A stretch of 60,007 nt of DNA from Octopus bimaculoides. Lineage: Eukaryota. The translations under genes and the position numbers were made by a program. Positions 1 through 60,007 of this stretch are shown in pieces. The stretch covers positions 6,939,260 to 6,999,266 of the forward strand of contig NC_068999.1 in assembly GCF_001194135.2 (NCBI RefSeq), in the 5' to 3' direction. The notes under the pieces are model-generated. The model was not told the origin of the DNA, made no database searches, and saw only the letters and a program-made list of their open reading frames with translations. Each line of letters begins with the position of its first letter. Position 1 is the first letter of the stretch.

Positions 1-1152
1 CAGTGTATGGCATGTGTGTGTGTGTACTAAGAAATGAGTCTTTTGTCATCTAAAAACAAATGTGATGAATGAACAGTCTACTTGGGGATGACTGCCCAGT
101 TGCAAAACAATGCCTAAAATGTATTCATCCAACCCATGCTAGCTTGGAAAATATGGATGTAAGTGAATAAATGATTTCAGATATATATAGATGTGTGTGT
201 ATCAGGAATTGTCTTTATTGTGCTTTTTTTTCTTTTTTTTTTTTTTTTTTTTTTTTCTGGTCACTGCAACATTATCTCAGGATATAATATGTATAGGTGC
301 AGGGGTGGTTAAAATGTTGGCTTCCTAGCCAAGTGGTTGTGGTTTCAGTCCCTCCGTGTAGCACCTTGAGCTGACCATGGTTTTGTACATTTGTTTACAT
401 TTAATTCTCGGTCAAAAGCCATGGCATTGATGCAGTGTTCTGTCAGTATTTCACCTATCAATAGACAACCGGCTTTTGAGGGTTTTGGAATAAGGGATCC
501 TTTATTTGAAAGCTGGTAAGGGTTAGCACTAGGTAGGGTGTCCAGTTGTAAAACAATGCCTAAAATAGCATATTCATCTGACCAATGCGAGCAGAGGAGA
601 ATGGATATAAACGTCTTACATATGAAATGGGTTGTCTTTTTCTGCTGTGGTTTCCTGTTTTCCTTAAGATACTTTAAATGCTACTGTCTAAGATCTTAAC
701 GCAGGTGAACTTTACTGTTCCAAAGCATTAAGAAAAAGTTATAATTCATAAAGCTTTAAATTGTCTTTATAGATGTGGAGGACATTGTTGTGGTTCCCTG
801 TACTATCTGAATTGGTCAAAAATCTCTTTGATAGTAATGCAATAGGACTCTGATGAAGGCTAGAAGCCTGAAACTTCAGAGAAGTCACCGTCATCACTTG
901 AATAATAAATGTGTGTGTGTGTGTATATATATTCAAAGCTGATGATGATAGCTATGTGTATGTGTGTACATGCACACATATGTTCATAGTGATTGTTATA
1001 AGATACTTAGGGAACTGCCACAACTCTAAGATGAATTTATTGAACAGAAAGCTGCATTATTAAAGGAGAACTTGAAATAAACTGCTTAACACTCTCTTCA
1101 GTTACATTTTATTTTAATTTCTCTCTTTTGTCTTTCTGCTCGTTGACGTCAT

Positions 1153-1238
1153 CTGTTGCTAACGTTAAATATGATGATTATATGGATTCCCCTTCTGACT
1201 TCTTTGGAGACATTCCATTTTCTGATTGTTGGCAACAG
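1153..1238 (+). ncRNA. Box C/D snoRNA copy 1 in a CCT8 intron; predicted guide for 2'-O-methylation of 28S rRNA
   Basis: C box ATGATGA 1171-1177, D' CTGA 1195-1198, D CTGA 1222-1225. Flanking stem ctgttgctaac/gttggcaacag. The D' guide GGATTCCCCTT is complementary to the conserved 28S sequence AAGGGGAAUCC. Confidence 0.8.
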
Positions 1239-1528
1239 GGAATGCATGTGTGTGTGTGTGTGTGTACTAAGAAATAAGTCTTTTGTCATCTAAAAACATG
1301 CCGAATGAACAGTCTACTTGGGGATGACTGCCCAGTTGCAAAACAATGCCTAAAATGTATTCATCTAACCCATGCTAGCATGGAAAAATGGGTGTAAGTG
1401 AATAAATGATTTTAGATGTGAAATAAGTTACTTAACACTCTCTTCAGTTACATTTAATTTTAATAATTACAATTAATTTAAATGGTATGAAAATAATTTT
1501 AATTTCTCTTTCTCCTCGTTGAGGTCAT

Positions 1529-1617
1529 CTGTTGTTAATGTTAAATATGATGATGATTATATGGATTCCCCTTCTGACTTCTATGGAGACATTCCATTTT
1601 CTGATTGTTGGCAACAG
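1529..1617 (+). ncRNA. Box C/D snoRNA copy 2 (same family)
   Basis: Same boxes and an identical D' guide; the stem ctgttgttaat/gttggcaacag is retained through G-U pairs. Confidence 0.78.
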
Positions 1618-2020
1618 TGTATGGGATGCGTGTGTGTGTGTACTAAGAAATGAGTCTTTTGTCATCTAAAAACATGCCGAATGAACAGTCTACTTAAGGA
1701 TAGCTACCCAGTTGCAAAACAATGCCTAAAATGTATTCATCTAACCCATGCTAGCTTGGAATAATGGATGTAAGTGAATAAATGATTTTAGATATATATA
1801 GATATGTGTGTTTCAGGAATTGTCTTTTTTTTATTGTGCTTTTTTTTTGTTTACTTTAACCTTTTCGTTACCATATTTCTAACCAAAATACGCCCCTTAT
1901 GTGAAATAAGCTACTTTACACTCTCTTCAGTTACATTTAATTTTAATAATTACAATTAAATTAAATGCTATGAAAATAGTTTTAATTTCTCTCCTTTCTG
2001 TTTCTCCTCATTGACATCAT

Positions 2021-2105
2021 CTGTTGCTAACGTTAAATATGATGATTATATGGATTCCCCTTCTGACTTCTATGGAGATGTTCCATTTTCTGATTGCTGG
2101 CAACA
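2021..2105 (+). ncRNA. Box C/D snoRNA copy 3 (same family)
   Basis: Same boxes and an identical D' guide; the terminal stem has mismatches. Confidence 0.72.
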
Positions 2106-2487
2106 ATGTATGGGATGCGTGTGTGTGTGTATTAAGAAATGTCTTTTGTCATCTAAAAACAAATGTGACAAATGAACAGTCTATTTGGGGATGACTGCCC
2201 AGTTGCAAAACAATGCCTAAAATGTATTCATCTAACCCATGCTAGTGTGGAGAAATGGATGTAAGTGAATGTAACTCCTTTCTGGAAATTGTCTCATGAT
2301 TAACCCTTTCGTTAACATATTTCTAACCAAAATACTTGACTGGGTTTACAACACTTTCCTTTCTCTTTTGCCCAATTCAAACTTAGATTTTAACTCTTGG
2401 CATCCAGCTGGTTTGGACAATAACATCTTGCATGAGTTTTAATTGCTTGTTGAAGTTAGTTTTCAACTTTGTGTTTATTTGTTGCAG

Positions 2488-2580
2488 AGTATTCCTGGTT
2501 TAGAACAATATGCTATTAAAAAGTATGCGCAGTCCTTAGAAATTCTTCCTCAGTCTCTGGCTGAAAATACCGGAGCAAAG
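2488..2580 (+). CDS. CCT8: CCT8 (T-complex protein 1 subunit theta), internal exon: [31 protein letters not shown]
   Basis: AG at 2486-87, GTAAGT at 2581, 31 codons; matches the recalled CCT8 motif [27 protein letters not shown]. Confidence 0.95.
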
Positions 2581-2608
2581 GTAAGTGGGAATTTCTTTTT
2601 CTTTTTTT

Positions 2609-2652
<44 letters not shown>

Positions 2653-2771
2653 CTTTACTTTTCTTTCCAGTTTACCAAATATCTTATTTGCTCTAAATTC
2701 CTGTTTTGTATTTGTGAGGCTTCAGAGAAAGAAGAAAATATCTATTTTTCTATTTTGTCTATTTTATGTAG

Positions 2772-2843
2772 AGCCGAGAAGTTCTTTCCAAGTTGTATGC
2801 TTCTCATCAAGAAGGTAAACAGAATGTTGGTGTGAATATTGAG
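2772..2843 (+). CDS. CCT8: CCT8 exon: SREVLSKLYASHQEGKQNVGVNIE
   Basis: AG/GT bounded, 24 codons, phase 0; matches CCT8 EVISKLYAVHQEGNKNVGLDIE. Confidence 0.93.
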
Positions 2844-4157
2844 GTGAGGACTGTTTGTTTTTATTTTCTCTTCACCCACCCTTCCTAATAGGAGTAAATA
2901 GTAATTTCCATATTTCTGTGTTAATCCATTAGTGTTTAAACAAGCCAGATCTGATCTCATAACTATCCTACAATGTCACTCTAAAAAATAAGCAATCACA
3001 TCATCAAAATCTCAAAGATACAAGATAATTGCAGGATTGTTTCAAAACAATGTGAATAAGTACTGCTTTTGACAGTCTGGAATGCTAAAGGGTTGATAAA
3101 GAAACTAAGAAGGGAGATGAGTTGCTGTTGCACACTTTGATAAGTAAAGTTAGAACAACCCCAAGAAAGCAGCTTGTATGTGGCATTTTGATTTCCAGAA
3201 ATCGAATCCTCAAGATGGTTAGTCTGAAAATATGGTATTCTGATTTGGATTACTACCAAATCTCCTTCAAGTCCCTTCATAATGACTTAAGAAGAAGAAA
3301 AGGGAAGCTTTCAATAATGTTGTATGTAAAGAAAAAAAACAAAACAATAGGGTGTTAGTGCAAGGAACATTTAAATCGAAATTGATCTGGAAAATAAAAT
3401 GATTTTTGTCTGGGGTTGTTCAATTAAGAAAATGGTTTCTAGTGAGAACATCTGTGTTGATATTGTTATTTGTTTCTTCAAGTTGAGGCCACCAGTTCTT
3501 TGGCATTTAAACCAGCCATATCTGGCCAAAGGCGCATGGCTCAGTGGTTAAAGCATTGGGCTCACAATCATGAGGTGGAGAGTTTGATTCTCAGACCAGG
3601 TTGTGTTCTTGAGCAAAGCAATTTATTTCATGTTGCTCCGGTTCACTCAGCTGTAGAAATGAGTTGTGACGTTGCTGGTGCCAAACTGTATTGGCTTTTG
3701 TCTTTCCCTTGGATAACATCGGTGACATGGAGAGGAGCGGCTGGTATGCATGGGGGCAACTGCTAGTCTTCCATAAACAACCTTGCCTAGACTTGTGCCT
3801 TGGGTAACTTTCTAGGTGCAATCCCATGGTCATTCATGACTGGGGTGAGGTCTTTACCCTTTTTATCCAGCCAAAATATTCTACCTGTTTTGTGTCCAAA
3901 CTTGCCAAATCTGGCCTCTCACTCCTGTTCTACAATATCATTCTAAAAATTAAGTTACCTCATCAAAATTTCAAAATAATAATGTATGATTAATTCAGAA
4001 CAATGTCGATAAGTATGCATTGCTTTTCACAGAATGTGATTGCTAAAGGTTAACATTTTAATTTTTTAACTTCAGTATAAATAACCATTCCTCGAATTGT
4101 GGATTAAATATATTGTTGCCTTTCAGCTGTTTATCTAAGATTTTATTTTATTTTTAG

Positions 4158-4274
4158 GATGTTGGTGGTGTTACGGATGCAGTAGAAAAAAATATTTTAG
4201 ATCTTTATACGAAGTTTTTCTGGATATTGAAGTTTGCCACTACAGCTGCTTGCACAGTGCTCAATGTTGACCAG
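4158..4274 (+). CDS. CCT8: CCT8 exon: DVGGVTDAVEKNILDLYTKFFWILKFATTAACTVLNVDQ
   Basis: AG/GT bounded, 39 codons; ends with the TVLxVDQ chaperonin motif. Confidence 0.93.
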
Positions 4275-4351
4275 GTAGGGATATATCTCTTGTTCTGTTG
4301 TTTCTTCTTGCTCTTTTCCTTTTTGTAATACATATGGATGTCGTTAATTAG

Positions 4352-4492
4352 AGCTGAGGTATGGCTGTGTGGTAAGGTTCCAGGTTCAGTCTCACTGTGT
4401 GGCACCTTGGGCAGGTGTCTTTTACTATGGCCTCAGGTAGACCGAAGCCTTGTGTGTGGATTTGGTTGATGGAAACTAAAAGAAGTCTGTCA

Positions 4493-4560
<68 letters not shown>

Positions 4561-4850
4561 TACAGGAGTGGCTGTGTGGTAAGTAGCTTGCATCCCAACC
4601 ACACGGTTCCAGGTTTGGTCTCACTGCGTAGCACCTTCGGCAGGTGTCTGTTACTAAAGCCTTGTGAGTTGATTTGGTAGTCGGAAACTGAAAGCCCAGG
4701 TGTGTTTACCTCCCCGTAACTTAGCAGTTCAGCAAAGAGACCGTTATAATAAGTGCTAGGCTTACAAAGAATGAATCCTGGGTTTGATTTGCACAACTAC
4801 AGGCAGTGCTCCAGCATGGCCGCAGTCAAATGACAGACAAAAGAATAAAA
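4352..4850 (+). mobile_element. Two copies of the abundant tRNA-derived octopus-type SINE flanking a (TA)n tract
   Basis: Head 'ggctgtgtggtaag...ggttcagtc...ggcaccttgggcaagtgtc' and tail 'gctccagcatggccgcagtcaaatgac'; many other copies in the window. Confidence 0.8.
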
Positions 4851-5532
4851 ATATGTATATATTTATGTCTGTCCCTTCACCATCACTTGGCAACCTATGT
4901 TGGTGTGTTTACATCCCTGTCACCTAGCTTACAAAGTTGACTAAAAGCCTTCAAGGCGGTGCTCCAGTATGGCTGCGGTCAAATGACTGAAATAAGTTAA
5001 AGAATAAAAGAATATTTAAAGGTGCAGGCGTTGTTTCTCAACCATGTGTTCTTGGGTTAAGTCCCCTGCATGGCACCTTTAGCAAGTGTAATCTATTATC
5101 GCCCTGGGTTAACAAAAGCCTTGTGAGGGATTTTTTGACAGAGGCTTGTACGTGTAACCATGTTGAAATGTTGTGATGGTTGTAAATGAACATCATCCTC
5201 ATGCAAGTGAGATTGTTCATTTCCGGTCTCTGGCCACGGGGGGAAAATGGAAATCTAATTTCCAGTTTAACATCACAACCTGGCCCTTGGATGTCTTTCT
5301 GCCAAAGTGGTTCCTACAAACTGTCAAAGGCCGTTGCTGTTGACTCTTTGTAGACATATAATTGGGTACTGCAAGTATTAGAAACCTCATCTCTGGTTTG
5401 AGAATAACTTCTTTGATTAAGCTTTTTAAAACAATGATACAATTCAGTTTTAGAATTTCAACATCTTGTTCTGATATGTTCAGTTTTTATAATATATTTA
5501 TCATTTCCTCTTTTTTTCTTCTTCATTTGCAG

Positions 5533-5598
5533 ATCATTATGGCCAAACCTGCAGGTGGTCCCAAGACTCGAGAGACCAAAGACTGGGATGAAGATTAG
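5533..5598 (+). CDS. CCT8: CCT8 last exon: IIMAKPAGGPKTRETKDWDED*
   Basis: Diagnostic CCT8 C-terminus IIMAKPAGGPK...KDWD; AATAAA near 5875-5880. Confidence 0.96.
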   Translation: MIMAKPAGGPKTRETKDWDED

Positions 5599-6099
5599 TC
5601 TAGTCTCATTAACTTTCATTTATACCAAGCATTCATTATCATGTATAATAGGTTGCATTATTTATTCCTTATTTTTTTTTCTATAAGAAAAAAATATTTA
5701 CTGGCTTCATATTAAGTACCATCTAATTTCCATTTTTACCAGAAATGTGATGGAAGGTTCATTATCTTTCCACAGTGAGTTTCATACTGAGAAAACCTTT
5801 AAAATGAGATTGGAAGAAGAAAAAAACAAAAAAAAAACTGATTTGCTACAATGTGTATTGTAATTCGAAACCAAAATAAAACATTTGTTTGAATTATTTG
5901 ATGTTTATTTTTCAATCTTCAATTTTCAAGTCTATACTATATTTGGGTTATGTTATCAGTGTGGCAAGGGTCCCAATTCATCATCATTTATACAACCTTT
6001 CTTGTGTAAATGATGGTCTAATTCGACTTCCAGGCCCTGTCATGCACAATTGGGGGTGGGGTGTATGTGATTTTTGAATGCACCGCAAAGCTGTCAGTG

Positions 6100-7100
6100 G
6101 ATATACTCTCTTTTGTGGCAGTGCATCTAACACGACCCATCGTCTGAAGTTTTGACAGCTCCTTCGGGTTTGTTGTCCTGGAGGAACTGGTTTTTTGTTT
6201 GTGGGTGGGAAGCAATGTGGTCATAGACTTGCCCTTGAACTTTGAACATGGGCGTAAATTCATGTTCAACTATCTCCTTAGATGCACCAGACGATGTAGT
6301 TTGAAATGCAGAGTTGTATTGTTTGATATTGATCAGAAAATCCTTTGACTGGATGGCTGTGCCTTCCATAAGAGGTTGAGGTGCTGGGGATCTTTTTTAA
6401 AACGGGGGGCCACATTTTTCATTAACGAAACACTTTGAAACTTGGAACACTGGTACAATGTGTCATATAAAACATCTTTTTCTCTTAGTCTTCTTTAAAA
6501 AAAAAAGAAATCCAGAAGCTATTCCATGTTAAAGTTGTCGTATTTCTATAATTTCAACCAATCACTGACGTCCATTCAGCTGATATACATTAAGTGCCGA
6601 CTACATAAACAAATGATTCTGAAACAACCCTAACCCTAAAGTTAGGGTTAGGGTTAAAGCAAATTTAAAATGAAAAAAGTAAATAAAACGAAGGTATGGA
6701 GATTAAATACGCTTTACACCAAAGGAGTAAATGTAAACAACTGAATACTTGTCAGTGATTGGTTGAAATTATCGAAATAAGACAATTTTTTACATGAAAT
6801 AAATTCGAATACAAAAATATTTTTATGTTCTATAACACAAAATAGATAAGTATACGAAGTTTGAAAGTCTTTCCGTACCAAAAACACTACGTAAAACATT
6901 AATGAAAAATGTGGCCCCCGTTTTAAAATAGATCCGGTGCTGGTAATCTTAGCTTGCTGCCTGAGCAGCACATGCCATTAGTTTCATTTAGAAATTAAGC
7001 TTTGCAGAAACAACAATTTGTGTTCAGCACACTAACTTGGACAAAATTATTGTTTTTATAAAGGTGGGATGGATCATATCTGAAAGCAGCTCCAGGAGTT
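6100..7100 (-). mobile_element. Degenerate Helitron Rep fragment, interrupted by a MITE
   Basis: With the MITE and one TSD removed, the minus strand reads AAFRYDPS...NCCFCKA*FLNETNGMCCSGSKLRLPAPQPLMEG...FLINIKQYNSAFQTTSSG...PMFKVQGQVY, matching Helitron Rep N-terminal motifs. Confidence 0.85.
6388..6935. mobile_element. MITE with TIRs, 8-bp TSD and central telomeric palindrome
   Basis: TIRs ggatc...aaaacggggg(g)ccacatttttcattaa; TSD GGTGCTGG at 6380-87 and 6936-43; aaccctaaccctaa/ttagggttagggtt at 6626-6655. Confidence 0.9.
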
Positions 7101-7699
7101 GTGAAGAACAAATTTGTACACAGCCTGTTTCTGAGAGCTGTTCTATTGGACCTCTGTCTAATCATTAAAATGTTGTTTTAATGATTCAGCATTAAGTGCT
7201 GCAGCATGCCTTCACTGATCTTGGGAAAATCTCATCTCTCTTCTTAATTGAGACTCTGATGTGCTGCAACATGCCTTTGCTGATCTTGAAACAATATTAT
7301 ATTACATTACAATATAAATCTTACTCTTTCACTTTTCACATGTAATACCGAACCAGTGCCAATGTTATATTGTTTTAATGCAAATGAAAAAATAGATTAC
7401 ATGCTGACACTGATGGGGTCGTAAAATTTGATTGAGCCATTTGAGAATGCATAGGGAAGACAAAGAATTTTATAATATATAGAGACTAGCAGAGATACCT
7501 GGCATTGCTCGAGATTAAAATTGTACAGTTTGTGTGTATATATATATATTATATGTTGAAAAGGGTGATACGGGAAAGTGCGGCATTGACAACAAAACAT
7601 TTGTAGAGTAAATGGTCTAATTCAACTAAGCAACATATAATATGTCCATTTAGAGGATTCCAGGCCCTGACATATCATGGAAAATTGGGAGTGGCAGTC

Positions 7700-7860
7700 A
7701 GGTATGTAATTTTAGATTGACCTCAGTACGCAAGTGGTACTTAATTTATCAATCCCAAAAGGATGAAAGGCAAAGTTGATCTTGGTGGAACATAAAGACC
7801 GACGAAATACTGCCAAGCATTTCATCCGGCGCATCAACGTTTCTGCCAGCTCGTCACCTT
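7700..7860 (+). mobile_element. SINE with Nin-like domain (other copies near 10670-10860, 12890-13050 (-), 42050-42230, 47100-47280, 56755-56980 (-), 58260-58460)
   Basis: Recurrent 'tggtacttaatttatc...aaaggatgaaaggcaaagt(c/t)gac' motif. Confidence 0.7.
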
Positions 7861-8896
7861 GGAGAAAAAAAAAAAGTAATAACTTTTGTCACTATTCAGT
7901 TGATTAAAATGATTTAATGTCGGTCTTCCCTGCTGGTCAGTTCAAAGTCTACACCATGCTTCTGTGTTTGTTTTAACATGGTTTTATTTTGGTTGGATGG
8001 TCTTTTTTTTTTTTTTTTTTTTTTACATAAAACTAATTAATTTTTATTTTTCAAACTTCTCCACTTTTCACCTCTTCGTCAGGCAGGGAAGTACAGCACC
8101 CATGGCTTTTCACTCTCAGTTTTTACATAAAACTATTGAATACTTGCAGCAAAGCCTTTATCCTAAAAGTTGCTCATCTCACAAACTTACCTGTTCCACT
8201 GTCCTCAAATTCACCCTCTTGTAGCTTGAGGGGACTTCATCATCACCATCTCTCCTTTATATCTCCTCTACAGCAAAACACCTGCTCTTACCTCGGTGAA
8301 GGTGCATGGTTCAGTGGTTAGATCATTGGGCTCACAGTCATGATGTGGTAATTTCTATGTCCCAGAGTGGGTTGTGTAGTGTTTTCTTGAGCAAGACACT
8401 TTACTTCATGTTGCTCCAGTTTATTCATCTAGAAATGAGTTGTGACATCACTGGTGCCAAGCTGTATCGGCCCCTTTGCTTTTCCCATGGATAACATCAG
8501 TAGCATGGAGAGGGGAGGCTGGCATGCATGGCCAATGACTGGTCTTGCCTAAAACAACCTTGCCCGGACTTATACCTCAGAAGAAACTTTTTAGGTGCAA
8601 TCCCTTGGTCATTCATGTAGCAATCCTATAGGAAAACACGAAACTAGTAATTTCATCAAATTTGTTTTAAATATCAGAGAAAATTATGATTCTGCCAAAG
8701 AAATTTTATTTTTAAACTTAAAGTTTCTAAAAATTATGACTTTTGCAAAATCATAATGCCTGATATTTAAAACACACAAAGCCAAAGTCTCCAATCTAAA
8801 CTTTAATTTTAGTTTGAAAAGTTGAACGAATGTGCCTACACACAATACACAAAACATCTTTCCCAAAGACATTGTTTTTTTTCAAAAATCTCTTTA

Positions 8897-9495
8897 CTCT
8901 TTTACCTGTTTCAGTAATTTGACTGCGGCCATGATGGAGCACTGCCTTTAGTCGAGCAAATCGACCCCAGGACTTATTCTTTGTAAGCCTAGTACTTATT
9001 CTATCGGTCTTTTTTTACCGAACTGCTAAGTTACGGGGACATAAACACACCAGCATCGGTTGTCAAGCGATGTTAGGGGGACAAACACAGACACACAAAC
9101 ATATATATATATATATGGGAGAATGTACGAAAAAACAACAACAGACGAGGACAGGTGGTGTAAATAACAAAAGGATGTATTAGTATGACGCTCGGGAATA
9201 CGGAAAGTCTTTGACGTTTCGAGCTACGCTCTTCAACAGAAAGAATACGAAGACACAGAAAAAAAATTGAATAGTGTTCAGTCAACGGTCAATCATAATA
9301 ATAATAATATATATATATATATATATATATACTTATATACAACGGGCTTCTTCAGTTTTCGTCTACCAAATCCACTCACAAGGCTTTGAGCGGCCCGAGG
9401 CTATAGTAGAAGACACTTGCCCAAGTTGCCACACAGTGGGACTGAACCCGGAACCATGTGGTTGGTAAGCAAGCTACTTACCACACAGCCACTCC
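8897..9495 (-). mobile_element. tRNA-derived SINE whose central microsatellite contains a Penelope-like hammerhead-bearing insert
   Basis: Reverse complement of the SINE head and tail; insert at about 9120-9300. Confidence 0.75.
9208..9244 (-). ncRNA. Minimal type I hammerhead-ribozyme-like motif (Penelope type), core CUGUUGA
   Basis: Minus strand tcttt-CTGTTGA-A-GAGC-gta-GCTC-GAAA-CG-TC-aaaga: 5-bp stem I, 4-bp stem II, palindromic ACGU stem III. Confidence 0.55.
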
Positions 9496-10333
9496 TGACT
9501 GCATCAAATATTTTTTTGCAAAAACGTTTAAATAGATATTTACAGATACATTTATATCTATATATATAAGTCTATAAATATGCATACAACTAGTATACAC
9601 AAACACACACGTGTGAGTATTTATATATGCGTTTGTGTGTGTGTGTACAAGTATTGTTTGGTAAAATCTAATATATATGTGTTTACAGCTTTTACAAGGA
9701 ATAGGTTGACTGATTTTGAAGTTTTGGCTTGCATGATAAAGGCTTTGGTCGGCCCAAGGCTATAGTAGAAGACACCTGCCCAAGGTGTCACACAGTGGAA
9801 CTGAACCTGGAACCACGTGGTTGGGAAACAAGCTTCTTACCACACAGCCATGCTTATATATACATATAATGAAAGACCTGCAATAAAATGAATAGGTTTC
9901 CCTTTGAACCATGTGGCCATTTTTGCTGTCAGAAATTTAAATAATGCCATGTAGTAAAAATACATTTTTAAAATAAAATAAAATGAATGCCTATTTTTTA
10001 AAATACAATGTATTTTAGAAAAATCAAAAGACTGTTTATTGCTTATGATGACAAATGATGAATATATATATATATATATAAAAAAAATTAAATAATGATT
10101 TTTTTTTTTGTATGAAAATTTGTTGATGCCAAAGTTTTTGATATAGAATGTCTGGGGTACAACTAAGAGTTCGGAAAATTAAAAGACTTACTATCTTATA
10201 TATCTTTGTTAATAAACATATAAAACATTTTCTTGCAGTTGTTATTTACTTAATGACACATCAAAGTATTTTAAAATAATGTTGACAAAGAGATAACCTA
10301 TACTGTTTCTGTATTAGACAACTAATGACATTA

Positions 10334-10586
10334 CAGGTACAACTTTCCAGAAACCTCTTATAACCTGCTCTAATTAACGAGCAGGTACTTCAAATTCCCA
10401 CCAGATTAGTTTACTAGTGCCTTGCATAGTACAACATTAATGAACTTGTATCATCTTAACTAATATACAGGTATTTCAGTTATTCAGGTAAATTTAATAT
10501 TTAATATAGAAGGTGACCACCCTTGGTAATCCATAATCTGGAAAGGTTTTGGAACTAAAGGTTCTGGAAAATCTAAGTTGTACCTG
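10334..10586. mobile_element. Tc1/mariner-pogo type MITE
   Basis: 12-bp TIR caggtacaactt/aagttgtacctg with TA on both flanks. Confidence 0.6.
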
Positions 10587-11016
10587 TACTTTCTAGATAT
10601 TAAATGAAATTTAGAAATAAACTATCTGCCCTTGATATGTTTTAAATTAATAATGGTTTCAAAATTTGGCACAAGGCCAGCAATGGTAAGGGGTAAGTTG
10701 ATTACATTGACCCTAGCGGTTAGTTGGTACTTATTTTATCGACATGAAAAGAGGAAAGGCAGAGTAGACCTCAGCAGAACTTGAACTCAGAATGTAAAGA
10801 CAGATGCTAAGCATCTTGTCCGGCTTGCTAACAATTCTGCCAGCTCACTGCATTGTTTTTCTAAATTAACAACAAAAATAATATTTGTCCCCTTTTGAAA
10901 GAAAACAATTTGTGTCCCTTAAGAAAAAAAAAAAAAAAAAAGTGAATGTAAAAGTAATTTGTTTGAGTCACAGGTGTTTTGTAAAAGTTTGTACTTAGTT
11001 GTCATGTCTTTAAATA

Positions 11017-12330
11017 TTATTTCCGTTTTTTGACCGATGGTCTTTCAAACACTTGTTTCATGCCACCACCCTTTGATGTATGGAATTTAAGATTTTGTGC
11101 AGTGTCGGCCAGCCAAGGAGAATCGAACTGAGTCGTGTCTTGGTCAACCAAATGCGTATATTTGGTTCGTCCAGAACGACCAAAATTCTTCACCTGCATG
11201 ACTTTAGGTAGAATAGTCTTATCAAAATGATCTTCCAAAGTTGGTGCTGAAAAGTCCCGCTTGTAAACAGTATCTTCTTCGTCCATGAAAAACGCACCCC
11301 TATGATAATATTTCTGAAGAAACTTATATCGTCCTTTAGGTGCTTTGTTGGGTATAATCTTAGGATTAGCTCGCTGTTCTGATCGTCTTTCTTCATCGTT
11401 CATGTTTCGTAATCGGTCGATCTCACCCTTTTCTTTCTCCAGAGCTTCTCGTTCCTCTCGGTCACGCTTCATGCGTTTCAACTCACGAACTTTCCAGGCT
11501 TCGTATTCTTCTTCATCATTTTCGTCACCCGTATCCACAGCATCACACGGATCTTCCTCTTTCGTCTCTTCTAATTCTTTTCTTGCCTCTGTTTCAATTA
11601 TCTTTAGCGTTTGTCGTCGTCTTTCTTCCACCATTCGTTTCGTTTCGATTTCTTGTTCGCGTGCCTTTAAGTCCTCCTTCTCTTTTTCTTGGATCGTGAT
11701 TCTGTCTTTCTTTCTAACGAAAACAGGCTTTAATCTAGGCCCAGTTTCTTCTTCAGAATCGGTATATTCCTCATATTCAGACGATTCTTCATCACTTTCG
11801 CCTTCAGATTTTTCATCTTCAAGGTCCATAACTTCTTCTTCCTCTTCTTCTTTTCTTTGTAAGGCCCGTTGCCTTAACAATTCTCTCCTTCTCTCGATTT
11901 CTTCTTCATCCAATTCTTCTTCTTCGCTACTTTCCTCTTCCTCTCGCCGGTGCCTGTCATCCATTTCATCTTCGGATGCTTCCATGACAACTTCTGGCTC
12001 AATAACTTCCCTACGATGTCTCGTAACCCGATCCTCCACATCGCTATCATCATCAATCGTTCTCTCTTTCAACCGTCTCAAACGAGGATCTTCGGATTTG
12101 TTATCAACAAGAACCGGTTTAGGAGCATCACGTACCTTCTTCGGTCCGAAATTGAACTCAACCTCTTCTTCTTCCTCGCTGCTAGAATCGGGAGCGTAGT
12201 CAGGTCTTTTACCCGTCACATACCGATTCACTTTCACCTTTTGCATCGTGATGTCTCCCTTTTCATTCTTAATCGTCACGGCCCCTGCCGTCGACTGGAT
12301 CGGGATCGTGTTATTCACTCGTCCACTCAT
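11017..12330 (-). CDS. MFAP1: Microfibrillar-associated protein 1 (spliceosomal B-complex protein), single-exon CDS, 437 aa
   Basis: Uninterrupted ORF with the hallmark motifs IQSTAGAV, RYVTGKRPDYA, PRLKPVFVRKKDRIT, YEAWKVRELKR, FLQKYYHRGAFF, KNFGRSGRTKYTHLVDQDTT. Confidence 0.98.
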   Translation of the reverse strand: MSGRVNNTIPIQSTAGAVTIKNEKGDITMQKVKVNRYVTGKRPDYAPDSSSEEEEEVEFNFGPKKVRDAPKPVLVDNKSEDPRLRRLKERTIDDDSDVEDRVTRHRREVIEPEVVMEASEDEMDDRHRREEEESSEEEELDEEEIERRRELLRQRALQRKEEEEEEVMDLEDEKSEGESDEESSEYEEYTDSEEETGPRLKPVFVRKKDRITIQEKEKEDLKAREQEIETKRMVEERRRQTLKIIETEARKELEETKEEDPCDAVDTGDENDEEEYEAWKVRELKRMKRDREEREALEKEKGEIDRLRNMNDEERRSEQRANPKIIPNKAPKGRYKFLQKYYHRGAFFMDEEDTVYKRDFSAPTLEDHFDKTILPKVMQVKNFGRSGRTKYTHLVDQDTTQFDSPWLADTAQNLKFHTSKGGGMKQVFERPSVKKRK

Positions 12331-13247
12331 GTTTCAACCGAAGAGGGAAAAACAAACTTTACAACATGTAAACAATATCTGATATAAGCAAAGGAGTATT
12401 TACCAATCCAGGTAAACCTCGATAGAGGTATTGTGAGTCAGGAGTAATATCTACTCCAGGTTTGACTGTGTATTTCAGTAACAAAGGTGAACGGAGTCAG
12501 GAAATATCACAGATTTCAAAACATGGATGAAATTTACTCATTGGAGCTTTATTTCCTCCAATTCTAAAGAGTGAACTACGTTGATTAATAATAGTAAACC
12601 AGAGTTATCTTCTCTTGGTGATCAGAGCAACATGTTTGATTTTTGACACCTGCATGTTTTGTCGATGATTTCTTTTGTGGTTAATTAAGCATGCTCAGGG
12701 TAAGATTATGGAACTATTTAAAAAGAAAAAAAAAATGACAACGTTAACATTTTAAACTTACTAACCATTTCTTTGTTAACAGTTGAAATATATACTAACT
12801 TATAACCTTCAGGTATCCTGTAAAGGTGATTAGTGATCAATTATCATTATCATTATTATTATTATTGCTATTGTTGTTATTATTATTGATAAGGTGGTGA
12901 GCTGGCAGAATCGTTATCACTCCGGACAAAATGCTTAGCAGCGTTTCGTCCGTCTTCACCTTCTGAGTTTAAATGGAATACCTAAATAAGTACCAGTTGA
13001 ACACTGAGGGGTCGATGTAATCGACATGGCCACTCCCCCAAAATTTCAGGTTATATATTTCTCTTTGGCAGATTTTCTTTAACTAACGATTCAGAAGATA
13101 AAAGAAAGAAGATTTTGTTTTTTGCTTATTCAATTTCTGCTTTAAATTAATACTTCTAATACCTGTTAATTGCGCTTATATTGCTTACTTTTGCTGTATT
13201 TCTTTCTTTCTCTTTCACAGACACTTTTTTTTTTACATTCAACGTTT

Positions 13248-13513
13248 GGTCCAGATGGACTATATGTAATCTGAACCTTTCCCCCCTAACTCAAACCCTA
13301 ACCCTAAACCTAACCCTAACACTAGTTTTGTGAGATTTGGCTGTTATTTCTAGCATGTAAATAGCCTGCTTGGTGGTGGGGGGGAATTGAAATTTATTCA
13401 AAAATTTTTTTTTCAGAATCGGAATCTCCATAGCCTAAAACGTGGGATTCCGTAAAAAAAAATTAATAAATAAGGGGGGGAAAGGTTCAGATTACATATA
13501 GTCCATCTCTACC
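13248..13513. mobile_element. MITE with long TIRs, 8-bp TSD and internal CCCTAA repeats
   Basis: TIR core agatggactatatgtaatctgaacctttccccc; TSD CAACGTTT at 13240-47 and 13514-21; degenerate ctaacc repeats about 13285-13320. Confidence 0.88.
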
Positions 13514-14069
13514 CAACGTTTTTTCGTAATGTATAATAAAGGATGCATTTTGAGTTAATTTCCGTTGACCTGTTTTACTTTAAATATTAAAATAACGATT
13601 ATTTTTTTCTCTGCGTGTGTTCGCTTTTGATTGGCCATGTACACATACGTTTTTATTCTGAGTGGGCGAATGGCCTTTTGAATTTGCTACCCTTGAAATA
13701 TTTATTATTTATATATAGGTATTCCTACATATGTGCCCGCTCCTGACTTAGTTGCCACACAACTTCCAGAAAAAATGGATATTTTAAAATGTCATTTTCT
13801 ACAAATGCGCATCAGATGGATGGTGTAGATTCCAATTATATCAAATTATGTGGGGGAGGGGGAGGATTCTGGAGGTGGAGCGAGGAGTGTATGAAAATTT
13901 ACACGTAACGGCTTTCTTTACCCATAACTTTCAGAAAAATGGGTAATTTTTTTTCACAAAATTTTCTATAGATATCTTTCAGAGTGTGTAGATTACGATT
14001 ATATTGGAATTTGATATGATAAAACAAAAAAAGAAATTTAATGATGGGCTCGTGCACATACATACTAAA

Positions 14070-14800
14070 TGTAGGGCACTGTTAAGGGGATGATAATTGA
14101 CGACCTGCAGACACGGACTTCACTGCGGTTTGCTAGTGAGCTGGTCCACAGAAAGAAGGGACTTCAGATTAGGCGGGGAGAGAAATCTCAGGTACTTAAG
14201 ATGGTCGATTGTACTCGCTCTCATAATGTGTAGCTAATTGAAGTGAAATAAACAATATCTCGACGCAATCTTGTTCCGGATTGTTTTTATGTATAGCTTG
14301 CTCAAGCTATAACTGTTCACCCCGAAGTACAAAACGCAAATATGGCGAGCGATCACACCATCACCGTGAAACTATCACGATTCTGGCTGAAGCGGGCCGA
14401 AGTATGGTTCGCACAGATTGAAGCACAATTCACCATACGGACGGTCACCTCGGACCTCACAAAGTATTCCTATGTAACAGCGGCACTGGATAAGGACCCA
14501 GCAATAAAGGTAATATACATCCTAACCCTACGGTCTGCCACTCACAAATACGCCATTTTGAAATACAGACTGGCTTATTGACCAAGAAGCAATAATCAGG
14601 TACAGGATGCAAAAGACTTAGTTGATTCCAAAGCTTCCGAGCTTATGGATAGGATGCTGGCATTAATGCACCATGGTGAGTTTATTTATTATTTTTTTTT
14701 TTGTATTTAGGGAGATATTCCTTCGGAAATAACCACCCCAGGTCCATGCCCTCATAACGCCGACCGAGATCAAAGACCCAAGGCAGTTAGCGAAAGTGGC
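14070..14800 (+). mobile_element. Degenerate Gypsy-type LTR retrotransposon 5' end (LTR, PBS, gag-like ORF)
   Basis: TG-start LTR-like segment with AATAAA, PBS-like tgttcaccccg 14314-24, then VKLSRFW...VWFAQIEAQF...TKYSYVTAALD and, after stops, DSKASELMDRMLAL. Confidence 0.7.
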
Positions 14801-15059
14801 TGAAAAGCGATTTTTGATCGATGGGGACAACAACCATCAACACGTCAACAGCAACACGTTGCACCTGCCGCCCCTCGCGAAGCAGCCGTCTCAGACCGAG
14901 TACAAATTCTCGGGCGGACATGGCGCACAGTCAACCCCCTCGTCCCATAACCGACCTCTCCAATTTTTTTTCCTATGTTAACGATGACGGAGATTCCGAA
15001 TATGCAAAAAAACACGTTTTCAAAAATTTTTATGCCCCACCCCCTTTTTTTTAATACTC

Positions 15060-15428
15060 TCTTTTACTTGTTTCAGTCATTTGACTGCAGCCATGCTGGA
15101 GCACCGCTTTTAGTCGAGGAAATCGACCCCAGGACTTATCTTTTGTAAGCCTAGTACTTATTCTATCGGTCACTTTGCCGAACTGCTAAGTTACAGGGAC
15201 GTAAACACACCAGCATCGGTTGTCAAGCGATGTTGGGGGTGGGACAAACACACACACATATACATATATACGACGGGCTTCTTTCAGTTTCCGTCTACCA
15301 AATCCACTCACAGGGCTTTGGTCGGCCGGAGGCTATAGTAGAAGGCACTTGCCCAAGGTGCCACGCAGTGGGACTGAACCCGGAACCATGTAGTTGGTAA
15401 GCAAGCTACTTACCGCACAGCCACTCTT
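15060..15428 (-). mobile_element. tRNA-derived SINE, near full length
   Basis: Reverse complement of the same SINE family consensus. Confidence 0.8.
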
Positions 15429-15768
15429 TAACGTTTATCGAATTTTCTTTTTTTCAATCTGCCTGGAAAGGCACGGAGATTAAGAATGTAGGGAAAATAA
15501 CATTTTAATTTCAAATTTTTTATGAAAAATTCCAAAATTGTCCACCCCCCTCACCACCTCATTCCGCTGTCTAAAAGTGAAAATGAACGGCTGTTTTGTC
15601 CGTTTGCGCATGCGTAGATATATAGTGAACCATCAAAAGGTCACGCATGTGAAGCCCTCACCAGAAAATTCGATATGCTAAAAATAACAGTTAAATGTTT
15701 GTGTGTACGCGCGCGCAACAATTTCTACAGCTTATCCGAATAAACAGAGAAAGTACACAGAAATAGTT

Positions 15769-15960
15769 GGTACTACTAAAGCAGCGCGGACCCGAACGCG
15801 CAGTCGCGCGTCGTGAGTGGTCGATCCTAACCCTAACCCTAAACACGTATTCATTTGCACACGCGGGTTAGGGATAGGGTTAGGGTTAGAATCAACCACT
15901 CCAGACTAGCTAGCGCGGACGTGCGACTGCGCGTTCGATCCGCGCTGCTTTAGTAGTACC
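15769..15960. mobile_element. 192-bp palindromic MITE with 9-bp TSD (Mutator-like) and inverted telomeric repeats
   Basis: TIR ggtactactaaagcagcgcgga...gaacgcgcagtcgc; TSD GAAATAGTT at 15760-68 and 15961-69; CCCTAA repeats on the left arm, TTAGGG repeats on the right arm. Confidence 0.92.
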
Positions 15961-16519
15961 GAAATAGTTATGGAGGATCCGATTCTGAAAAAAAAAAATT
16001 TCAAAAATTGCATTTTCAAAATTTCATGTTATCGCAGTTTTGTGAGATTTGGCTGTTATTTCTAGCATGTGGATAGCCGGCTTGAAGGTCTGAGGGTATA
16101 TTCTTTCACTTGTTTCAGTCATTTATTTGACTGCAGCCATGGTGGAGCACCGCCTTTAGTCGAGTAAATCGACCCCAGGACTTATTCTTTGTAAGCCTAG
16201 TGCTTATTCTATCGGGCACTTTTGTCGAACCGCTAAGTTATGGGGACGTAAACACACCAGCATCGGTTGTCAAGCGATGTTGGGGACACACACACACATA
16301 TAAATACATACGACGGGAAAATGTTAAGGTGTGCTCTACCTTTCTTTTTAAATGTTAGGACCAATGTAAAAAATATAGTTTCTAGGCCCTACTAGAAATA
16401 TAATTCCCAGAAGGCCATTAATATAGAAAAATTTTGATAGGCTTTCTGTGAAGGTCAGTTATGATTACAGTCCTAACATGAATAAATAGATTCACCCAAC
16501 AGGCTATTCCAGCCCACAC

Positions 16520-16830
16520 TTGTAGAAATGTAGTACCTGTATCCACTAGATCAGGCATGCAATGTCAGATCAGTAATATATGAAATTGAAGTCACCCATT
16601 GGTTACCAAATTCAATGATTGCTAAGAAAATGTATGTTGGTATGTGTGAGGGTGAATTCAAGAAAAGATTTCATAATCACAAGTCATCATTCAGCCACTC
16701 TGACAATAAAAATAGCAACCCACATCTGGAAAATGAAGGACAACACTACTTACAACTTCAAATGAAGAATTCTCAAGAGGTCAAAACCACATGTAAATGG
16801 ATCAAAGAAATGTAGCCTTTGTATAACAGA
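16520..16830 (+). mobile_element. Penelope-like retroelement GIY-YIG endonuclease remnant
   Basis: SVIYEIEV...KMYVGMCEGEFKKRFHNHKSSF, then frameshifted. Confidence 0.7.
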
Positions 16831-17259
16831 GAGAGCACACATTCTGTTAAATTTGAAGAGCCAAACAGCTATTTAAATTCTGGAACTGATATTTTCATTA
16901 GATGTGTACATCAAAACTAGTTTAATTTATCCAATGAGATGATGTCTACTATGCTGAGATGACTAACAATTCTCCAGGGCAGTCCTCCATTTCCACACTT
17001 AACCTGCTCAAGGCTCATGCATTATGCACACATCTACACTTGAGTTACTTACAATTGTAGCTATATCAATTGACCACTAACACTAGGTATTGTATGTAGA
17101 CATCTGAATCACCCAGACCAACACATGAACCACCAATAAATGTAATCACTTAATTTGACATAATATGCTAGCAAAGTATTTTTCACTCTGTTTAAGAAGA
17201 TAATTCTTTTAGCTTATAAATGAATACTGACAATCCAAGGAACAGAACATACATTTTAA

Positions 17260-17480
17260 CTCTTTTGATACCGACCCAGCTGGAATCACCTCTGGCTCTG
17301 TAGTACAAATGTCTTGTTTATAAAAGTTCTGAATTGAAATCTCTCACCAAACCTTAGTCACAATTTTTGTTCCTAACACTAGCTTAATGATAACTAAGTT
17401 ATTTTTTGCTAAATCCTTTGTTATATTTAAAATTAATTGAAAGAAACACAGAGCATCTCAACAGAAATGTAACAAAACGG
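17260..17480. mobile_element. piggyBac-type MITE
   Basis: TTAA on both flanks with degenerate TIRs (ctcttttgatac / gtaacaaaacgg); related ends at 1856 and 2301. Confidence 0.5.
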
Positions 17481-18385
17481 TTAAATTACTGAGTTACAAC
17501 CTCTTCCATGCAAATGGCTCATTCAAGTAACATTTTTCTCAAAAAAATCTCATACTACTTATAGCCATTTTGATGACAAACCTGAAGGTTGCTGCAATAA
17601 GATGGCAACAGCTTCATCTAAGTTAAGTCGGATATCTTTTCTCTTGACATAAAGTTGAATTAGTTTGTCTCAGACAAGATACTGTTTATAAAATATTAAC
17701 AACTCTCAAATTGTGAACCTTTCGGAAAATGAACAGTACACTGTGTATGTGTGTGGCTATAAAGGCAAAAGAAAAATTTCTGTGCCAAATGCTGAGAAAT
17801 AAACTTTAAATCGTCAATCACCACATACAATATATATATACACACACACATACATACACAATGCCAATAAATTATTGTTCCTGAACATCATCATCATCAT
17901 CATGGACTGAGGCCATGCTGGGGCACCACCTCAAAAGTCTGGTGCCTATTTTATCAGTTTCTTTTGATGAACTACTAATTTACAGGGATGTGAACAAACC
18001 ACCTGTCATTAAGCAGTGTGGCAGAACAAACAAAAAGACAATCACTCATGCATATACATGATGGGCTTCTACACAATTTCCACCTACAAAAATTCACTCA
18101 CAAGCCATTGGTAAGCCCAAAGTGCTGTGCTGCACTGTGGGACTGAACCCAAAACCATATGGTTTCAATGCAAGCTTCGTAACCACATAACCATGTCTGC
18201 ATCTTAATATGTTTTTTGTTTTTGTGTCCCCCCCCCCCTCCTGTAAAGAATACCTAAATGTAAATTATAAATTCACGTTTTTTGTTTTTTTTTTCTCATT
18301 TTCCAGGAGTTGTAGATAGATTACAGTTTCATTTCTGGAAACTGACAATAAATGAGACAAAGCGACAGGAAAACGAGAGAGCAGA

Positions 18386-19072
18386 ATGAATCATTCTCAG
18401 GATGGTCTCCGCCAACGGCACAAGAAGAAATCAATCATAAAATCAGCAATCTCTTCGACATCACAGAAATTTCAAAGTCTTTCTTTGAAAACTAAATGCC
18501 TCTTTGTTCTCCTTGCTTTCACACTTCTTGTTGCGTATATAATAATGCTCTGGTATCAGGTGACAAACAGGCTCCGTGAATTTACCTACATACAAGCTGA
18601 TACATGCCCTGCATGTTATGGCTCTAGCATATGTCTTGCTCTATTCAGGGGTGATGCCCACTTCACTGGCATGCTTTCAAAGATTCGGTCTTTTGATTAT
18701 TTAAATTCTAAGAATTTCCATTACGGCAAATTAAACGGCAAAGAGGTTGTTTTAAAAAAACTAGTAGCAGACGATGTGTTGAAAGACTTAGACGACAAAA
18801 TCTGCCGTAGTGCTCGAAGGACTCCTGGTTGTGACGTTGCGAGGGTGGTTGTTAAAGCTGATTTTGTCTCTCAAGTTCGGCAACATGAATTGGAAGTGGA
18901 TCATCTGAAAGGTGTTAACGATATGTTTTACTGTCCATCTCGGCGCCTTCTTGATCGACTACTGAAATATTACCTGGAGAAGTACTCGTACGAGGCACCA
19001 TATTTCTACGCAGTTGATAAAATACAGATTTTGATAACAGCTATGATTAGTTCGGAGCCATTAATGCTACAG
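18386..19072 (+). CDS. DIPK2A: DIPK2A/C3orf58 (DIA1)-family divergent kinase, first coding exon (229 codons; N-terminal TM, CPACYGSSIC, VVLKKL, SEPLMLQ)
   Basis: Acceptor at 18305-06, ATG 18386, donor GTAATC at 19073; motifs match recalled DIPK2A CPACFGTSWC, VVLKRL, NPEPLVLQ. Paralog 2A versus 2B cannot be resolved by eye. Confidence 0.85.
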
Positions 19073-19908
19073 GTAATCTTTCGTCTTTTATTTGTTCTAC
19101 TCCTTTTAGTCACTGGACCACAACCATGCTGGGGGCCCCATCTTGAAGGGCTTAGTCAAGCATATCAACCCTAGCTAGGGACTTAGCCTATCTTCCCTTT
19201 CACTGAACTAGTAAGTTACAGGGCTGTAAACAAACCAACACCAGTTCTCGAGCAGTGGGAGCAACAAAAATAAACACAGATACACACATATATCATTTAT
19301 CTTTTTCCTTGTTACAGTCATTGAATTGTGGCCATGCTGGAATACCCCTGTACTTATCCTTCTTCAAGCCTGATCCTTATGCTGTTGGTCCCTTTTACCG
19401 AACTGCTAAGTTGTGGGAATGTAGAACCACCAACACTGGTTGTCAGATATTGGTAGGGAACAAACACAAACTCACACATACACACAGAGGATGGGCTTTT
19501 TTCAGTTTCCATCTATCAAATCCACTCACAAGGCTTTGGTCAACTCAAGGTCATAGTACAAGACACTTGCCCACAGTGCTATGCAGTGGGACTGAACCCA
19601 GAACCATGTGGTTGGGAAGCAGGCTTTTTACCACATAACCATTCCTGCACCTATATGGTTCACCTTTTATTTTCTTTCTATACTGTTTTGTCAATGGTTG
19701 CTATTTTGGATAAATGTTGTGAATTCCATACCTAATTAGCAATAGATTCTTTAGTAATTCCACCCTACATTGCCAAGCATATTTTTCTCTTTAAATGTCT
19801 ACTTGTTTATAGTCCACTTACATTTTTCGTTAAAGGTAGGTCCTTTCAGCAGGTGATGTAACATACATTGTCTCTTTCTATGTCTGGCGGGAAGCATTCT
19901 TTTGTTAT

Positions 19909-20034
19909 AAGTAGATACCTTTCAGTAGGTGATGACATGGTATGGATGTTAAGTAGGTACCTTTCAGTAGGTGATGACAATGTGTGGATCTTAAAGAGGT
20001 ACCTTTCAGTAGGTGATGATATGATGTGGATCTT
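19909..20034. repeat. 3 x 42-bp minisatellite
   Basis: Unit ~aagtaggtacctttcagtaggtgatgacatggtatggatgtt starting at 19909, 19951 and 19993. Confidence 0.9.
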
Positions 20035-20345
20035 ATCACCACCAAAAGCAATTCATATGAATGCTTTATATTTATTTTGGGATGTTGGTGCCATGTATAA
20101 AAACACCCAGTTCATTCTGTAGAATGGTTAGCATTAGGAAGGGCATCCAGTCGTAGAAACCATACCAAACCAGACATGGATCCCAGCAGCTCTCCAGCTG
20201 GCCATCTCCTGTCAAACCGTCCAACTTATGTCAGCATGGGAACCGGTTTTTATATGATGAGGATAATCATGTTTTTTTTTGGGGGGGGGGTTTTAACACA
20301 AATTCAACAGAACCAAATTCTTGACAGTAAGATGGTGATGGTGTG

Positions 20346-20378
<33 letters not shown>

Positions 20379-20423
20379 CTTTATCTTTTAAGTAACAACT
20401 GTTTCTTTTAAAATTTTTTTCAG

Positions 20424-20546
20424 ACATTTCCAGCATCTCAAGGGTGGCCATTTCCTTCATATATTGGAGCTTGTGGACGTTTTGTTCTTTTGGAAAACTG
20501 TGGCGAAAGTTTGCAGAATTTTCATCAGGCATCTCTAAAGAAACGA
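20424..20546 (+). CDS. DIPK2A: DIPK2A-like exon: TFPASQGWPFPSYIGACGRFVLLENCGESLQNFHQASLKKR
   Basis: AG/GTAAGT bounded, 41 codons; GWPF..Y.GACGR family motif. Absent from the ORF track. Confidence 0.9.
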
Positions 20547-20804
20547 GTAAGTAATTGAGATTTGCTTTTTGGTTTGTTTGTTTTTTAATTAAATGTTTTA
20601 TAAAGTAAAATATATTAGTGCTTAACGTATCATTATTATTATTTTAATTAATCAATATTTCCTTTAACAATTGAATAAATCAAATTGCTAATTGAGTTGC
20701 AGTGGCTGAGGTTGAGATTCTGTCTAATCAACCACCTGATCATAGGTTCAGGTTCTACCTCTACCCTTCTGAAGTGCCTTGGTATAATGCTACTTGCTTT
20801 AGTT

Positions 20805-21510
20805 ATCTTTTACTTGTTCCAGTCATTGCCTTGAATTCTTAGTCGATATGAATCAAGCCCAGTACCTTTTTTGAGCTTGGTACTTGCTCTATCGGTTTCT
20901 TTTGCCGAACTGCTAACTTATGGGGATGCAAACGCATCAACACTGGTTGTCAAGCAGTGGGAGACAAAAAGGGACGAACACACACATATGTACAATGAGC
21001 TTCTTTCAGTTTCCATCTACCAAATCCACTCACAAGGGCTTTGGTTGGCTCAAGGTTACAGTAGAAGACACTTGCCCAAGGTGCTGCAGAGTGGGACTGA
21101 ACCCAGAATCAAGTGGTTGAGAAGCAAATTTCTTACCACACAACCATCCCTGCACCTCCCTCCCCAATAGGTCCAGGAGTGGCCATGGTTCCAGGTTCAG
21201 TCCCATTGCGTGGCACCTTGGAAAAGTGTCTTCTATAACCTTGGGCCGACCAAAGCCTTGTGAGTGGATTTAGTAGATGGAAACTGAAAGAAGCCCGTCA
21301 CACACACATATGTGTGTGTTTTTGTCCCCCTACCATTGCTTGACAACCGATGCTGGTGTGTTTACATCCCTGTAACTTAGCAGTTCAATAAAAGAGACCA
21401 ATAGAATAAGTCCTAGGCTTACAAAGGATAAGTCCTGTGGTCAGTTTGTTCGACTAAAGGCAGTGCTCCAGCATGGCCGCAGTCAAATGACTGAAACAAG
21501 TAAAGGAATA
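20805..21510. mobile_element. Head-to-head inverted pair of tRNA-derived SINEs
   Basis: Minus copy about 20805-21165 and plus copy about 21180-21510 of the same family. Confidence 0.85.
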
Positions 21511-21626
21511 GAATATTTCATTTCTATGTTGTTGTTCTTTTTGTACTGCTTCTTATCATTTTCATATTTATATACACAATTGTATTTGTATTATATTCTC
21601 TCTACTTGTTATGTATTGCCTTACAG

Positions 21627-21804
21627 TATGACCTGGCCTACCAAGTGATGAAAATTGCTAATTTCCTCGCAGAAAATCCATCTAATTTTTCTTTATATTG
21701 GACAAGTTTGAAGCCCAGTGATTTTGTAGTCGATCAAAACGGACACGTGAAATTTGTGGACCTGAAAAATATCATAGTTGTAGATAAAGAAGAGTACAAA
21801 GAAG
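21627..21804 (+). CDS. DIPK2A: DIPK2A-like exon: YDLAYQVMKIANFLAENPSNFSLYWTSLKPSDFVVDQNGHVKFVDLKNIIVVDKEEYKE
   Basis: AG/GTAAGT bounded, ends in phase 1; aligns to DLAWQLMEIAEQL...VIIVDAENVLVADK. Confidence 0.88.
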
Positions 21805-22625
21805 GTAAGTGGACCATTTTTAAGTCTTGTTTTTGCATTTCTTTTTGTTGGTATTTTTCTGTCTCTTGTTAGGTACAGGTGTAGCTTCGTGGTTGAGAAG
21901 CTTGCTTTTCAGCCATGTGGTTCAGTCCCATTACATGGGACCTTGGATAATTGTCTTCTATTACAGCTGTAGGCCAACCAAAGTGTTGTGACTGGATTTA
22001 GTAGCCTCCGTGTGACTCAACATCCGAAGATCATGCTTCACTACCTTGTCCCAGGAAGACATGGGATGAGGTGGTGGCGTATAATTTTTGGATGTTGCTT
22101 CTCATGGAGGTGATGACGAGAGATGGAGACCTTTGGCGATTTGCTGTGCTTGAGAAGACATGTTAAGCCAAGTGAGATCACAGTTGTGGCCAGTACCGGT
22201 GACACACAAAAGGCACTCACTACACCCTTGGAGATGTTGGTGTTATGATAGGCCATTATTTTGATAAGGGGCTCCGAAAGGGGTCTCAGGGAATAGCGTT
22301 CCTACTTTCCTGAGCTAGTTTTCCACCACAAAAATTGTGGTAGAGGCTTTGGTCTTGGGGCCACTCGTGTCTAGAAACTGAAGTTGGGGGTAAGCAAGGG
22401 CCTGCTCCCCGTAGAAAATCCAGCTCCAAAAAAGCCTCATGATAGCAAGGGAGCATGGGCTGCACCTGCCTACCTCGGTTGCTGTGGTATTGAGGTTGAT
22501 CCGGCTACCCCCATTAACAAGCACAAAACCTGGATTTAAAACACTGGATGATGATGATGATGATGATGATGATATTTCTACAGATATCCTATAGAAACTA
22601 TAGCCAGCACTGATATTTCGCTACA

Positions 22626-22831
22626 TTTCGTATCGAGACATCAGATGTAAACAAACAATGAGATCAAACAAAAATGGGGAATGAGTGTACTTGCCATATT
22701 TTGGGTGTTTTTGCCCCTTCATCAGCACCCATCTAACCCATTCTAGCCTCTGAACACATTGCTTATACACTCATTACCCATTTTTGTCTTCGATCTCATC
22801 GTTTGTTTACATCTGATGTCTTGATACGAAA
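22626..22831. repeat. Foldback element (about 65-bp imperfect inverted arms)
   Basis: Arms 22626-22689 and 22766-22831 are reverse complements with a few mismatches and indels. Confidence 0.85.
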
Positions 22832-23268
22832 CTTTGTAACAAAAATCAGTGTTGGCTATAATTTGTATCGAATATCTGCAGAAATAATCTTATCAAAATA
22901 TTTAATCCAATCCTAAAGAACTTTTGTATTTTCATGCCCTTTCCTAAAAATTGATTGGGAATTCTTCACAGCGCCCCCTATATTTGTCCTCACACTGCTT
23001 GACAATGGTGTTGGTTTGTTTACTCTTGTGACTTAGCAGTTCAGCAAAGGAGTCCAGAGTTATAAAAACATAAGTACTAGAGTTGCTTTGTTTGACTAAA
23101 ACCCTTCAAGGCAATGCCCCAGCTTGGCCATAGTCCAATGACTGAAACAAGTAAAAGAAAAGAAGCTAATGTGATTTTATAGTTAATTAGTTGTGTTATA
23201 TTTTTTTTTATTTTTTGATTGTTGTTTTGTAAATTAGAAAAAAGGTTTTTTTCATTGATTTCATTTAG

Positions 23269-23615
23269 TTGCAAACACAGGGAAACCAAAGACATTCGAA
23301 GCGATATTCACCGAATGCGAGAATTTCTGCCCACCCACCCCTACCAACGAGCTGTGCAACCATCTCAGCTCAGACTGGAACATCTACTTAGCGTGTCGCC
23401 ACGTACTGTCAGAGCATGCTACAGATCCTGCCATGAAGGGTGGCCTCCTTCACGACATGTCGCACGCGGCCTTAGATGACTGGGATATGAGATTCCTCAT
23501 CAAAGAATGCACGTCACCAACAACGAAAGGAGGAAGAATAAAATCTATCCATAGACTACTTCATACATTGGATTCTCTGCGGAACGGAAAGGAACAGCAC
23601 CCAGTGAACATTTAA
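23269..23615 (+). CDS. DIPK2A: DIPK2A-like last exon: (V)ANTGKPKTFEAIFTECENFC...LCNHLSSDWNIYLACRHVL...GGLLHD...LIKEC...NI*
   Basis: Phase-1 acceptor gives an open frame to TAA 23613-15; the Cys pattern and GLLHD match the family C-terminus. Total about 444 aa. An in-frame alternative acceptor exists at 23279-80. Confidence 0.85.
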
Positions 23616-23853
23616 ATAGTTTTGTAATTTTGATTTTTCTTTTTTTTTTTTTTTTTTTTTTTTTTTTGAATGCAAATTGTAGAAAATTTTTTATTTTTGT
23701 GACACTTTTGATAGACAATTTCTTTTGTCCATATTTGTATTAATATATATATATATTCTTGCAGAATTATAATAGAAATATTTATTAATATACATATGCA
23801 CAATTGCAAAATTATAATATAGATATTTACTAATATATATATATGCATATGTA

Positions 23854-23885
<32 letters not shown>

Positions 23886-23992
23886 ATAATGATAATTTTA
23901 GGGATAAAAATCCAAATTTACAGGTAAAAACTCAATTAAATTCAATTTATTAAAAATTAAAATTAAATTAAGTCTCACAGTATAAAATATAC

Positions 23993-24152
23993 ATATATAG
24001 TTTTAGGGAAAAGAACCAAGTTTCATGAACTCATCGATGAAAATCAACTGTCACATTTATTGTGCTTTTACTTACTAATTTTTCTATATGTGACAGTGGA
24101 TTTTCATCGATGAGTTCATGAAACTTAGTTCTTTTCCCTAAAACTATATATA
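23993..24152. repeat. Near-perfect inverted repeat (about 64-bp arms, 31-nt loop)
   Basis: tatagttttagggaaaagaaccaagtttcatgaactcatcgatgaaaatcaactgtcacat and its reverse complement, with 2 mismatches. Confidence 0.9.
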
Positions 24153-27100
24153 TATATATATATATACATACACACACATGCAGTATTATGATATAAATAT
24201 TTATTAATATATGTATTTATATATATATATATATATATATGCATACATGCAAAATTATAATATAGTATTGTGTTAATTATAAGAAAATGGAAAAGAAATA
24301 TAGTGGAGACTTATTGTATTACGATGAAAACATATCACACAATGATTAAAGGATCAAAATAATTGTAAAAAATAAGCATATTTTTTCTCCATTTCCTTAT
24401 TTTAATATAATACAATATTGGACGGTTTATCCCTATATATTGTGGAATTTTCTCTCGATAACACCAGTTGATATCTGGATTTCCAAATCCCTAACAAGGA
24501 TATTACATCCTCAATATTGACTACGTATATGAGTTGTCTAAGGGGCCATAAGTCAAGGAGAAGATGTACCCATATAACTGTTAGTAGAGGGAGTATATTA
24601 TCTGAATATATGATGAACACATTTAGAATTGACTGTCAGAAGAAAGAGTTCTCAACACTAAGGCAGAGATTTATAATATTTTTATTTTGATTGAGTTGGT
24701 CTCTTGCTACTCTGAGTTTCACCTATGTGTGCTCAGAGTTGTAAAGAGTAATCCCAAATGCAATACCAGCCCTAACAAGGTGACCGGCCAAGGATTAGGG
24801 ATGCAAATCCCTGCCTGTATAATTTACCACAGGACTCCCACAGATGCAGAAGTTACACTGGCCTAAGTAGAGCATGGCTGACACCAATTCCATTAGGTTG
24901 TTCACATGAACAACCACATACAGAATGACATGATCTGATGTGTCCTTCCTTTTGTATGTCATGTGCGATTTGAAAGAGATTTAACTGCACTTTCTTTCAT
25001 GCCCAGTGGATTCTCAGAGAATTCAGTAGTAACTTGTCATATTGTTTGGTTAATGCTCGTACTAATGTTCATATGCTGAGCCTGTCCACCGAAGATGATG
25101 ACGACTTAGCAAAAGCCATCATCATCATCATCACAATTTGGACAAAAAGAGTCGAAATATTATCCGTATGAGTAACTTTATAGTTGCCATTGTGGTAAAA
25201 GTTCTTTAATGTTCANNNNNNNNNNNNNNNNNNNNNNNNNNNNNNNNNNNNNNNNNNNNNNNNNNNNNNNNNNNNNNNNNNNNNNNNNNNNNNNNNNNNN
25301 NNNNNNNNNNNNNNNNNNNNNNNNNNNNNNNNNNNNNNNNNNNNNNNNNNNNNNNNNNNNNNNNNNNNNNNNNNNNNNNNNNNNNNNNNNNNNNNNNNNN
25401 NNNNNNNNNNNGTCTAAGACACTTTGGATAAAAAGACTCAAAGAATCAGACTTTTGCTGATGTAGATATATAATAGAATTACTTCTGGTAAAGCAATGGG
25501 AATATTTGTGTAAATATGCCGTGCCTACTTTGTGGAAACATTACTCGTGTGTCTAACTTCATAATTGTTGCAACAGGATCTATTATATTCAAAGTGGAAT
25601 CTTCTGTCAAGGAGTCTTTGGATGAAAAGAGTGGAAATGTTTTCACTCTGCGTAACTTTATAATTGCCTTTGTTGTAACAAGTTCTACCACCTTCAAAGC
25701 TCTGATGTCTATTGTTCCAGACTCAGAGTTTTGTTAACTGGCACTGAATTGCTTTTTTGTTTAAAGTGATAGGCCACATATATTTTCGAGCATGTTGTGT
25801 ATTATAACTAGTAAAAGGACCACGACCGGGTGGAGTTTGGTCTTTCACTACATTGCCGTCCTGCCTCATTGTTGGGTGCAGGAGATCCATTGTCTCAGAC
25901 AACCAGGGGTGAGGAAATGGTGTAATACCTTTCACAGTGTCATTTGTGTTAGTTTAAGATGGTCGAAGTCTTACGTGGTGAAACCATCCAATCACAATTC
26001 CATTCAGAAAGCTGCAATAGATGTCGTTTGAAGAAAGAACACTGTACAAAGCCGCTTAATGTGTATTAGGTTCTTGTATGCATTATGTAAGGGCCAAAGA
26101 GGTCCCGTCCTTGCATACTTCTGTCACTGTGACAAAGAGAAATTGCTAAGAGCGGGAACCTCAGAGCTACATGCTCTGCCACCTAGTGGCAAGCTGTTTA
26201 AACAGCTAACGTCAGGGGAAGGAACTGCGCCTGCCTTTGTATTAGTTATCATCGTTGCAATGAATAAGAATGATTTTCTACAGGCTTTGTTCCTTGAGTG
26301 TGCTTAATGGAGATTTTCATGCAAAGGCTCACCCCAGATACAGTACCAGCCAAGGAATAAGGATGCAAATCCCTGCCTGTGTAATTTACCACAGGACTCC
26401 CACAGATGCAGAAGTTACACTGGCCTAAGTAGAGCATGGCTGACACCAATTCCATTAGGTTGTTCACATGAACAACCACATACAGAATGACATGATCTGA
26501 TGTGTCCTTCCTTTTGTATGTCATGCGCGATTTGAAAGAGATTTAACTGCACTTTCTTTCATGCCCAGTGGATTCTCAGAGAATTCAGTAGTAACTTGTA
26601 ATATTGTTTGGTTAATGCTCGTACTAATGTTCATATGCTGAGCCTGTCCACCGAAGATGATGACGACTTAGCAAAAGCCATCATCATCATCATCACAATT
26701 TGGACAAAAAGAGTCGAAATATTATCCGTNNNNNNNNNNNNNNNNNNNNNNNNNNNNNNNNNNNNNNNNNNNNNNNNNNNNNNNNNNNNNNNNNNNNNNN
26801 NNNNNNNNNNNNNNNNNNNNNNNNNNNNNNNNNNNNNNNNNNNNNNNNNNNNNNNNNNNNNNNNNNNNNNNNNNNNNNNNNNNNNNNNNNNNNNNNNNNN
26901 NNNNNNNNNNNNNNNNNNNNNNNNNNNNNNNNNNNNNNNNNNNNNNNNNNNNNNNNNNNNNNNNNNNNNNNNNNNNNNNNNNNNNNNNNNNNNNNNNNNN
27001 NNNNNNNNNNNNNNNNNNNNNNNAGGCACTTTGGATAAAAAGACTCAAAGAATCAGACTTTTGCTGATGTAGATATATAATAGAATTACTTCTGGTAAAG

Positions 27101-30100
27101 CAATGGGCATATTTGTGTAAATATGCCATGCCTACTTTGTGGAAACATTACTCGTGTGTCTAACTTCATAATTGTTGCAACAGGATCTATTATATTCAAA
27201 GTGGAATCTTCTGTCAAGGAGTCTTTGGATGAAAAGAGTGGAAATGTTTTCACTCTGCGTAACTTTATAATTGCCTTTGTTGTAACAAGTTCTACCACCT
27301 TCAAAGCTCTGATGTCTATTGTTCCAGACTCAGAGTTTTGTTAAATGGCACTGAATTGCTTTTTTGTTTAAAGTGATAGGCCACTTGCATTTGGATAATA
27401 AAAGTAGAAATGTTATCAGTCTGCCTAACTTCATAATTATTGCCATTATGATAGCAACATCTATCACATGCCTTTGTGCTAACAAGACCTATCGTACTCA
27501 CGGTTGAATCTTCTGTCTAAGACACTTTGGATGTCATGTGCAATTTGAAAGAGATTTATTTGCACTTTCTTTCATGCCAAATGTGTTCTCGGAGAAGCCA
27601 TTTGTAACTTCTAGTCTTCTTCAGTTAATCTTCCTACTAATGTTCTTATGCTGAGTTTATTCACCGAAGATTACAGTCCAGCAGCAAATATGGTCATGAT
27701 CACACTTGCCACAGGATTCCTACAGATGTAGACGTTACACCAAAATATGCAGGGCATTGGTGGCACCAATTCCCTGAGATGTTCATACAGGCAGCCAAAT
27801 ATAGAATTATGTTAGCCAACGTCTCCCTTCTCTTAGATGGTAAGTGTGATTTCAAAGAGATTTAGCTTCTCTTTCTTTCATGCTGAATGAGTTTTAAGAG
27901 AATCCATTGGTAACTTGTAAACTTCTTTGGTTAATGTTCATACTAATTTTCATATGCTGAGCTTATCCACCGAAAAAAAATTATATCTCTGCAACAATCA
28001 TCATTATATTTCGAATAGAAAGAGTTATTATGTTACCATTTTGTGTTACTTTGCAGTTGCCATTGTAGTAAACACCTATCACATTTGAATCTTCTGTCAA
28101 GACAGTTTGGATAAAAAATTTGGAAATATTTCCCATGTGCCTAATTTCATAACTATTGCCATTGTGGGAACAAGATGTATTATATTCAAAGTAGAATGTT
28201 TTATCAAGAAGCTTTGGATTAAAAGAGTAGAAGTGTTTCCTCTTCGCGTTACTTTAAAGTTGCTTGTGTTGTAACAAGTTCTACCACATTGAAATAGACA
28301 TTCTGGTATCTATTTCTCCTGACTGTGAGTGAGTCTTGTTAAATGACACTTAAATGTGTTTTCGTTTATATTGACTGACCACTTGCATTTGCGAGCATGT
28401 TACGTATTTTGACCGGTAAAAGGTCCATGACCGGGTGGAGTCTGGTCTTGCGTTCCGTTGGGTGCCCTGTATAACTTGCTACAAGTCTCCCACAGATGCT
28501 GAAGTTTCACTGGCCTATGCAGGGCATGGATGTCACCAATTCCCTGAGGTGTTCATATGGACAGCCAAATACAGAACGACATCTGATGTGTCCGTTTTTG
28601 TAGATGTTAGGTATGACTTGAAAGAGATTCGGAGTTGAGGTCTCAGACAATCTATTGGTAAGTTGTAATCTTTGGTTAATGTTCGTACTATTGTTCATGT
28701 GCTGAGCTTATCCACCGAAGAAGAATACAAGTGGGCAACAATCGCCATCATACTTCAGATAAAAAGAGTGAAAAAGTTACCTGTATGTGTAACTTTATAG
28801 TTGCCATTGTTGTAAAAGATCTCTCATGTTCAAAGTAGAATCTTCTGTTGAGACACCTTCGGAAAAAACATGCAAATGTTACCAGTGTGTCTAATTTCAC
28901 AATTATTGCCATTGTGATAGCAAGAACTATCACCTGCCATTGTTATAATAAGACCTATCATATTACAAGTCATACCTTCTGTTGACACAGTTCTGTCAAG
29001 ACTCTTCAGATAAAAAAAAGTGGAAATGTTTCCCTTCTGCCTAACTTCATAACTTTTGCCATTGTGGTAACAAGATCCTTTATATCCAGAGTCAAATCTG
29101 CCAGGATGCTTCGGATAAAAAGAATGGATGTCCCCTAATTGTGTTACTTTATAGTTGATATTGTTGTAACAAGTTCTACCGCATTCAAAGTTCCGATGTC
29201 TGTTGCTCCAGACTCGAAGTCTTGTTAAATGGCACTTAAATACCTTTTTGGTTATATCGACAGAAGATTACAACTCGGCAACAATATCGCAGTCAGCATC
29301 ATCATCATCACATTTTGAATAAAAAGAGAGGATATGTTCCCACTCTGTGTTATTTCATAGTTGCCATTATGGTAAGATTTATCATATTTATAGTTTATTC
29401 TTCTGTCGAGATATTTAGGATGAAAAAAGTGGACGTGAATTCCTGGCTTCCAATATGTAATTATTACCATTGTGGTAACAAGATCTTTTATATTCAAAGT
29501 CAGATCTTTTATCAAGAAGTTTTGGATTAAAAGGGTGGAATTATTTCCACTGTGTGTAACTTTAAGGTTGCTTGTATTGTAACAAGTTCTACCACATTGA
29601 AATAGACATTCTCATGTCTTATATCTTCAGACTGTAAGTCTTGTTAAGTGGCACTGAAATGCCTTTTTGCTTATATTGACAGGCCACTTGCATTCGCAAG
29701 CACGTTTTTTTATATTACAGTTAGTGAAAAGACGACGACTGGGTGGAGTCCGGTCTTCCACTCCATTACCAGGTGACCTGATGTCTTGGACATCCAGTGG
29801 AGGGTCTTCCTGTTCATGCTGTTTTTTTGGGTTAGTATTAGTTATCATCATTGCCAGGAATGGGAATGATTTTCTACAGACTTTGTTCCTGGAATATGTT
29901 TAATTAATATTTTCATGTGATGGGTCACCTCAAATACAATTCCTGTTCTAACATGGTTACCGGTCAACATATAGAGACATGAAGTTTGCTTTGTGTAACT
30001 GGCCACAGGTCTCCCACAGATGCAGAGGCTACACTGGCCTATGCAGGGTATGAGTACCACAAATTCCCTTAGTGGTGCACATGGATAGCCATATGCAGAA

Positions 30101-30664
30101 TCATATTGTCTGATGTGCACTTTCTTCTAGCCAGCACTTTGGTACGCAAAGTTTTCCCTCTGTTACATGCTACAGGAGTGCCAGAGATGCTGAGTTTGTG
30201 CTGGCATATGCTGGGCATGGGCGACCCCAATTCCCTGCACTGTTCATATGAAGGGCAAATGCAGTATTATGTTATGTGGTGTCCATTCTATATAGATGTT
30301 AGGTGCGATTTGAAAGAGATTTAACTGCTCTTTGTTTCATGCCGAGTGAGTTCTGAGACAATCCCTTAGCAGCTTGTAATCTTCGGTTAATGTTCATATG
30401 CTGAGCTTATCCATTGAAGAAGATTACAGTTCAGCAACAATCCTCATGATTATCATCATATTTTGAATTAAAAGAGTTGAAACACTTCCGATTTGCATTA
30501 CTTTTAAGTTGCCTTTTTTGTAACATGTTTTACCACGTCCAAAGGTCTGACCTGTCTGTTTCTCCAGACTCCAAGACTTGTTAAATAGCACTTAAAAGGC
30601 TGTTTTGGTTCTATTGACAGAAGATTATAACTCAGCAACAATCATTATGGTCATCATCGTCATC

Positions 30665-30844
30665 GGCCCCGTATTTCTCGAGCCGTGTCGGTGGAGCTTA
30701 TCCCGAACGGGTAGCGCCCCTCGGTAGCACTGCCAGGCCAGGGATCTCTGGAAGTTGTCCATAGGTTCCAGCCTGAAAGTCGTCTTGAACATGCGGGTCA
30801 GGTATTCCTCGTCGATGCCCAGGTTCGCCCCGAGGTCGTCGTCC
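30665..30844 (-). mobile_element. GC-rich internal fragment of a Tx1/L1-type LINE (zf-RVT region)
   Basis: Translates as ...FQRSLAWQCYRGALPVRDKLHRHG...; abrupt GC shift relative to the array. Confidence 0.7.
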
Positions 30845-32182
30845 ACATTTTGGATAAAAAGTGTGAACAGGTTACCATTTTGTATTACGTTGTCGCTGCC
30901 ATTGTTGAATCTTCTGTTTAGATATTTCAGATGAAGAAAGTGGAAATGATTCCCATGCTTCTATTGTATATTTATCATCATTTTGTTAACAAGGTCTATT
31001 ATATTCAAAGTAGAATGTTTCCACTTTGTGTTACTTTAGAAATAGACATTCTCATGTCTCTATTTCTCCAGACTGTAAGTCTTCTTAAATGCGTTTTTGC
31101 TTACATCAACAGGCCACCTGCATTTGCAGGCATATTGTGTATTTGGACGAGCAAAAGGGTCATGACCGGGCGGAGTCTGGTCTTCCACTCCATTACCCTG
31201 TGAAAGGCCCGATTCTGCGTGCAGGAGACCCAGTGTTTTGGACATTCAGGGGAGAGTTGTCCTGTTCATGCTGTTTCTTGGGTTAGTACTAGTTATCATC
31301 ATTGCCAGGAATGAGAATGATTTAGGATGAAAAAAGTGGATGTGAATTCCTGGCTTCCAATATGTAATTATTACCATTGTGGTAACAAGATCGGTTATAT
31401 TCAAAGTCAGATCTTTTATCAAGAAGCTTTGGATTAAAAGGGTGGAATTATTTCCACTGTGTGTAACTTTAAGGTTGCTTGTGTTGTAACAAGTTCTACC
31501 ACATTGAAATAGACATTCTCATGTCTTATATCTTCAGACTGTAAGTCTTGTTAAGTGGCACTGAAATGCCTTTTTGCTTATATTGACAGGCCACTTGCAT
31601 TCGCAAGCATGTTCTTTTATATTACAGTTAGTGAAAAGACGACGACTGGGTGGAGTCCGGTCTTCCACTCCATTACCAGGTGACCTGATGTCTTGGACAT
31701 CCAGTGGAGGGTCTTCCTGTTCATGCTGTTTTTTTGGGTTAGTATTAGTTATCATCATTGCCAGGAATGGGAATGATTTTCTACAGACTTTGTTCCTGGA
31801 ATATGTTTAATTAATATTTTCATGTGATGGGTCACCTCAAATACAATTCCTGTTCTAACATGGTTACCGGTCAACATATAGAGACATGAAGTTCACCTTG
31901 TGTAACTGGCCACAGGTCTCCCACAGATGCAGAGGCTACACTGGCCTATGCAGGGTATGAGTATTTAAAATTCCCTAAGTGGCTCACATGGATAACCGAA
32001 TGCAGAATCAGATTGCCTGATATGCAGTTTCTCCTAGATGCTAGGTGCAATTTGAAAGCAATGTAACTGGTCTTCCTTTCATTCTGAATGAGTTCTCAGA
32101 GAATCCAGTGCCAACTTGTAATCCTCTTGTATCGAGTCAGTTCTGATAAAAAGTGTAGAAATGTCATTCCTATGTATATCTT

Positions 32183-32445
32183 TGAATGAACTCCAGTATT
32201 TTAAATCCGGGTTTGTCCCCATTGACAGGGGTAGCTAGATCTATGTTGCTCTCACCTCACCTTGCCCAGTTTTTGGTGTCCTCCCTCCTCAAGCCAACCC
32301 TCCCAGTCTTCTCCACTTATTCTTTGGTCACCCTCGCTTTAAACTCAAGCACTCTCTTCAGAACCCGATCCTCATTTCTCCTCAACACATGTCCATGCCA
32401 CGGCACTCCATTTGCCCTTGCCAGCTGTTGACATTTGTGCTCACA
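32183..32445 (-). mobile_element. RTE-type LINE 3' fragment
   Basis: Minus strand WHGHVLRRNEDRVLKRVLEF... followed by the 3' tail gctacccctgtcaatggggacaaacccggatttaaaatactgga. Confidence 0.7.
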
Positions 32446-33883
32446 ACATTTATCATATTCCAAGTCAAATGGAAAGACTAGCTGTGTCCCTTAAGTGTGT
32501 TATTTTATAGTTGACATTGTTGTAACAAGTTCTACCACGTTCCAGAGTTCTAATTCTCCAGACAGTAAGTCATATTCATGGTATTTAATTACCCCTTTGT
32601 TCATATCGACAGGCTACTTGCATTTGTCTCCTGTTGTATATTGTGACCAGTAAAAGGATGACAACTGAGTAGAGTTTGGTCTTGCGCTCCATTACTCGTT
32701 GAGGGCCACCTGCTGGGAGCAGGAGATCTGTTACCAGCATCCAATGATGGGCTGAGAGTGTCATCCTTTTCACAGTTATTTGGGTTGGCATTAGTGCTTA
32801 AGTGTGAATTTCATGTTAAGAGTCACTCCATATACAATGTCAGCTCTAACGTGGTTACCCACCAACACTTAGAGACACCACCTTTGCCCTGTGTAACTTG
32901 CCACAAATGCAGAGGTTACACCAGTGTATGTAGGGCACGTGGCACCAATTCCCTCAGCTGTTCAGATGGACAGCCAAATGCAGAATTACATTATCCAATT
33001 TCAAAGAGATTTAACTGTTCTTTCTTTCATGCTGAATAAGGTCTCAGAGAATCCATTGGCAACTTGTAATCTCCTTTGGTTAATGTTTGTACTAATGTTT
33101 ATATGCTGAGCTTATCTACCGAAGAAGATAACAAATGAGCAACAATCATCATCATCATCATCATCATACTTCGGATAAAAAGAGTGGATATGTTTCCATT
33201 ATGTGTTACTTTATACTTACCATTTGTTGTAGAAGAGTGCAACTTTGATGCAAATCTGATGAAGTGCCACTCTAATGTCTAAAACTGCTAATATTACATA
33301 AATTTTCACTTCAAATTTTTGTGTAAACTGCTGTTACAAGCAGAATTGGTGCAGAAACAATTGTAATGAATCATTAAAGATGTGTTAAAATATTTTCTTT
33401 GTCTTCTTATTATTTGGATTATAATTTACTCTTCACTTCACCCACACAACAGTTTTGCCATTGTGAAATCAGGATTTCCTACACTTGAAGAACGTTAGTA
33501 TTAGTCTGGAATCCAACAGTGTTAATAGCCCAGAACTTGAGTTGAGTACTGCATTGGAAATACCCTGCCAGGAACTAAGATATATATATATATATAAAAA
33601 GTAAAAAAGAGTCAAAAGGAAGAGTAAGTATGGTTAGGCAGCTTTTTAATTGCTACAATTGTTTCGATACATACAGATCCTCGTATATACAGGATTTAAA
33701 GTTTAAATTAAATTATTTAACGATTTACCTGTATAAGAAGATCTATATGTATCTCCTCGGGCGATACTCAGTTGCTGTCCCCGTAAGCAAAATTTTGATT
33801 TCCATGCTACAACACCCATGGCTTCTTCTTTGGAAATTCTAAGGGTGAACGAGCTCTATTTGTACTTTTATACNNNNNNNNNN

Positions 33884-33938
<55 letters not shown>

Positions 33939-34361
33939 TACATATAAGGAGAAATATTTTATGGATGGAGATTTTCTATTTTTATTAATGCATTTCTACA
34001 TATATTTTGGCATGACATGTATTTTTAAGGGTCTACCTCACTGCATCATCATCGTCGTTTAACGTCTGCTTTCCATGCTAGCATGGGTTGGACGATTTGA
34101 CTGAGGACTGGTGAAACCGGATGGCAACACCAGGCTCCAATCTGATCTGGCAGAATTTCTACAGTGGATGCCCTTCCTAACGCCAACCACTCCAAGAGTT
34201 TAGCAATTCAAGCAATTGGGTTTAATAACAACAAAAACTAAAGTTTACAATCTCAAAGATATTATTTATATTTGTAGAATATTTACATACATACATCTTT
34301 GCTTATAGAATAATACCTTCTCAAAACAGAGAGAATTACAATGGTTCCTTCCAAGATGATT

Positions 34362-34460
34362 CTACCGTCTTGCTCGGTCGCTTCGGTTCTTCACGTTTGC
34401 GTATTCATAGAAATGTTTTCCGATTTTCTTCGTTCTCTCTTTGCGATCCAGTTTGCGACG
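34362..34460 (-). CDS. GNL2: GNL2 last exon: RRKLDRKERTKKIGKHFYEYANVKNRSDRARR*
   Basis: Acceptor at 34461-62; matches the NOG2 C-terminal K(V/I)G..(F/Y)YE..NVKNR motif. Confidence 0.9.
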   Translation of the reverse strand, partial: RRKLDRKERTKKIGKHFYEYANVKNRSDRARR

Positions 34461-34761
34461 CTGAGGAAAATAAATGAAATGCCAAGGTGGTCAAAATGGA
34501 ACAAGAAATTTTCAGGAGTTTACCATAGACACACGCACGAAAAAAAAAAAAAGAAAGAGAAAGTCTAAAGAAAACTAAGATTGTTGTGAGGCTGACAAAT
34601 TTGCTTCACAACCTTGGTTTAGTTCCACAACTTGGCACTTTAGGTGCCTTCTACTAGAAAACCAAACTCAAAAGCTGATCGTTATAAAACTGCTGTATCA
34701 TGGCCAGCCTTAAAATCTGAGTAGTTAAAAAAACAAACAAAACAAACCAAAATAAACTTAC

Positions 34762-34934
34762 TTGTTTGCCAGTCAACTTAGGTGCTTCATCTTCATCGGA
34801 ACTTTCTTCATGTCGCTTCTTCTTTCGTTTCTTATTCTTGTTTGACTTGGCTATGTTCACCTTGGAAGAACATTCCTTTGTTACACTGGTACTAGGCTTG
34901 CTTTCTGGATCCTTCATCTTGTACATGAAATCAG
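34762..34934 (-). CDS. GNL2: GNL2 exon: (A)DFMYKMKD...KKRKKKRHEESSDEDEAPKLTGKQ
   Basis: AG/GTAAGT bounded; phase 1 in, phase 0 out, consistent with its neighbours. Confidence 0.85.
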
Positions 34935-35214
34935 CTGAAATATTCAGAGACAAAGAAAAAGTGAAATATGAAAATAAAGAAACAACTTGCTATAGGGCAC
35001 AGGCATGACTATGTGGTTAAGAAGCTAGCTTTGCAATCACACGTTTTGGGGTTAGCTGCTGAAACTTCGAAGTCACAGTCAACAACATCCTTGTTTAAGA
35101 ATGATAAATTTTTACTCTAGAAAAGTATAGAGTAACCCATTAGATTAATGTAAAGTTGTTTGTATTAGAATTCAACATAAAAACAAACATCAATATAAAT
35201 AAATATATATATAC

Positions 35215-35800
35215 CTTCATCGTCAGAATCCTCTGTGACAGCAGAAATACCACTTCCTGATGGAATACTCTCAAGAGAAGCTGTCAAAGACTTCTCTTCA
35301 GTTTCATCTTTGCTGTTATCATCAATTATCTCTTCGCTCTTATCTTCATCTTTTGCTGATGTATTTTCTTGTGCAGCAGTCTCTGTAACATTTGATTCTT
35401 CTTTGGAAATGGATTTATCTGAAGAATCATCGGTTCCCTTATCTTTTTCTCCAGCAGCAGCAGCAGTTTGTTCTGCTTCGTTAGACTTTGTCATTAACTC
35501 AACGAATGCTTTCGCATCAGCTGATTCCTTCTCAACATTAGGAATTGCGATTTCTTTTGTCTCATCGTCATTTTCATCACTTTCTTTGTCTGAAACATCT
35601 TCAACATCAGAATCATCTCGCGATACATCCAAATTCACGGATTTAACGTCATCACCAACAAACTCTGGTTGCACCTGAATTTTGCTTAAGTCCTGTTGCA
35701 CTTGTGGAATGGTTTTCACAGTTTCCTCATCCATTATTGCAGTTTCCTTTGAAGGGGTCTCAACGACTACTTTGTCAACAACGCTTTCTGTCTCGTCTCC
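35215..35800 (-). CDS. GNL2: GNL2 large acidic low-complexity exon (195 codons + 1 nt)
   Basis: Open frame between AG (35801-02) and GT (35213-14); phases fit the flanking exons. Confidence 0.82.
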
Positions 35801-36536
35801 CTGCAAAAATTAATCATTCATTTCAGAATATAATCAAGCATGAGTAACTGGGATTTCTGAAGGATAGGAAAATAACTTTGAACTTTTATTTACTAAATTA
35901 TTTAAATTACTCTTACAGCAAAGCAATCTATTAAACTTATCATTGATAAATCCTTAAATGAAAATCATAGATGTATCAGGTGTCTTTTCAAAAAATACCT
36001 ATTTTTTTACTTGTCATTTTGTTTATTTCTATGATACACTTTGGTAATTTTAGTGTACTATGCGTCTCCATAAGGAACTGATTATCATTACGAAGAATTC
36101 TTTCTCTCATATTTTTTATAAACTCTACAGAGACACAAAGGATTTCCCAAAGTAAATCCAGTGGTATGTACCTTCATCCTGTTGTTGACATCAGGTAGCC
36201 GAATACTGTGAAGAGGCTTTTAACAGCATACTCAAATATAAAATTATTACACACACACATGTGTATGTAGATATTCTTATTTCTTTTTCTTTAGCAGCAG
36301 TTGTAAATAATAATCAGTCAAGCTGCATTTTTATTCCTGTGTTGATAAAGGCTGCAGTCATGTCCTAAACTGCATGCTTCTTTGCTAGAATCAAAATACT
36401 TTCTCCAGCAGCCATAAGTATATAGACAGACACACCTGACCCTTGCAAGCATGGAAAAGTGGGCATTGAAATGAATGATGAGGAAGCTACACACACACAC
36501 ATATAACACTTAATACATTAAAAAATTTGTTCACAC

Positions 36537-36632
36537 CTCTCTTACTGGTGGTTTAACAAAATATGGAAGACGTCCTCGTTGCCAATCATTCAACACAATT
36601 TTGGAAATATTGTTGAAATCTGGGTCGCCACC
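36537..36632 (-). CDS. GNL2: GNL2 exon: [32 protein letters not shown]
   Basis: Hallmark GGEPD...LNDWQRG.IP.FV.PP motif; an alternative in-frame donor (GTAAGA) lies 9 nt upstream. Confidence 0.93.
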
Positions 36633-36928
36633 CTGAAAATAGTTACATCAAAAAGACATAGAAATTTAGAAGTTTATAAAAAAAAAAAAAAACAGTTTCT
36701 TAAAAATTCATTCATTTATATCATAATGTATTCCAGAAGTAACTAATCCATTCTGACATGGGCTGATTGATAAGTCTCAGACTTAAAAGAAAAAAAAACA
36801 TAAATACTTGGGTCAATTGGTTTGCCTAAACCTTTCAAGGCAGTGCAGTAGCATGGCCACAGTCCAATGACTGAAACAAGTGAGAGATAGAAGGTAACTA
36901 GAAATAAAATCTTAGACAGATTTATTAC

Positions 36929-37087
36929 CTTCAATAATTTTCCGTATCTTTTGGCAAGTTTTTCCAAGAAGTCTTCTGTACCATTCCAACTTTCTATTTT
37001 ATAAGCTCGTGTAATATATTCAGGTCGCACTCGTTCAAGTACAGCTCCAATGTAGTCTTCTGGATTCCTCAAATGTTCCACTCGTAC
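36929..37087 (-). CDS. GNL2: GNL2 exon: [53 protein letters not shown]
   Basis: 53 codons, AG/GT bounded, strong NOG2 similarity. Confidence 0.95.
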
Positions 37088-37989
37088 CTGGAATTCAAGG
37101 AGAATACTTTCATTACAACAAGGTTACCCAGAACAAGCCACCGGTGGATCAGTCAATGGAGAAATGTATCTCTAAGTTATGAAGAACCCCAAGATTTAAG
37201 AAAAAATTCTGGTGCTCTGCAACACGAGAGGAGGCGTCTTTTAAGAGAATTTAATAAAAATATATTTTATAAAAGAATGGTATGTATTTGTTATAAGTTT
37301 GATTTGGTGAATGGAAACTAGAAGAAACCTGTTGTGTGTATATATATATAAATAAGGATAAGATCAATACGAAAGTATACATACATATATGTGCATACGT
37401 GTAGAATTGTGAAAGACATACTCCAATTCTTCCAAAATTGAATAAAATAATGATGAATACCCATGTACATAATGAACAAAATGAATAATAATAATGTCAA
37501 ATGTTTTGGTGTGACTTTTGGCTCACCTTGTACATACATACATACATTTATATACATATAAATCATTATTGTTTTAATGTTCACTCTTCCAGACTTGTAT
37601 GGGTTGGCAGCATTTATTGAGGCAGATTTTCTATAGTTGGATGCTTTTTCTTTTATCAACCTCTGCTTGTTTTCAAGCAAGGAAAGTTTCCCCATGGCCA
37701 GACATGTTTTTGCAAAACATTGGTAATTAGTGACACTGGTTGTATGACAGTGATTCTTGTTTACAACTATCACATGATGTCAAGACGAGACAAAATTGCA
37801 TACACATAAGTACAGATAGATTTATATACGCATATATATATATATATATATCTACCTATCTATCTATCTATCTATCTATATATATATATATATATATATA
37901 TAGTGAGAATTTACAAAAAAACAAAAGACGAAGACCGCTGTGTGAACAACAAACAAATGTATTAGTTTAATGCTCGTGAAGTGAGAAAG

Positions 37990-38026
37990 TCTTTTACATT
38001 TTGAGCCTATGCTCTTCAACAGAAAG
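37990..38026 (-). ncRNA. Degenerate second copy of the hammerhead-like motif
   Basis: Minus strand ctttCTGTTGA-A-GAGC-atag-GCTC-AAAA-TG-TA-aaag; G12 is lost. Confidence 0.35.
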
Positions 38027-38251
38027 GAACAGGGAGAGGAAATAGAAAAAGGTTTAGTGACTAGTGAAAGCAAAGGATGAAGACATTCAGATGATGAATA
38101 CTGTAGTATAAATATTTAGATATTTATATTAATAGATCCAACTTACACAGAGTACAGACAACAGAGAAAATTAATTTTGAATAATGCAGTCCTAGATATA
38201 CAGCACAACAGGATGAGCAAGGATGGAAAGAATGAAATCTATAATACTTAC

Positions 38252-38356
38252 CACACCTTTCAAAACAATTTCTGTAGGAGTGGAACCAGATGGATACACC
38301 ACACCAGGACAATCTACCAGATATATTCTTCTCATCAGTGTTATGTACTGCCAAAC
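38252..38356 (-). CDS. GNL2: GNL2 exon: [35 protein letters not shown]
   Basis: G3 motif DCPG; 35 codons, AG/GTAAGT bounded. Confidence 0.96.
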
Positions 38357-38501
38357 CTGTAAAACAGAGAGAAGAGAATGAATTGAGTTAGAAGAATTAA
38401 TTAATAAGTAAAATAAATACTGAAAATGAGAGATGAAGCATTTTATGTGACAGAATGTATGAATCCTTTAGCATTTTAACCGGCTATATCCAGCCCAAAT
38501 A

Positions 38502-38690
38502 CAGGGGTGAGGTGAAAAGTTCATAGGCTGACTATGAAGGGGTGATGCTAGAGCTGGGGAATCTTGCTTGCAGTAATTTCTTATTAATAACTGCATTGTT
38601 TTTTTTTCCAGGTAAACTGACACCTGGCTGTTCAAAGAAAACTTCAAAAGTAACTAGTATTGACTTCTTTTGAAAATGGATAAAAGAACC
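38502..38690 (+). mobile_element. Tc1/mariner 5'-end remnant
   Basis: TA followed by caggggtgaggtgaaaagttc (mariner-like TIR) and a downstream ATGGATAAAA start; truncated by a SINE. Confidence 0.4.
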
Positions 38691-39248
38691 CAGAACCATG
38701 TGGTTGGTAAGCAAGCTACTTACCACACAGCCACTGTTGTAAAAAAAAAAAGTATTGTTCAATCCACTGAACTCCTAAAATTGCAATACAATAAACAACA
38801 AGAAATGAAATTGAACATTGAAATGTGTCTAGTACTCTTTTACCCATTTGACTGCGGCCATGCTGGAGCACCGCCTTTAGTCAAACAAATCGTCTCCAGG
38901 ACTTATTTTTTGTAAGCCTAGTGCTTATTTTATCGGTTTCTTTTCCCAAACAGCTAAGTTACGGGGACGTAAACACACCAACATCGGTTGTCAAGCGATG
39001 GTGGTGGTGGTGGGGGGACAAACACACACATATGTACACAACGGGCTTCTTTCATTTTTTGTGTACCATATCCACTCACAAGGCTTTAGTTGGCCCGAGG
39101 CTATAGTAGAAGACACTTGCCCAAGGTGCCACACAGTGGGACTGAACCCGGAACCATGTGGTCGGAAAGCAAGTTTCTTATCACAGGGCCACTCCTGTGT
39201 CTATGTATGATCTTCAGACCATACTTGTGGTTTGTGTCATTTACTTAC

Positions 39249-39377
39249 CTTTGTCTCACCAGCAATCGGAGCCACTTTACAAACTTTTTTCTTGCGCAAA
39301 GTATTAATAACGGAACTTTTCCCAACATTTGGATAACCTATAAATCCAACACTGATTTGTTTTTTATTTGAATGGAG
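39249..39377 (-). CDS. GNL2: GNL2 exon: [43 protein letters not shown]
   Basis: P-loop GYPNVGKS and G2; 43 codons. Confidence 0.97.
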
Positions 39378-40753
39378 CTGGAAGCAAAAAAAAAGTAGAG
39401 TTAATATCTGTAATAGGAAGAAGGTAAGGCAGATAAAACAGCAGAAAATCTTGTTAGCAATAGACTAAAATATACATATATAGATATATCTACTACATAT
39501 GTGGAAAATCGGTGTGTGTTTGTTTGTGGCGTTGTTAGCTAACTCCTCCTACATCGTTTTATTGATTGATCAGAAAAATAGTGTGTGCGTTTAATTAGTA
39601 AAAAAGAAAGACCATCCCCACACACACACGATACATATTGAGTACTCTTTTACTACTTTCTATTTTCATGCTCCTAAAATATATTTTTATAAATGAAAAC
39701 AAGTGTGAAACTCAGAGTAGCAACAGTTTCTAGTGTATGAATAGGGCTGCCAATGTGACCGATGCCAGGGCTGCTTGACTGGCTCCCGTGCCAATGGCAC
39801 ATAAAAAGCACCATCCGAATGTGGCTGATGCCAGTGTTCCCTGACTGGCTCCAGTGCCGGTGGCACATTAAAAGCTCCCACTACTCTCGGAGTGGTTGGC
39901 GTTAGGAAGGGCACCCAGCTGTAGAAACATTGCCAGATCAGATCGGAGCCTGGTGCAGCCGCTGGCTTTCCAGGCCTCAGTCAAACCGTTCAATCCATGC
40001 CAGCATGGAAAACAGAAGTTAAACGATGATGATGATGACATGCATTGTGTAGTATCTTACACTTCTCTTTACATACTCCATTAGATATATTTGGGGTTCT
40101 ATAAGGATGGAAGAGCATTATCCAGAGCTGGATTGTGACAGAGAAACCCTGAAATAAGCCAAGTATGACATCATCATTGGTTTTACATCTACTTTTCTGT
40201 GTTTGCATGAGTCAGATGGAGCTAACCCCACCTTGTTTCCAAGAGAGGTATTAATCTTTCGTCTATCAAACAGCCTGGACATGTTTTTATGGAGAGAACT
40301 TGCAACAAATGACACTGTCATTGTTTACAATTGGCAAACACACATAAAAACAGCAGAAATATGAACTCACAAACACACATCATCATTGTTGTTCCATGCT
40401 TGCAAGAGTCAAATGGAATTTGCTGAAGCAGATTTCTACAGCCCGATGCTTCCACCAGTTGCCATTAGATGCCCTTAGGCTTTTTTTCAGTTTCCACAAA
40501 CCAAATTCACTTAGAAGGCTTTGGTAGACCTGAGGCTACAGTAGAAATTGCTTGTCCAATGTGCCATACAGTGAGATTGAACCCAAACCCCATGTGCTGG
40601 AGAAGCATACTTCTTCATCACACAGCTATGTTTGCTTATATAACAACAGAGAATATTTTGCTGCTATTTCAAAATGCAATAATCATCAGTTTTAATAATT
40701 ATCAAAACGAAGGGATATGAAATATAAAGCGTTTTTCTTTGTTTTCTTCTAAC

Positions 40754-40867
40754 CTTTGCAAACTGTCGAAGCAAATTAATAAATGCTCCTTTTCCAAAAG
40801 CGTTGGTGAGGCTTGCATGGAATGCCATGGTAGGCTGGTCTTCTGACAAAATAGTCACCCATTTTTG
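40754..40867 (-). CDS. GNL2: GNL2 exon: [38 protein letters not shown]
   Basis: 38 codons; [16 protein letters not shown] motif. Confidence 0.95.
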
Positions 40868-41611
40868 CTGTCAAAAGAAAAGTACATAAAACATAATCTT
40901 CAGTATAAATATTAACACACACACACACACACGGGAAAAAAATTAATAACAAATATGAAAGACAAAAGCAATAATTGGATAATTCCTGATCATTTAGCAT
41001 TCAAAAACTTCTCTCAAATGTAATGCTTACCTACCTATTTGAATTAATCATGCATTAGCTAGTAGCTTTGAGATTTTGACCCTGTGACTGTCTATTCTCA
41101 GAATGACATTGCAGGATGGATATGAGAGGCCAGATCTGATCAGTCTGAACATAAAACAGGAAGAATATTTGGGCTGGACATGGCTGGATTAAAAAAACAC
41201 AGCAAAGAGTTTTCTTTCTTTTAGTACTTAAGTCCCAAGTTGGCCCTGACCATCCATGCCCATCTTAGTTCATTTTCAAGCATAGTGTATCTTGTACAAC
41301 ATTATCCAATGTGTCTAATACTTTAAGATGGTAAGGGTATAGTTTGAGGGAGATTTGGTTGCTCTTTTTTGACAGGTACTTTAGTTTGTTAACTCTGAAA
41401 GCTACAGAGATAAAGTTGACCTCGGCTAGATTTGAACTCAGAACATAGAGATTTGAAACAAATACTGTAAATCATTTTGTCTGACGCTTAAACAGTTCTG
41501 CCAAGATGGAGGTTAAATGATGATGATGATGAAAAGGATGAAAGGTGAAGGTCATCTCCTCACTGCCACCACCTGCCCATCAAAAACAACAACAACGTTT
41601 CAGATTTTTGC

Positions 41612-41910
41612 ATCATCATCATCATCGTTTAACGTCCACTTTCCATGCTAGCATGGGTTGGACGATTTGACTGAGGACTGGTGAAACCGGATGGCAACAC
41701 CAGGCTCCAATCTGATCTGGCAGAGTTTCTACAGCTGGATGCCCTTCCTAACGCCAACCACTCAGAGAGTGTAGTGGGTGCTTTTACGTGTCACCCGCAC
41801 GAGGGCCAGTCAGGCGGTACTGGCAACGGCCACGCTCAAAATGGTGTATTTCATGTGCCACCCGCACAGGAGCCAGTCCAGGGGCACTGGCAACGATCTC
41901 GCTCGAGAAC
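41612..41910 (-). mobile_element. Abundant interspersed repeat with (GAT)n tail (other copies about 34040-34200, 39740-40040, 45920-46090, 53510-53700)
   Basis: Shared 'ttccatgctagcatgggttggacg...ggatgcccttcctaacgccaaccac' core. Confidence 0.75.
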
Positions 41911-42284
41911 CTGTTTTTTTTTTTCTCCTTTAAACTTTTAGCATTTAAAGCAGCCATATCCAGCCTCTCACACTTACCCTACAATATCATTCTAGAAATA
42001 AACAATTACATCATTGAAATCTCAAAGCTGTGAGACAATCATCATCAACACTTAGCATGAGGCCAGCAATTCTAGGGGCAAGTGGTTAGTCAATTACATT
42101 GACCACAGAGGGATAAAAGCAAAGCTAACCTCAGCTGGATTTGAACTCAGAATGTAAAGAGAGAAAAGAAATACTGCAGGGCGTTTATCTCATCACCCTA
42201 ACAAGTCTGTCAGCTCACTGCCTCAATAATAATAATGATGATAAAAACAAACAATATATATATATATATATATATACATCTTTT

Positions 42285-42654
42285 ACTCTTTTACTTGTTT
42301 CAGTCATTTGACTGCGGCCATGCTGGAGCACTGCCTTTTAGTCGAGCAAATCGACCCCAGGACTTATTCTTTGGAAGCCTAGTACTTATTCTATCGATCT
42401 CTTTTGCCGAACCGCTAAGTTACGGGGACGTAAACACACCAGCATCGGTTGTCAAGCGATGTTGGGGGACAGACACAAACATACACACATATATACGACA
42501 GGCTTCTTCCAGTTTCCGTCTACCAAATCCACTCACAAGGCTTTGGTCGGCCCAAGGCTATAGTAGAAGACACTTGCCCAAGGTGCCACGCAGTGGGAAT
42601 GAACCCGGAACCATGTGGTTGGTAAGCAAGCTACTTACCACACAGCCACTCCTG
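42285..42654 (-). mobile_element. tRNA-derived SINE, near full length, abutting a gap
   Basis: Reverse complement of the family consensus. Confidence 0.8.
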
Positions 42655-43467
42655 NNNNNNNNNNNNNNNNNNNNNNNNNNNNNNNNNNNNNNNNNNNNNN
42701 NNNNNNNNNNNNNNNNNNNNNNNNNNNNNNNNNNNNNNNNNNNNNNNNNNNNNNNNNNNNNNNNNNNNNNNNNNNNNNNNNNNNNNNNNNNNNNNNNNNN
42801 NNNNNNNNNNNNNNNNNNNNNNNNNNNNNNNNNNNNNNNNNNNNNNNNNNNNNNNNNNNNNNNNNNNNNNNNNNNNNNNNNNNNNNNNNNNNNNNNNNNN
42901 NNNNNNNNNNNNNNNNNNNNNNNNNNNNNNNNNNNNNNNNNNNNNNNNNNNNNNNNNNNNNNNNNNNNNNNNNNNNNNNNNNNNNNAATAAATAAGCGAA
43001 CGTAAAAGTAATATTTCTAAGTTTCTAAAATACTAAACCAAAATTGGTAAAAAATGATTGAAATATAATTTAAAAATTTTTAATATCCATAGGGAGAAAC
43101 GTGATTGTGTGGTTAAGATGTTTGCATTGCAGCCATGGGGTTTCGGGTTCAATCCCACAGCATGGCACCTTGGGACAGGTATTTTCTTCTATAGCCCCAA
43201 TATCACCATCATTTCATGTCCATTTTTGCATGTTTGCATGGGTCGAACAGAATTCATTGTGGTGGATTTTCCAGGGCCAGATGTAGTTGGGCAATTAGAA
43301 ACAGGAAGATACCCTGGCTGGGAAAATATTCACTCGCTCCAACAAAAAACAACCTTGACCATCGTGCAAGAAAAATGGACGCAACACAAATAAAACCATA
43401 AAGCAGATATTACTTGCACAAACACCTAAAACTCCAAAATATATACCAGGAGACCGATTGTACTCAC

Positions 43468-43620
43468 TTTATAGAGTTCGTTCCAGATACGTTTTGATTG
43501 TCCAGCTTTGAACACCATTTCAATTGCTTCATCACGTACACCGTCATATTCAACCACTAAATCCATGTCATTCTGGGGATTGTACTTCTCTTCAGATTCT
43601 TGGACAAGTTTGCTTAAATC
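43468..43620 (-). CDS. GNL2: GNL2 exon: DLSKLVQESEEKYNPQNDMDLVVEYDGVRDEAIEMVFKAGQSKRIWNELYK
   Basis: 51 codons; GQSKRIW.ELYK motif. Confidence 0.95.
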
Positions 43621-44280
43621 CTATGGATGGAGAAAAAAAAGATCAAATTACAAATTTAAAATGAAATCTTGCATTTTGAAGATATTTTATGTGGAATGAG
43701 CAGGACCCATAGTAAACCTACTGTTTTATTTCTGAAAACTTCATCCAAAAAACTTGAAAGCTGAGTCTGTATCAAAGATAGTCACTCATCTTTTCATCAC
43801 TCATTGAAAAGTGATGGAAATTGGAATACGATGATTACTTAATGCATTTTGTATACTTTATGCACAATTTTATGGACTTAATACACAGCATTCTCCCTCT
43901 TTTTCTCTCTACTTTTTGTTTTGCTCTTAGCCTTTCCCTTCAGCGCATCATGTGACAGCATTACAGACAGATTAAGTAAGAAGGAAAAAAAAATCTTGGT
44001 TTTAAAAAGAAAAAAAATTACACATTTCACTCACCACCACTTCACCGAAGTGAAGGAAATTGGAATATGATGATTACATGCCAGGGGCACATTAAAAGCA
44101 CCCCTTAACAGACACTTCCCCACATTTATCTCAACAGACAAAAATGCAACTTAAATTTCTTTCTACACACAACACACACACAAAAAAAAAAGAGATTTTT
44201 TTCGAAAATTGTACAAAACGTACCAGTATGGAACATAGATATGAAATAGTAATGATGATGATGTACAAAACATGAGTTAC

Positions 44281-44379
44281 CTCCAAATTGTCAACTTTGA
44301 TTTTCGGTCTTTTGCGCTGAGCTTTCTTTCCAAATGTCACACCGTAGCTCTCGGTATCCAAAAGATGAGGACGAGCATA
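44281..44379 (-). CDS. GNL2: GNL2 exon: YARPHLLDTESYGVTFGKKAQRKRPKIKVDNLE
   Basis: 33 codons; TFG.K.QRKRP motif. Confidence 0.94.
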
Positions 44380-45435
44380 CTGAAAGGCAAGAAATGGAGA
44401 AATGAATACATTAAATTTAACATCTGCTACTCCTGCATCCCACCCTCGTCCTTCTCTTGTCTATCATCTTGGTTCATACCTGTCTGTGAGCCTCTGCCCC
44501 TTGCACACCTGTATCCTCTTTGCCCCATCAACCCTTTCCTCCCCTAACACTCATACTTCTCTATCACCTGAGAGCAGGAAGGTGCACGCTACATCCCCTT
44601 GCTTTCTCAATTACCTCCTTTCCCACCCCGAGCCATTTCCACTTCCCATTATTTTCCCCCCACCAGCTGAGTGATAAAAATGGAAGGGAATCTGGAGAAG
44701 AAGATATTGGAAGAAGTGGTGAAGGGTGATGTGGGAGAAAGTTAGTCTCACAAAGGAGACAGAAGCAACACAACAAACGGCATGGCTGTGTGCTGGAGAA
44801 GACCTATAGTGCGATGTGTTCTTGAGCAAATCACTTCATCTCATCTTGCTCTGCGATCACTTCGACACCTGACGCATGGCACACTGTGCACCTGTTCAGA
44901 CAACATCAATCTGATGGAGGGAGTAGCCTAATATGCAGCATGAACATCTGATCATTATAAACCAATCGTTTGTGCTGGTCATTCGGCAGAAGCTGAACGC
45001 TCATACATCGTCTATGATGGGAGAGTCCTTCATATATGTGTGTGTGTGTGAAAAGAAATAGTTATTGGCAAAAGATATGAGCATTGGTGAAAAATTCCTC
45101 ATGAATCTGTGCATCCTTATTGTTTTATGTCTGATATCTGGCACGGGTTGGATAAGTCTCCTGAGGTGGTATTTCACAGCTGGATGCCTTACCTGTCACC
45201 AACCCCTATAGTTGCATCTTACAACAAGCAGGAACACAATGTACCTAATCTAAAACAAAGGAAGTACCTTATAGTATTTATGCCACTCGAGTTACATTGA
45301 TTCTCCCCCCCCCCCATTACTCCTGAGATTGGAAACATAAATACAGCAAACCAGGGAATGGTACAACTAATGATGCTATTGACAACAAAATGTAAAGTAA
45401 AGATAAATCAATAAAATGAAAAATGGTCTACACAC

Positions 45436-45569
45436 TTTGGCAGCTTCATTCAGTAGGGAAACAGGAAGTTTACTCTGTTTCATAATCATCTTGTAAGGGT
45501 CCTTCTTAACTTTTTCCATCTCCTCTTGAAATCTCTGCAGTGCATTCTGGGTAATCACTCTGGTATTAC
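45436..45569 (-). CDS. GNL2: GNL2 exon: (G)NTRVITQNALQRFQEEMEKVKKDPYKMIMKQSKLPVSLLNEAAK
   Basis: NGP1NT-domain sequence; 2 nt plus 44 codons. Confidence 0.95.
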
Positions 45570-46192
45570 CTGTGCAGCAAAAATAATAAATGACGATCAA
45601 ACCTCGTTACAGAAAAAAAAACTTCTTACGTCAAAATGTAATTTATCTTTATGCAGTTTTATATTCTTTTGTTTGTTTCAATCATTTGATTGCGGCCATG
45701 CTGGAGCACTGCTTTCAGTCGAACAAATTGACCCCAGGACTTATTCTATTGGTCTCTTATGCTGAACCACTAAACACACCCACATCGGTTGTCAAGCGAT
45801 GGTGGAGGACAAACACAGACACATACATAAATTAGAGGATTTACAGTTTCTGAGAGAAGGTATGGTTCCAAGTTCTATTGTGTTGAAGTAACCATTCCAT
45901 TATGCCAGAAACTTTCCTTAATCATCATTTAGCGTCTGTTTTCCATACTGGCCTGGGTTAGATGGTTTGACTGGAATTGGTAAGCCAGGATCCAGTCTGT
46001 TTTGGCTTTGTTTCTACGGCTGGATACCCTTCCTAATTAATGCCAACCACTTTACAAAGTGTATCGGGTGCCTTTAACATGTCACCAATTACCAGATTGA
46101 AAGAGTACTGGGGTTGATGTCAGACTAAAAACCTCTTGAAGAAAAGCATAACAAAAAAAAAAGTAAGAAAGATAAGAGCACAATGTATTTAC

Positions 46193-46287
46193 CAAACCAT
46201 CTTCTATTTGGTTCCACTCGAGCAACAGTTCCAGATTTTAACCAAGTTTGAAATGGTGCTGGCCGTAAGATTTTTCCTGCACTGTCT
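46193..46287 (-). CDS. GNL2: GNL2 exon: (R)DSAGKILRPAPFQTWLKSGTVARVEPNRRWF(G)
   Basis: 95 nt with matching phases; VARVEPN..WFG motif. Confidence 0.94.
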
Positions 46288-46441
46288 CTGTAAAAATAAT
46301 TAAAGAATTGTGATTAGAATGCATGTTCTTCTATGTGTCTCATAAAATTAAAGACACTTAGCCAAGGTGCCACGCAGTGGGAATGAACCCGGAACCATGT
46401 GGTTGGTAAGCAAGCTACTTACCACACAGCCACTCCTACGC

Positions 46442-46487
<46 letters not shown>

Positions 46488-46501
46488 TGTATATACATGA
46501 A

Positions 46502-46533
<32 letters not shown>

Positions 46534-46620
46534 AGATAGTTAAACAAAGAGAATTTGAGTTAATACTGAGAAGTCACACTAATTTCATGAAACCTACAAA
46601 AGAGAAGTAATCAATGTTAC

Positions 46621-46714
46621 CTCTTTGGTTTGTAATTTCTGTACATTTGGAGACGTTTAATGGTGCTCCGGTCCCTCATGTTATGTCCACCATGCCCTTC
46701 AGATTTGGGGCGAT
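46621..46714 (-). CDS. GNL2: GNL2 exon 2: (D)RPKSEGHGGHNMRDRSTIKRLQMYRNYKPK(R)
   Basis: 94 nt; NMRDR.TI.RL.MYR motif. Confidence 0.94.
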
Positions 46715-48466
46715 CTGGAAAAAAAAAAATTTTTTAAAATAAACAATGGGAAAACATGAAGTTAGGAATTAACAGTTTATATGGAAATTTAAGAAAACGT
46801 GATCTGTTGTAGTTTTAGGGTTAGGGTCTTGCAGCTGTAACTGGTTATGAAAGGAACTGGATCATCAATTCACAAGTTGTAAGTTCAAATCCCTCACAGG
46901 TGCTCCATTATTTCTCTAGGCAGGACTTGACAATTAACCCTTTCGATTATTAACTCATCTGAGACTCTCCCTGCCTCTACAATACAATCTTCCTGTTTTG
47001 AAGTGATACAAATTCAAACTTTCCATCAGAATTTCCTGTTAATTTATGTCCGAAACACCAGTTTCATAATGCTTTCTACTTATAGGTAGAGGACCTGAAA
47101 TTTTTTGGGGGAAGGGATCTAACCAATTACATCAACCTTCAGAGCTCAACTGATACTTATTTTATCAAACGCCAGAAGGATGAAAGGGGACCTTGGCAGA
47201 ACTTGAAGACAGAAACATAAGGACGGACGACATTAAGCATTCTGTCCAGTGTGATAATGATTGTGGTAGCTTGCTGCCCTAAATGTCCCTTTAATAATGG
47301 GGTGTCAAGGAGATCACGTGGATAGAGCAGGGAGAACAGGTGGGTAGAGTTTGCAAGAATATTCGGTAAATTTAGTTTCATGCCAGACTCGATTTCAGTA
47401 CTAAATAATTTTTTTCCCATAGTTGACCCCTTAAGCTGTTGGAAACGTATTCTTTATTGTGGAAGAACTGGATGCCCATCCTGTCGCCAACCCTCATCCG
47501 TTTCCAAAGAAAGTAATATTTTTTTTCCTTGGCAAGGCATATTATTCACGGATTATTGGAAATGAACGACATTCATTTACAAACATCACGCGATACATAG
47601 CCAAGCAAGTGGCCTTCGTGCTTAGTCTCACTGCGTTGCACCTTGGGCAAACGTCTTCTGCTACAGGCCTGGACCTATCAAAACCGGATGAGTGGATCTA
47701 TTGGACGGAAACTGAAAAAAGCTCGTCGCGTGTATGTACGTGGACAGACACACACACACGATGGGCTTTTTTCAGTTGTTGAATTACCAAATCTATTCAC
47801 AGAACTTTGGTCAGCCAAGAGTTACTAGCACTTCTATCTGTTAATTATTTCCAAATAAGGTTTCATACCATTTAACGAACTCAGTTGTCGGTATCATCGT
47901 CATAATCATCAATCCCTGGATATTACTGTATTGAGTCCTACGATTTCATGGTGTATAAGTGACCGAGATCACAACATCCACCCTGAACGGGACGCCAGTC
48001 CGTCACAGGTTTACTCGTCTACAGGTGACTGGACTGGAGCGACTTTGCTCCAGAACAACGACGAACCACCTGGTCCGCGAACCGAAACCACGATCCTACG
48101 ATCTTGAGTGCAACACTCTAACCACTAAGACGCGCACCTTCACTGCCGTCATTTGTGAAATGATGAAGTTGAAGAAATATGAGAAACCACATATAAATAT
48201 GTCAAGTTATTTAGTGGGGATGTAGAGTGGAGTGGGGATCTTGCATTAATTCCTATTTTCATTTTTCTCAAGAGCAATGAAAAATCGAATCTCAATAACT
48301 AAATACATAGAATAGGCACACAGCTATAAATTCCTTCACTAAATCTTTTCTCCTTTGGAAGCGATCGACATGTTTTATCTTCATGTACATGTTCTAAAGT
48401 TACGCATTATAGATTAGACACGTGGGGACCACAGAGCAGAGGAAAATAAACAGTGAAATAACTTAC

Positions 48467-48548
48467 CTATATTCATACTATGGTTAGATTTATTAAGCCT
48501 TTCGGGCCTCTTGCCCCTTTGGCCCCTGTGTACTTTATTACTGACCAT
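48467..48548 (-). CDS. GNL2: GNL2 first coding exon: MVSNKVHRGQRGKRPERLNKSNHSMNI(D)
   Basis: ATG at 48548, donor GTAAGT; phase 1 joins exon 2; resembles the NOG2 N-terminus (S.HSMNPDR). Confidence 0.85.
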
Positions 48549-49636
48549 CTTTCCCCCTTTGATTTTCCAAGACTTGTAAAAGAATTGCCAGAAAAAATAT
48601 CCGAAATCAACAACGATATCACTTTCTGAACTTTATTAATACAGATAAATTATTTACTGTCGGTGATTGGATGAAATTAAAATTGAACTGTTTCAACAAA
48701 AGAAAACGAATTTCGATATTAAGTGAGTTAATTTTTTTTATTTAGATTTTTTAATATGCAACTTACATAATATATCAAGTTATTAAGAAATATTTGTATA
48801 GCATTTTTATTGCATTTGCTGCCAAACACAATTGCATCAAACCGGTGTACTTGGAAATAAGTAATGTCTGTTTAAAATACCGCAGTACGAATTGAGTTTT
48901 ATTTTTTCAATTATAAAATTTGAGTCGCGTGTTTATTTTTTCATATAGCATGTAGCATACAAAAAGATGTGGTTTATAATCTAAGTAGTTTAACGTAACA
49001 TTATTAAATTGGTTCGATTCTAATACAGAGTTCAAAGCGCTGAGTTTTGTGGATATGGGACTGTTCATTAAATCGACTCTCACATTACATCACTGTTGTT
49101 TATTTTATTGGCATTCGAAGGATAATAGGCTAAACTGATTTAAGCAGGATTCGAACTAAGAATGTACAGGAACACAGCTAAAAACCTTGAAGTATTCTGC
49201 TAAGACCAGTTTCACTAGTCCCGGGGGGCATGCGAGGTTCTTAGCCTCTACACCATGAGACTCAGCAAGTAAAGATACATTTACACACACAAAACAACAG
49301 AAGACTAAGTGACAGGGTTGGGATTCGAACCCAAACGGTTCTTTCTACCAAATTGTTATTGGTCAACCTAGAGGATAAGCTGTCCTGCAGTGGGACTGGA
49401 CTCAAAACCGCGTAGTTACGAAGTCAGCTTTTTAACCACACAACTAGACTTATTACTACATGATTTAACGGATCTTTACGAATAATTATCACTAACTCAT
49501 GGGAAAGGGTTTTGGCAAGGAATTAAATACTTTGCCCCTAAACATATTTAATCCCATTCATAGAATCTGAGGTTTGCCATTTTGCTAACTCTTTAACGTT
49601 GAAGATAGGTTTCGTGTACAACGTTTTAATTTCAAA

Positions 49637-49747
49637 ATGTCCCGCAATATAAGTTCTCATCGATCTGGGACTTGTACAGCTGCGAAAAACGTCGTTAAGA
49701 AATATAAGAGAAAATATAGGATTGCTGGCGATAATTCGATAGATATG
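49637..49747 (+). CDS. CENPW: CENP-W-like histone-fold protein exon 1: MSRNISSHRSGTCTAAKNVVKKYKRKYRIAGDNSIDM
   Basis: AAAATG start, 37 codons, donor GTAAGC at 49748. Confidence 0.62.
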
Positions 49748-49979
49748 GTAAGCCAATGAGATTAATAAATCCTTTTGTTTTTAAATCTAAATGGCGATTT
49801 GACAGGAGATTTCCATCTCTATACCAGACACTGTTTTTATTAATATTGGTGTTTATTGGCGGTTTGCAACCGTTTGTCCTGTTTACTCGCTGCCAATTTT
49901 GAAAAGTAAATTTATATAGCCTTCCTCCTGTTCTGTTTTGTTTAGTAATTTGACTTGCACTTCGGCGGAGGTAAAGAAT

Positions 49980-50077
49980 ACGCACACCACCCGTTTTCCG
50001 CGTAACCCTAACCCTAAAAGTTACTCTAACCGTAACCCTACATCTAACCCTAAACGCCGAAAACGGGTGGTGTGCGT
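49980..50077. mobile_element. 98-bp MITE-like element with 18-bp TIRs and internal CCCTAA repeats
   Basis: acgcacaccacccgtttt / aaaacgggtggtgtgcgt; no TSD recognised. Confidence 0.75.
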
Positions 50078-50151
50078 CGTCTACTTTTATAAAACAACTG
50101 ATAAGGAAGAAACTTGAAACACTATTTATAAAGTTTATTATTTGGCATAAC

Positions 50152-50537
50152 GGTAGAGATGGACTATATGTAATCTGAACCTTTCCCCCCTTATTTATTA
50201 ATTTTTTTTACGGAATCCCACGTTTTAGGCTATGGAGATTCCGATTCTGAAAAAAAAATTTTTGAAAAATTTCAATCCCCCCCCCCACCAAGCAAGCTAT
50301 TTACATGCTAGAAATAACAGCTAAATCTCACAAAACTAGTGTTAGGGTTAGGGNNNNNNNNNNNNNNNNNNNNNNNNNNNNNNNNNNNGGGGGGGGGGGT
50401 CGAAATTTTGAAATTGAGATTTTTGAAAAAAGTTTTTCAGAATCAGAATCTCCATAGCCTAAAACGTGGGATTCCGTAAAAAAAAACAAAATTTAAAAGC
50501 GGGGGTATACCCAGATTACATATACTCCATCTCCACC
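50152..50537. mobile_element. Two oppositely oriented relatives of the 13248 MITE joined across a 35-N gap
   Basis: 50152-50353 is the reverse complement of the 13248 element up to its TTAGGG tract; 50389-50537 is a diverged forward copy. Confidence 0.75.
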
Positions 50538-51124
50538 CTTCGGATAGGTACACTCCCGACTGTTCCTTTATAACTTTCGTTGGTGGGGTGGGGGAAGTTT
50601 ATTTTAATAAGATTTTCCAGATATGGTATAGTTTAGGATTATGTCGGAATATTTTTTCAGAAGGATCTCGGATAATTCACATATCACAATTTATTTTCTC
50701 TTAACTTTCTGAATTCCGCTTTAGAGCACGCAATATGATTCCCTCTTTATTTTACGGAATTTTCAGAAATGTTTTATGAATCTGTTCAGCGATCTTACGA
50801 TACCAGTTCTGAAGCTAAGTGACAGCTTCAGAACTGGTATCGCCAGATCGCCATCTGTTCTACACAGGGGAATTCATATGATTATGAAAACAAAAAACAA
50901 AACAAAAAGGAACGAGAGATTTAAGGAGTATTTAGCTGTTATTTTTAGCACACCTCACGACCACCTTATAACCTCCTCGTTTGTCAGTCTGACGTATTGT
51001 TTTTCAATATCTTTCTTTCCACAAACACATTGTCAATAATTCGGATTTTCTGTAAATCTGTTATAAAAGGCAAGCATCATTAAAGCATTTAAAATATATC
51101 TATCTTTCTTTTCCATTGTTTTAG

Positions 51125-51238
51125 GTATGGTTATCATATTTGAAGTTCCTTGAAATGTTTAGTAAAGATCTACGTGAATATGCTGTACAGAATCAAATTA
51201 AGAAATATACTCCTCTTCAAATAAATAAACTATATATT
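51125..51238 (+). CDS. CENPW: CENP-W-like exon 2: VWLSYLKFLEMFSKDLREYAVQNQIKKYTPLQINKLYI
   Basis: Polypyrimidine/AG acceptor, GTAAGT donor, 114 nt; aligns to recalled human VHLNCLLFVHRLAEESRTNACASKCRVINKEHVLAAAK. Confidence 0.65.
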
Positions 51239-51482
51239 GTAAGTTTGAGATATTTTGTCATTTATTTTTCTTTTGCCTTAGTTGTATTTTCTAACATTTC
51301 CCTGTTTTTTTTAACAATGGAGTTCATTTTCTTTCATTCTTCAGTCTTTAGATTGCAACCATGGTGTGCTGTTGTTCGGTATGGGATCTTTTAGCTCAGC
51401 TGTTTTGGCATCACTGATTCGATGCTGACTTATTTGACATCAGGCATTTTAATGTTTCTCTCGTTCTCTCTCTCTTTATGTG

Positions 51483-51843
51483 TGTTGTTAGCACTCCGTC
51501 GCTTACGACGTCGAGGGTTCCAGTCGATCCGATCAACGGAACAGCCAGCTCGTGAAATTAACGTGCAAGTGGCTGAGCACTCTACAGACACGTGTACCCT
51601 TAACGTAACTCTCGGGGATATTTAGTGTGACAAGGCTGGCCCTTTGAATTACAGGCACAACAGAAACAGGAAGTAAGAGTGAGAGAAAGTTGTGGTGAAA
51701 GAGTACAGCAGGGTTCGCCACCATCCCCTGCCGGAGCCTCGTGGAGCTTTAGGTGTTTTTGCTCAATAAACACTCACAACGCCCAGTCTGGGAATCGAAA
51801 CCGCGAGTCCGCTGCCCTAACCACTGGGCCATTGCGCCTCCAC
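51483..51843 (-). mobile_element. tRNA-derived SINE (second family; related copy about 47950-48145)
   Basis: Minus-strand head gtggaggcgcaatggcccagtggttagggcagcggactc...ggtttcgattccc with A/B-box-like motifs. Confidence 0.7.
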
Positions 51844-51978
51844 CGTTTATGTGTGTAAGCATCTAGTTACGTCTGTGTATATTTCTGCATCTATGTGAAT
51901 GTACATATCTATTTATCTTTTGTTTTACAATAGTAATTTTTTTCTTTATATAAATATGGTTTTTAATTCCTTTTCCAG

Positions 51979-52005
51979 GATAAAATGGAGAAATACAAGA
52001 AATGA
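51979..52005 (+). CDS. CENPW: CENP-W-like exon 3: DKMEKYKK*
   Basis: Strong ttccttttccag acceptor, 8 codons plus TGA; compare human VILKKSRG*. Confidence 0.58.
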   Translation, partial: DKMEKYKK

Positions 52006-54177
52006 CTTGGACATGAAATACATGGCAAAAAATTTTTTAAATTACCCCTTTTTTTTTTTTAATATACTTGGACATTCCCATTGCTCAATGGATGTTTCTG
52101 GACACTTTTTGATTACATTTTTCCCTTTGCTGGGTTCATTCTTTGAAGAGGTCCCTTCATTGGTCTTTGCCATGCTGCCTTGACACTTTGAGAACATCCT
52201 TTTTGCTATGGTAACTTCATTCTTTGAAGATGTCTCCCCCCCCCATTTTTTTTTGTTCATGACATATTTTTATTAGGGTTGTCTTAATATGCATCATACT
52301 TTTGAAGTGATGTGTCTTTTAAAAGCTGAAGCAAGATGGGAAATCAATGATGGGTTAATTGTTTTTTTTTTTAACCCCTATTTTCTTTTTATTTCATATA
52401 ATTCAGTTTTACACACAATAATGTGCTTTTACACTTTTGTCTGTTTTCGATTTTCTTTTTTCCTTTTAATATAAAAAAAATTTTCACCTTAATGTACTCT
52501 TGTCTAACCCATGAAATCATATTAATACAGACAGAGCTGTGTGGTTAAGGAAGCTCACTTTGCAACCACCTGGTTTCAGGTTAAATCTCACTCAGCAGCT
52601 CCTTAACCCTGTAGCATTCAGATTACTCTATGAAGTATGTTTATTTATTCAAATTGGCTTGAATTGCTCATGCATTATCTCATTTCTAGATTTCAATTAT
52701 GCGATTTCATATTTTTACAACGAAATTGTAGGGTATGAATGAGAGACCAAATCCAGTTGGTTTGAACATAACACAAATAGAGTATTTAACCCTGGATTGA
52801 CCAATGCCTTGTGAGTGAATTTGGTAGACAGAAACTGTGTAGAAGCCCATCATGTATAAATATATGTGTGTGTGTTTTGTTTTTCTCCCCATCATTTAAC
52901 AGCCAGTGTTGGTTTATTTATATCCTTGTAACTTAGCAATTTGGCAGAAGCTGATAGAATAAGTACCAAACTTAAAAATAACAAAAATTGTTGAATGGTT
53001 GATTCGTTTGATTACACTCTTCAGGGCAGTGCCCCAGTATGGCCACAATCCAATGAATGAAATAAGTACAAGAAAGAAAAGATGTTTCTTCTTCACATTT
53101 TTTTTGTATAATTGTTTTCCTTGTAAAAATGTAAAATAAAACTTTATTAGCATTTATATTCTGTACAGCTGATCTTTTATTGTCTGAATATTGGTTAAAA
53201 TAGCTCCACTCCTGGTTGAGTTATTAGATGTGGTGTAAGACATGATTGTAAAATAAAAAAAATAAAAAGTGTATTCCCCAATGATATTATATGCAGTTTT
53301 TATATTTTGTATTATAAAAAACAAAAAATGAAAAACACAACCTCATCCATGTCCTGGTGGCATGATAGAAACAGAAAAATAAAATAATGTAAACCAATAA
53401 ATTGTTTTGGTATTTACTCATTCCTTTTAAAATTTCTTCCTTGCATCATGTTTGCAGTTCCACTCCCTCTCCTAGCTGAGAGGTCTACGTCTCACAAGTT
53501 ACTTAGTGATCCTGATGTTGTCAGTGTCGTGTAAAAAGCACCCAGTACACTCTGTAAAGTGGTTGATGTTAGGAGGGGTATCCAGCTGTAGAAATCATGC
53601 CAAAGCAGAGAAATGGAGCCTGGTGTAATTCTCTGGCTTGCCAGTTCCTCTCAAATCATCCAACCCATGCCAGCATGGGACACAGATGTTAAATGATTAT
53701 AAGCATCAACCTCTGTTACTCTGTGGTTAGCTTTTGCAGAAGTTGTCCTCCTTGGAACAGTTTGAGGTATTTTGGCTGCTTATTCAGTGTTGCTGATTTA
53801 TTTGGCATCAGACATTTTAATGTGCCTCTTGTTCTCTCTCTCTCTCTTTGTGAGCATATTCCTCTTTATGTGTTTGAGGAGAAGTGTTTATGTCAACTAT
53901 GTTCAGCTAACCTTTAACACTGTAAGTGCATCATGTCCATATGAGTTTTCTCCCTTGTAGTAATAGGGCAGGGGGAAAAGTTCTAGAGAAAATGCAACGT
54001 GCTAAAGGTGAAAAATTCTAATGCCTCTCTCTCTTTCATATATATATATATATATATATAAGAGAAAGAGGCATTAGAATTACATATATATATGTATTTA
54101 TTTTCTCTTAGTTAATAATTAACTCCGACAAAATAAATTGGTTAATAGATACCAGGGTAGCAAAGATNNNNNNNNNN

Positions 54178-54253
<76 letters not shown>

Positions 54254-54547
54254 CACACGTGTGTGTCTTTGTGTTAGTCCCCATGATTGGTTGATAACTG
54301 CTGTTGGTTTGTTTACGTCCCCACAGCTTAAAAGCTTGGCATAAGTACCAGACTTTAAAAATAAGTCCTGGGGGGTCGATTTGTTTGACTAAAACCCTTC
54401 AAGGCGGTGCCCCAGTATGGCCACAGTTCAATACACTGAAGCAAGTAAATGACAAAAGATATGTATTTAAATTTTTTATTTCTCTCTAAGAATACAAAGG
54501 CTTGCTGAAAGTTTCTGTTTTTACATAACTTCATATTCTCTTGTTTA

Positions 54548-54721
54548 TTATTTAAGCATGGAAGGTGATGTTAGACAATTTCCATAGCTCGGTACTCTAC
54601 CGAATTGGCGATGAGGAAAAAGAAATTGCCGACCAAGGTGAAAAATCCCATCAACATTATATGGCTTAACATCAATACTATCCTCTGAAAGACGCTTTGT
54701 TTCCAAAAGTCTATGAACTGC
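54548..54721 (-). CDS. LRRC34: LRRC34 last exon: AVHRLLETKRLSEDSIDVKPYNVDGIFHLG...SPSMLK*
   Basis: Acceptor at 54722-23, 57 codons plus stop; DV.PY.VDG..HL matches the recalled LRRC34 C-terminus (DVEPFVVDGRVYLA). Confidence 0.82.
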   Translation of the reverse strand, partial: AVHRLLETKRLSEDSIDVKPYNVDGIFHLGRQFLFPHRQFGRVPSYGNCLTSPSMLK

Positions 54722-55289
54722 CTTAAAGAAAGACGAAAAAAAATAAGATATCAGGTGCCGGCATGGCTGTGTGGTAAGAAGGGGTTATCGGTCGGTGGGC
54801 GCCGGTGCCCCTCTCATTTTTACTCAAGTCTAAAGAAGGAAAAGAAATCGCCAGCAGCACACATGTGGTTACATGTGTCTGTGATTCTCCTTTCCCCCCA
54901 CCACTTGACAATCAGTGCTGCCCTATAACTTGGCAGACTTGGGTCGATACTATTGTTTATGTATGTAAAACTTTATATATGAATATGTGTATACATTTAT
55001 GTATGCACTTATGTATTTCAGACTTTATGTATGAATACGTGTACGCGTTTATATATGGATACATGTGTGTAAGGCTTAATATACGAATGTGTGCATGTAT
55101 GTATGTATTTATGTGTGTAAGGATGTGTTTTAAGGATCAGGGGCGAACTGAGCTGTCGGTCAATTGGGCACTGCCCAAGGACCCAGAGCTCTGTGGGGTC
55201 CGCACTTTACAGTTATGCCCGAAGGTCCTTCATACTCTCAGTTCACCCCTGGTATCGATGTATGTATGTATGCTTGTATGCATTCATCA

Positions 55290-55346
<57 letters not shown>

Positions 55347-56305
55347 NNNNNNNNNNNNNNNNNNNNNNNNNNNNNNNNNNNNNNNNNNNNNNNNNNNNNN
55401 NNNNNNNNNNNNNNNNNNNNNNNNNNNNNNNNNNNNNNNNNNNNNNNNNNNNNNNNNNNNNNNNNNNNNNNNNNNNNNNNNNNNNNNNNNNNNNNNNNNN
55501 NNNNNNNNNNNNNNNNNNNNNNNNNNNNNNNNNNNNNNNNNNNNNNNNNNNNNNNNNNNNNNNNNNNNNNNNNNNNNNNNNNNNNNNNNNNNNNNNNNNN
55601 NNNNNNNNNNNNNNNNNNNNNNNNNNNNNNNNNNNNNNNNNNNNNNNNNNNNNNNNNNNNNNNNNNNNNNNNNNNNNNNNNNNNNNNNNNNNNNNNNNNN
55701 NNNNNNNNNNNNNNNNNNNNNNNNNNNNNNNNNNNNNNNNNNNNNNNNNNNNNNNNNNNNNNNNNNNNNNNNNNNNNNNNNNNNNNNNNNNNNNNNNNNN
55801 NNNNNNNNNNNNNNNNNNNNNNNNNNNNNNNNNNNNNNNNNNNNNNNNNNNNNNNNNNNNNNNNNNNNNNNNNNNNNNNNNNNNNNNNNNNNNNNNNNNN
55901 NNNNNNNNNNNNNNNNNNNNNNNNNNNNNNNNNNNNNNNNNNNNNNNNNNNNNNNNNNNNNNNNNNNNNNNNNNNNNNNNNNNNNNNNNNNNNNNNNNNN
56001 NNNNNNNNNNNNNNNNNNNNNNNNNNNNNNNNNNNNNNNNNNNNNNNNNNNNNNNNNNNNNNNNNNNNNNNNNNNNNNNNNNNNNNNNNNNNNNNNNNNN
56101 NNNNNNNNNNNNNNNNNNNNNNNNNNNNNNNNNNNNNNNNNNNNNNNNNNNNNNNNNNNNNNNNNNNNNNNNNNNNNNNNNNNNNNNNNNNNNNNNNNNN
56201 NNNNNNNNNNNNNNNNNNNNNNNNNNNNNNNNNNNNNNNNNNNNNNNNNNNNNNNNNNNNNNNNNNNNNNNNNNNNNNNNNNNNNNNNNNNNNNNNNNNN
56301 NNNNN
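55347..56305. other. Assembly gap (others at 25216-25411, 26730-27023, 33874-33883, 42655-42986, 50354-50388, 54168-54177)
   Basis: Runs of N. Confidence 1.
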
Positions 56306-57029
56306 TTTTAAATGAGAATATCTGAAATAAAATCGACTGCTCTCACAAGTGAAAATATTAAAAATGAACCAAACTGCTCTCAAAAACTAAGTAAAAAAAA
56401 ACGGGAAAAATAATCCAGAATCCTTGTCCGGTACTAGATCGATCCCCAAATCTAATCAGTTTATGCTAGTCACGAGGCCAAACATCCCTGAAATTTTCAT
56501 CCGAATCCAGCTAGCAGTTCTTGAGATATCTTGTCCATAGACAAACAAACAAACACGACTGAAAAACGATACCTCCACCTTCGCTAAAGTGGAGGTAACA
56601 ATGAAGGTGGGTTGGCGATGGTGCTGGTGGTGGTGGGGAATAATGCAGAGTACGGGGAGAGAGCAGTGTTCTCAGCATGGTGGAAACAAATACAATGTTC
56701 TGTTTGAATGCACCCATTTACCGATTTTCTTACTGATGATGTCTGTTGATGAAAGGCGGTGAGCTGGCAGAAACGTTAGCATGCTGGGCGAACTGCTTAG
56801 CGGTATTTCGCCTGACTTTACGTTCTGGGTTCAAATTCAGCTGAGGTCGACTTTGACTTTCATCCTGTTGGGGGTCGATAGATTAAGTACCAGTTGTGTA
56901 CTGGGGTCGATCTAATCAACTGGCCCCTTCCCCAAAAACATTTCGGGCTTTGTGCCCTGAGTAGAAAAGGATATATGTTGATGAAAAAGGTCCACCTGTT
57001 TTTCTGCAAGCCCGTTTTTACCAGTCCTT

Positions 57030-57560
57030 CTTTACAGCAGTGAGACCTGGACCATCCTCAAACAGGACCTCAACAAGCTTGAGGTGTTCCAAATGTGGTC
57101 CCTTTGTCAGATACTTGGTGTCTCTGTATGTGACCGAATTTCAGACGACAGCATCTGAGAACAATGCCAGCACCAGAAGACCACTGAAGACCAAATCTGC
57201 CAATGCAGGCTACAATAGTTTGGCCACAACTGCAGGATGAGCACCAAAGGACTACCACACCAAATATGGTGGTGGCAGTGACTTGTACATTGGACAGTCC
57301 AGTGCAGTGCACCAAAGAAGACATGCTTCTGGTATGGCTTTATGGTCTTTCTTGATGGAGCTGGGGCCATTCCAGGTCAGTGGTCCCAGAAGCTTCATCA
57401 TGCATAGAGCCGACCAGGTCTACCAGTGCTCTCCATCATTGGTGTTCCTGCAACAGTAGAAGAAGAAGAAGAAGAAGAAGGAGGAGGAGAAGAAGAAGGG
57501 AAAAAGACATGGTCAAAACAAACTGAGGAAGACCTGAAGTCGCTGCACCTCAACCTCCAG
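57030..57560 (+). mobile_element. Degenerate RTE-type LINE 3' fragment
   Basis: YSSETWTILKQDLNKLEVFQMWSLCQILG...RLQ*FGH..RM...KKTW, with stops. Confidence 0.7.
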
Positions 57561-57589
57561 TATGCTACGGCCAGCATATTAAAATGCCG

Positions 57590-57644
57590 ATGATGTTGGT
57601 GATGATGACAATGATGATGATGATGATGATGATGATGGTGATAG

Positions 57645-57682
<38 letters not shown>

Positions 57683-57715
57683 GTGACAGTGATGATGATG
57701 ACAATGACAAGGATG
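57590..57715. repeat. (GAT)n microsatellite
   Basis: Directly visible. Other simple repeats include poly-T 2597-2650 and (TA)n at about 4503-4558, 33884-33928, 54178-54245, 55303-55346 and 59965-60007. Confidence 0.95.
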
Positions 57716-57731
57716 ATTTAAAACAGATTAC

Positions 57732-57850
57732 CAACTTAGATCCAAATGTGTAAGAATGGTATTATTTCTTAGACTTTCAGAAATTATTGTTGCACCATAA
57801 TCCTCCATGCCGAGTTGTTGCAGGTGTAATTCAACGAGAACTGGATTCAT
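57732..57850 (-). CDS. LRRC34: LRRC34 exon: MNPVLVELHLQQLGMEDYGATIISESLRNNTILTHLDLS(C)
   Basis: RI-like LRR; AG/GT bounded, ends in phase 2. Confidence 0.85.
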
Positions 57851-57944
57851 CTGGTTTGAGTAAAAAAGTAGAAAGATTTATTTACTTTTTTTTTTTATAT
57901 CACTAACACCTTTCTAGCTAATAATCCTAAATCTATAGACATGC

Positions 57945-57989
<45 letters not shown>

Positions 57990-58021
57990 CGTGTATACTG
58001 ATAGAGAGTATATTAACCTAC

Positions 58022-58159
58022 CTTTAGGAGATGGCTTATATGCCCAGAAATGATTTCTTCTTCCATATTTTTCAACAAAGGTCTGTTCAGATTAATCCGA
58101 AGTAATGTACAGTTTGAGAAACAAAGCACTGTAGCCATTGCTATCATACTGTCAATATT
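58022..58159 (-). CDS. LRRC34: LRRC34 exon: NIDSMIAMATVLCFSNCTLLRINLNRPLLKNMEEEIISGHISHLLK
   Basis: 46 open codons; IA.ATVL...INLNRP.L...EE signature. Confidence 0.87.
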
Positions 58160-59268
58160 CTGTACAAGACAAAGACAAATTAATGAGAAGAAATTATAAG
58201 AAATTTATAATTCATAAGAATATGTTATTTATAATTTATGAATAATCTTTTCTACTCTAGGGACAAGGCCTGAAATTTTGGGGGAGGGGGGAAGGAATAG
58301 ATTAGATCGACCGCAGCACACAACTGGTACTTAATTTATCAACTCTGAAAAGACGAAAGGCAAAGTCGACCTCAGCGGAATTTGAACTCAGAACGTAAAG
58401 ATAGATGAAATACCGCCAAGCATTTTGCCCGGCGTGCTAACGTTTCTGGCAGCTTGCAGCCTTATAATTTATGAAAAATGTCTAATGTATAAAAAAAAAC
58501 TTGGGGTACAATAAATATATATATATATATATATATATACATACATATATATTCATATATACACAAATATATGAGGTGGTGCTGGCTTTGGGTAAAAGAA
58601 AATACAGGCAGATCAGCTATTAATTTGATAAAAAAAAAAACCTGTCCATGTGTCTACACCTGCTAAAAATTTCAGATCTCGAATTAAGTAGTGTATTGGA
58701 ATTGCTGGATCTAAGCCATATGTTAATGGATCTAAGAAATGCAACTTAAGCACAGCAGAAAAATCTCATATTCTTCTTAGATCCTGTAATTCCAACAGAC
58801 TGCTTAATTCGGGATCTGAAATTTGCTTTCATCCTTTTAGGATCAATGAGATAAGTACCAGTTGAGCACTGGCATTGATGTAATTGGCTTATCCCCTCTC
58901 TCACTAAAATTATTGGTTTTGTGCCGAAATTTGAAAATGTTAAAGAAGGTAAACTTGGCAGAATTGTTAGCAGATTGGACAAAATACTCAGAGGCATTTC
59001 TTCTGGCTCTTTACATTCTAAGTTCAAATGCCACCAAAGTCACCTTTGTCTTTCATCCTTTCAGGGTTGACAAAATAATGTAATTGACTATCCCTCTCCC
59101 ATCAAAATTGCTAATGAGTTCAAATGCTGCTGCAGTTGACTTTGCCCTTCATCCTTTCAGGCTTGATAAAATAAATATCAGTTATGCACTGGGGTCAATC
59201 TAATTGACTATCCTCACCTCCCATCAAAATTGCTGGCTTTGTGCCAAAAATTAGAAAGAATTATTTAC

Positions 59269-59397
59269 CATATCTGTATGGCCAACATTTAAATCCTTTA
59301 AGCCAATATTGAACTGAAGAGCCCGAGCAAACATTAACACGCCGTTTCTTCCAATCTTGTTGCCATTCATGTTTAGTGATTCTAAAGTATTATTTGT
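59269..59397 (-). CDS. LRRC34: LRRC34 exon: TNNTLESLNMNGNKIGRNGVLMFARALQFNIGLKDLNVGHTDM
   Basis: 43 codons, RI-like LRR (GNKIG..G.M.FA..LQ.N). Further 5' exons lie beyond the window. Confidence 0.87.
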
Positions 59398-59449
59398 CTG
59401 AAAGCAAATAGAAAATAATATGTAAATAATTCTATTTTGGAGTAAAGAT

Positions 59450-59940
59450 TGTTTGCCAACATAACATGGCAGTCCTGGTTTAGGACGAATGTTGCTGTAA
59501 TTTATCCCCAGGAGACATCGTCTCCAGCTGGCTATATGACACGATCTGTGTCCTTATATTTTCGAACAAGGGAATCTAGTACTCAGTCTTTCAGGATGAT
59601 AATGCACCAATTCACACAGTTAAATTTGTTACTGAATGGCACGAGGAAAATTCTTATCTGGCCACCACAGTCCCCAGATCTCAATATTATTGAACATTTA
59701 TGGTGCATTTTAGAAAAAACATGTAAGGAATTGATATCCTCCACCATTATCACTACAAGAACTGGAGTCTGTTTTAGCTGAAGAATGGACAAAAATTCCT
59801 TTGGAAACAATTCAAACTTTGTATAAGTCTATACCTCATAAAATTCAAGCCATAATTATTGTCAAATGCAACCCTACCCCCATATTAAAATAAGTTTGCT
59901 TGAAATTTTAAGGTGTTCCTATTATTTTGTCCAACCCCTG
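59450..59940 (+). mobile_element. Tc1 transposon 3' remnant
   Basis: FQDDNAPIH and (W)PPQSPDLNIIEHLW motifs in shifted frames; terminal ...ttttgtccaacccctg followed by TA. Confidence 0.85.
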
Positions 59941-59948
59941 TATATATA

Positions 59949-60007
<59 letters not shown>

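What the first reader, a model, noticed from the sequence alone, without database searches (positions are those of the whole stretch)
1153..2105. Tandem cluster of box C/D snoRNAs in one CCT8 intron, predicted to guide a conserved 28S Gm
Seen: three copies with C box ATGATGA, D' and D CTGA boxes and an ~11-bp external stem. The window opens on 'cag', which looks like the stem end of a fourth copy just upstream. The 11-nt D' guide GGATTCCCCTT is invariant while the flanks have diverged. Established: 28S rRNA contains GACAAGGGGAAUCCGACUG, and the +5 rule places the methyl group on the third G of GGGG. Inference: this equals human 28S Gm3606/3627 (numbering from memory). Several snoRNAs in a single intron depart from the usual one-per-intron arrangement in vertebrates and imply endonucleolytic processing or recent dosage amplification.
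Basis: partly seen in the sequence, partly recalled or inferred. Interest (0 to 1): 0.72.

Follow-up and report, generated by a model that had tools for sequence, protein, structure and literature searches.

The report
Tandem SNORD101-type snoRNA genes in octopus CCT8
An intron of the octopus chaperonin gene CCT8 carries several tandem copies of a small guide RNA that is predicted to direct methylation of one conserved G in the large ribosomal RNA; it belongs to a family already known in vertebrates (SNORD101) and plants (snoR60), so the guide is ordinary and only the many-copies-per-intron layout is unusual.

Summary
Three complete box C/D units lie at 1153-1238, 1529-1617 and 2021-2106 (+ strand). 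A fourth ends at window base 3. All sit in the CCT8 (TCP-1 theta) intron upstream of exon 2488-2580. The assembly is Octopus bimaculoides.

The D' guide GGATTCCCCTT forms 11 Watson-Crick pairs with AAGGGGAAUCC of eukaryotic LSU rRNA. The +5 rule selects the third G.

- The copies belong to a known Rfam clan, CL00074 (snoR60/SNORD101). They are the best hits but fall below the curated cut-offs. Knockdown of mouse Snord101 abolishes a 28S Gm.
- Read depth in DNA runs indicates about 9-12 copies per genome, not four.
- Argonauta hians CCT8 holds ten homologous copies, five in the orthologous intron and five in the preceding one.

In Argonauta the snoRNA copies are about 97% alike while their flanks are essentially unrelated. 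Between the two genera only the snoRNA aligns within the intron, and the terminal stem shows one compensatory change.

Expression as a roughly 70-nt RNA and methylation in octopus could not be tested.

Verdict: a real, conserved snoRNA gene array. It is a new member of a known family with a multi-copy intronic organisation that has precedents in Drosophila and rice.

The parts
1..231 (+). Tail of an upstream repeat unit (unit 0). Bases 1-3 'cag' are the last bases of the 3' stem arm of a fourth snoRNA copy that lies just outside the window.
   Evidence: Aligns at 89.5% to unit 2 positions 195-427. A contig of run X2 bridges a snoRNA-like stretch to window 13-134.
1075..1420 (+). Tandem unit 1: snoRNA copy 1, a (GT)n run and a SINE-like tail.
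1153..1238 (+). snoRNA copy 1 with its external stem. Stem arms 1153-1163 and 1228-1238. Predicted mature RNA about 1164-1233. C box 1171-1177, D' guide 1184-1194, D' box 1195-1198, C'-like UGGAGA 1205-1210, D box 1222-1225.
   Evidence: (snoR60, 29.3 bits)
1421..1902 (+). Tandem unit 2.
1529..1617 (+). snoRNA copy 2. Stem arms 1529-1539 and 1607-1617. Predicted mature RNA about 1540-1612. C box 1550-1556, with an extra ATG giving ATGATGATGA from 1547. D' guide 1563-1573, D' box 1574-1577, C'-like 1584-1589, D box 1601-1604.
   Evidence: (snoR60, 30.7 bits)
1903..2340 (+). Tandem unit 3.
2021..2106 (+). snoRNA copy 3. Stem arms 2021-2031 and 2096-2106, weakened by two substitutions. Predicted mature RNA about 2032-2101. 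C box 2039-2045, D' guide 2052-2062, D' box 2063-2066, C'-like 2073-2078, D box 2090-2093.
   Evidence: (snoR60, 28.7 bits)
2488..2580 (+). CCT8 exon (SIPGLEQYAIKK...TGAK) immediately downstream of the host intron. The 3' splice site AG is at 2486-2487, 394 nt after the D box of copy 3.
   Evidence: Splice junction and depth. TCP-1 theta match.
2772..2843 (+). Next CCT8 exon (SREVLSKLYASHQEGKQNVGVNIE).
4158..4275 (+). Following CCT8 exon (DVGGVTDAVEK...NVDQ).

Best explanation
These are tandemly amplified, intron-encoded box C/D snoRNA genes of the SNORD101/snoR60 type, hosted by CCT8.

Shown by sequence:
- Each unit has the elements a C/D snoRNP needs: a C box AUGAUGA, a D box CUGA, a perfect internal D' box, a conserved C'-like UGGAGA and a 5-bp terminal stem.
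- In O. bimaculoides there is also an 11-13-bp external stem in the flanking intron.

Inferred mechanism:
- The host pre-mRNA is transcribed at a high level.
- Each unit folds through its flanking stem. This allows snoRNP assembly without the usual position about 50 nt upstream of the branch point; the copies here sit 394-1262 nt from the 3' splice site.
- Spacers are removed by exonucleases. Endonucleolytic cuts between units are also needed if more than one RNA is to be recovered per intron.
- The mature RNA of about 70 nt pairs its D' guide 5'-(U)GGAUUCCCCUU-3' with LSU rRNA 5'-AAGGGGAAUCC(G)-3'.
- Fibrillarin then 2'-O-methylates the third G of GGGG. That residue is the probable counterpart of human 28S Gm3606/3627 and mouse Gm3283.

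The D guide (CAUUCCAUUUU) has no convincing rRNA target and is not conserved, so the RNA probably works as a single-guide snoRNA.
For: **Motifs and target**
- The motif architecture is present three times, with 0 expected.
- A snoscan-like control found guide plus D' plus C box only at these three sites. None of 200 shuffles produced one.
- The guide is the best site in three complete rDNA operons, and the fifth nucleotide is the third G. The target motif lies in LSU rRNA.

**Family**
- The best Rfam families out of 4227 are snoR60 for the window copies (28.7-30.7 bits, full-length model, identical 12-nt guide) and SNORD101 or snoR60 for the Argonauta copies. Both belong to clan CL00074.
- Knockdown of mouse Snord101 abolishes 28S-G3283 methylation (PMC11863803).
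- The published antisense oligonucleotide (ASO) against Snord101 maps, with one mismatch, to a unique LSU site that overlaps the octopus guide site.
- Human Gm3606 was detected by RiboMeth-seq and mass spectrometry.

**Conservation**
- Argonauta hians CCT8 has 10 copies with identical C box, guide, D', C'-like and D elements.
- Their snoRNA parts are 96.8% alike. Flanks are about 61% alike, against a 57% baseline for unrelated sequence.
- Only the snoRNAs, one exon and a SINE fragment align between the two species' CCT8 regions.
- In the terminal stem 62 of 65 cells pair, with one A-U to U-A compensatory change.
- Long external stems are reported to make C/D assembly independent of splicing (PMC5519232).
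Against: - No RNA evidence for a discrete 70-nt species. The available runs behave like poly(A) or long-fragment libraries and show only intron-level coverage over the copies. No miRNA-type library could be listed.
- Rfam scores are below the gathering cut-offs (40 and 47 bits).
- Within the window alone the snoRNA is not significantly better conserved than its flanks (p = 0.10).
- Copy 3 has a damaged external stem and a broken terminal pair.
- Xenopus is reported to lack Gm3627, so the site is not universal.
Confidence: 0.85

Rival explanations
1. The array is mostly redundant. One or a few copies make the functional snoRNA. The others, including some in the window, are neutral by-products of tandem duplication and are decaying into pseudogenes.
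For: Whole units, including a (GT)n run and a SINE fragment, were duplicated together and are about 90% alike, so the duplication was segmental and not selected for the snoRNA alone. Constraint within the window is not significant. Copy 3 has lost two external-stem pairs and one terminal-stem pair.
Against: In Argonauta all ten copies keep intact boxes and guide at about 97% identity while their flanks are unrelated. That pattern implies selection or gene conversion acting on every copy. In the window the C box, guide, D' box and D box are intact in all three copies.
Confidence: 0.3
2. The RNA is a real C/D snoRNP but does not methylate this G in octopus. It could act only as an rRNA-folding chaperone at this site, or mainly on another RNA through either guide.
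For: Some snoRNAs with canonical pairing to rRNA produce no methylation, such as SNORD12C (PMC5027482). SNORD101 was also reported to contact tRNAs (PMC10576143). Methylation at this site is absent in Xenopus.
Against: The D' box is a perfect CUGA directly next to an 11-14-bp duplex, which is the canonical geometry for methylation. The related mouse Snord101 is required for methylation at its 28S site. The D guide is not conserved between the genera (7 of 11) and has no good rRNA match.
Confidence: 0.08
3. This is not a snoRNA. The box-like motifs and the rRNA complementarity are chance features of a repeated or transposable element.
For: The units contain a dispersed SINE-like tail and microsatellites. 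RNA evidence is absent.
Against: The core is present at about 10 copies per genome, not at the far greater depth of the neighbouring (GT)n run and SINE-like tail (several thousand against about 50 for single-copy sequence). None of 200 shuffles reproduces guide plus boxes. The element is conserved in the same gene in another octopod family, with a compensatory stem change. The hits to SNORD101 and snoR60 argue the same way.
Confidence: 0.02

Closest known systems
SNORD101 (U101; Rfam RF00186, clan CL00074), vertebrates
   Same: Box C/D snoRNA of about 73 nt with a 5-bp terminal stem. Its 5' guide (consensus UUGUCGGAUACCCCUUC) addresses the same LSU segment. It is the best Rfam hit for the Argonauta copies. 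Mouse Snord101 is required for 28S-G3283 methylation.
   Different: Scores are below the cut-off (26-29 bits against 47). The vertebrate consensus has an A where the octopod guides have U, which gives one mismatch to the rRNA. It also has CACU where the octopods have a perfect CUGA D' box. From memory, the human gene is a single copy in an RPS12 intron; here there are about 10 copies in CCT8 introns.
snoR60 (Rfam RF00339, clan CL00074), plants
   Same: The 12-nt guide GGAUUCCCCUUC is identical, as are the overall length and box order. It is the best Rfam hit for all three window copies, matched over the full model.
   Different: Scores are 28.7-30.7 bits against a cut-off of 40. In the plant consensus the guide is followed by CAGg, not CUGA. 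The second half of the molecule (C' box, D guide) differs. The plant target position could not be checked in the paper library.
Intronic snoRNA gene clusters of Drosophila and rice
   Same: Several snoRNA genes sit in one intron of a host gene, unlike the one-per-intron rule of vertebrates (PMC3089462 and its reference to Liang et al. 2002).
   Different: As described in that paper, the Drosophila clusters are mainly H/ACA. Here the cluster is a homogeneous array of a single C/D species, spread over two adjacent introns of a protein-coding gene in Argonauta.
Mammalian intronic C/D snoRNAs with long external stems
   Same: Complementary intron sequences flank the C and D boxes, and the snoRNA lies far from the optimal position near the branch point. 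External stems are reported to make assembly independent of splicing (PMC5519232).
   Different: The processing route has not been shown for these octopod RNAs. The external stem differs in sequence and register between Octopus (11-13 bp) and Argonauta (a bipartite stem of 5 bp plus 5-7 bp).

Membership tests
Box C/D snoRNA | C box RUGAUGA near the 5' end and D box CUGA near the 3' end | tested here: met
   AUGAUGA and CUGA are present in all 3 window copies and all 10 Argonauta copies.
Box C/D snoRNA | A terminal stem that brings the C and D boxes together | tested here: met
   The 5-bp stem next to the boxes pairs in 62 of 65 cells, with one compensatory A-U to U-A change between genera. An additional 12-13-bp external stem is present in copies 1 and 2 (p about 0.001-0.007).
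Box C/D snoRNA | Internal D' and C' boxes | tested here: met
   D' is a perfect CUGA. The C'-like box is degenerate (UGGAGA) but invariant in all 13 copies of both genera.
Box C/D snoRNA | An antisense element of at least 10 nt abutting D or D', with the target nucleotide paired to the fifth position | tested here: met
   There are 11 Watson-Crick pairs plus 1 G-U to LSU AAGGGGAAUCC(G), and 14 bp in Argonauta. The fifth position pairs with the third G.
Box C/D snoRNA | Accumulates as a discrete RNA of about 60-90 nt in a fibrillarin snoRNP | not testable with these tools
   Only long-fragment RNA runs were available, and coverage over the copies equals intron background. No small-RNA run could be listed.
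Box C/D snoRNA | 2'-O-methylation present at the predicted rRNA nucleotide in this organism | not testable with these tools
   No RiboMeth-seq data were available.
Rfam clan CL00074 (SNORD101 RF00186 / snoR60 RF00339) | Bit score at or above the family's gathering cut-off | tested here: not met
   snoR60 scored 28.7-30.7 against 40. For the Argonauta copies SNORD101 scored 26-29.1 against 47. The window had no hit at gathering thresholds.
Rfam clan CL00074 (SNORD101 RF00186 / snoR60 RF00339) | Best-matching families over the full model length | tested here: met
   All 13 copies have a CL00074 family as their top snoRNA hit, matched over model positions 1-72 or 1-73. E-values are 9e-4 to 0.12.
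Rfam clan CL00074 (SNORD101 RF00186 / snoR60 RF00339) | Same antisense element and rRNA target | tested here: met
   The guide is identical to the snoR60 consensus (12 of 12) and differs at one position from the SNORD101 consensus. The Snord101 antisense oligonucleotide (ASO) sequence maps to the same LSU site.
Intronic snoRNA gene cluster | Two or more snoRNA genes within one intron of a host gene | tested here: met
   At least four copies lie in the intron upstream of exon 2488-2580. No exon is present in 1-2487: the upstream exon is absent from the window, and no splice junctions fall there in RNA reads. In Argonauta each of two adjacent introns holds 5 copies.
Intronic snoRNA gene cluster | More than one snoRNA released from the same intron by endo- and exonucleolytic processing | not testable with these tools
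   No precursor or small-RNA data were available.

The most novel reading that the evidence does not exclude
Octopods maintain, by selection or gene conversion, a polycistronic array of about ten identical SNORD101-type snoRNAs that spans an exon and fills two adjacent CCT8 introns. The flanking stems make each unit an independent assembly and cleavage module that does not depend on splicing. Several snoRNAs would then be released per host transcript. That would be a plant- or yeast-like polycistronic processing mode operating inside an animal protein-coding gene, used to raise the dose of one rRNA methylation guide.
Probability: 0.3. Interest if true: 0.5.

Novelty: new member of a known kind. 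Interest (0 to 1): 0.35.

Why it matters
- **An ancient guide-target pair.** The finding ties together three things so far treated separately: plant snoR60, vertebrate SNORD101 and an octopod snoRNA. SNORD101 was long called an orphan and was only recently shown to be needed for a 28S Gm in mouse. The octopod snoRNA has a perfect D' box and an 11-14-bp guide to the same rRNA segment. This suggests the pairing is ancient and that the vertebrate guide is a degenerate version. It may also explain why the guide for human Gm3606 was variously assigned to SNORD31 and SNORD12.
- **A natural system for snoRNA processing.** The locus offers arrays of identical C/D snoRNAs in introns far from the branch point, with external stems. 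It could be used to study splicing-independent snoRNP assembly and the processing of multi-snoRNA introns in an animal.
- **An annotation gap.** Rfam gathering thresholds miss these genes.

None of this changes the current picture of snoRNA biology.

Tried and rejected
- **Rfam at gathering thresholds on the whole window:** nothing. At permissive thresholds the only other hits are microsatellite artefacts such as mir-297.
- **Tandem Repeats Finder:** missed the array because the units differ in length.
- **RNA evidence:**
  - Contigs from four runs guessed to be RNA, and three raw-read runs, gave only intron-level depth over the copies.
  - A search for miRNA-type libraries listed none.
- **Other species in the same study** (organisms B and C) were too distant; even the exons did not map.
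- **Upstream sequence of the fourth copy from DNA unitigs:** no loose ends were shown.
- **CCT8 orthologues by protein search:**
  - A 94-aa query gave nothing.
  - A 178-aa query returned only short partial proteins and no cephalopods.
- **MFAP1 as a synteny anchor** worked for Argonauta. For O. vulgaris, O. sinensis, Sepia pharaonis and an ENA contig, CCT8 lies beyond the 10-kb flank. The same limit prevented reading upstream of the window in O. bimaculoides.
- **D guide:** no convincing rRNA target.
- **RNAalifold on the Argonauta copies** predicted an internal hairpin with no covariation. I do not regard it as meaningful.
- **Literature searches** for snoR60's plant target and for position labels such as G3627 mostly returned noise.

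Full report
**1. What is in the sequence**

The string ATGATGA-N6-GGATTCCCCTT-CTGA occurs three times in the window, at 1171, 1550 and 2039 on the + strand. Dinucleotide shuffles gave none. Each occurrence is followed 23 nt later by a second CTGA and is bracketed by complementary arms.

| Element | Copy 1 | Copy 2 | Copy 3 |
|---|---|---|---|
| 5' stem arm | 1153-1163 | 1529-1539 | 2021-2031 |
| C box | 1171-1177 | 1550-1556 | 2039-2045 |
| D' guide | 1184-1194 | 1563-1573 | 2052-2062 |
| D' box | 1195-1198 | 1574-1577 | 2063-2066 |
| D box | 1222-1225 | 1601-1604 | 2090-2093 |
| 3' stem arm | 1228-1238 | 1607-1617 | 2096-2106 |

The flanking helix has 13 contiguous pairs in copy 1 and 12 in copy 2, counting G-U pairs. 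Only 29 and 142 of 20000 shuffles of the flanks did as well. In copy 3 it has only 8 pairs (2489 of 20000), because two substitutions interrupt it.

The copies sit in tandem units of about 350-490 bp: 1075-1420, 1421-1902 and 1903 to about 2340. Each unit also contains a (GT)n run and the tail of a dispersed SINE-like element.

Window bases 1-231 are the tail of a further unit and begin exactly at the 'cag' that closes the 3' arm. A contig of run X2, which the tool guessed to be RNA, joins a snoRNA-like stretch to window 13-134.

**2. Host gene and organism**

RNA reads show a GT..AG junction joining 2580 to 2772, with strong coverage of 2488-2580 and 2772-2843. The encoded 55 residues match TCP-1 theta (CCT8) residues 430-483 at E = 2e-18. 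Other CCT subunits reach only about 1e-6.

The exon preceding 2488 is not in the window. The host intron therefore extends beyond the window start.

The D boxes lie 394, 883 and 1262 nt from the 3' splice site. This is far from the position about 50 nt upstream of the branch point that human C/D snoRNAs prefer (PMC5519232).

An exact-protein look-up of the neighbouring MFAP1 gene places the window on CM046619.1 of assembly GCA_001194135.2. From memory, that assembly is Octopus bimaculoides.

**3. Target**

In all three complete rDNA loci tested it lies inside RF02543, eukaryotic LSU rRNA, at about position 2085-2115.

A scan of whole operons with the D' guide finds this site as the best one. 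It gives 11 Watson-Crick pairs plus one G-U, and the fifth position pairs with the third G of GGGG.

As a control I scanned the window for any CTGA preceded by an 11-mer complementary to rRNA. I found the three copies and at most one unrelated site without a C box. In 200 shuffles there was about one such site on average, and none with a C box.

The D guide has no convincing rRNA match. Presence of the target in octopus is inferred from its conservation across eukaryotes.

**4. Which family**

At curated thresholds Rfam reports nothing.

At permissive thresholds all three copies match snoR60 (RF00339, clan CL00074) over the full model. Scores are 28.7-30.7 bits against a cut-off of 40, and E is 0.0009-0.003 in a 2.5-kb search. 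The identical guide GGAUUCCCCUUC sits in the same register.

The Argonauta homologues (section 6) match SNORD101 (RF00186, same clan) at 26-29 bits against a cut-off of 47, or snoR60 at 24-25 bits. The SNORD101 consensus guide is UUGUCGGAUACCCCUUC.

The literature adds the following.
- SNORD101 was regarded as an orphan (PMC7668251).
- In mouse cells Snord101 chimeras map to 28S, and antisense knockdown abolishes methylation of 28S-G3283 (PMC11863803).
- The sequence of the published antisense oligonucleotide (ASO) matches a unique LSU site with one mismatch, and that site overlaps the octopus guide site.
- Human 28S-Gm3606 was found by RiboMeth-seq (score 0.80) and by mass spectrometry (PMC5027482; PMC8393311).
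- The guide for Gm3606 was earlier assigned to SNORD31 or SNORD12.
- Xenopus is reported to lack Gm3627.

The identity of mouse G3283, human G3606/3627 and the third G rests on my own numbering from memory (yeast G2123 plus an offset of 1483). It is an inference, not a test.

**5. Copy number**

In four DNA runs the contig covering the snoRNA core is about 8-17 times deeper than neighbouring single-copy contigs, and most ratios fall between 9 and 12.

| Run | Core contig | Core depth | Single-copy depth |
|---|---|---|---|
| X1 | 2039-2095 | 462 | 36-56 |
| X4 | 2039-2095 | 524 | 50-60 |
| X9 | 2039-2085 | 387 | 39-47 |
| X3 | 1550-1589 | 115 | 6.5-12 |

This points to roughly 9-12 copies per genome, so most lie outside the window. 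The neighbouring (GT)n run and SINE-like tail are far deeper (several thousand), so the snoRNA is not part of a high-copy element.

**6. Conservation across species**

Within the window the test has little power. Variable columns are 7 of 86 in snoRNA plus stem against 37 of 241 in the flanks (p = 0.10).

I used the intronless MFAP1 gene (11017-12330, minus strand) as a synteny anchor. With it I obtained the orthologous region of Argonauta hians (L123). CCT8 lies next to MFAP1 there as well.

The Argonauta locus carries ten copies of a homologous C/D snoRNA on the CCT8 strand.
- Five copies lie in the intron between exons 21278-21162 and 18081-18001.
- Five lie in the next intron, between 18081-18001 and 16255-16160. 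This second intron is the one orthologous to the window's.

Identical in all 13 copies of both genera:
- the C box
- the 11-nt guide
- the D' box plus the following CTT
- a C'-like TGGAGA
- the D box

Different between the genera:
- the spacer between the C box and the guide (6 against 10 nt)
- the D-guide region (7 of 11 identical)
- the flanks

The Argonauta guide extends to 14 nt (GUUGGAUUCCCCUU). One copy has GUCGG, which gives 14 Watson-Crick pairs.

A sensitive blastn between window 1-2600 and the Argonauta CCT8 region aligns only the snoRNA copies, exon 2488-2580 and a short SINE fragment.

Among the ten Argonauta copies the 74-nt snoRNA is 96.8% identical on average. The 80 nt on either side are 60-62% identical, against a 57% baseline for unrelated sequence.

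The 5-bp terminal stem next to the boxes pairs in 62 of 65 cells. One pair changes from A-U in Octopus to U-A in Argonauta, which is a compensatory change. Two other pairs switch between G-U and Watson-Crick.

The fossil lower bound used for the Argonauta-Octopus split is about 29 Ma (PMC12682272).

For O. vulgaris, O. sinensis and Sepia pharaonis, CCT8 lies beyond the retrievable 10-kb flank.

**7. Mechanism**

Shown: the complete sequence architecture of a methylation-guide C/D snoRNA, its location in the intron of a highly expressed gene, and its evolutionary constraint.

Inferred:
- Assembly with the core proteins uses the terminal and external stems. External stems are reported to make assembly splicing-independent.
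- Release from the intron is by exonucleolytic trimming. Endonucleolytic cuts between units are needed if more than one RNA per intron is to be recovered.
- The third G of AAGGGGAAUCC in 28S is methylated.

Copies within each species share species-specific features (section 6). This indicates either independent amplification or concerted evolution of an ancestral array.

In Argonauta, pairs of copies in different introns share their flanks (20035 with 16982, and 18404 with 16421). Blocks have therefore been copied from one intron to the other across an exon.

**8. What could not be tested**

Expression of a discrete small RNA could not be tested. Nor could methylation in octopus, the octopus 28S sequence, the part of the array upstream of the window, or other cephalopods.

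**9. Verdict**

The finding is real and its interpretation is essentially right. The multi-copy intronic organisation has precedents in Drosophila and rice. Interest is moderate.

Noticed in passing
window 11017-12330 (-): An intronless 437-aa ORF encodes MFAP1 (Pfam PF06991, E = 1.4e-74). The gene order PIP49/DIPK-like, then MFAP1, then CCT8 is the same in O. bimaculoides and Argonauta hians.
   Followed up: partly
window 18386-19174 (+): A 262-aa ORF with no Pfam hit of its own. It aligns by blastn to the Argonauta gene whose product carries PF12260 (PIP49_C). It is probably one exon of a DIPK/FAM69-like gene.
   Followed up: partly
window 280-640 (+); tails at 20-180, 1262-1420, 1636-1800, 2126-2290: A dispersed SINE-like element. 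Its 3' tail of about 80 nt (CCAGTTGyAAAACAATGCCTAAAAT...) is embedded downstream of every snoRNA copy, and a related piece sits in another Argonauta CCT8 intron. ARAGORN finds no tRNA in it.
   Followed up: partly
window 1539: DNA runs X4 and X9 and run X13 show C where the window has T, in contigs about five times single-copy depth. C would turn a G-U pair of the copy-2-type external stem into G-C. This is either a polymorphism or the sequence of unseen copy-2-like paralogues.
   Followed up: no
window 1239-1266, 1618-1642, 2107-2130; L123 downstream of most copies: A GT-rich microsatellite directly follows the 3' stem arm of the snoRNA in Octopus and in most Argonauta copies. The snoRNA plus (GT)n module may therefore be ancestral.
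   Followed up: no
window 2592-2650 and 224-256: Very long poly-T tracts of 59 and 33 nt. The first starts 12 nt after the 5' splice site of the next CCT8 intron. It attracts thousands of partly matching reads in every run.
   Followed up: no
window about 26.7 kb, 42.6-43.0 kb, 55.3-56.3 kb: Runs of N (assembly gaps) inside the window, seen as X-filled ORFs.
   Followed up: no
window 8890-9490, 15060-15430, 19300-19650, 20850-21510, 38840-39200, 42280-42650: At least six copies of a dispersed repeat of about 370 bp that is also abundant in the O. vulgaris and O. sinensis loci. The hits to mir-297, mir-466 and mir-3149 at 905-980, 4487, 33877, 54010-54260, 55270, 57931 and 59938 are TG/TA microsatellite artefacts.
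   Followed up: no
L123 16371-20865 (-): In Argonauta, snoRNA copies in two different introns share their flanks (20035 with 16982, and 18404 with 16421). This indicates block duplication or gene conversion across the 81-nt exon 18081-18001.
   Followed up: partly

What the first reader, a model, noticed from the sequence alone, without database searches (positions are those of the whole stretch)
49637..52005. Hidden three-exon gene for a divergent CENP-W-like histone-fold protein
Seen: three canonically spliced phase-0 exons (37 + 38 + 8 codons) give an 83-aa basic protein, MSRNISSHRSGTCTAAKNVVKKYKRKYRIAGDNSIDM|VWLSYLKFLEMFSKDLREYAVQNQIKKYTPLQINKLYI|DKMEKYKK*, which the ORF track never shows as one ORF. 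Recalled: human CENP-W (88 aa) reads ..FLKRVFKRKKPQLRLEKSGDLL|VHLNCLLFVHRLAEESRTNA..|VILKKSRG, with exons 2 and 3 of the same 38 and 8 codons, and the hydrophobic pattern aligns. Inference: a cephalopod CENP-W ortholog detectable mainly through intron positions. This would imply a CENP-T-W(-S-X) inner-kinetochore module in this lineage; such small, fast-evolving genes are easily missed.
Basis: partly seen in the sequence, partly recalled or inferred. Interest (0 to 1): 0.78.

Follow-up and report, generated by a model that had tools for sequence, protein, structure and literature searches.

The report
Octopus CENP-W kinetochore histone-fold gene
This is a real three-exon octopus gene for a small basic histone-fold protein that is most likely the very divergent ortholog of kinetochore protein CENP-W; that is an expected housekeeping gene which public databases already hold, but only as an "uncharacterized protein".

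Summary
Exons 49637-49747, 51125-51238 and 51979-52005 (+) have GT-AG, phase-0 junctions and encode the quoted 83-aa protein. The N gap (50354-50388) lies between two inverted repeat copies inside intron 1 and touches no coding sequence. The gene is not "hidden": the identical protein is UniProt A0A0L8H315 (Octopus bimaculoides, uncharacterized). O. vulgaris has a gap-free ortholog with 89% identity and the same exons.

The CENP-W reading is supported by weak but concordant evidence:
- The only PDB sequence hits are chicken CENP-W (E about 0.003-0.005).
- A pan-eukaryote CENP-W HMM scores 15.6 and 18.4 bits; 0 of 2000 shuffles reach that.
- hhalign gives 84% probability against CENP-W and 0.3% against CENP-X.
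- AlphaFold predicts helix-loop-long helix-loop-helix, and the top Foldseek hits are CENP-W.
- Both introns sit at the same positions and phase as in armadillo, bird, acorn worm and choanoflagellate CENP-W genes (x+38+8 codons).

Against it, Pfam PF15510 gives no hit and no bridging mollusc sequence was found. A CENP-T partner and centromere localisation were not tested. Verdict: a new, highly divergent member of a known family, of modest interest.

The parts
49637..49747 (+). Coding exon 1 (37 codons). It encodes a basic N-terminal tail, helix alpha1 and loop L1, and ends ...NSIDM before a phase-0 donor gtaagc.
   Evidence: The exon is conserved in O. vulgaris at L001 10001-10111. Its end aligns with ...DLL| of vertebrate, hemichordate and choanoflagellate CENP-W exon 1.
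49748..51124 (+). Intron 1 (phase 0, GT-AG). It contains transposon-like repeats and the assembly gap.
   Evidence: About 900 bp (50151-51051) have no counterpart in intron 1 of O. vulgaris.
50354..50388 (.). Assembly gap (35 N) between two inverted copies of a MITE-like repeat. It is intronic and has no effect on the coding sequence.
   Evidence: The O. vulgaris gene is gap-free.
51125..51238 (+). Coding exon 2 (38 codons): the long central helix alpha2, loop L2 and the start of alpha3 (VWLSYLKFLEMFSKDLREYAVQNQIKKYTPLQINKLYI).
   Evidence: It has the same 38-codon length as exon 2 of armadillo, bird and Saccoglossus CENP-W. It is the highest-confidence part of the AlphaFold models. Residues 38-57 are identical between the two octopus species.
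51239..51978 (+). Intron 2 (phase 0, GT-AG), with a SINE-like insertion at about 51490-51810.
   Evidence: The insertion matches a different place in the O. vulgaris locus (L001 19027-19360) and is missing from O. vulgaris intron 2.
51979..52005 (+). Coding exon 3 (8 codons DKMEKYKK plus TGA): the basic C-terminal end of alpha3.
   Evidence: It has the same 8-codon terminal exon as armadillo, bird and Saccoglossus (...|VILKKSRG...|GVLKSCQG). K80 aligns with a nearly invariant K.
48549..49636 (.). Intergenic region of about 1.09 kb between the CENP-W-like ATG and the probable start of a divergently transcribed GNL2/NOG2-like GTPase gene. It is a presumed bidirectional promoter region and 5'UTRs; this is inferred, not shown.
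   Evidence: ORF starting at 48548 on the minus strand. NGP1NT Pfam hits in downstream minus-strand ORFs; the O. vulgaris annotation has a 785-aa minus-strand gene head-to-head with the ortholog.

Best explanation
The locus is the Octopus bimaculoides ortholog of CENP-W, the small histone-fold subunit of the inner kinetochore (CCAN).

Shown here: a conserved, intact three-exon gene encoding a 9.9-kDa protein with pI about 10. Its predicted architecture is a basic tail, then alpha1, L1, a 27-residue alpha2, L2 and alpha3.

Inferred from established knowledge of the family (chicken CENP-T-W and T-W-S-X crystal structures 3B0C/3VH5; human CCAN structures 7QOO/7R5S): the protein is unstable alone and forms a 'handshake' heterodimer with the C-terminal histone-fold domain of CENP-T. 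The basic alpha1/L1 surface (K17, K21, K22, K24, R25, K26, R28) would contact DNA. The T-W dimer, together with CENP-S-X, would wrap or grip centromeric linker DNA. This anchors CENP-T, whose N-terminal arm recruits the Ndc80 and Mis12 complexes to attach chromosomes to spindle microtubules.
For: 1. Sequence. phmmer of the protein, and of the two-octopus profile, against 177,635 PDB sequences returns chicken CENP-W as the top (single protein) or only (profile) family. E is 0.003-0.006, over query residues 16-68. An HMM built from 20 CENP-W sequences from animals, a choanoflagellate, fungi and a stramenopile, with no octopus sequence, scores 15.6 bits (O. bimaculoides) and 18.4 bits (O. vulgaris). 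The per-sequence P is about 1e-6 to 1e-7. None of 2000 composition-preserving shuffles exceeds 8.6 bits, and the reversed sequence scores -0.4. hhalign against that family gives 83.9% probability and E 7.7e-6 over 57 columns. Against CENP-X it gives 0.3% and E 0.18.

2. Gene structure. Both phase-0 introns lie at the exact aligned positions of the CENP-W introns in five other genes: armadillo (42+38+8 codons), a bird (30+38+8), Saccoglossus (38+38+8) and Salpingoeca (31+[26+12]+9). The octopus gene is 37+38+8.

3. Structure. AlphaFold with only the two octopus sequences predicts helices 10-27, 33-59 and 67-82. Its top four Foldseek PDB hits are CENP-W chains and almost all others are histones. 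With CENP-W homologs in the alignment, pLDDT reaches about 90 over alpha2-alpha3 and the top five hits are CENP-W.

4. Core conservation. 19 of 24 family-hydrophobic columns stay hydrophobic. L40 and A57 are invariant across all 18 aligned sequences.

5. Constraint. The ortholog in O. vulgaris is intact, with conserved splice sites and 0 indels in the CDS against 6.3 expected (P = 0.002). dN/dS is 0.37.
Against: - The curated Pfam CENP-W model (PF15510) and every other Pfam model give no hit for either octopus protein.
- Each individual similarity score is weak: about 20 bits, roughly 20-27% identity, Foldseek E 0.1-2.
- A full HMMER scan of 1.84 billion representatives and two word-indexed searches found no intermediate (mollusc or other spiralian) sequence to bridge octopus to established CENP-W proteins.
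- The C-terminus lacks the family's terminal ...K(S/F)(R/K)G motif.
- The second AlphaFold model is circular because CENP-W homologs were in its alignment.
- No transcript evidence, no octopus CENP-T and no localisation data were available. The dN/dS test alone is not significant (P = 0.066).
Confidence: 0.85

Rival explanations
1. It is a genuine histone-fold protein but not a CENP-W ortholog. It could be a divergent member of another small histone-fold family (CENP-X/MHF2, NC2/DR1, NF-YB/C, POLE4/CHRAC, a TAF) or a lineage-specific histone-fold gene with a different partner.
For: Histone folds are structurally near-identical. After the CENP-W chains, Foldseek lists H2B, H4, H3 and MHF1 at similar TM-scores. 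Pfam's CENP-W model fails. The C-terminal KSRG-type motif is absent.
Against: No other histone-fold family is hit by sequence in PDB or Pfam. CENP-X is rejected: 0.3% hhalign probability, about 0 bits against the HMM, and no ILPQLLLDF motif. The two intron positions and phases are shared with CENP-W genes from choanoflagellate to mammal.
Confidence: 0.07
2. It is a spurious or non-functional gene model. A chance chain of short ORFs with good splice consensus was picked up by gene predictors in two closely related genomes.
For: Octopus non-coding DNA is already 86-92% identical between the two species, so conservation of the ORF is not in itself strong. The CDS substitution rate (6.3%) is only slightly below the non-coding rate (8.4%). 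The dN/dS test is not significant (P = 0.066). No transcript evidence was available.
Against: There are zero indels in 252 coding bases against 6.3 expected (P = 0.002). All four splice sites, the start and the stop are conserved. Similarity to one specific family is significant against shuffles. Chance does not explain the exact match of two intron positions to that same family.
Confidence: 0.04
3. It is a small basic helical protein unrelated to histone folds, for example a coiled-coil or nucleic-acid-binding peptide, whose lysine-rich composition produces weak spurious matches.
For: The protein is lysine-rich (19 K+R, pI about 10). The full-library scan's only other hits were long proteins matched in many stretches, which is typical of compositional matches. 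The octopus-only AlphaFold model has low confidence (mean pLDDT 62.8).
Against: Composition-preserving shuffles never approach the observed CENP-W score. The matched region is the hydrophobic alpha2 core, not the lysine-rich tail. Helix lengths and loop positions fit the histone fold.
Confidence: 0.04

Closest known systems
Vertebrate CENP-W (chicken CENP-W in PDB 3B0C/3B0D/3VH5; human CENP-W Q5EE01 in CCAN structures 7QOO/7R5S/7XHO)
   Same: Size is similar (76-88 aa against 83 aa). Both have a basic N-terminus and an alpha1-L1-alpha2-L2-alpha3 layout. The motif ..K(K/H)xK..(Y/L)R(I/L)A..(D/N)..(L/M)|V(H/W)L(S/N)(F/Y)L(L/K)FL.. is shared. Both phase-0 introns are shared, as are the 38- and 8-codon exons 2 and 3. 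These chains are the best sequence and structure hits.
   Different: Identity is only about 20-27%. HRLAEE is replaced by EMFSKD. The terminal LKKSRG is replaced by MEKYKK. The octopus protein falls below detection by Pfam PF15510.
Saccoglossus kowalevskii 'centromere protein W-like' (P0126; the invertebrate CENP-W in the van Hooff 2017 ortholog set)
   Same: Exon structure is 38+38+8 codons with phase-0 introns, almost identical to the octopus 37+38+8. It shares the aromatic YL.Y.KF pattern at the start of alpha2 (LTYLMYMKFI against MVWLSYLKFL).
   Different: MAFFT identity is about 15-18%. Saccoglossus is recognised by Pfam PF15510 and keeps the ...QG C-terminus. It has a 5-residue longer L1 region.
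Fungal CENP-W (S. cerevisiae Wip1, S. pombe New1) and Salpingoeca CENP-W
   Same: They belong to the same family profile that scores the octopus protein. Salpingoeca shares both intron positions.
   Different: Salpingoeca has one extra intron and a 9-codon last exon. The fungal sequences are as far from the octopus protein as from the vertebrate ones.
CENP-X / MHF2 (small histone-fold partner of CENP-S)
   Same: It is a small histone-fold subunit of about 80 aa in the same CENP-T-W-S-X particle.
   Different: There is no sequence relationship: hhalign probability 0.3%, HMM about 0 bits. The octopus protein lacks the C-terminal ILPQLLLDF signature.

Membership tests
CENP-W (Pfam PF15510; inner-kinetochore histone-fold protein) | Passes the curated family profile (Pfam PF15510 gathering score) | tested here: not met
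   hmmscan against Pfam-A gave 0 families for the O. bimaculoides protein at E<=10 and 0 for O. vulgaris at E<=1. HMMER's speed filters may have removed a weak match.
CENP-W (Pfam PF15510; inner-kinetochore histone-fold protein) | Specific sequence similarity to established CENP-W proteins, above chance and above other histone-fold families | tested here: met
   PDB: the only significant family hit is CENP-W, E 0.003-0.006. Custom pan-eukaryote HMM: 15.6 and 18.4 bits, with 0 of 2000 shuffles reaching more than 8.6. hhalign: 83.9% probability, E 7.7e-6, against 0.3% for CENP-X. All scores are modest.
CENP-W (Pfam PF15510; inner-kinetochore histone-fold protein) | A single minimal histone fold (alpha1-L1-long alpha2-L2-alpha3) in a protein of about 75-90 aa with a basic N-terminus | tested here: met
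   AlphaFold helices are 10-27 / 33-59 / 67-82 with the octopus-only alignment (pLDDT 62.8) and 9-26 / 34-60 / 67-82 with the family alignment (pLDDT 73.7). Top Foldseek hits are CENP-W chains, although Foldseek E-values are not significant. The protein is 83 aa with pI 9.96.
CENP-W (Pfam PF15510; inner-kinetochore histone-fold protein) | Conserved gene structure: phase-0 introns after ...DLL (end of L1) and 8 codons before the stop, 38 codons apart | tested here: met
   Octopus 37+38+8. Armadillo 42+38+8. Bird 30+38+8. Saccoglossus 38+38+8. Salpingoeca 31+26+12+9, with the same two positions.
CENP-W (Pfam PF15510; inner-kinetochore histone-fold protein) | Reciprocal best hit: a CENP-W profile finds this protein, and no better one, in the octopus proteome | not testable with these tools
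   No octopus proteome or genome could be searched. The forward direction (octopus to PDB) gives CENP-W. No second copy exists in this 60-kb window.
CENP-W (Pfam PF15510; inner-kinetochore histone-fold protein) | Obligate heterodimer with the CENP-T histone-fold domain, and co-occurrence with CENP-T in the genome | not tested
Co-occurrence of T and W across eukaryotes is stated in PMC12678787.
CENP-W (Pfam PF15510; inner-kinetochore histone-fold protein) | Constitutive centromere localisation and requirement for kinetochore assembly | not testable with these tools
   This is experimental only.
CENP-X / MHF2 | Profile similarity and the C-terminal (I/V)LPQLLLDF motif | tested here: not met
   hhalign probability 0.3%. 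The HMM scores -0.1 and 0.2 bits, below the shuffles. The motif is absent.

The most novel reading that the evidence does not exclude
The octopus protein descends from CENP-W but has diverged so far that it may no longer work as a canonical CENP-T partner. It has lost the HRLAEE and KSRG motifs, it is invisible to Pfam, and no detectable relative outside the genus Octopus was found among billions of proteins. [quoted passage not shown] It could also mean a CENP-W-derived histone fold recruited to another partner.
Probability: 0.08. Interest if true: 0.5.

Novelty: new member of a known kind. Interest (0 to 1): 0.3.

Why it matters
It gives a functional name to a protein that two octopus genome annotations leave as "uncharacterized" or "hypothetical". 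It places a CENP-W, and by the known co-occurrence a CENP-T pathway, in cephalopods. The comparative kinetochore survey consulted here (van Hooff 2017) included no mollusc or annelid. It also shows that conserved intron positions can rescue orthology calls for tiny, fast-evolving kinetochore subunits that curated profiles miss. None of this changes the current view of kinetochore biology, because CENP-W is expected in a monocentric animal.

Tried and rejected
- Pfam-A scans of both octopus proteins gave nothing.
- The word-indexed search of 5.8 billion proteins with the octopus protein returned only its own cluster.
- The full HMMER scan of 1.84 billion representatives returned only itself plus three long proteins of 1104-2144 aa. 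These matched in 5-8 stretches, which I judged compositional and did not follow up.
- A profile of Saccoglossus, Salpingoeca and octopus sequences returned only the query sequences, so no mollusc bridge was found.
- An exact-sequence look-up of the O. bimaculoides protein and of a primate CENP-W in the contig collection found neither on record. The O. vulgaris, bird, armadillo, Saccoglossus and Salpingoeca loci were used instead.
- hhalign against tetrapod-only CENP-W gave only 16.6% probability. A taxonomically broad family alignment was needed to reach 84%.
- Literature searches for cephalopod or mollusc CENP-W/CENP-T found nothing relevant.
- The supplement of PMC12678787 holds arthropod CENP-W accession numbers but no sequences.
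- ARAGORN found no tRNA in the SINE-like intron repeat.
- CENP-X was considered as an alternative identity and rejected.
- A TTCAAA (CHR-like) hexamer just upstream of the ATG is conserved in O. vulgaris. It is too short and AT-rich to count as evidence of cell-cycle regulation.
Full report
**1. The observation**

- Exon 1, 49637-49747: 37 codons, followed by gtaagc.
- Exon 2, 51125-51238: 38 codons, preceded by ttttag and followed by gtaagt.
- Exon 3, 51979-52005: 8 codons plus TGA, preceded by ttccag.

Both introns are phase 0. The product is the quoted 83-aa protein. An in-frame stop at 49586 makes the ATG at 49637 the first possible start.

**2. The assembly gap**

The 35 N at 50354-50388 lie inside intron 1 (49748-51124), more than 600 bases from either exon.
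- The gap sits between two inverted copies of a roughly 260-bp MITE-like repeat, with arms 50149-50254 and 50433-50540.
- An intact single copy of that repeat occurs at 13253-13513 in the same window, with terminal inverted repeats and an internal TTAGGG-like tract.
- The 50151-51051 segment has no counterpart in the O. vulgaris intron.

The O. vulgaris ortholog locus (L001, chromosome-level assembly) has no N in the gene range. It shows exon 1 and exon 2 in the same order and orientation. The gap therefore has no bearing on continuity or frame of the coding sequence.

**3. The gene is not hidden**

The identical 83-aa sequence is UniProt A0A0L8H315, 'Uncharacterized protein', Octopus bimaculoides. 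This also identifies the source organism of the window. Its 90% cluster holds one more member, CAI9736626.1, 'Hypothetical predicted protein' of O. vulgaris. That protein is 83 aa and 89% identical. Two independent annotation efforts therefore arrived at the same three exons.

**4. Is it a constrained coding gene?**

- The O. vulgaris CDS keeps the start, the stop and all four splice sites.
- It differs by 16 substitutions, 6 synonymous and 10 non-synonymous. dN/dS is 0.37 and dS is 0.14.
- The excess of synonymous change is not significant on its own (binomial P = 0.066).
- The CDS has no indel, while the aligned non-coding sequence around it has 31 gap openings in 1245 columns. That predicts 6.3 in the CDS, so P(0) = 0.002.
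- Residues 38-57, the core of the long helix, are identical in the two species.

**5. What family is it?**

Negative results:
- Pfam-A finds nothing for either octopus protein.
- A scan of 1.84 billion representative proteins finds no credible relative.

Positive results:
- phmmer against all PDB sequences returns chicken CENP-W (3B0C, 3B0D, 3VH5) as the three best hits, E 0.005-0.006. The alignment pairs residues 16-67 with 10-60.
- A profile of the two octopus proteins returns those three chains and nothing else.
- I took the curated CENP-W ortholog set of van Hooff et al. 2017 (PMC5579357, Dataset EV1) and added four tetrapod sequences. An HMM built from these, with no octopus sequence, scores O. 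bimaculoides at 15.6 bits and O. vulgaris at 18.4 bits.
- Against that HMM, 2000 shuffles of the octopus sequence peak at 8.6 bits and the reversed sequence scores -0.4.
- hhalign of the octopus pair against this family gives 83.9% probability and E 7.7e-6 over 57 columns.
- The same test against a CENP-X alignment from the same data set gives 0.3%. The CENP-X HMM scores about 0 bits.
- Against tetrapod CENP-W alone, hhalign is much weaker at 16.6%. This fits a lineage that is equally distant from all known members.

**6. Gene structure, an independent line of evidence**

I mapped real CENP-W genes to their genomic loci:

| Species | Exon codons | Junctions |
|---|---|---|
| Octopus | 37+38+8 | ...SIDM\|VWLSY..., ...KLYI\|DKMEKYKK |
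| Bird | 30+38+8 | ...DLL\|VHLNF..., ...AAAK\|VILKKSRG |
| Armadillo | 42+38+8 | |
| Saccoglossus (hemichordate) | 38+38+8 | ...ELL\|TYLMY..., ...VMK\|GVLKSCQG |
| Salpingoeca (choanoflagellate) | 31+26+12+9 | ...ETL\|VYLEC..., ...AAK\|AIEAK... |

All the shared introns are phase 0, and the two shared positions are 38 codons apart.
- The sequence-only alignments place octopus V38 opposite the first residue of exon 2 in every species. They are ungapped from there to the second intron.
- The octopus gene therefore shares both intron positions and phases with a set of genes spanning choanoflagellates to mammals.
- Under a uniform model, two exact matches in a gene of about 250 bases have a chance of order 1e-4 or less.
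- The human isoform in the van Hooff set carries a 15-residue insertion exactly at DLL|VHL, which fits an intron at that position.

**7. Structure**

- AlphaFold2 with only the two octopus sequences gives a low-confidence model (mean pLDDT 62.8). It has a clear helix 10-27, loop, helix 33-59, loop, helix 67-82 pattern, which is the histone-fold layout with a 27-residue central helix.
- Foldseek against PDB ranks four CENP-W chains first (E 0.24-2.4, not significant). Almost everything else listed is a histone.
- With CENP-W homologs added to the alignment, pLDDT rises to about 90 over alpha2-alpha3 and the five best matches are all CENP-W. That alignment makes the model non-independent.
- In the family alignment, 19 of 24 columns that are hydrophobic in the other 16 sequences are hydrophobic in octopus. 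L40 and A57 are invariant.
- The protein is 9.9 kDa with pI about 10. Residues 1-31 carry 9 basic and no acidic residues.

**8. Mechanism (inferred from the family)**

CENP-W is the obligate histone-fold partner of the C-terminal histone-fold domain of CENP-T. The dimer binds DNA through basic alpha1/L1 surfaces and joins CENP-S-X in a nucleosome-like particle within the CCAN. The N-terminal arm of CENP-T recruits Ndc80 and Mis12 complexes. CENP-T and CENP-W are gained and lost together across eukaryotes, as summarised in PMC12678787. An octopus CENP-T is therefore expected, but I could not look for it.

**9. Context**

- The gene lies head-to-head with a GNL2/NOG2-like nucleolar GTPase gene on the minus strand. 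The evidence is NGP1NT Pfam hits at 45376-45600 and 44131-44361, and a probable start codon at 48548, 1.09 kb from the CENP-W-like ATG.
- In O. vulgaris the downstream neighbour is a tropomodulin-like LRR gene.
- No second CENP-W-like copy is present in the window.

**10. Verdict**

My estimate is about 85%. It rests on several independent but individually modest lines of evidence, of which intron-position conservation is the most persuasive. This is a new, highly divergent member of a known family. The gene model itself is already public but unnamed. The finding is useful for annotation and for kinetochore comparative genomics in Spiralia, but it is not surprising.

Noticed in passing
window 50149-50540 (intron 1), 13253-13513; also 6628-6653, 15831-15842, 46815-46826, 50006-50017: There is a dispersed MITE-like element of about 260 bp. 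It has roughly 33-bp terminal inverted repeats (GATGGACTATATGTAATCTGAACCTTTCCCCCC) and an internal telomere-like (TTAGGG)n tract. Two inverted copies flank the N gap in intron 1 and an intact copy lies at 13253-13513. Short TTAGGG/CCCTAA dimers recur elsewhere in the window.
   Followed up: partly
window 49975-50082: A 29-nt inverted repeat (90% complementary) encloses about 50 bp of degenerate CCCTAA repeats in intron 1. This is a small hairpin-forming, telomere-repeat-containing structure.
   Followed up: no
window 51490-51810 (intron 2): A SINE-like repeat is inserted in intron 2 of O. bimaculoides. Its only match in the O. vulgaris locus is at a different place (L001 19027-19360, 89%). ARAGORN finds no tRNA in it.
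   Followed up: partly
window ~44131-48548, minus strand: The upstream, divergently oriented neighbour is a GNL2/NOG2-like nucleolar GTPase gene. ORFs at 45376-45600 and 44131-44361 hit Pfam NGP1NT (E 1.5e-17 and 7.6e-6). The probable first coding exon starts at 48548, about 1.09 kb from the CENP-W-like ATG, which suggests a shared bidirectional promoter.
   Followed up: partly
window 39760-40040, 41611-41906, 56752-56921, 58300-58454 and others: Several repeat families in the window each match many places in the 22-kb O. vulgaris locus. One example is a unit of about 120 bp matching more than 10 sites in L001. This indicates abundant shared interspersed or tandem repeats.
   Followed up: no
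window 25216-25411, 26730-27023, 33874-33883, 42655-42986, 54168-54177, 55347-56305: There are six further assembly gaps in the window. The largest (959 N) is flanked by (TA/TATA...) 'YIYIYI'-type simple repeats.
   Followed up: no
van Hooff 2017 CenpW.fa, human entry: The human CENP-W sequence in that data set is an isoform with a 15-residue insertion (VRFHPFSGWEWGTGE) exactly at the conserved exon 1/exon 2 junction. This is consistent with an alternative exon or an alternative splice site there.
   Followed up: no
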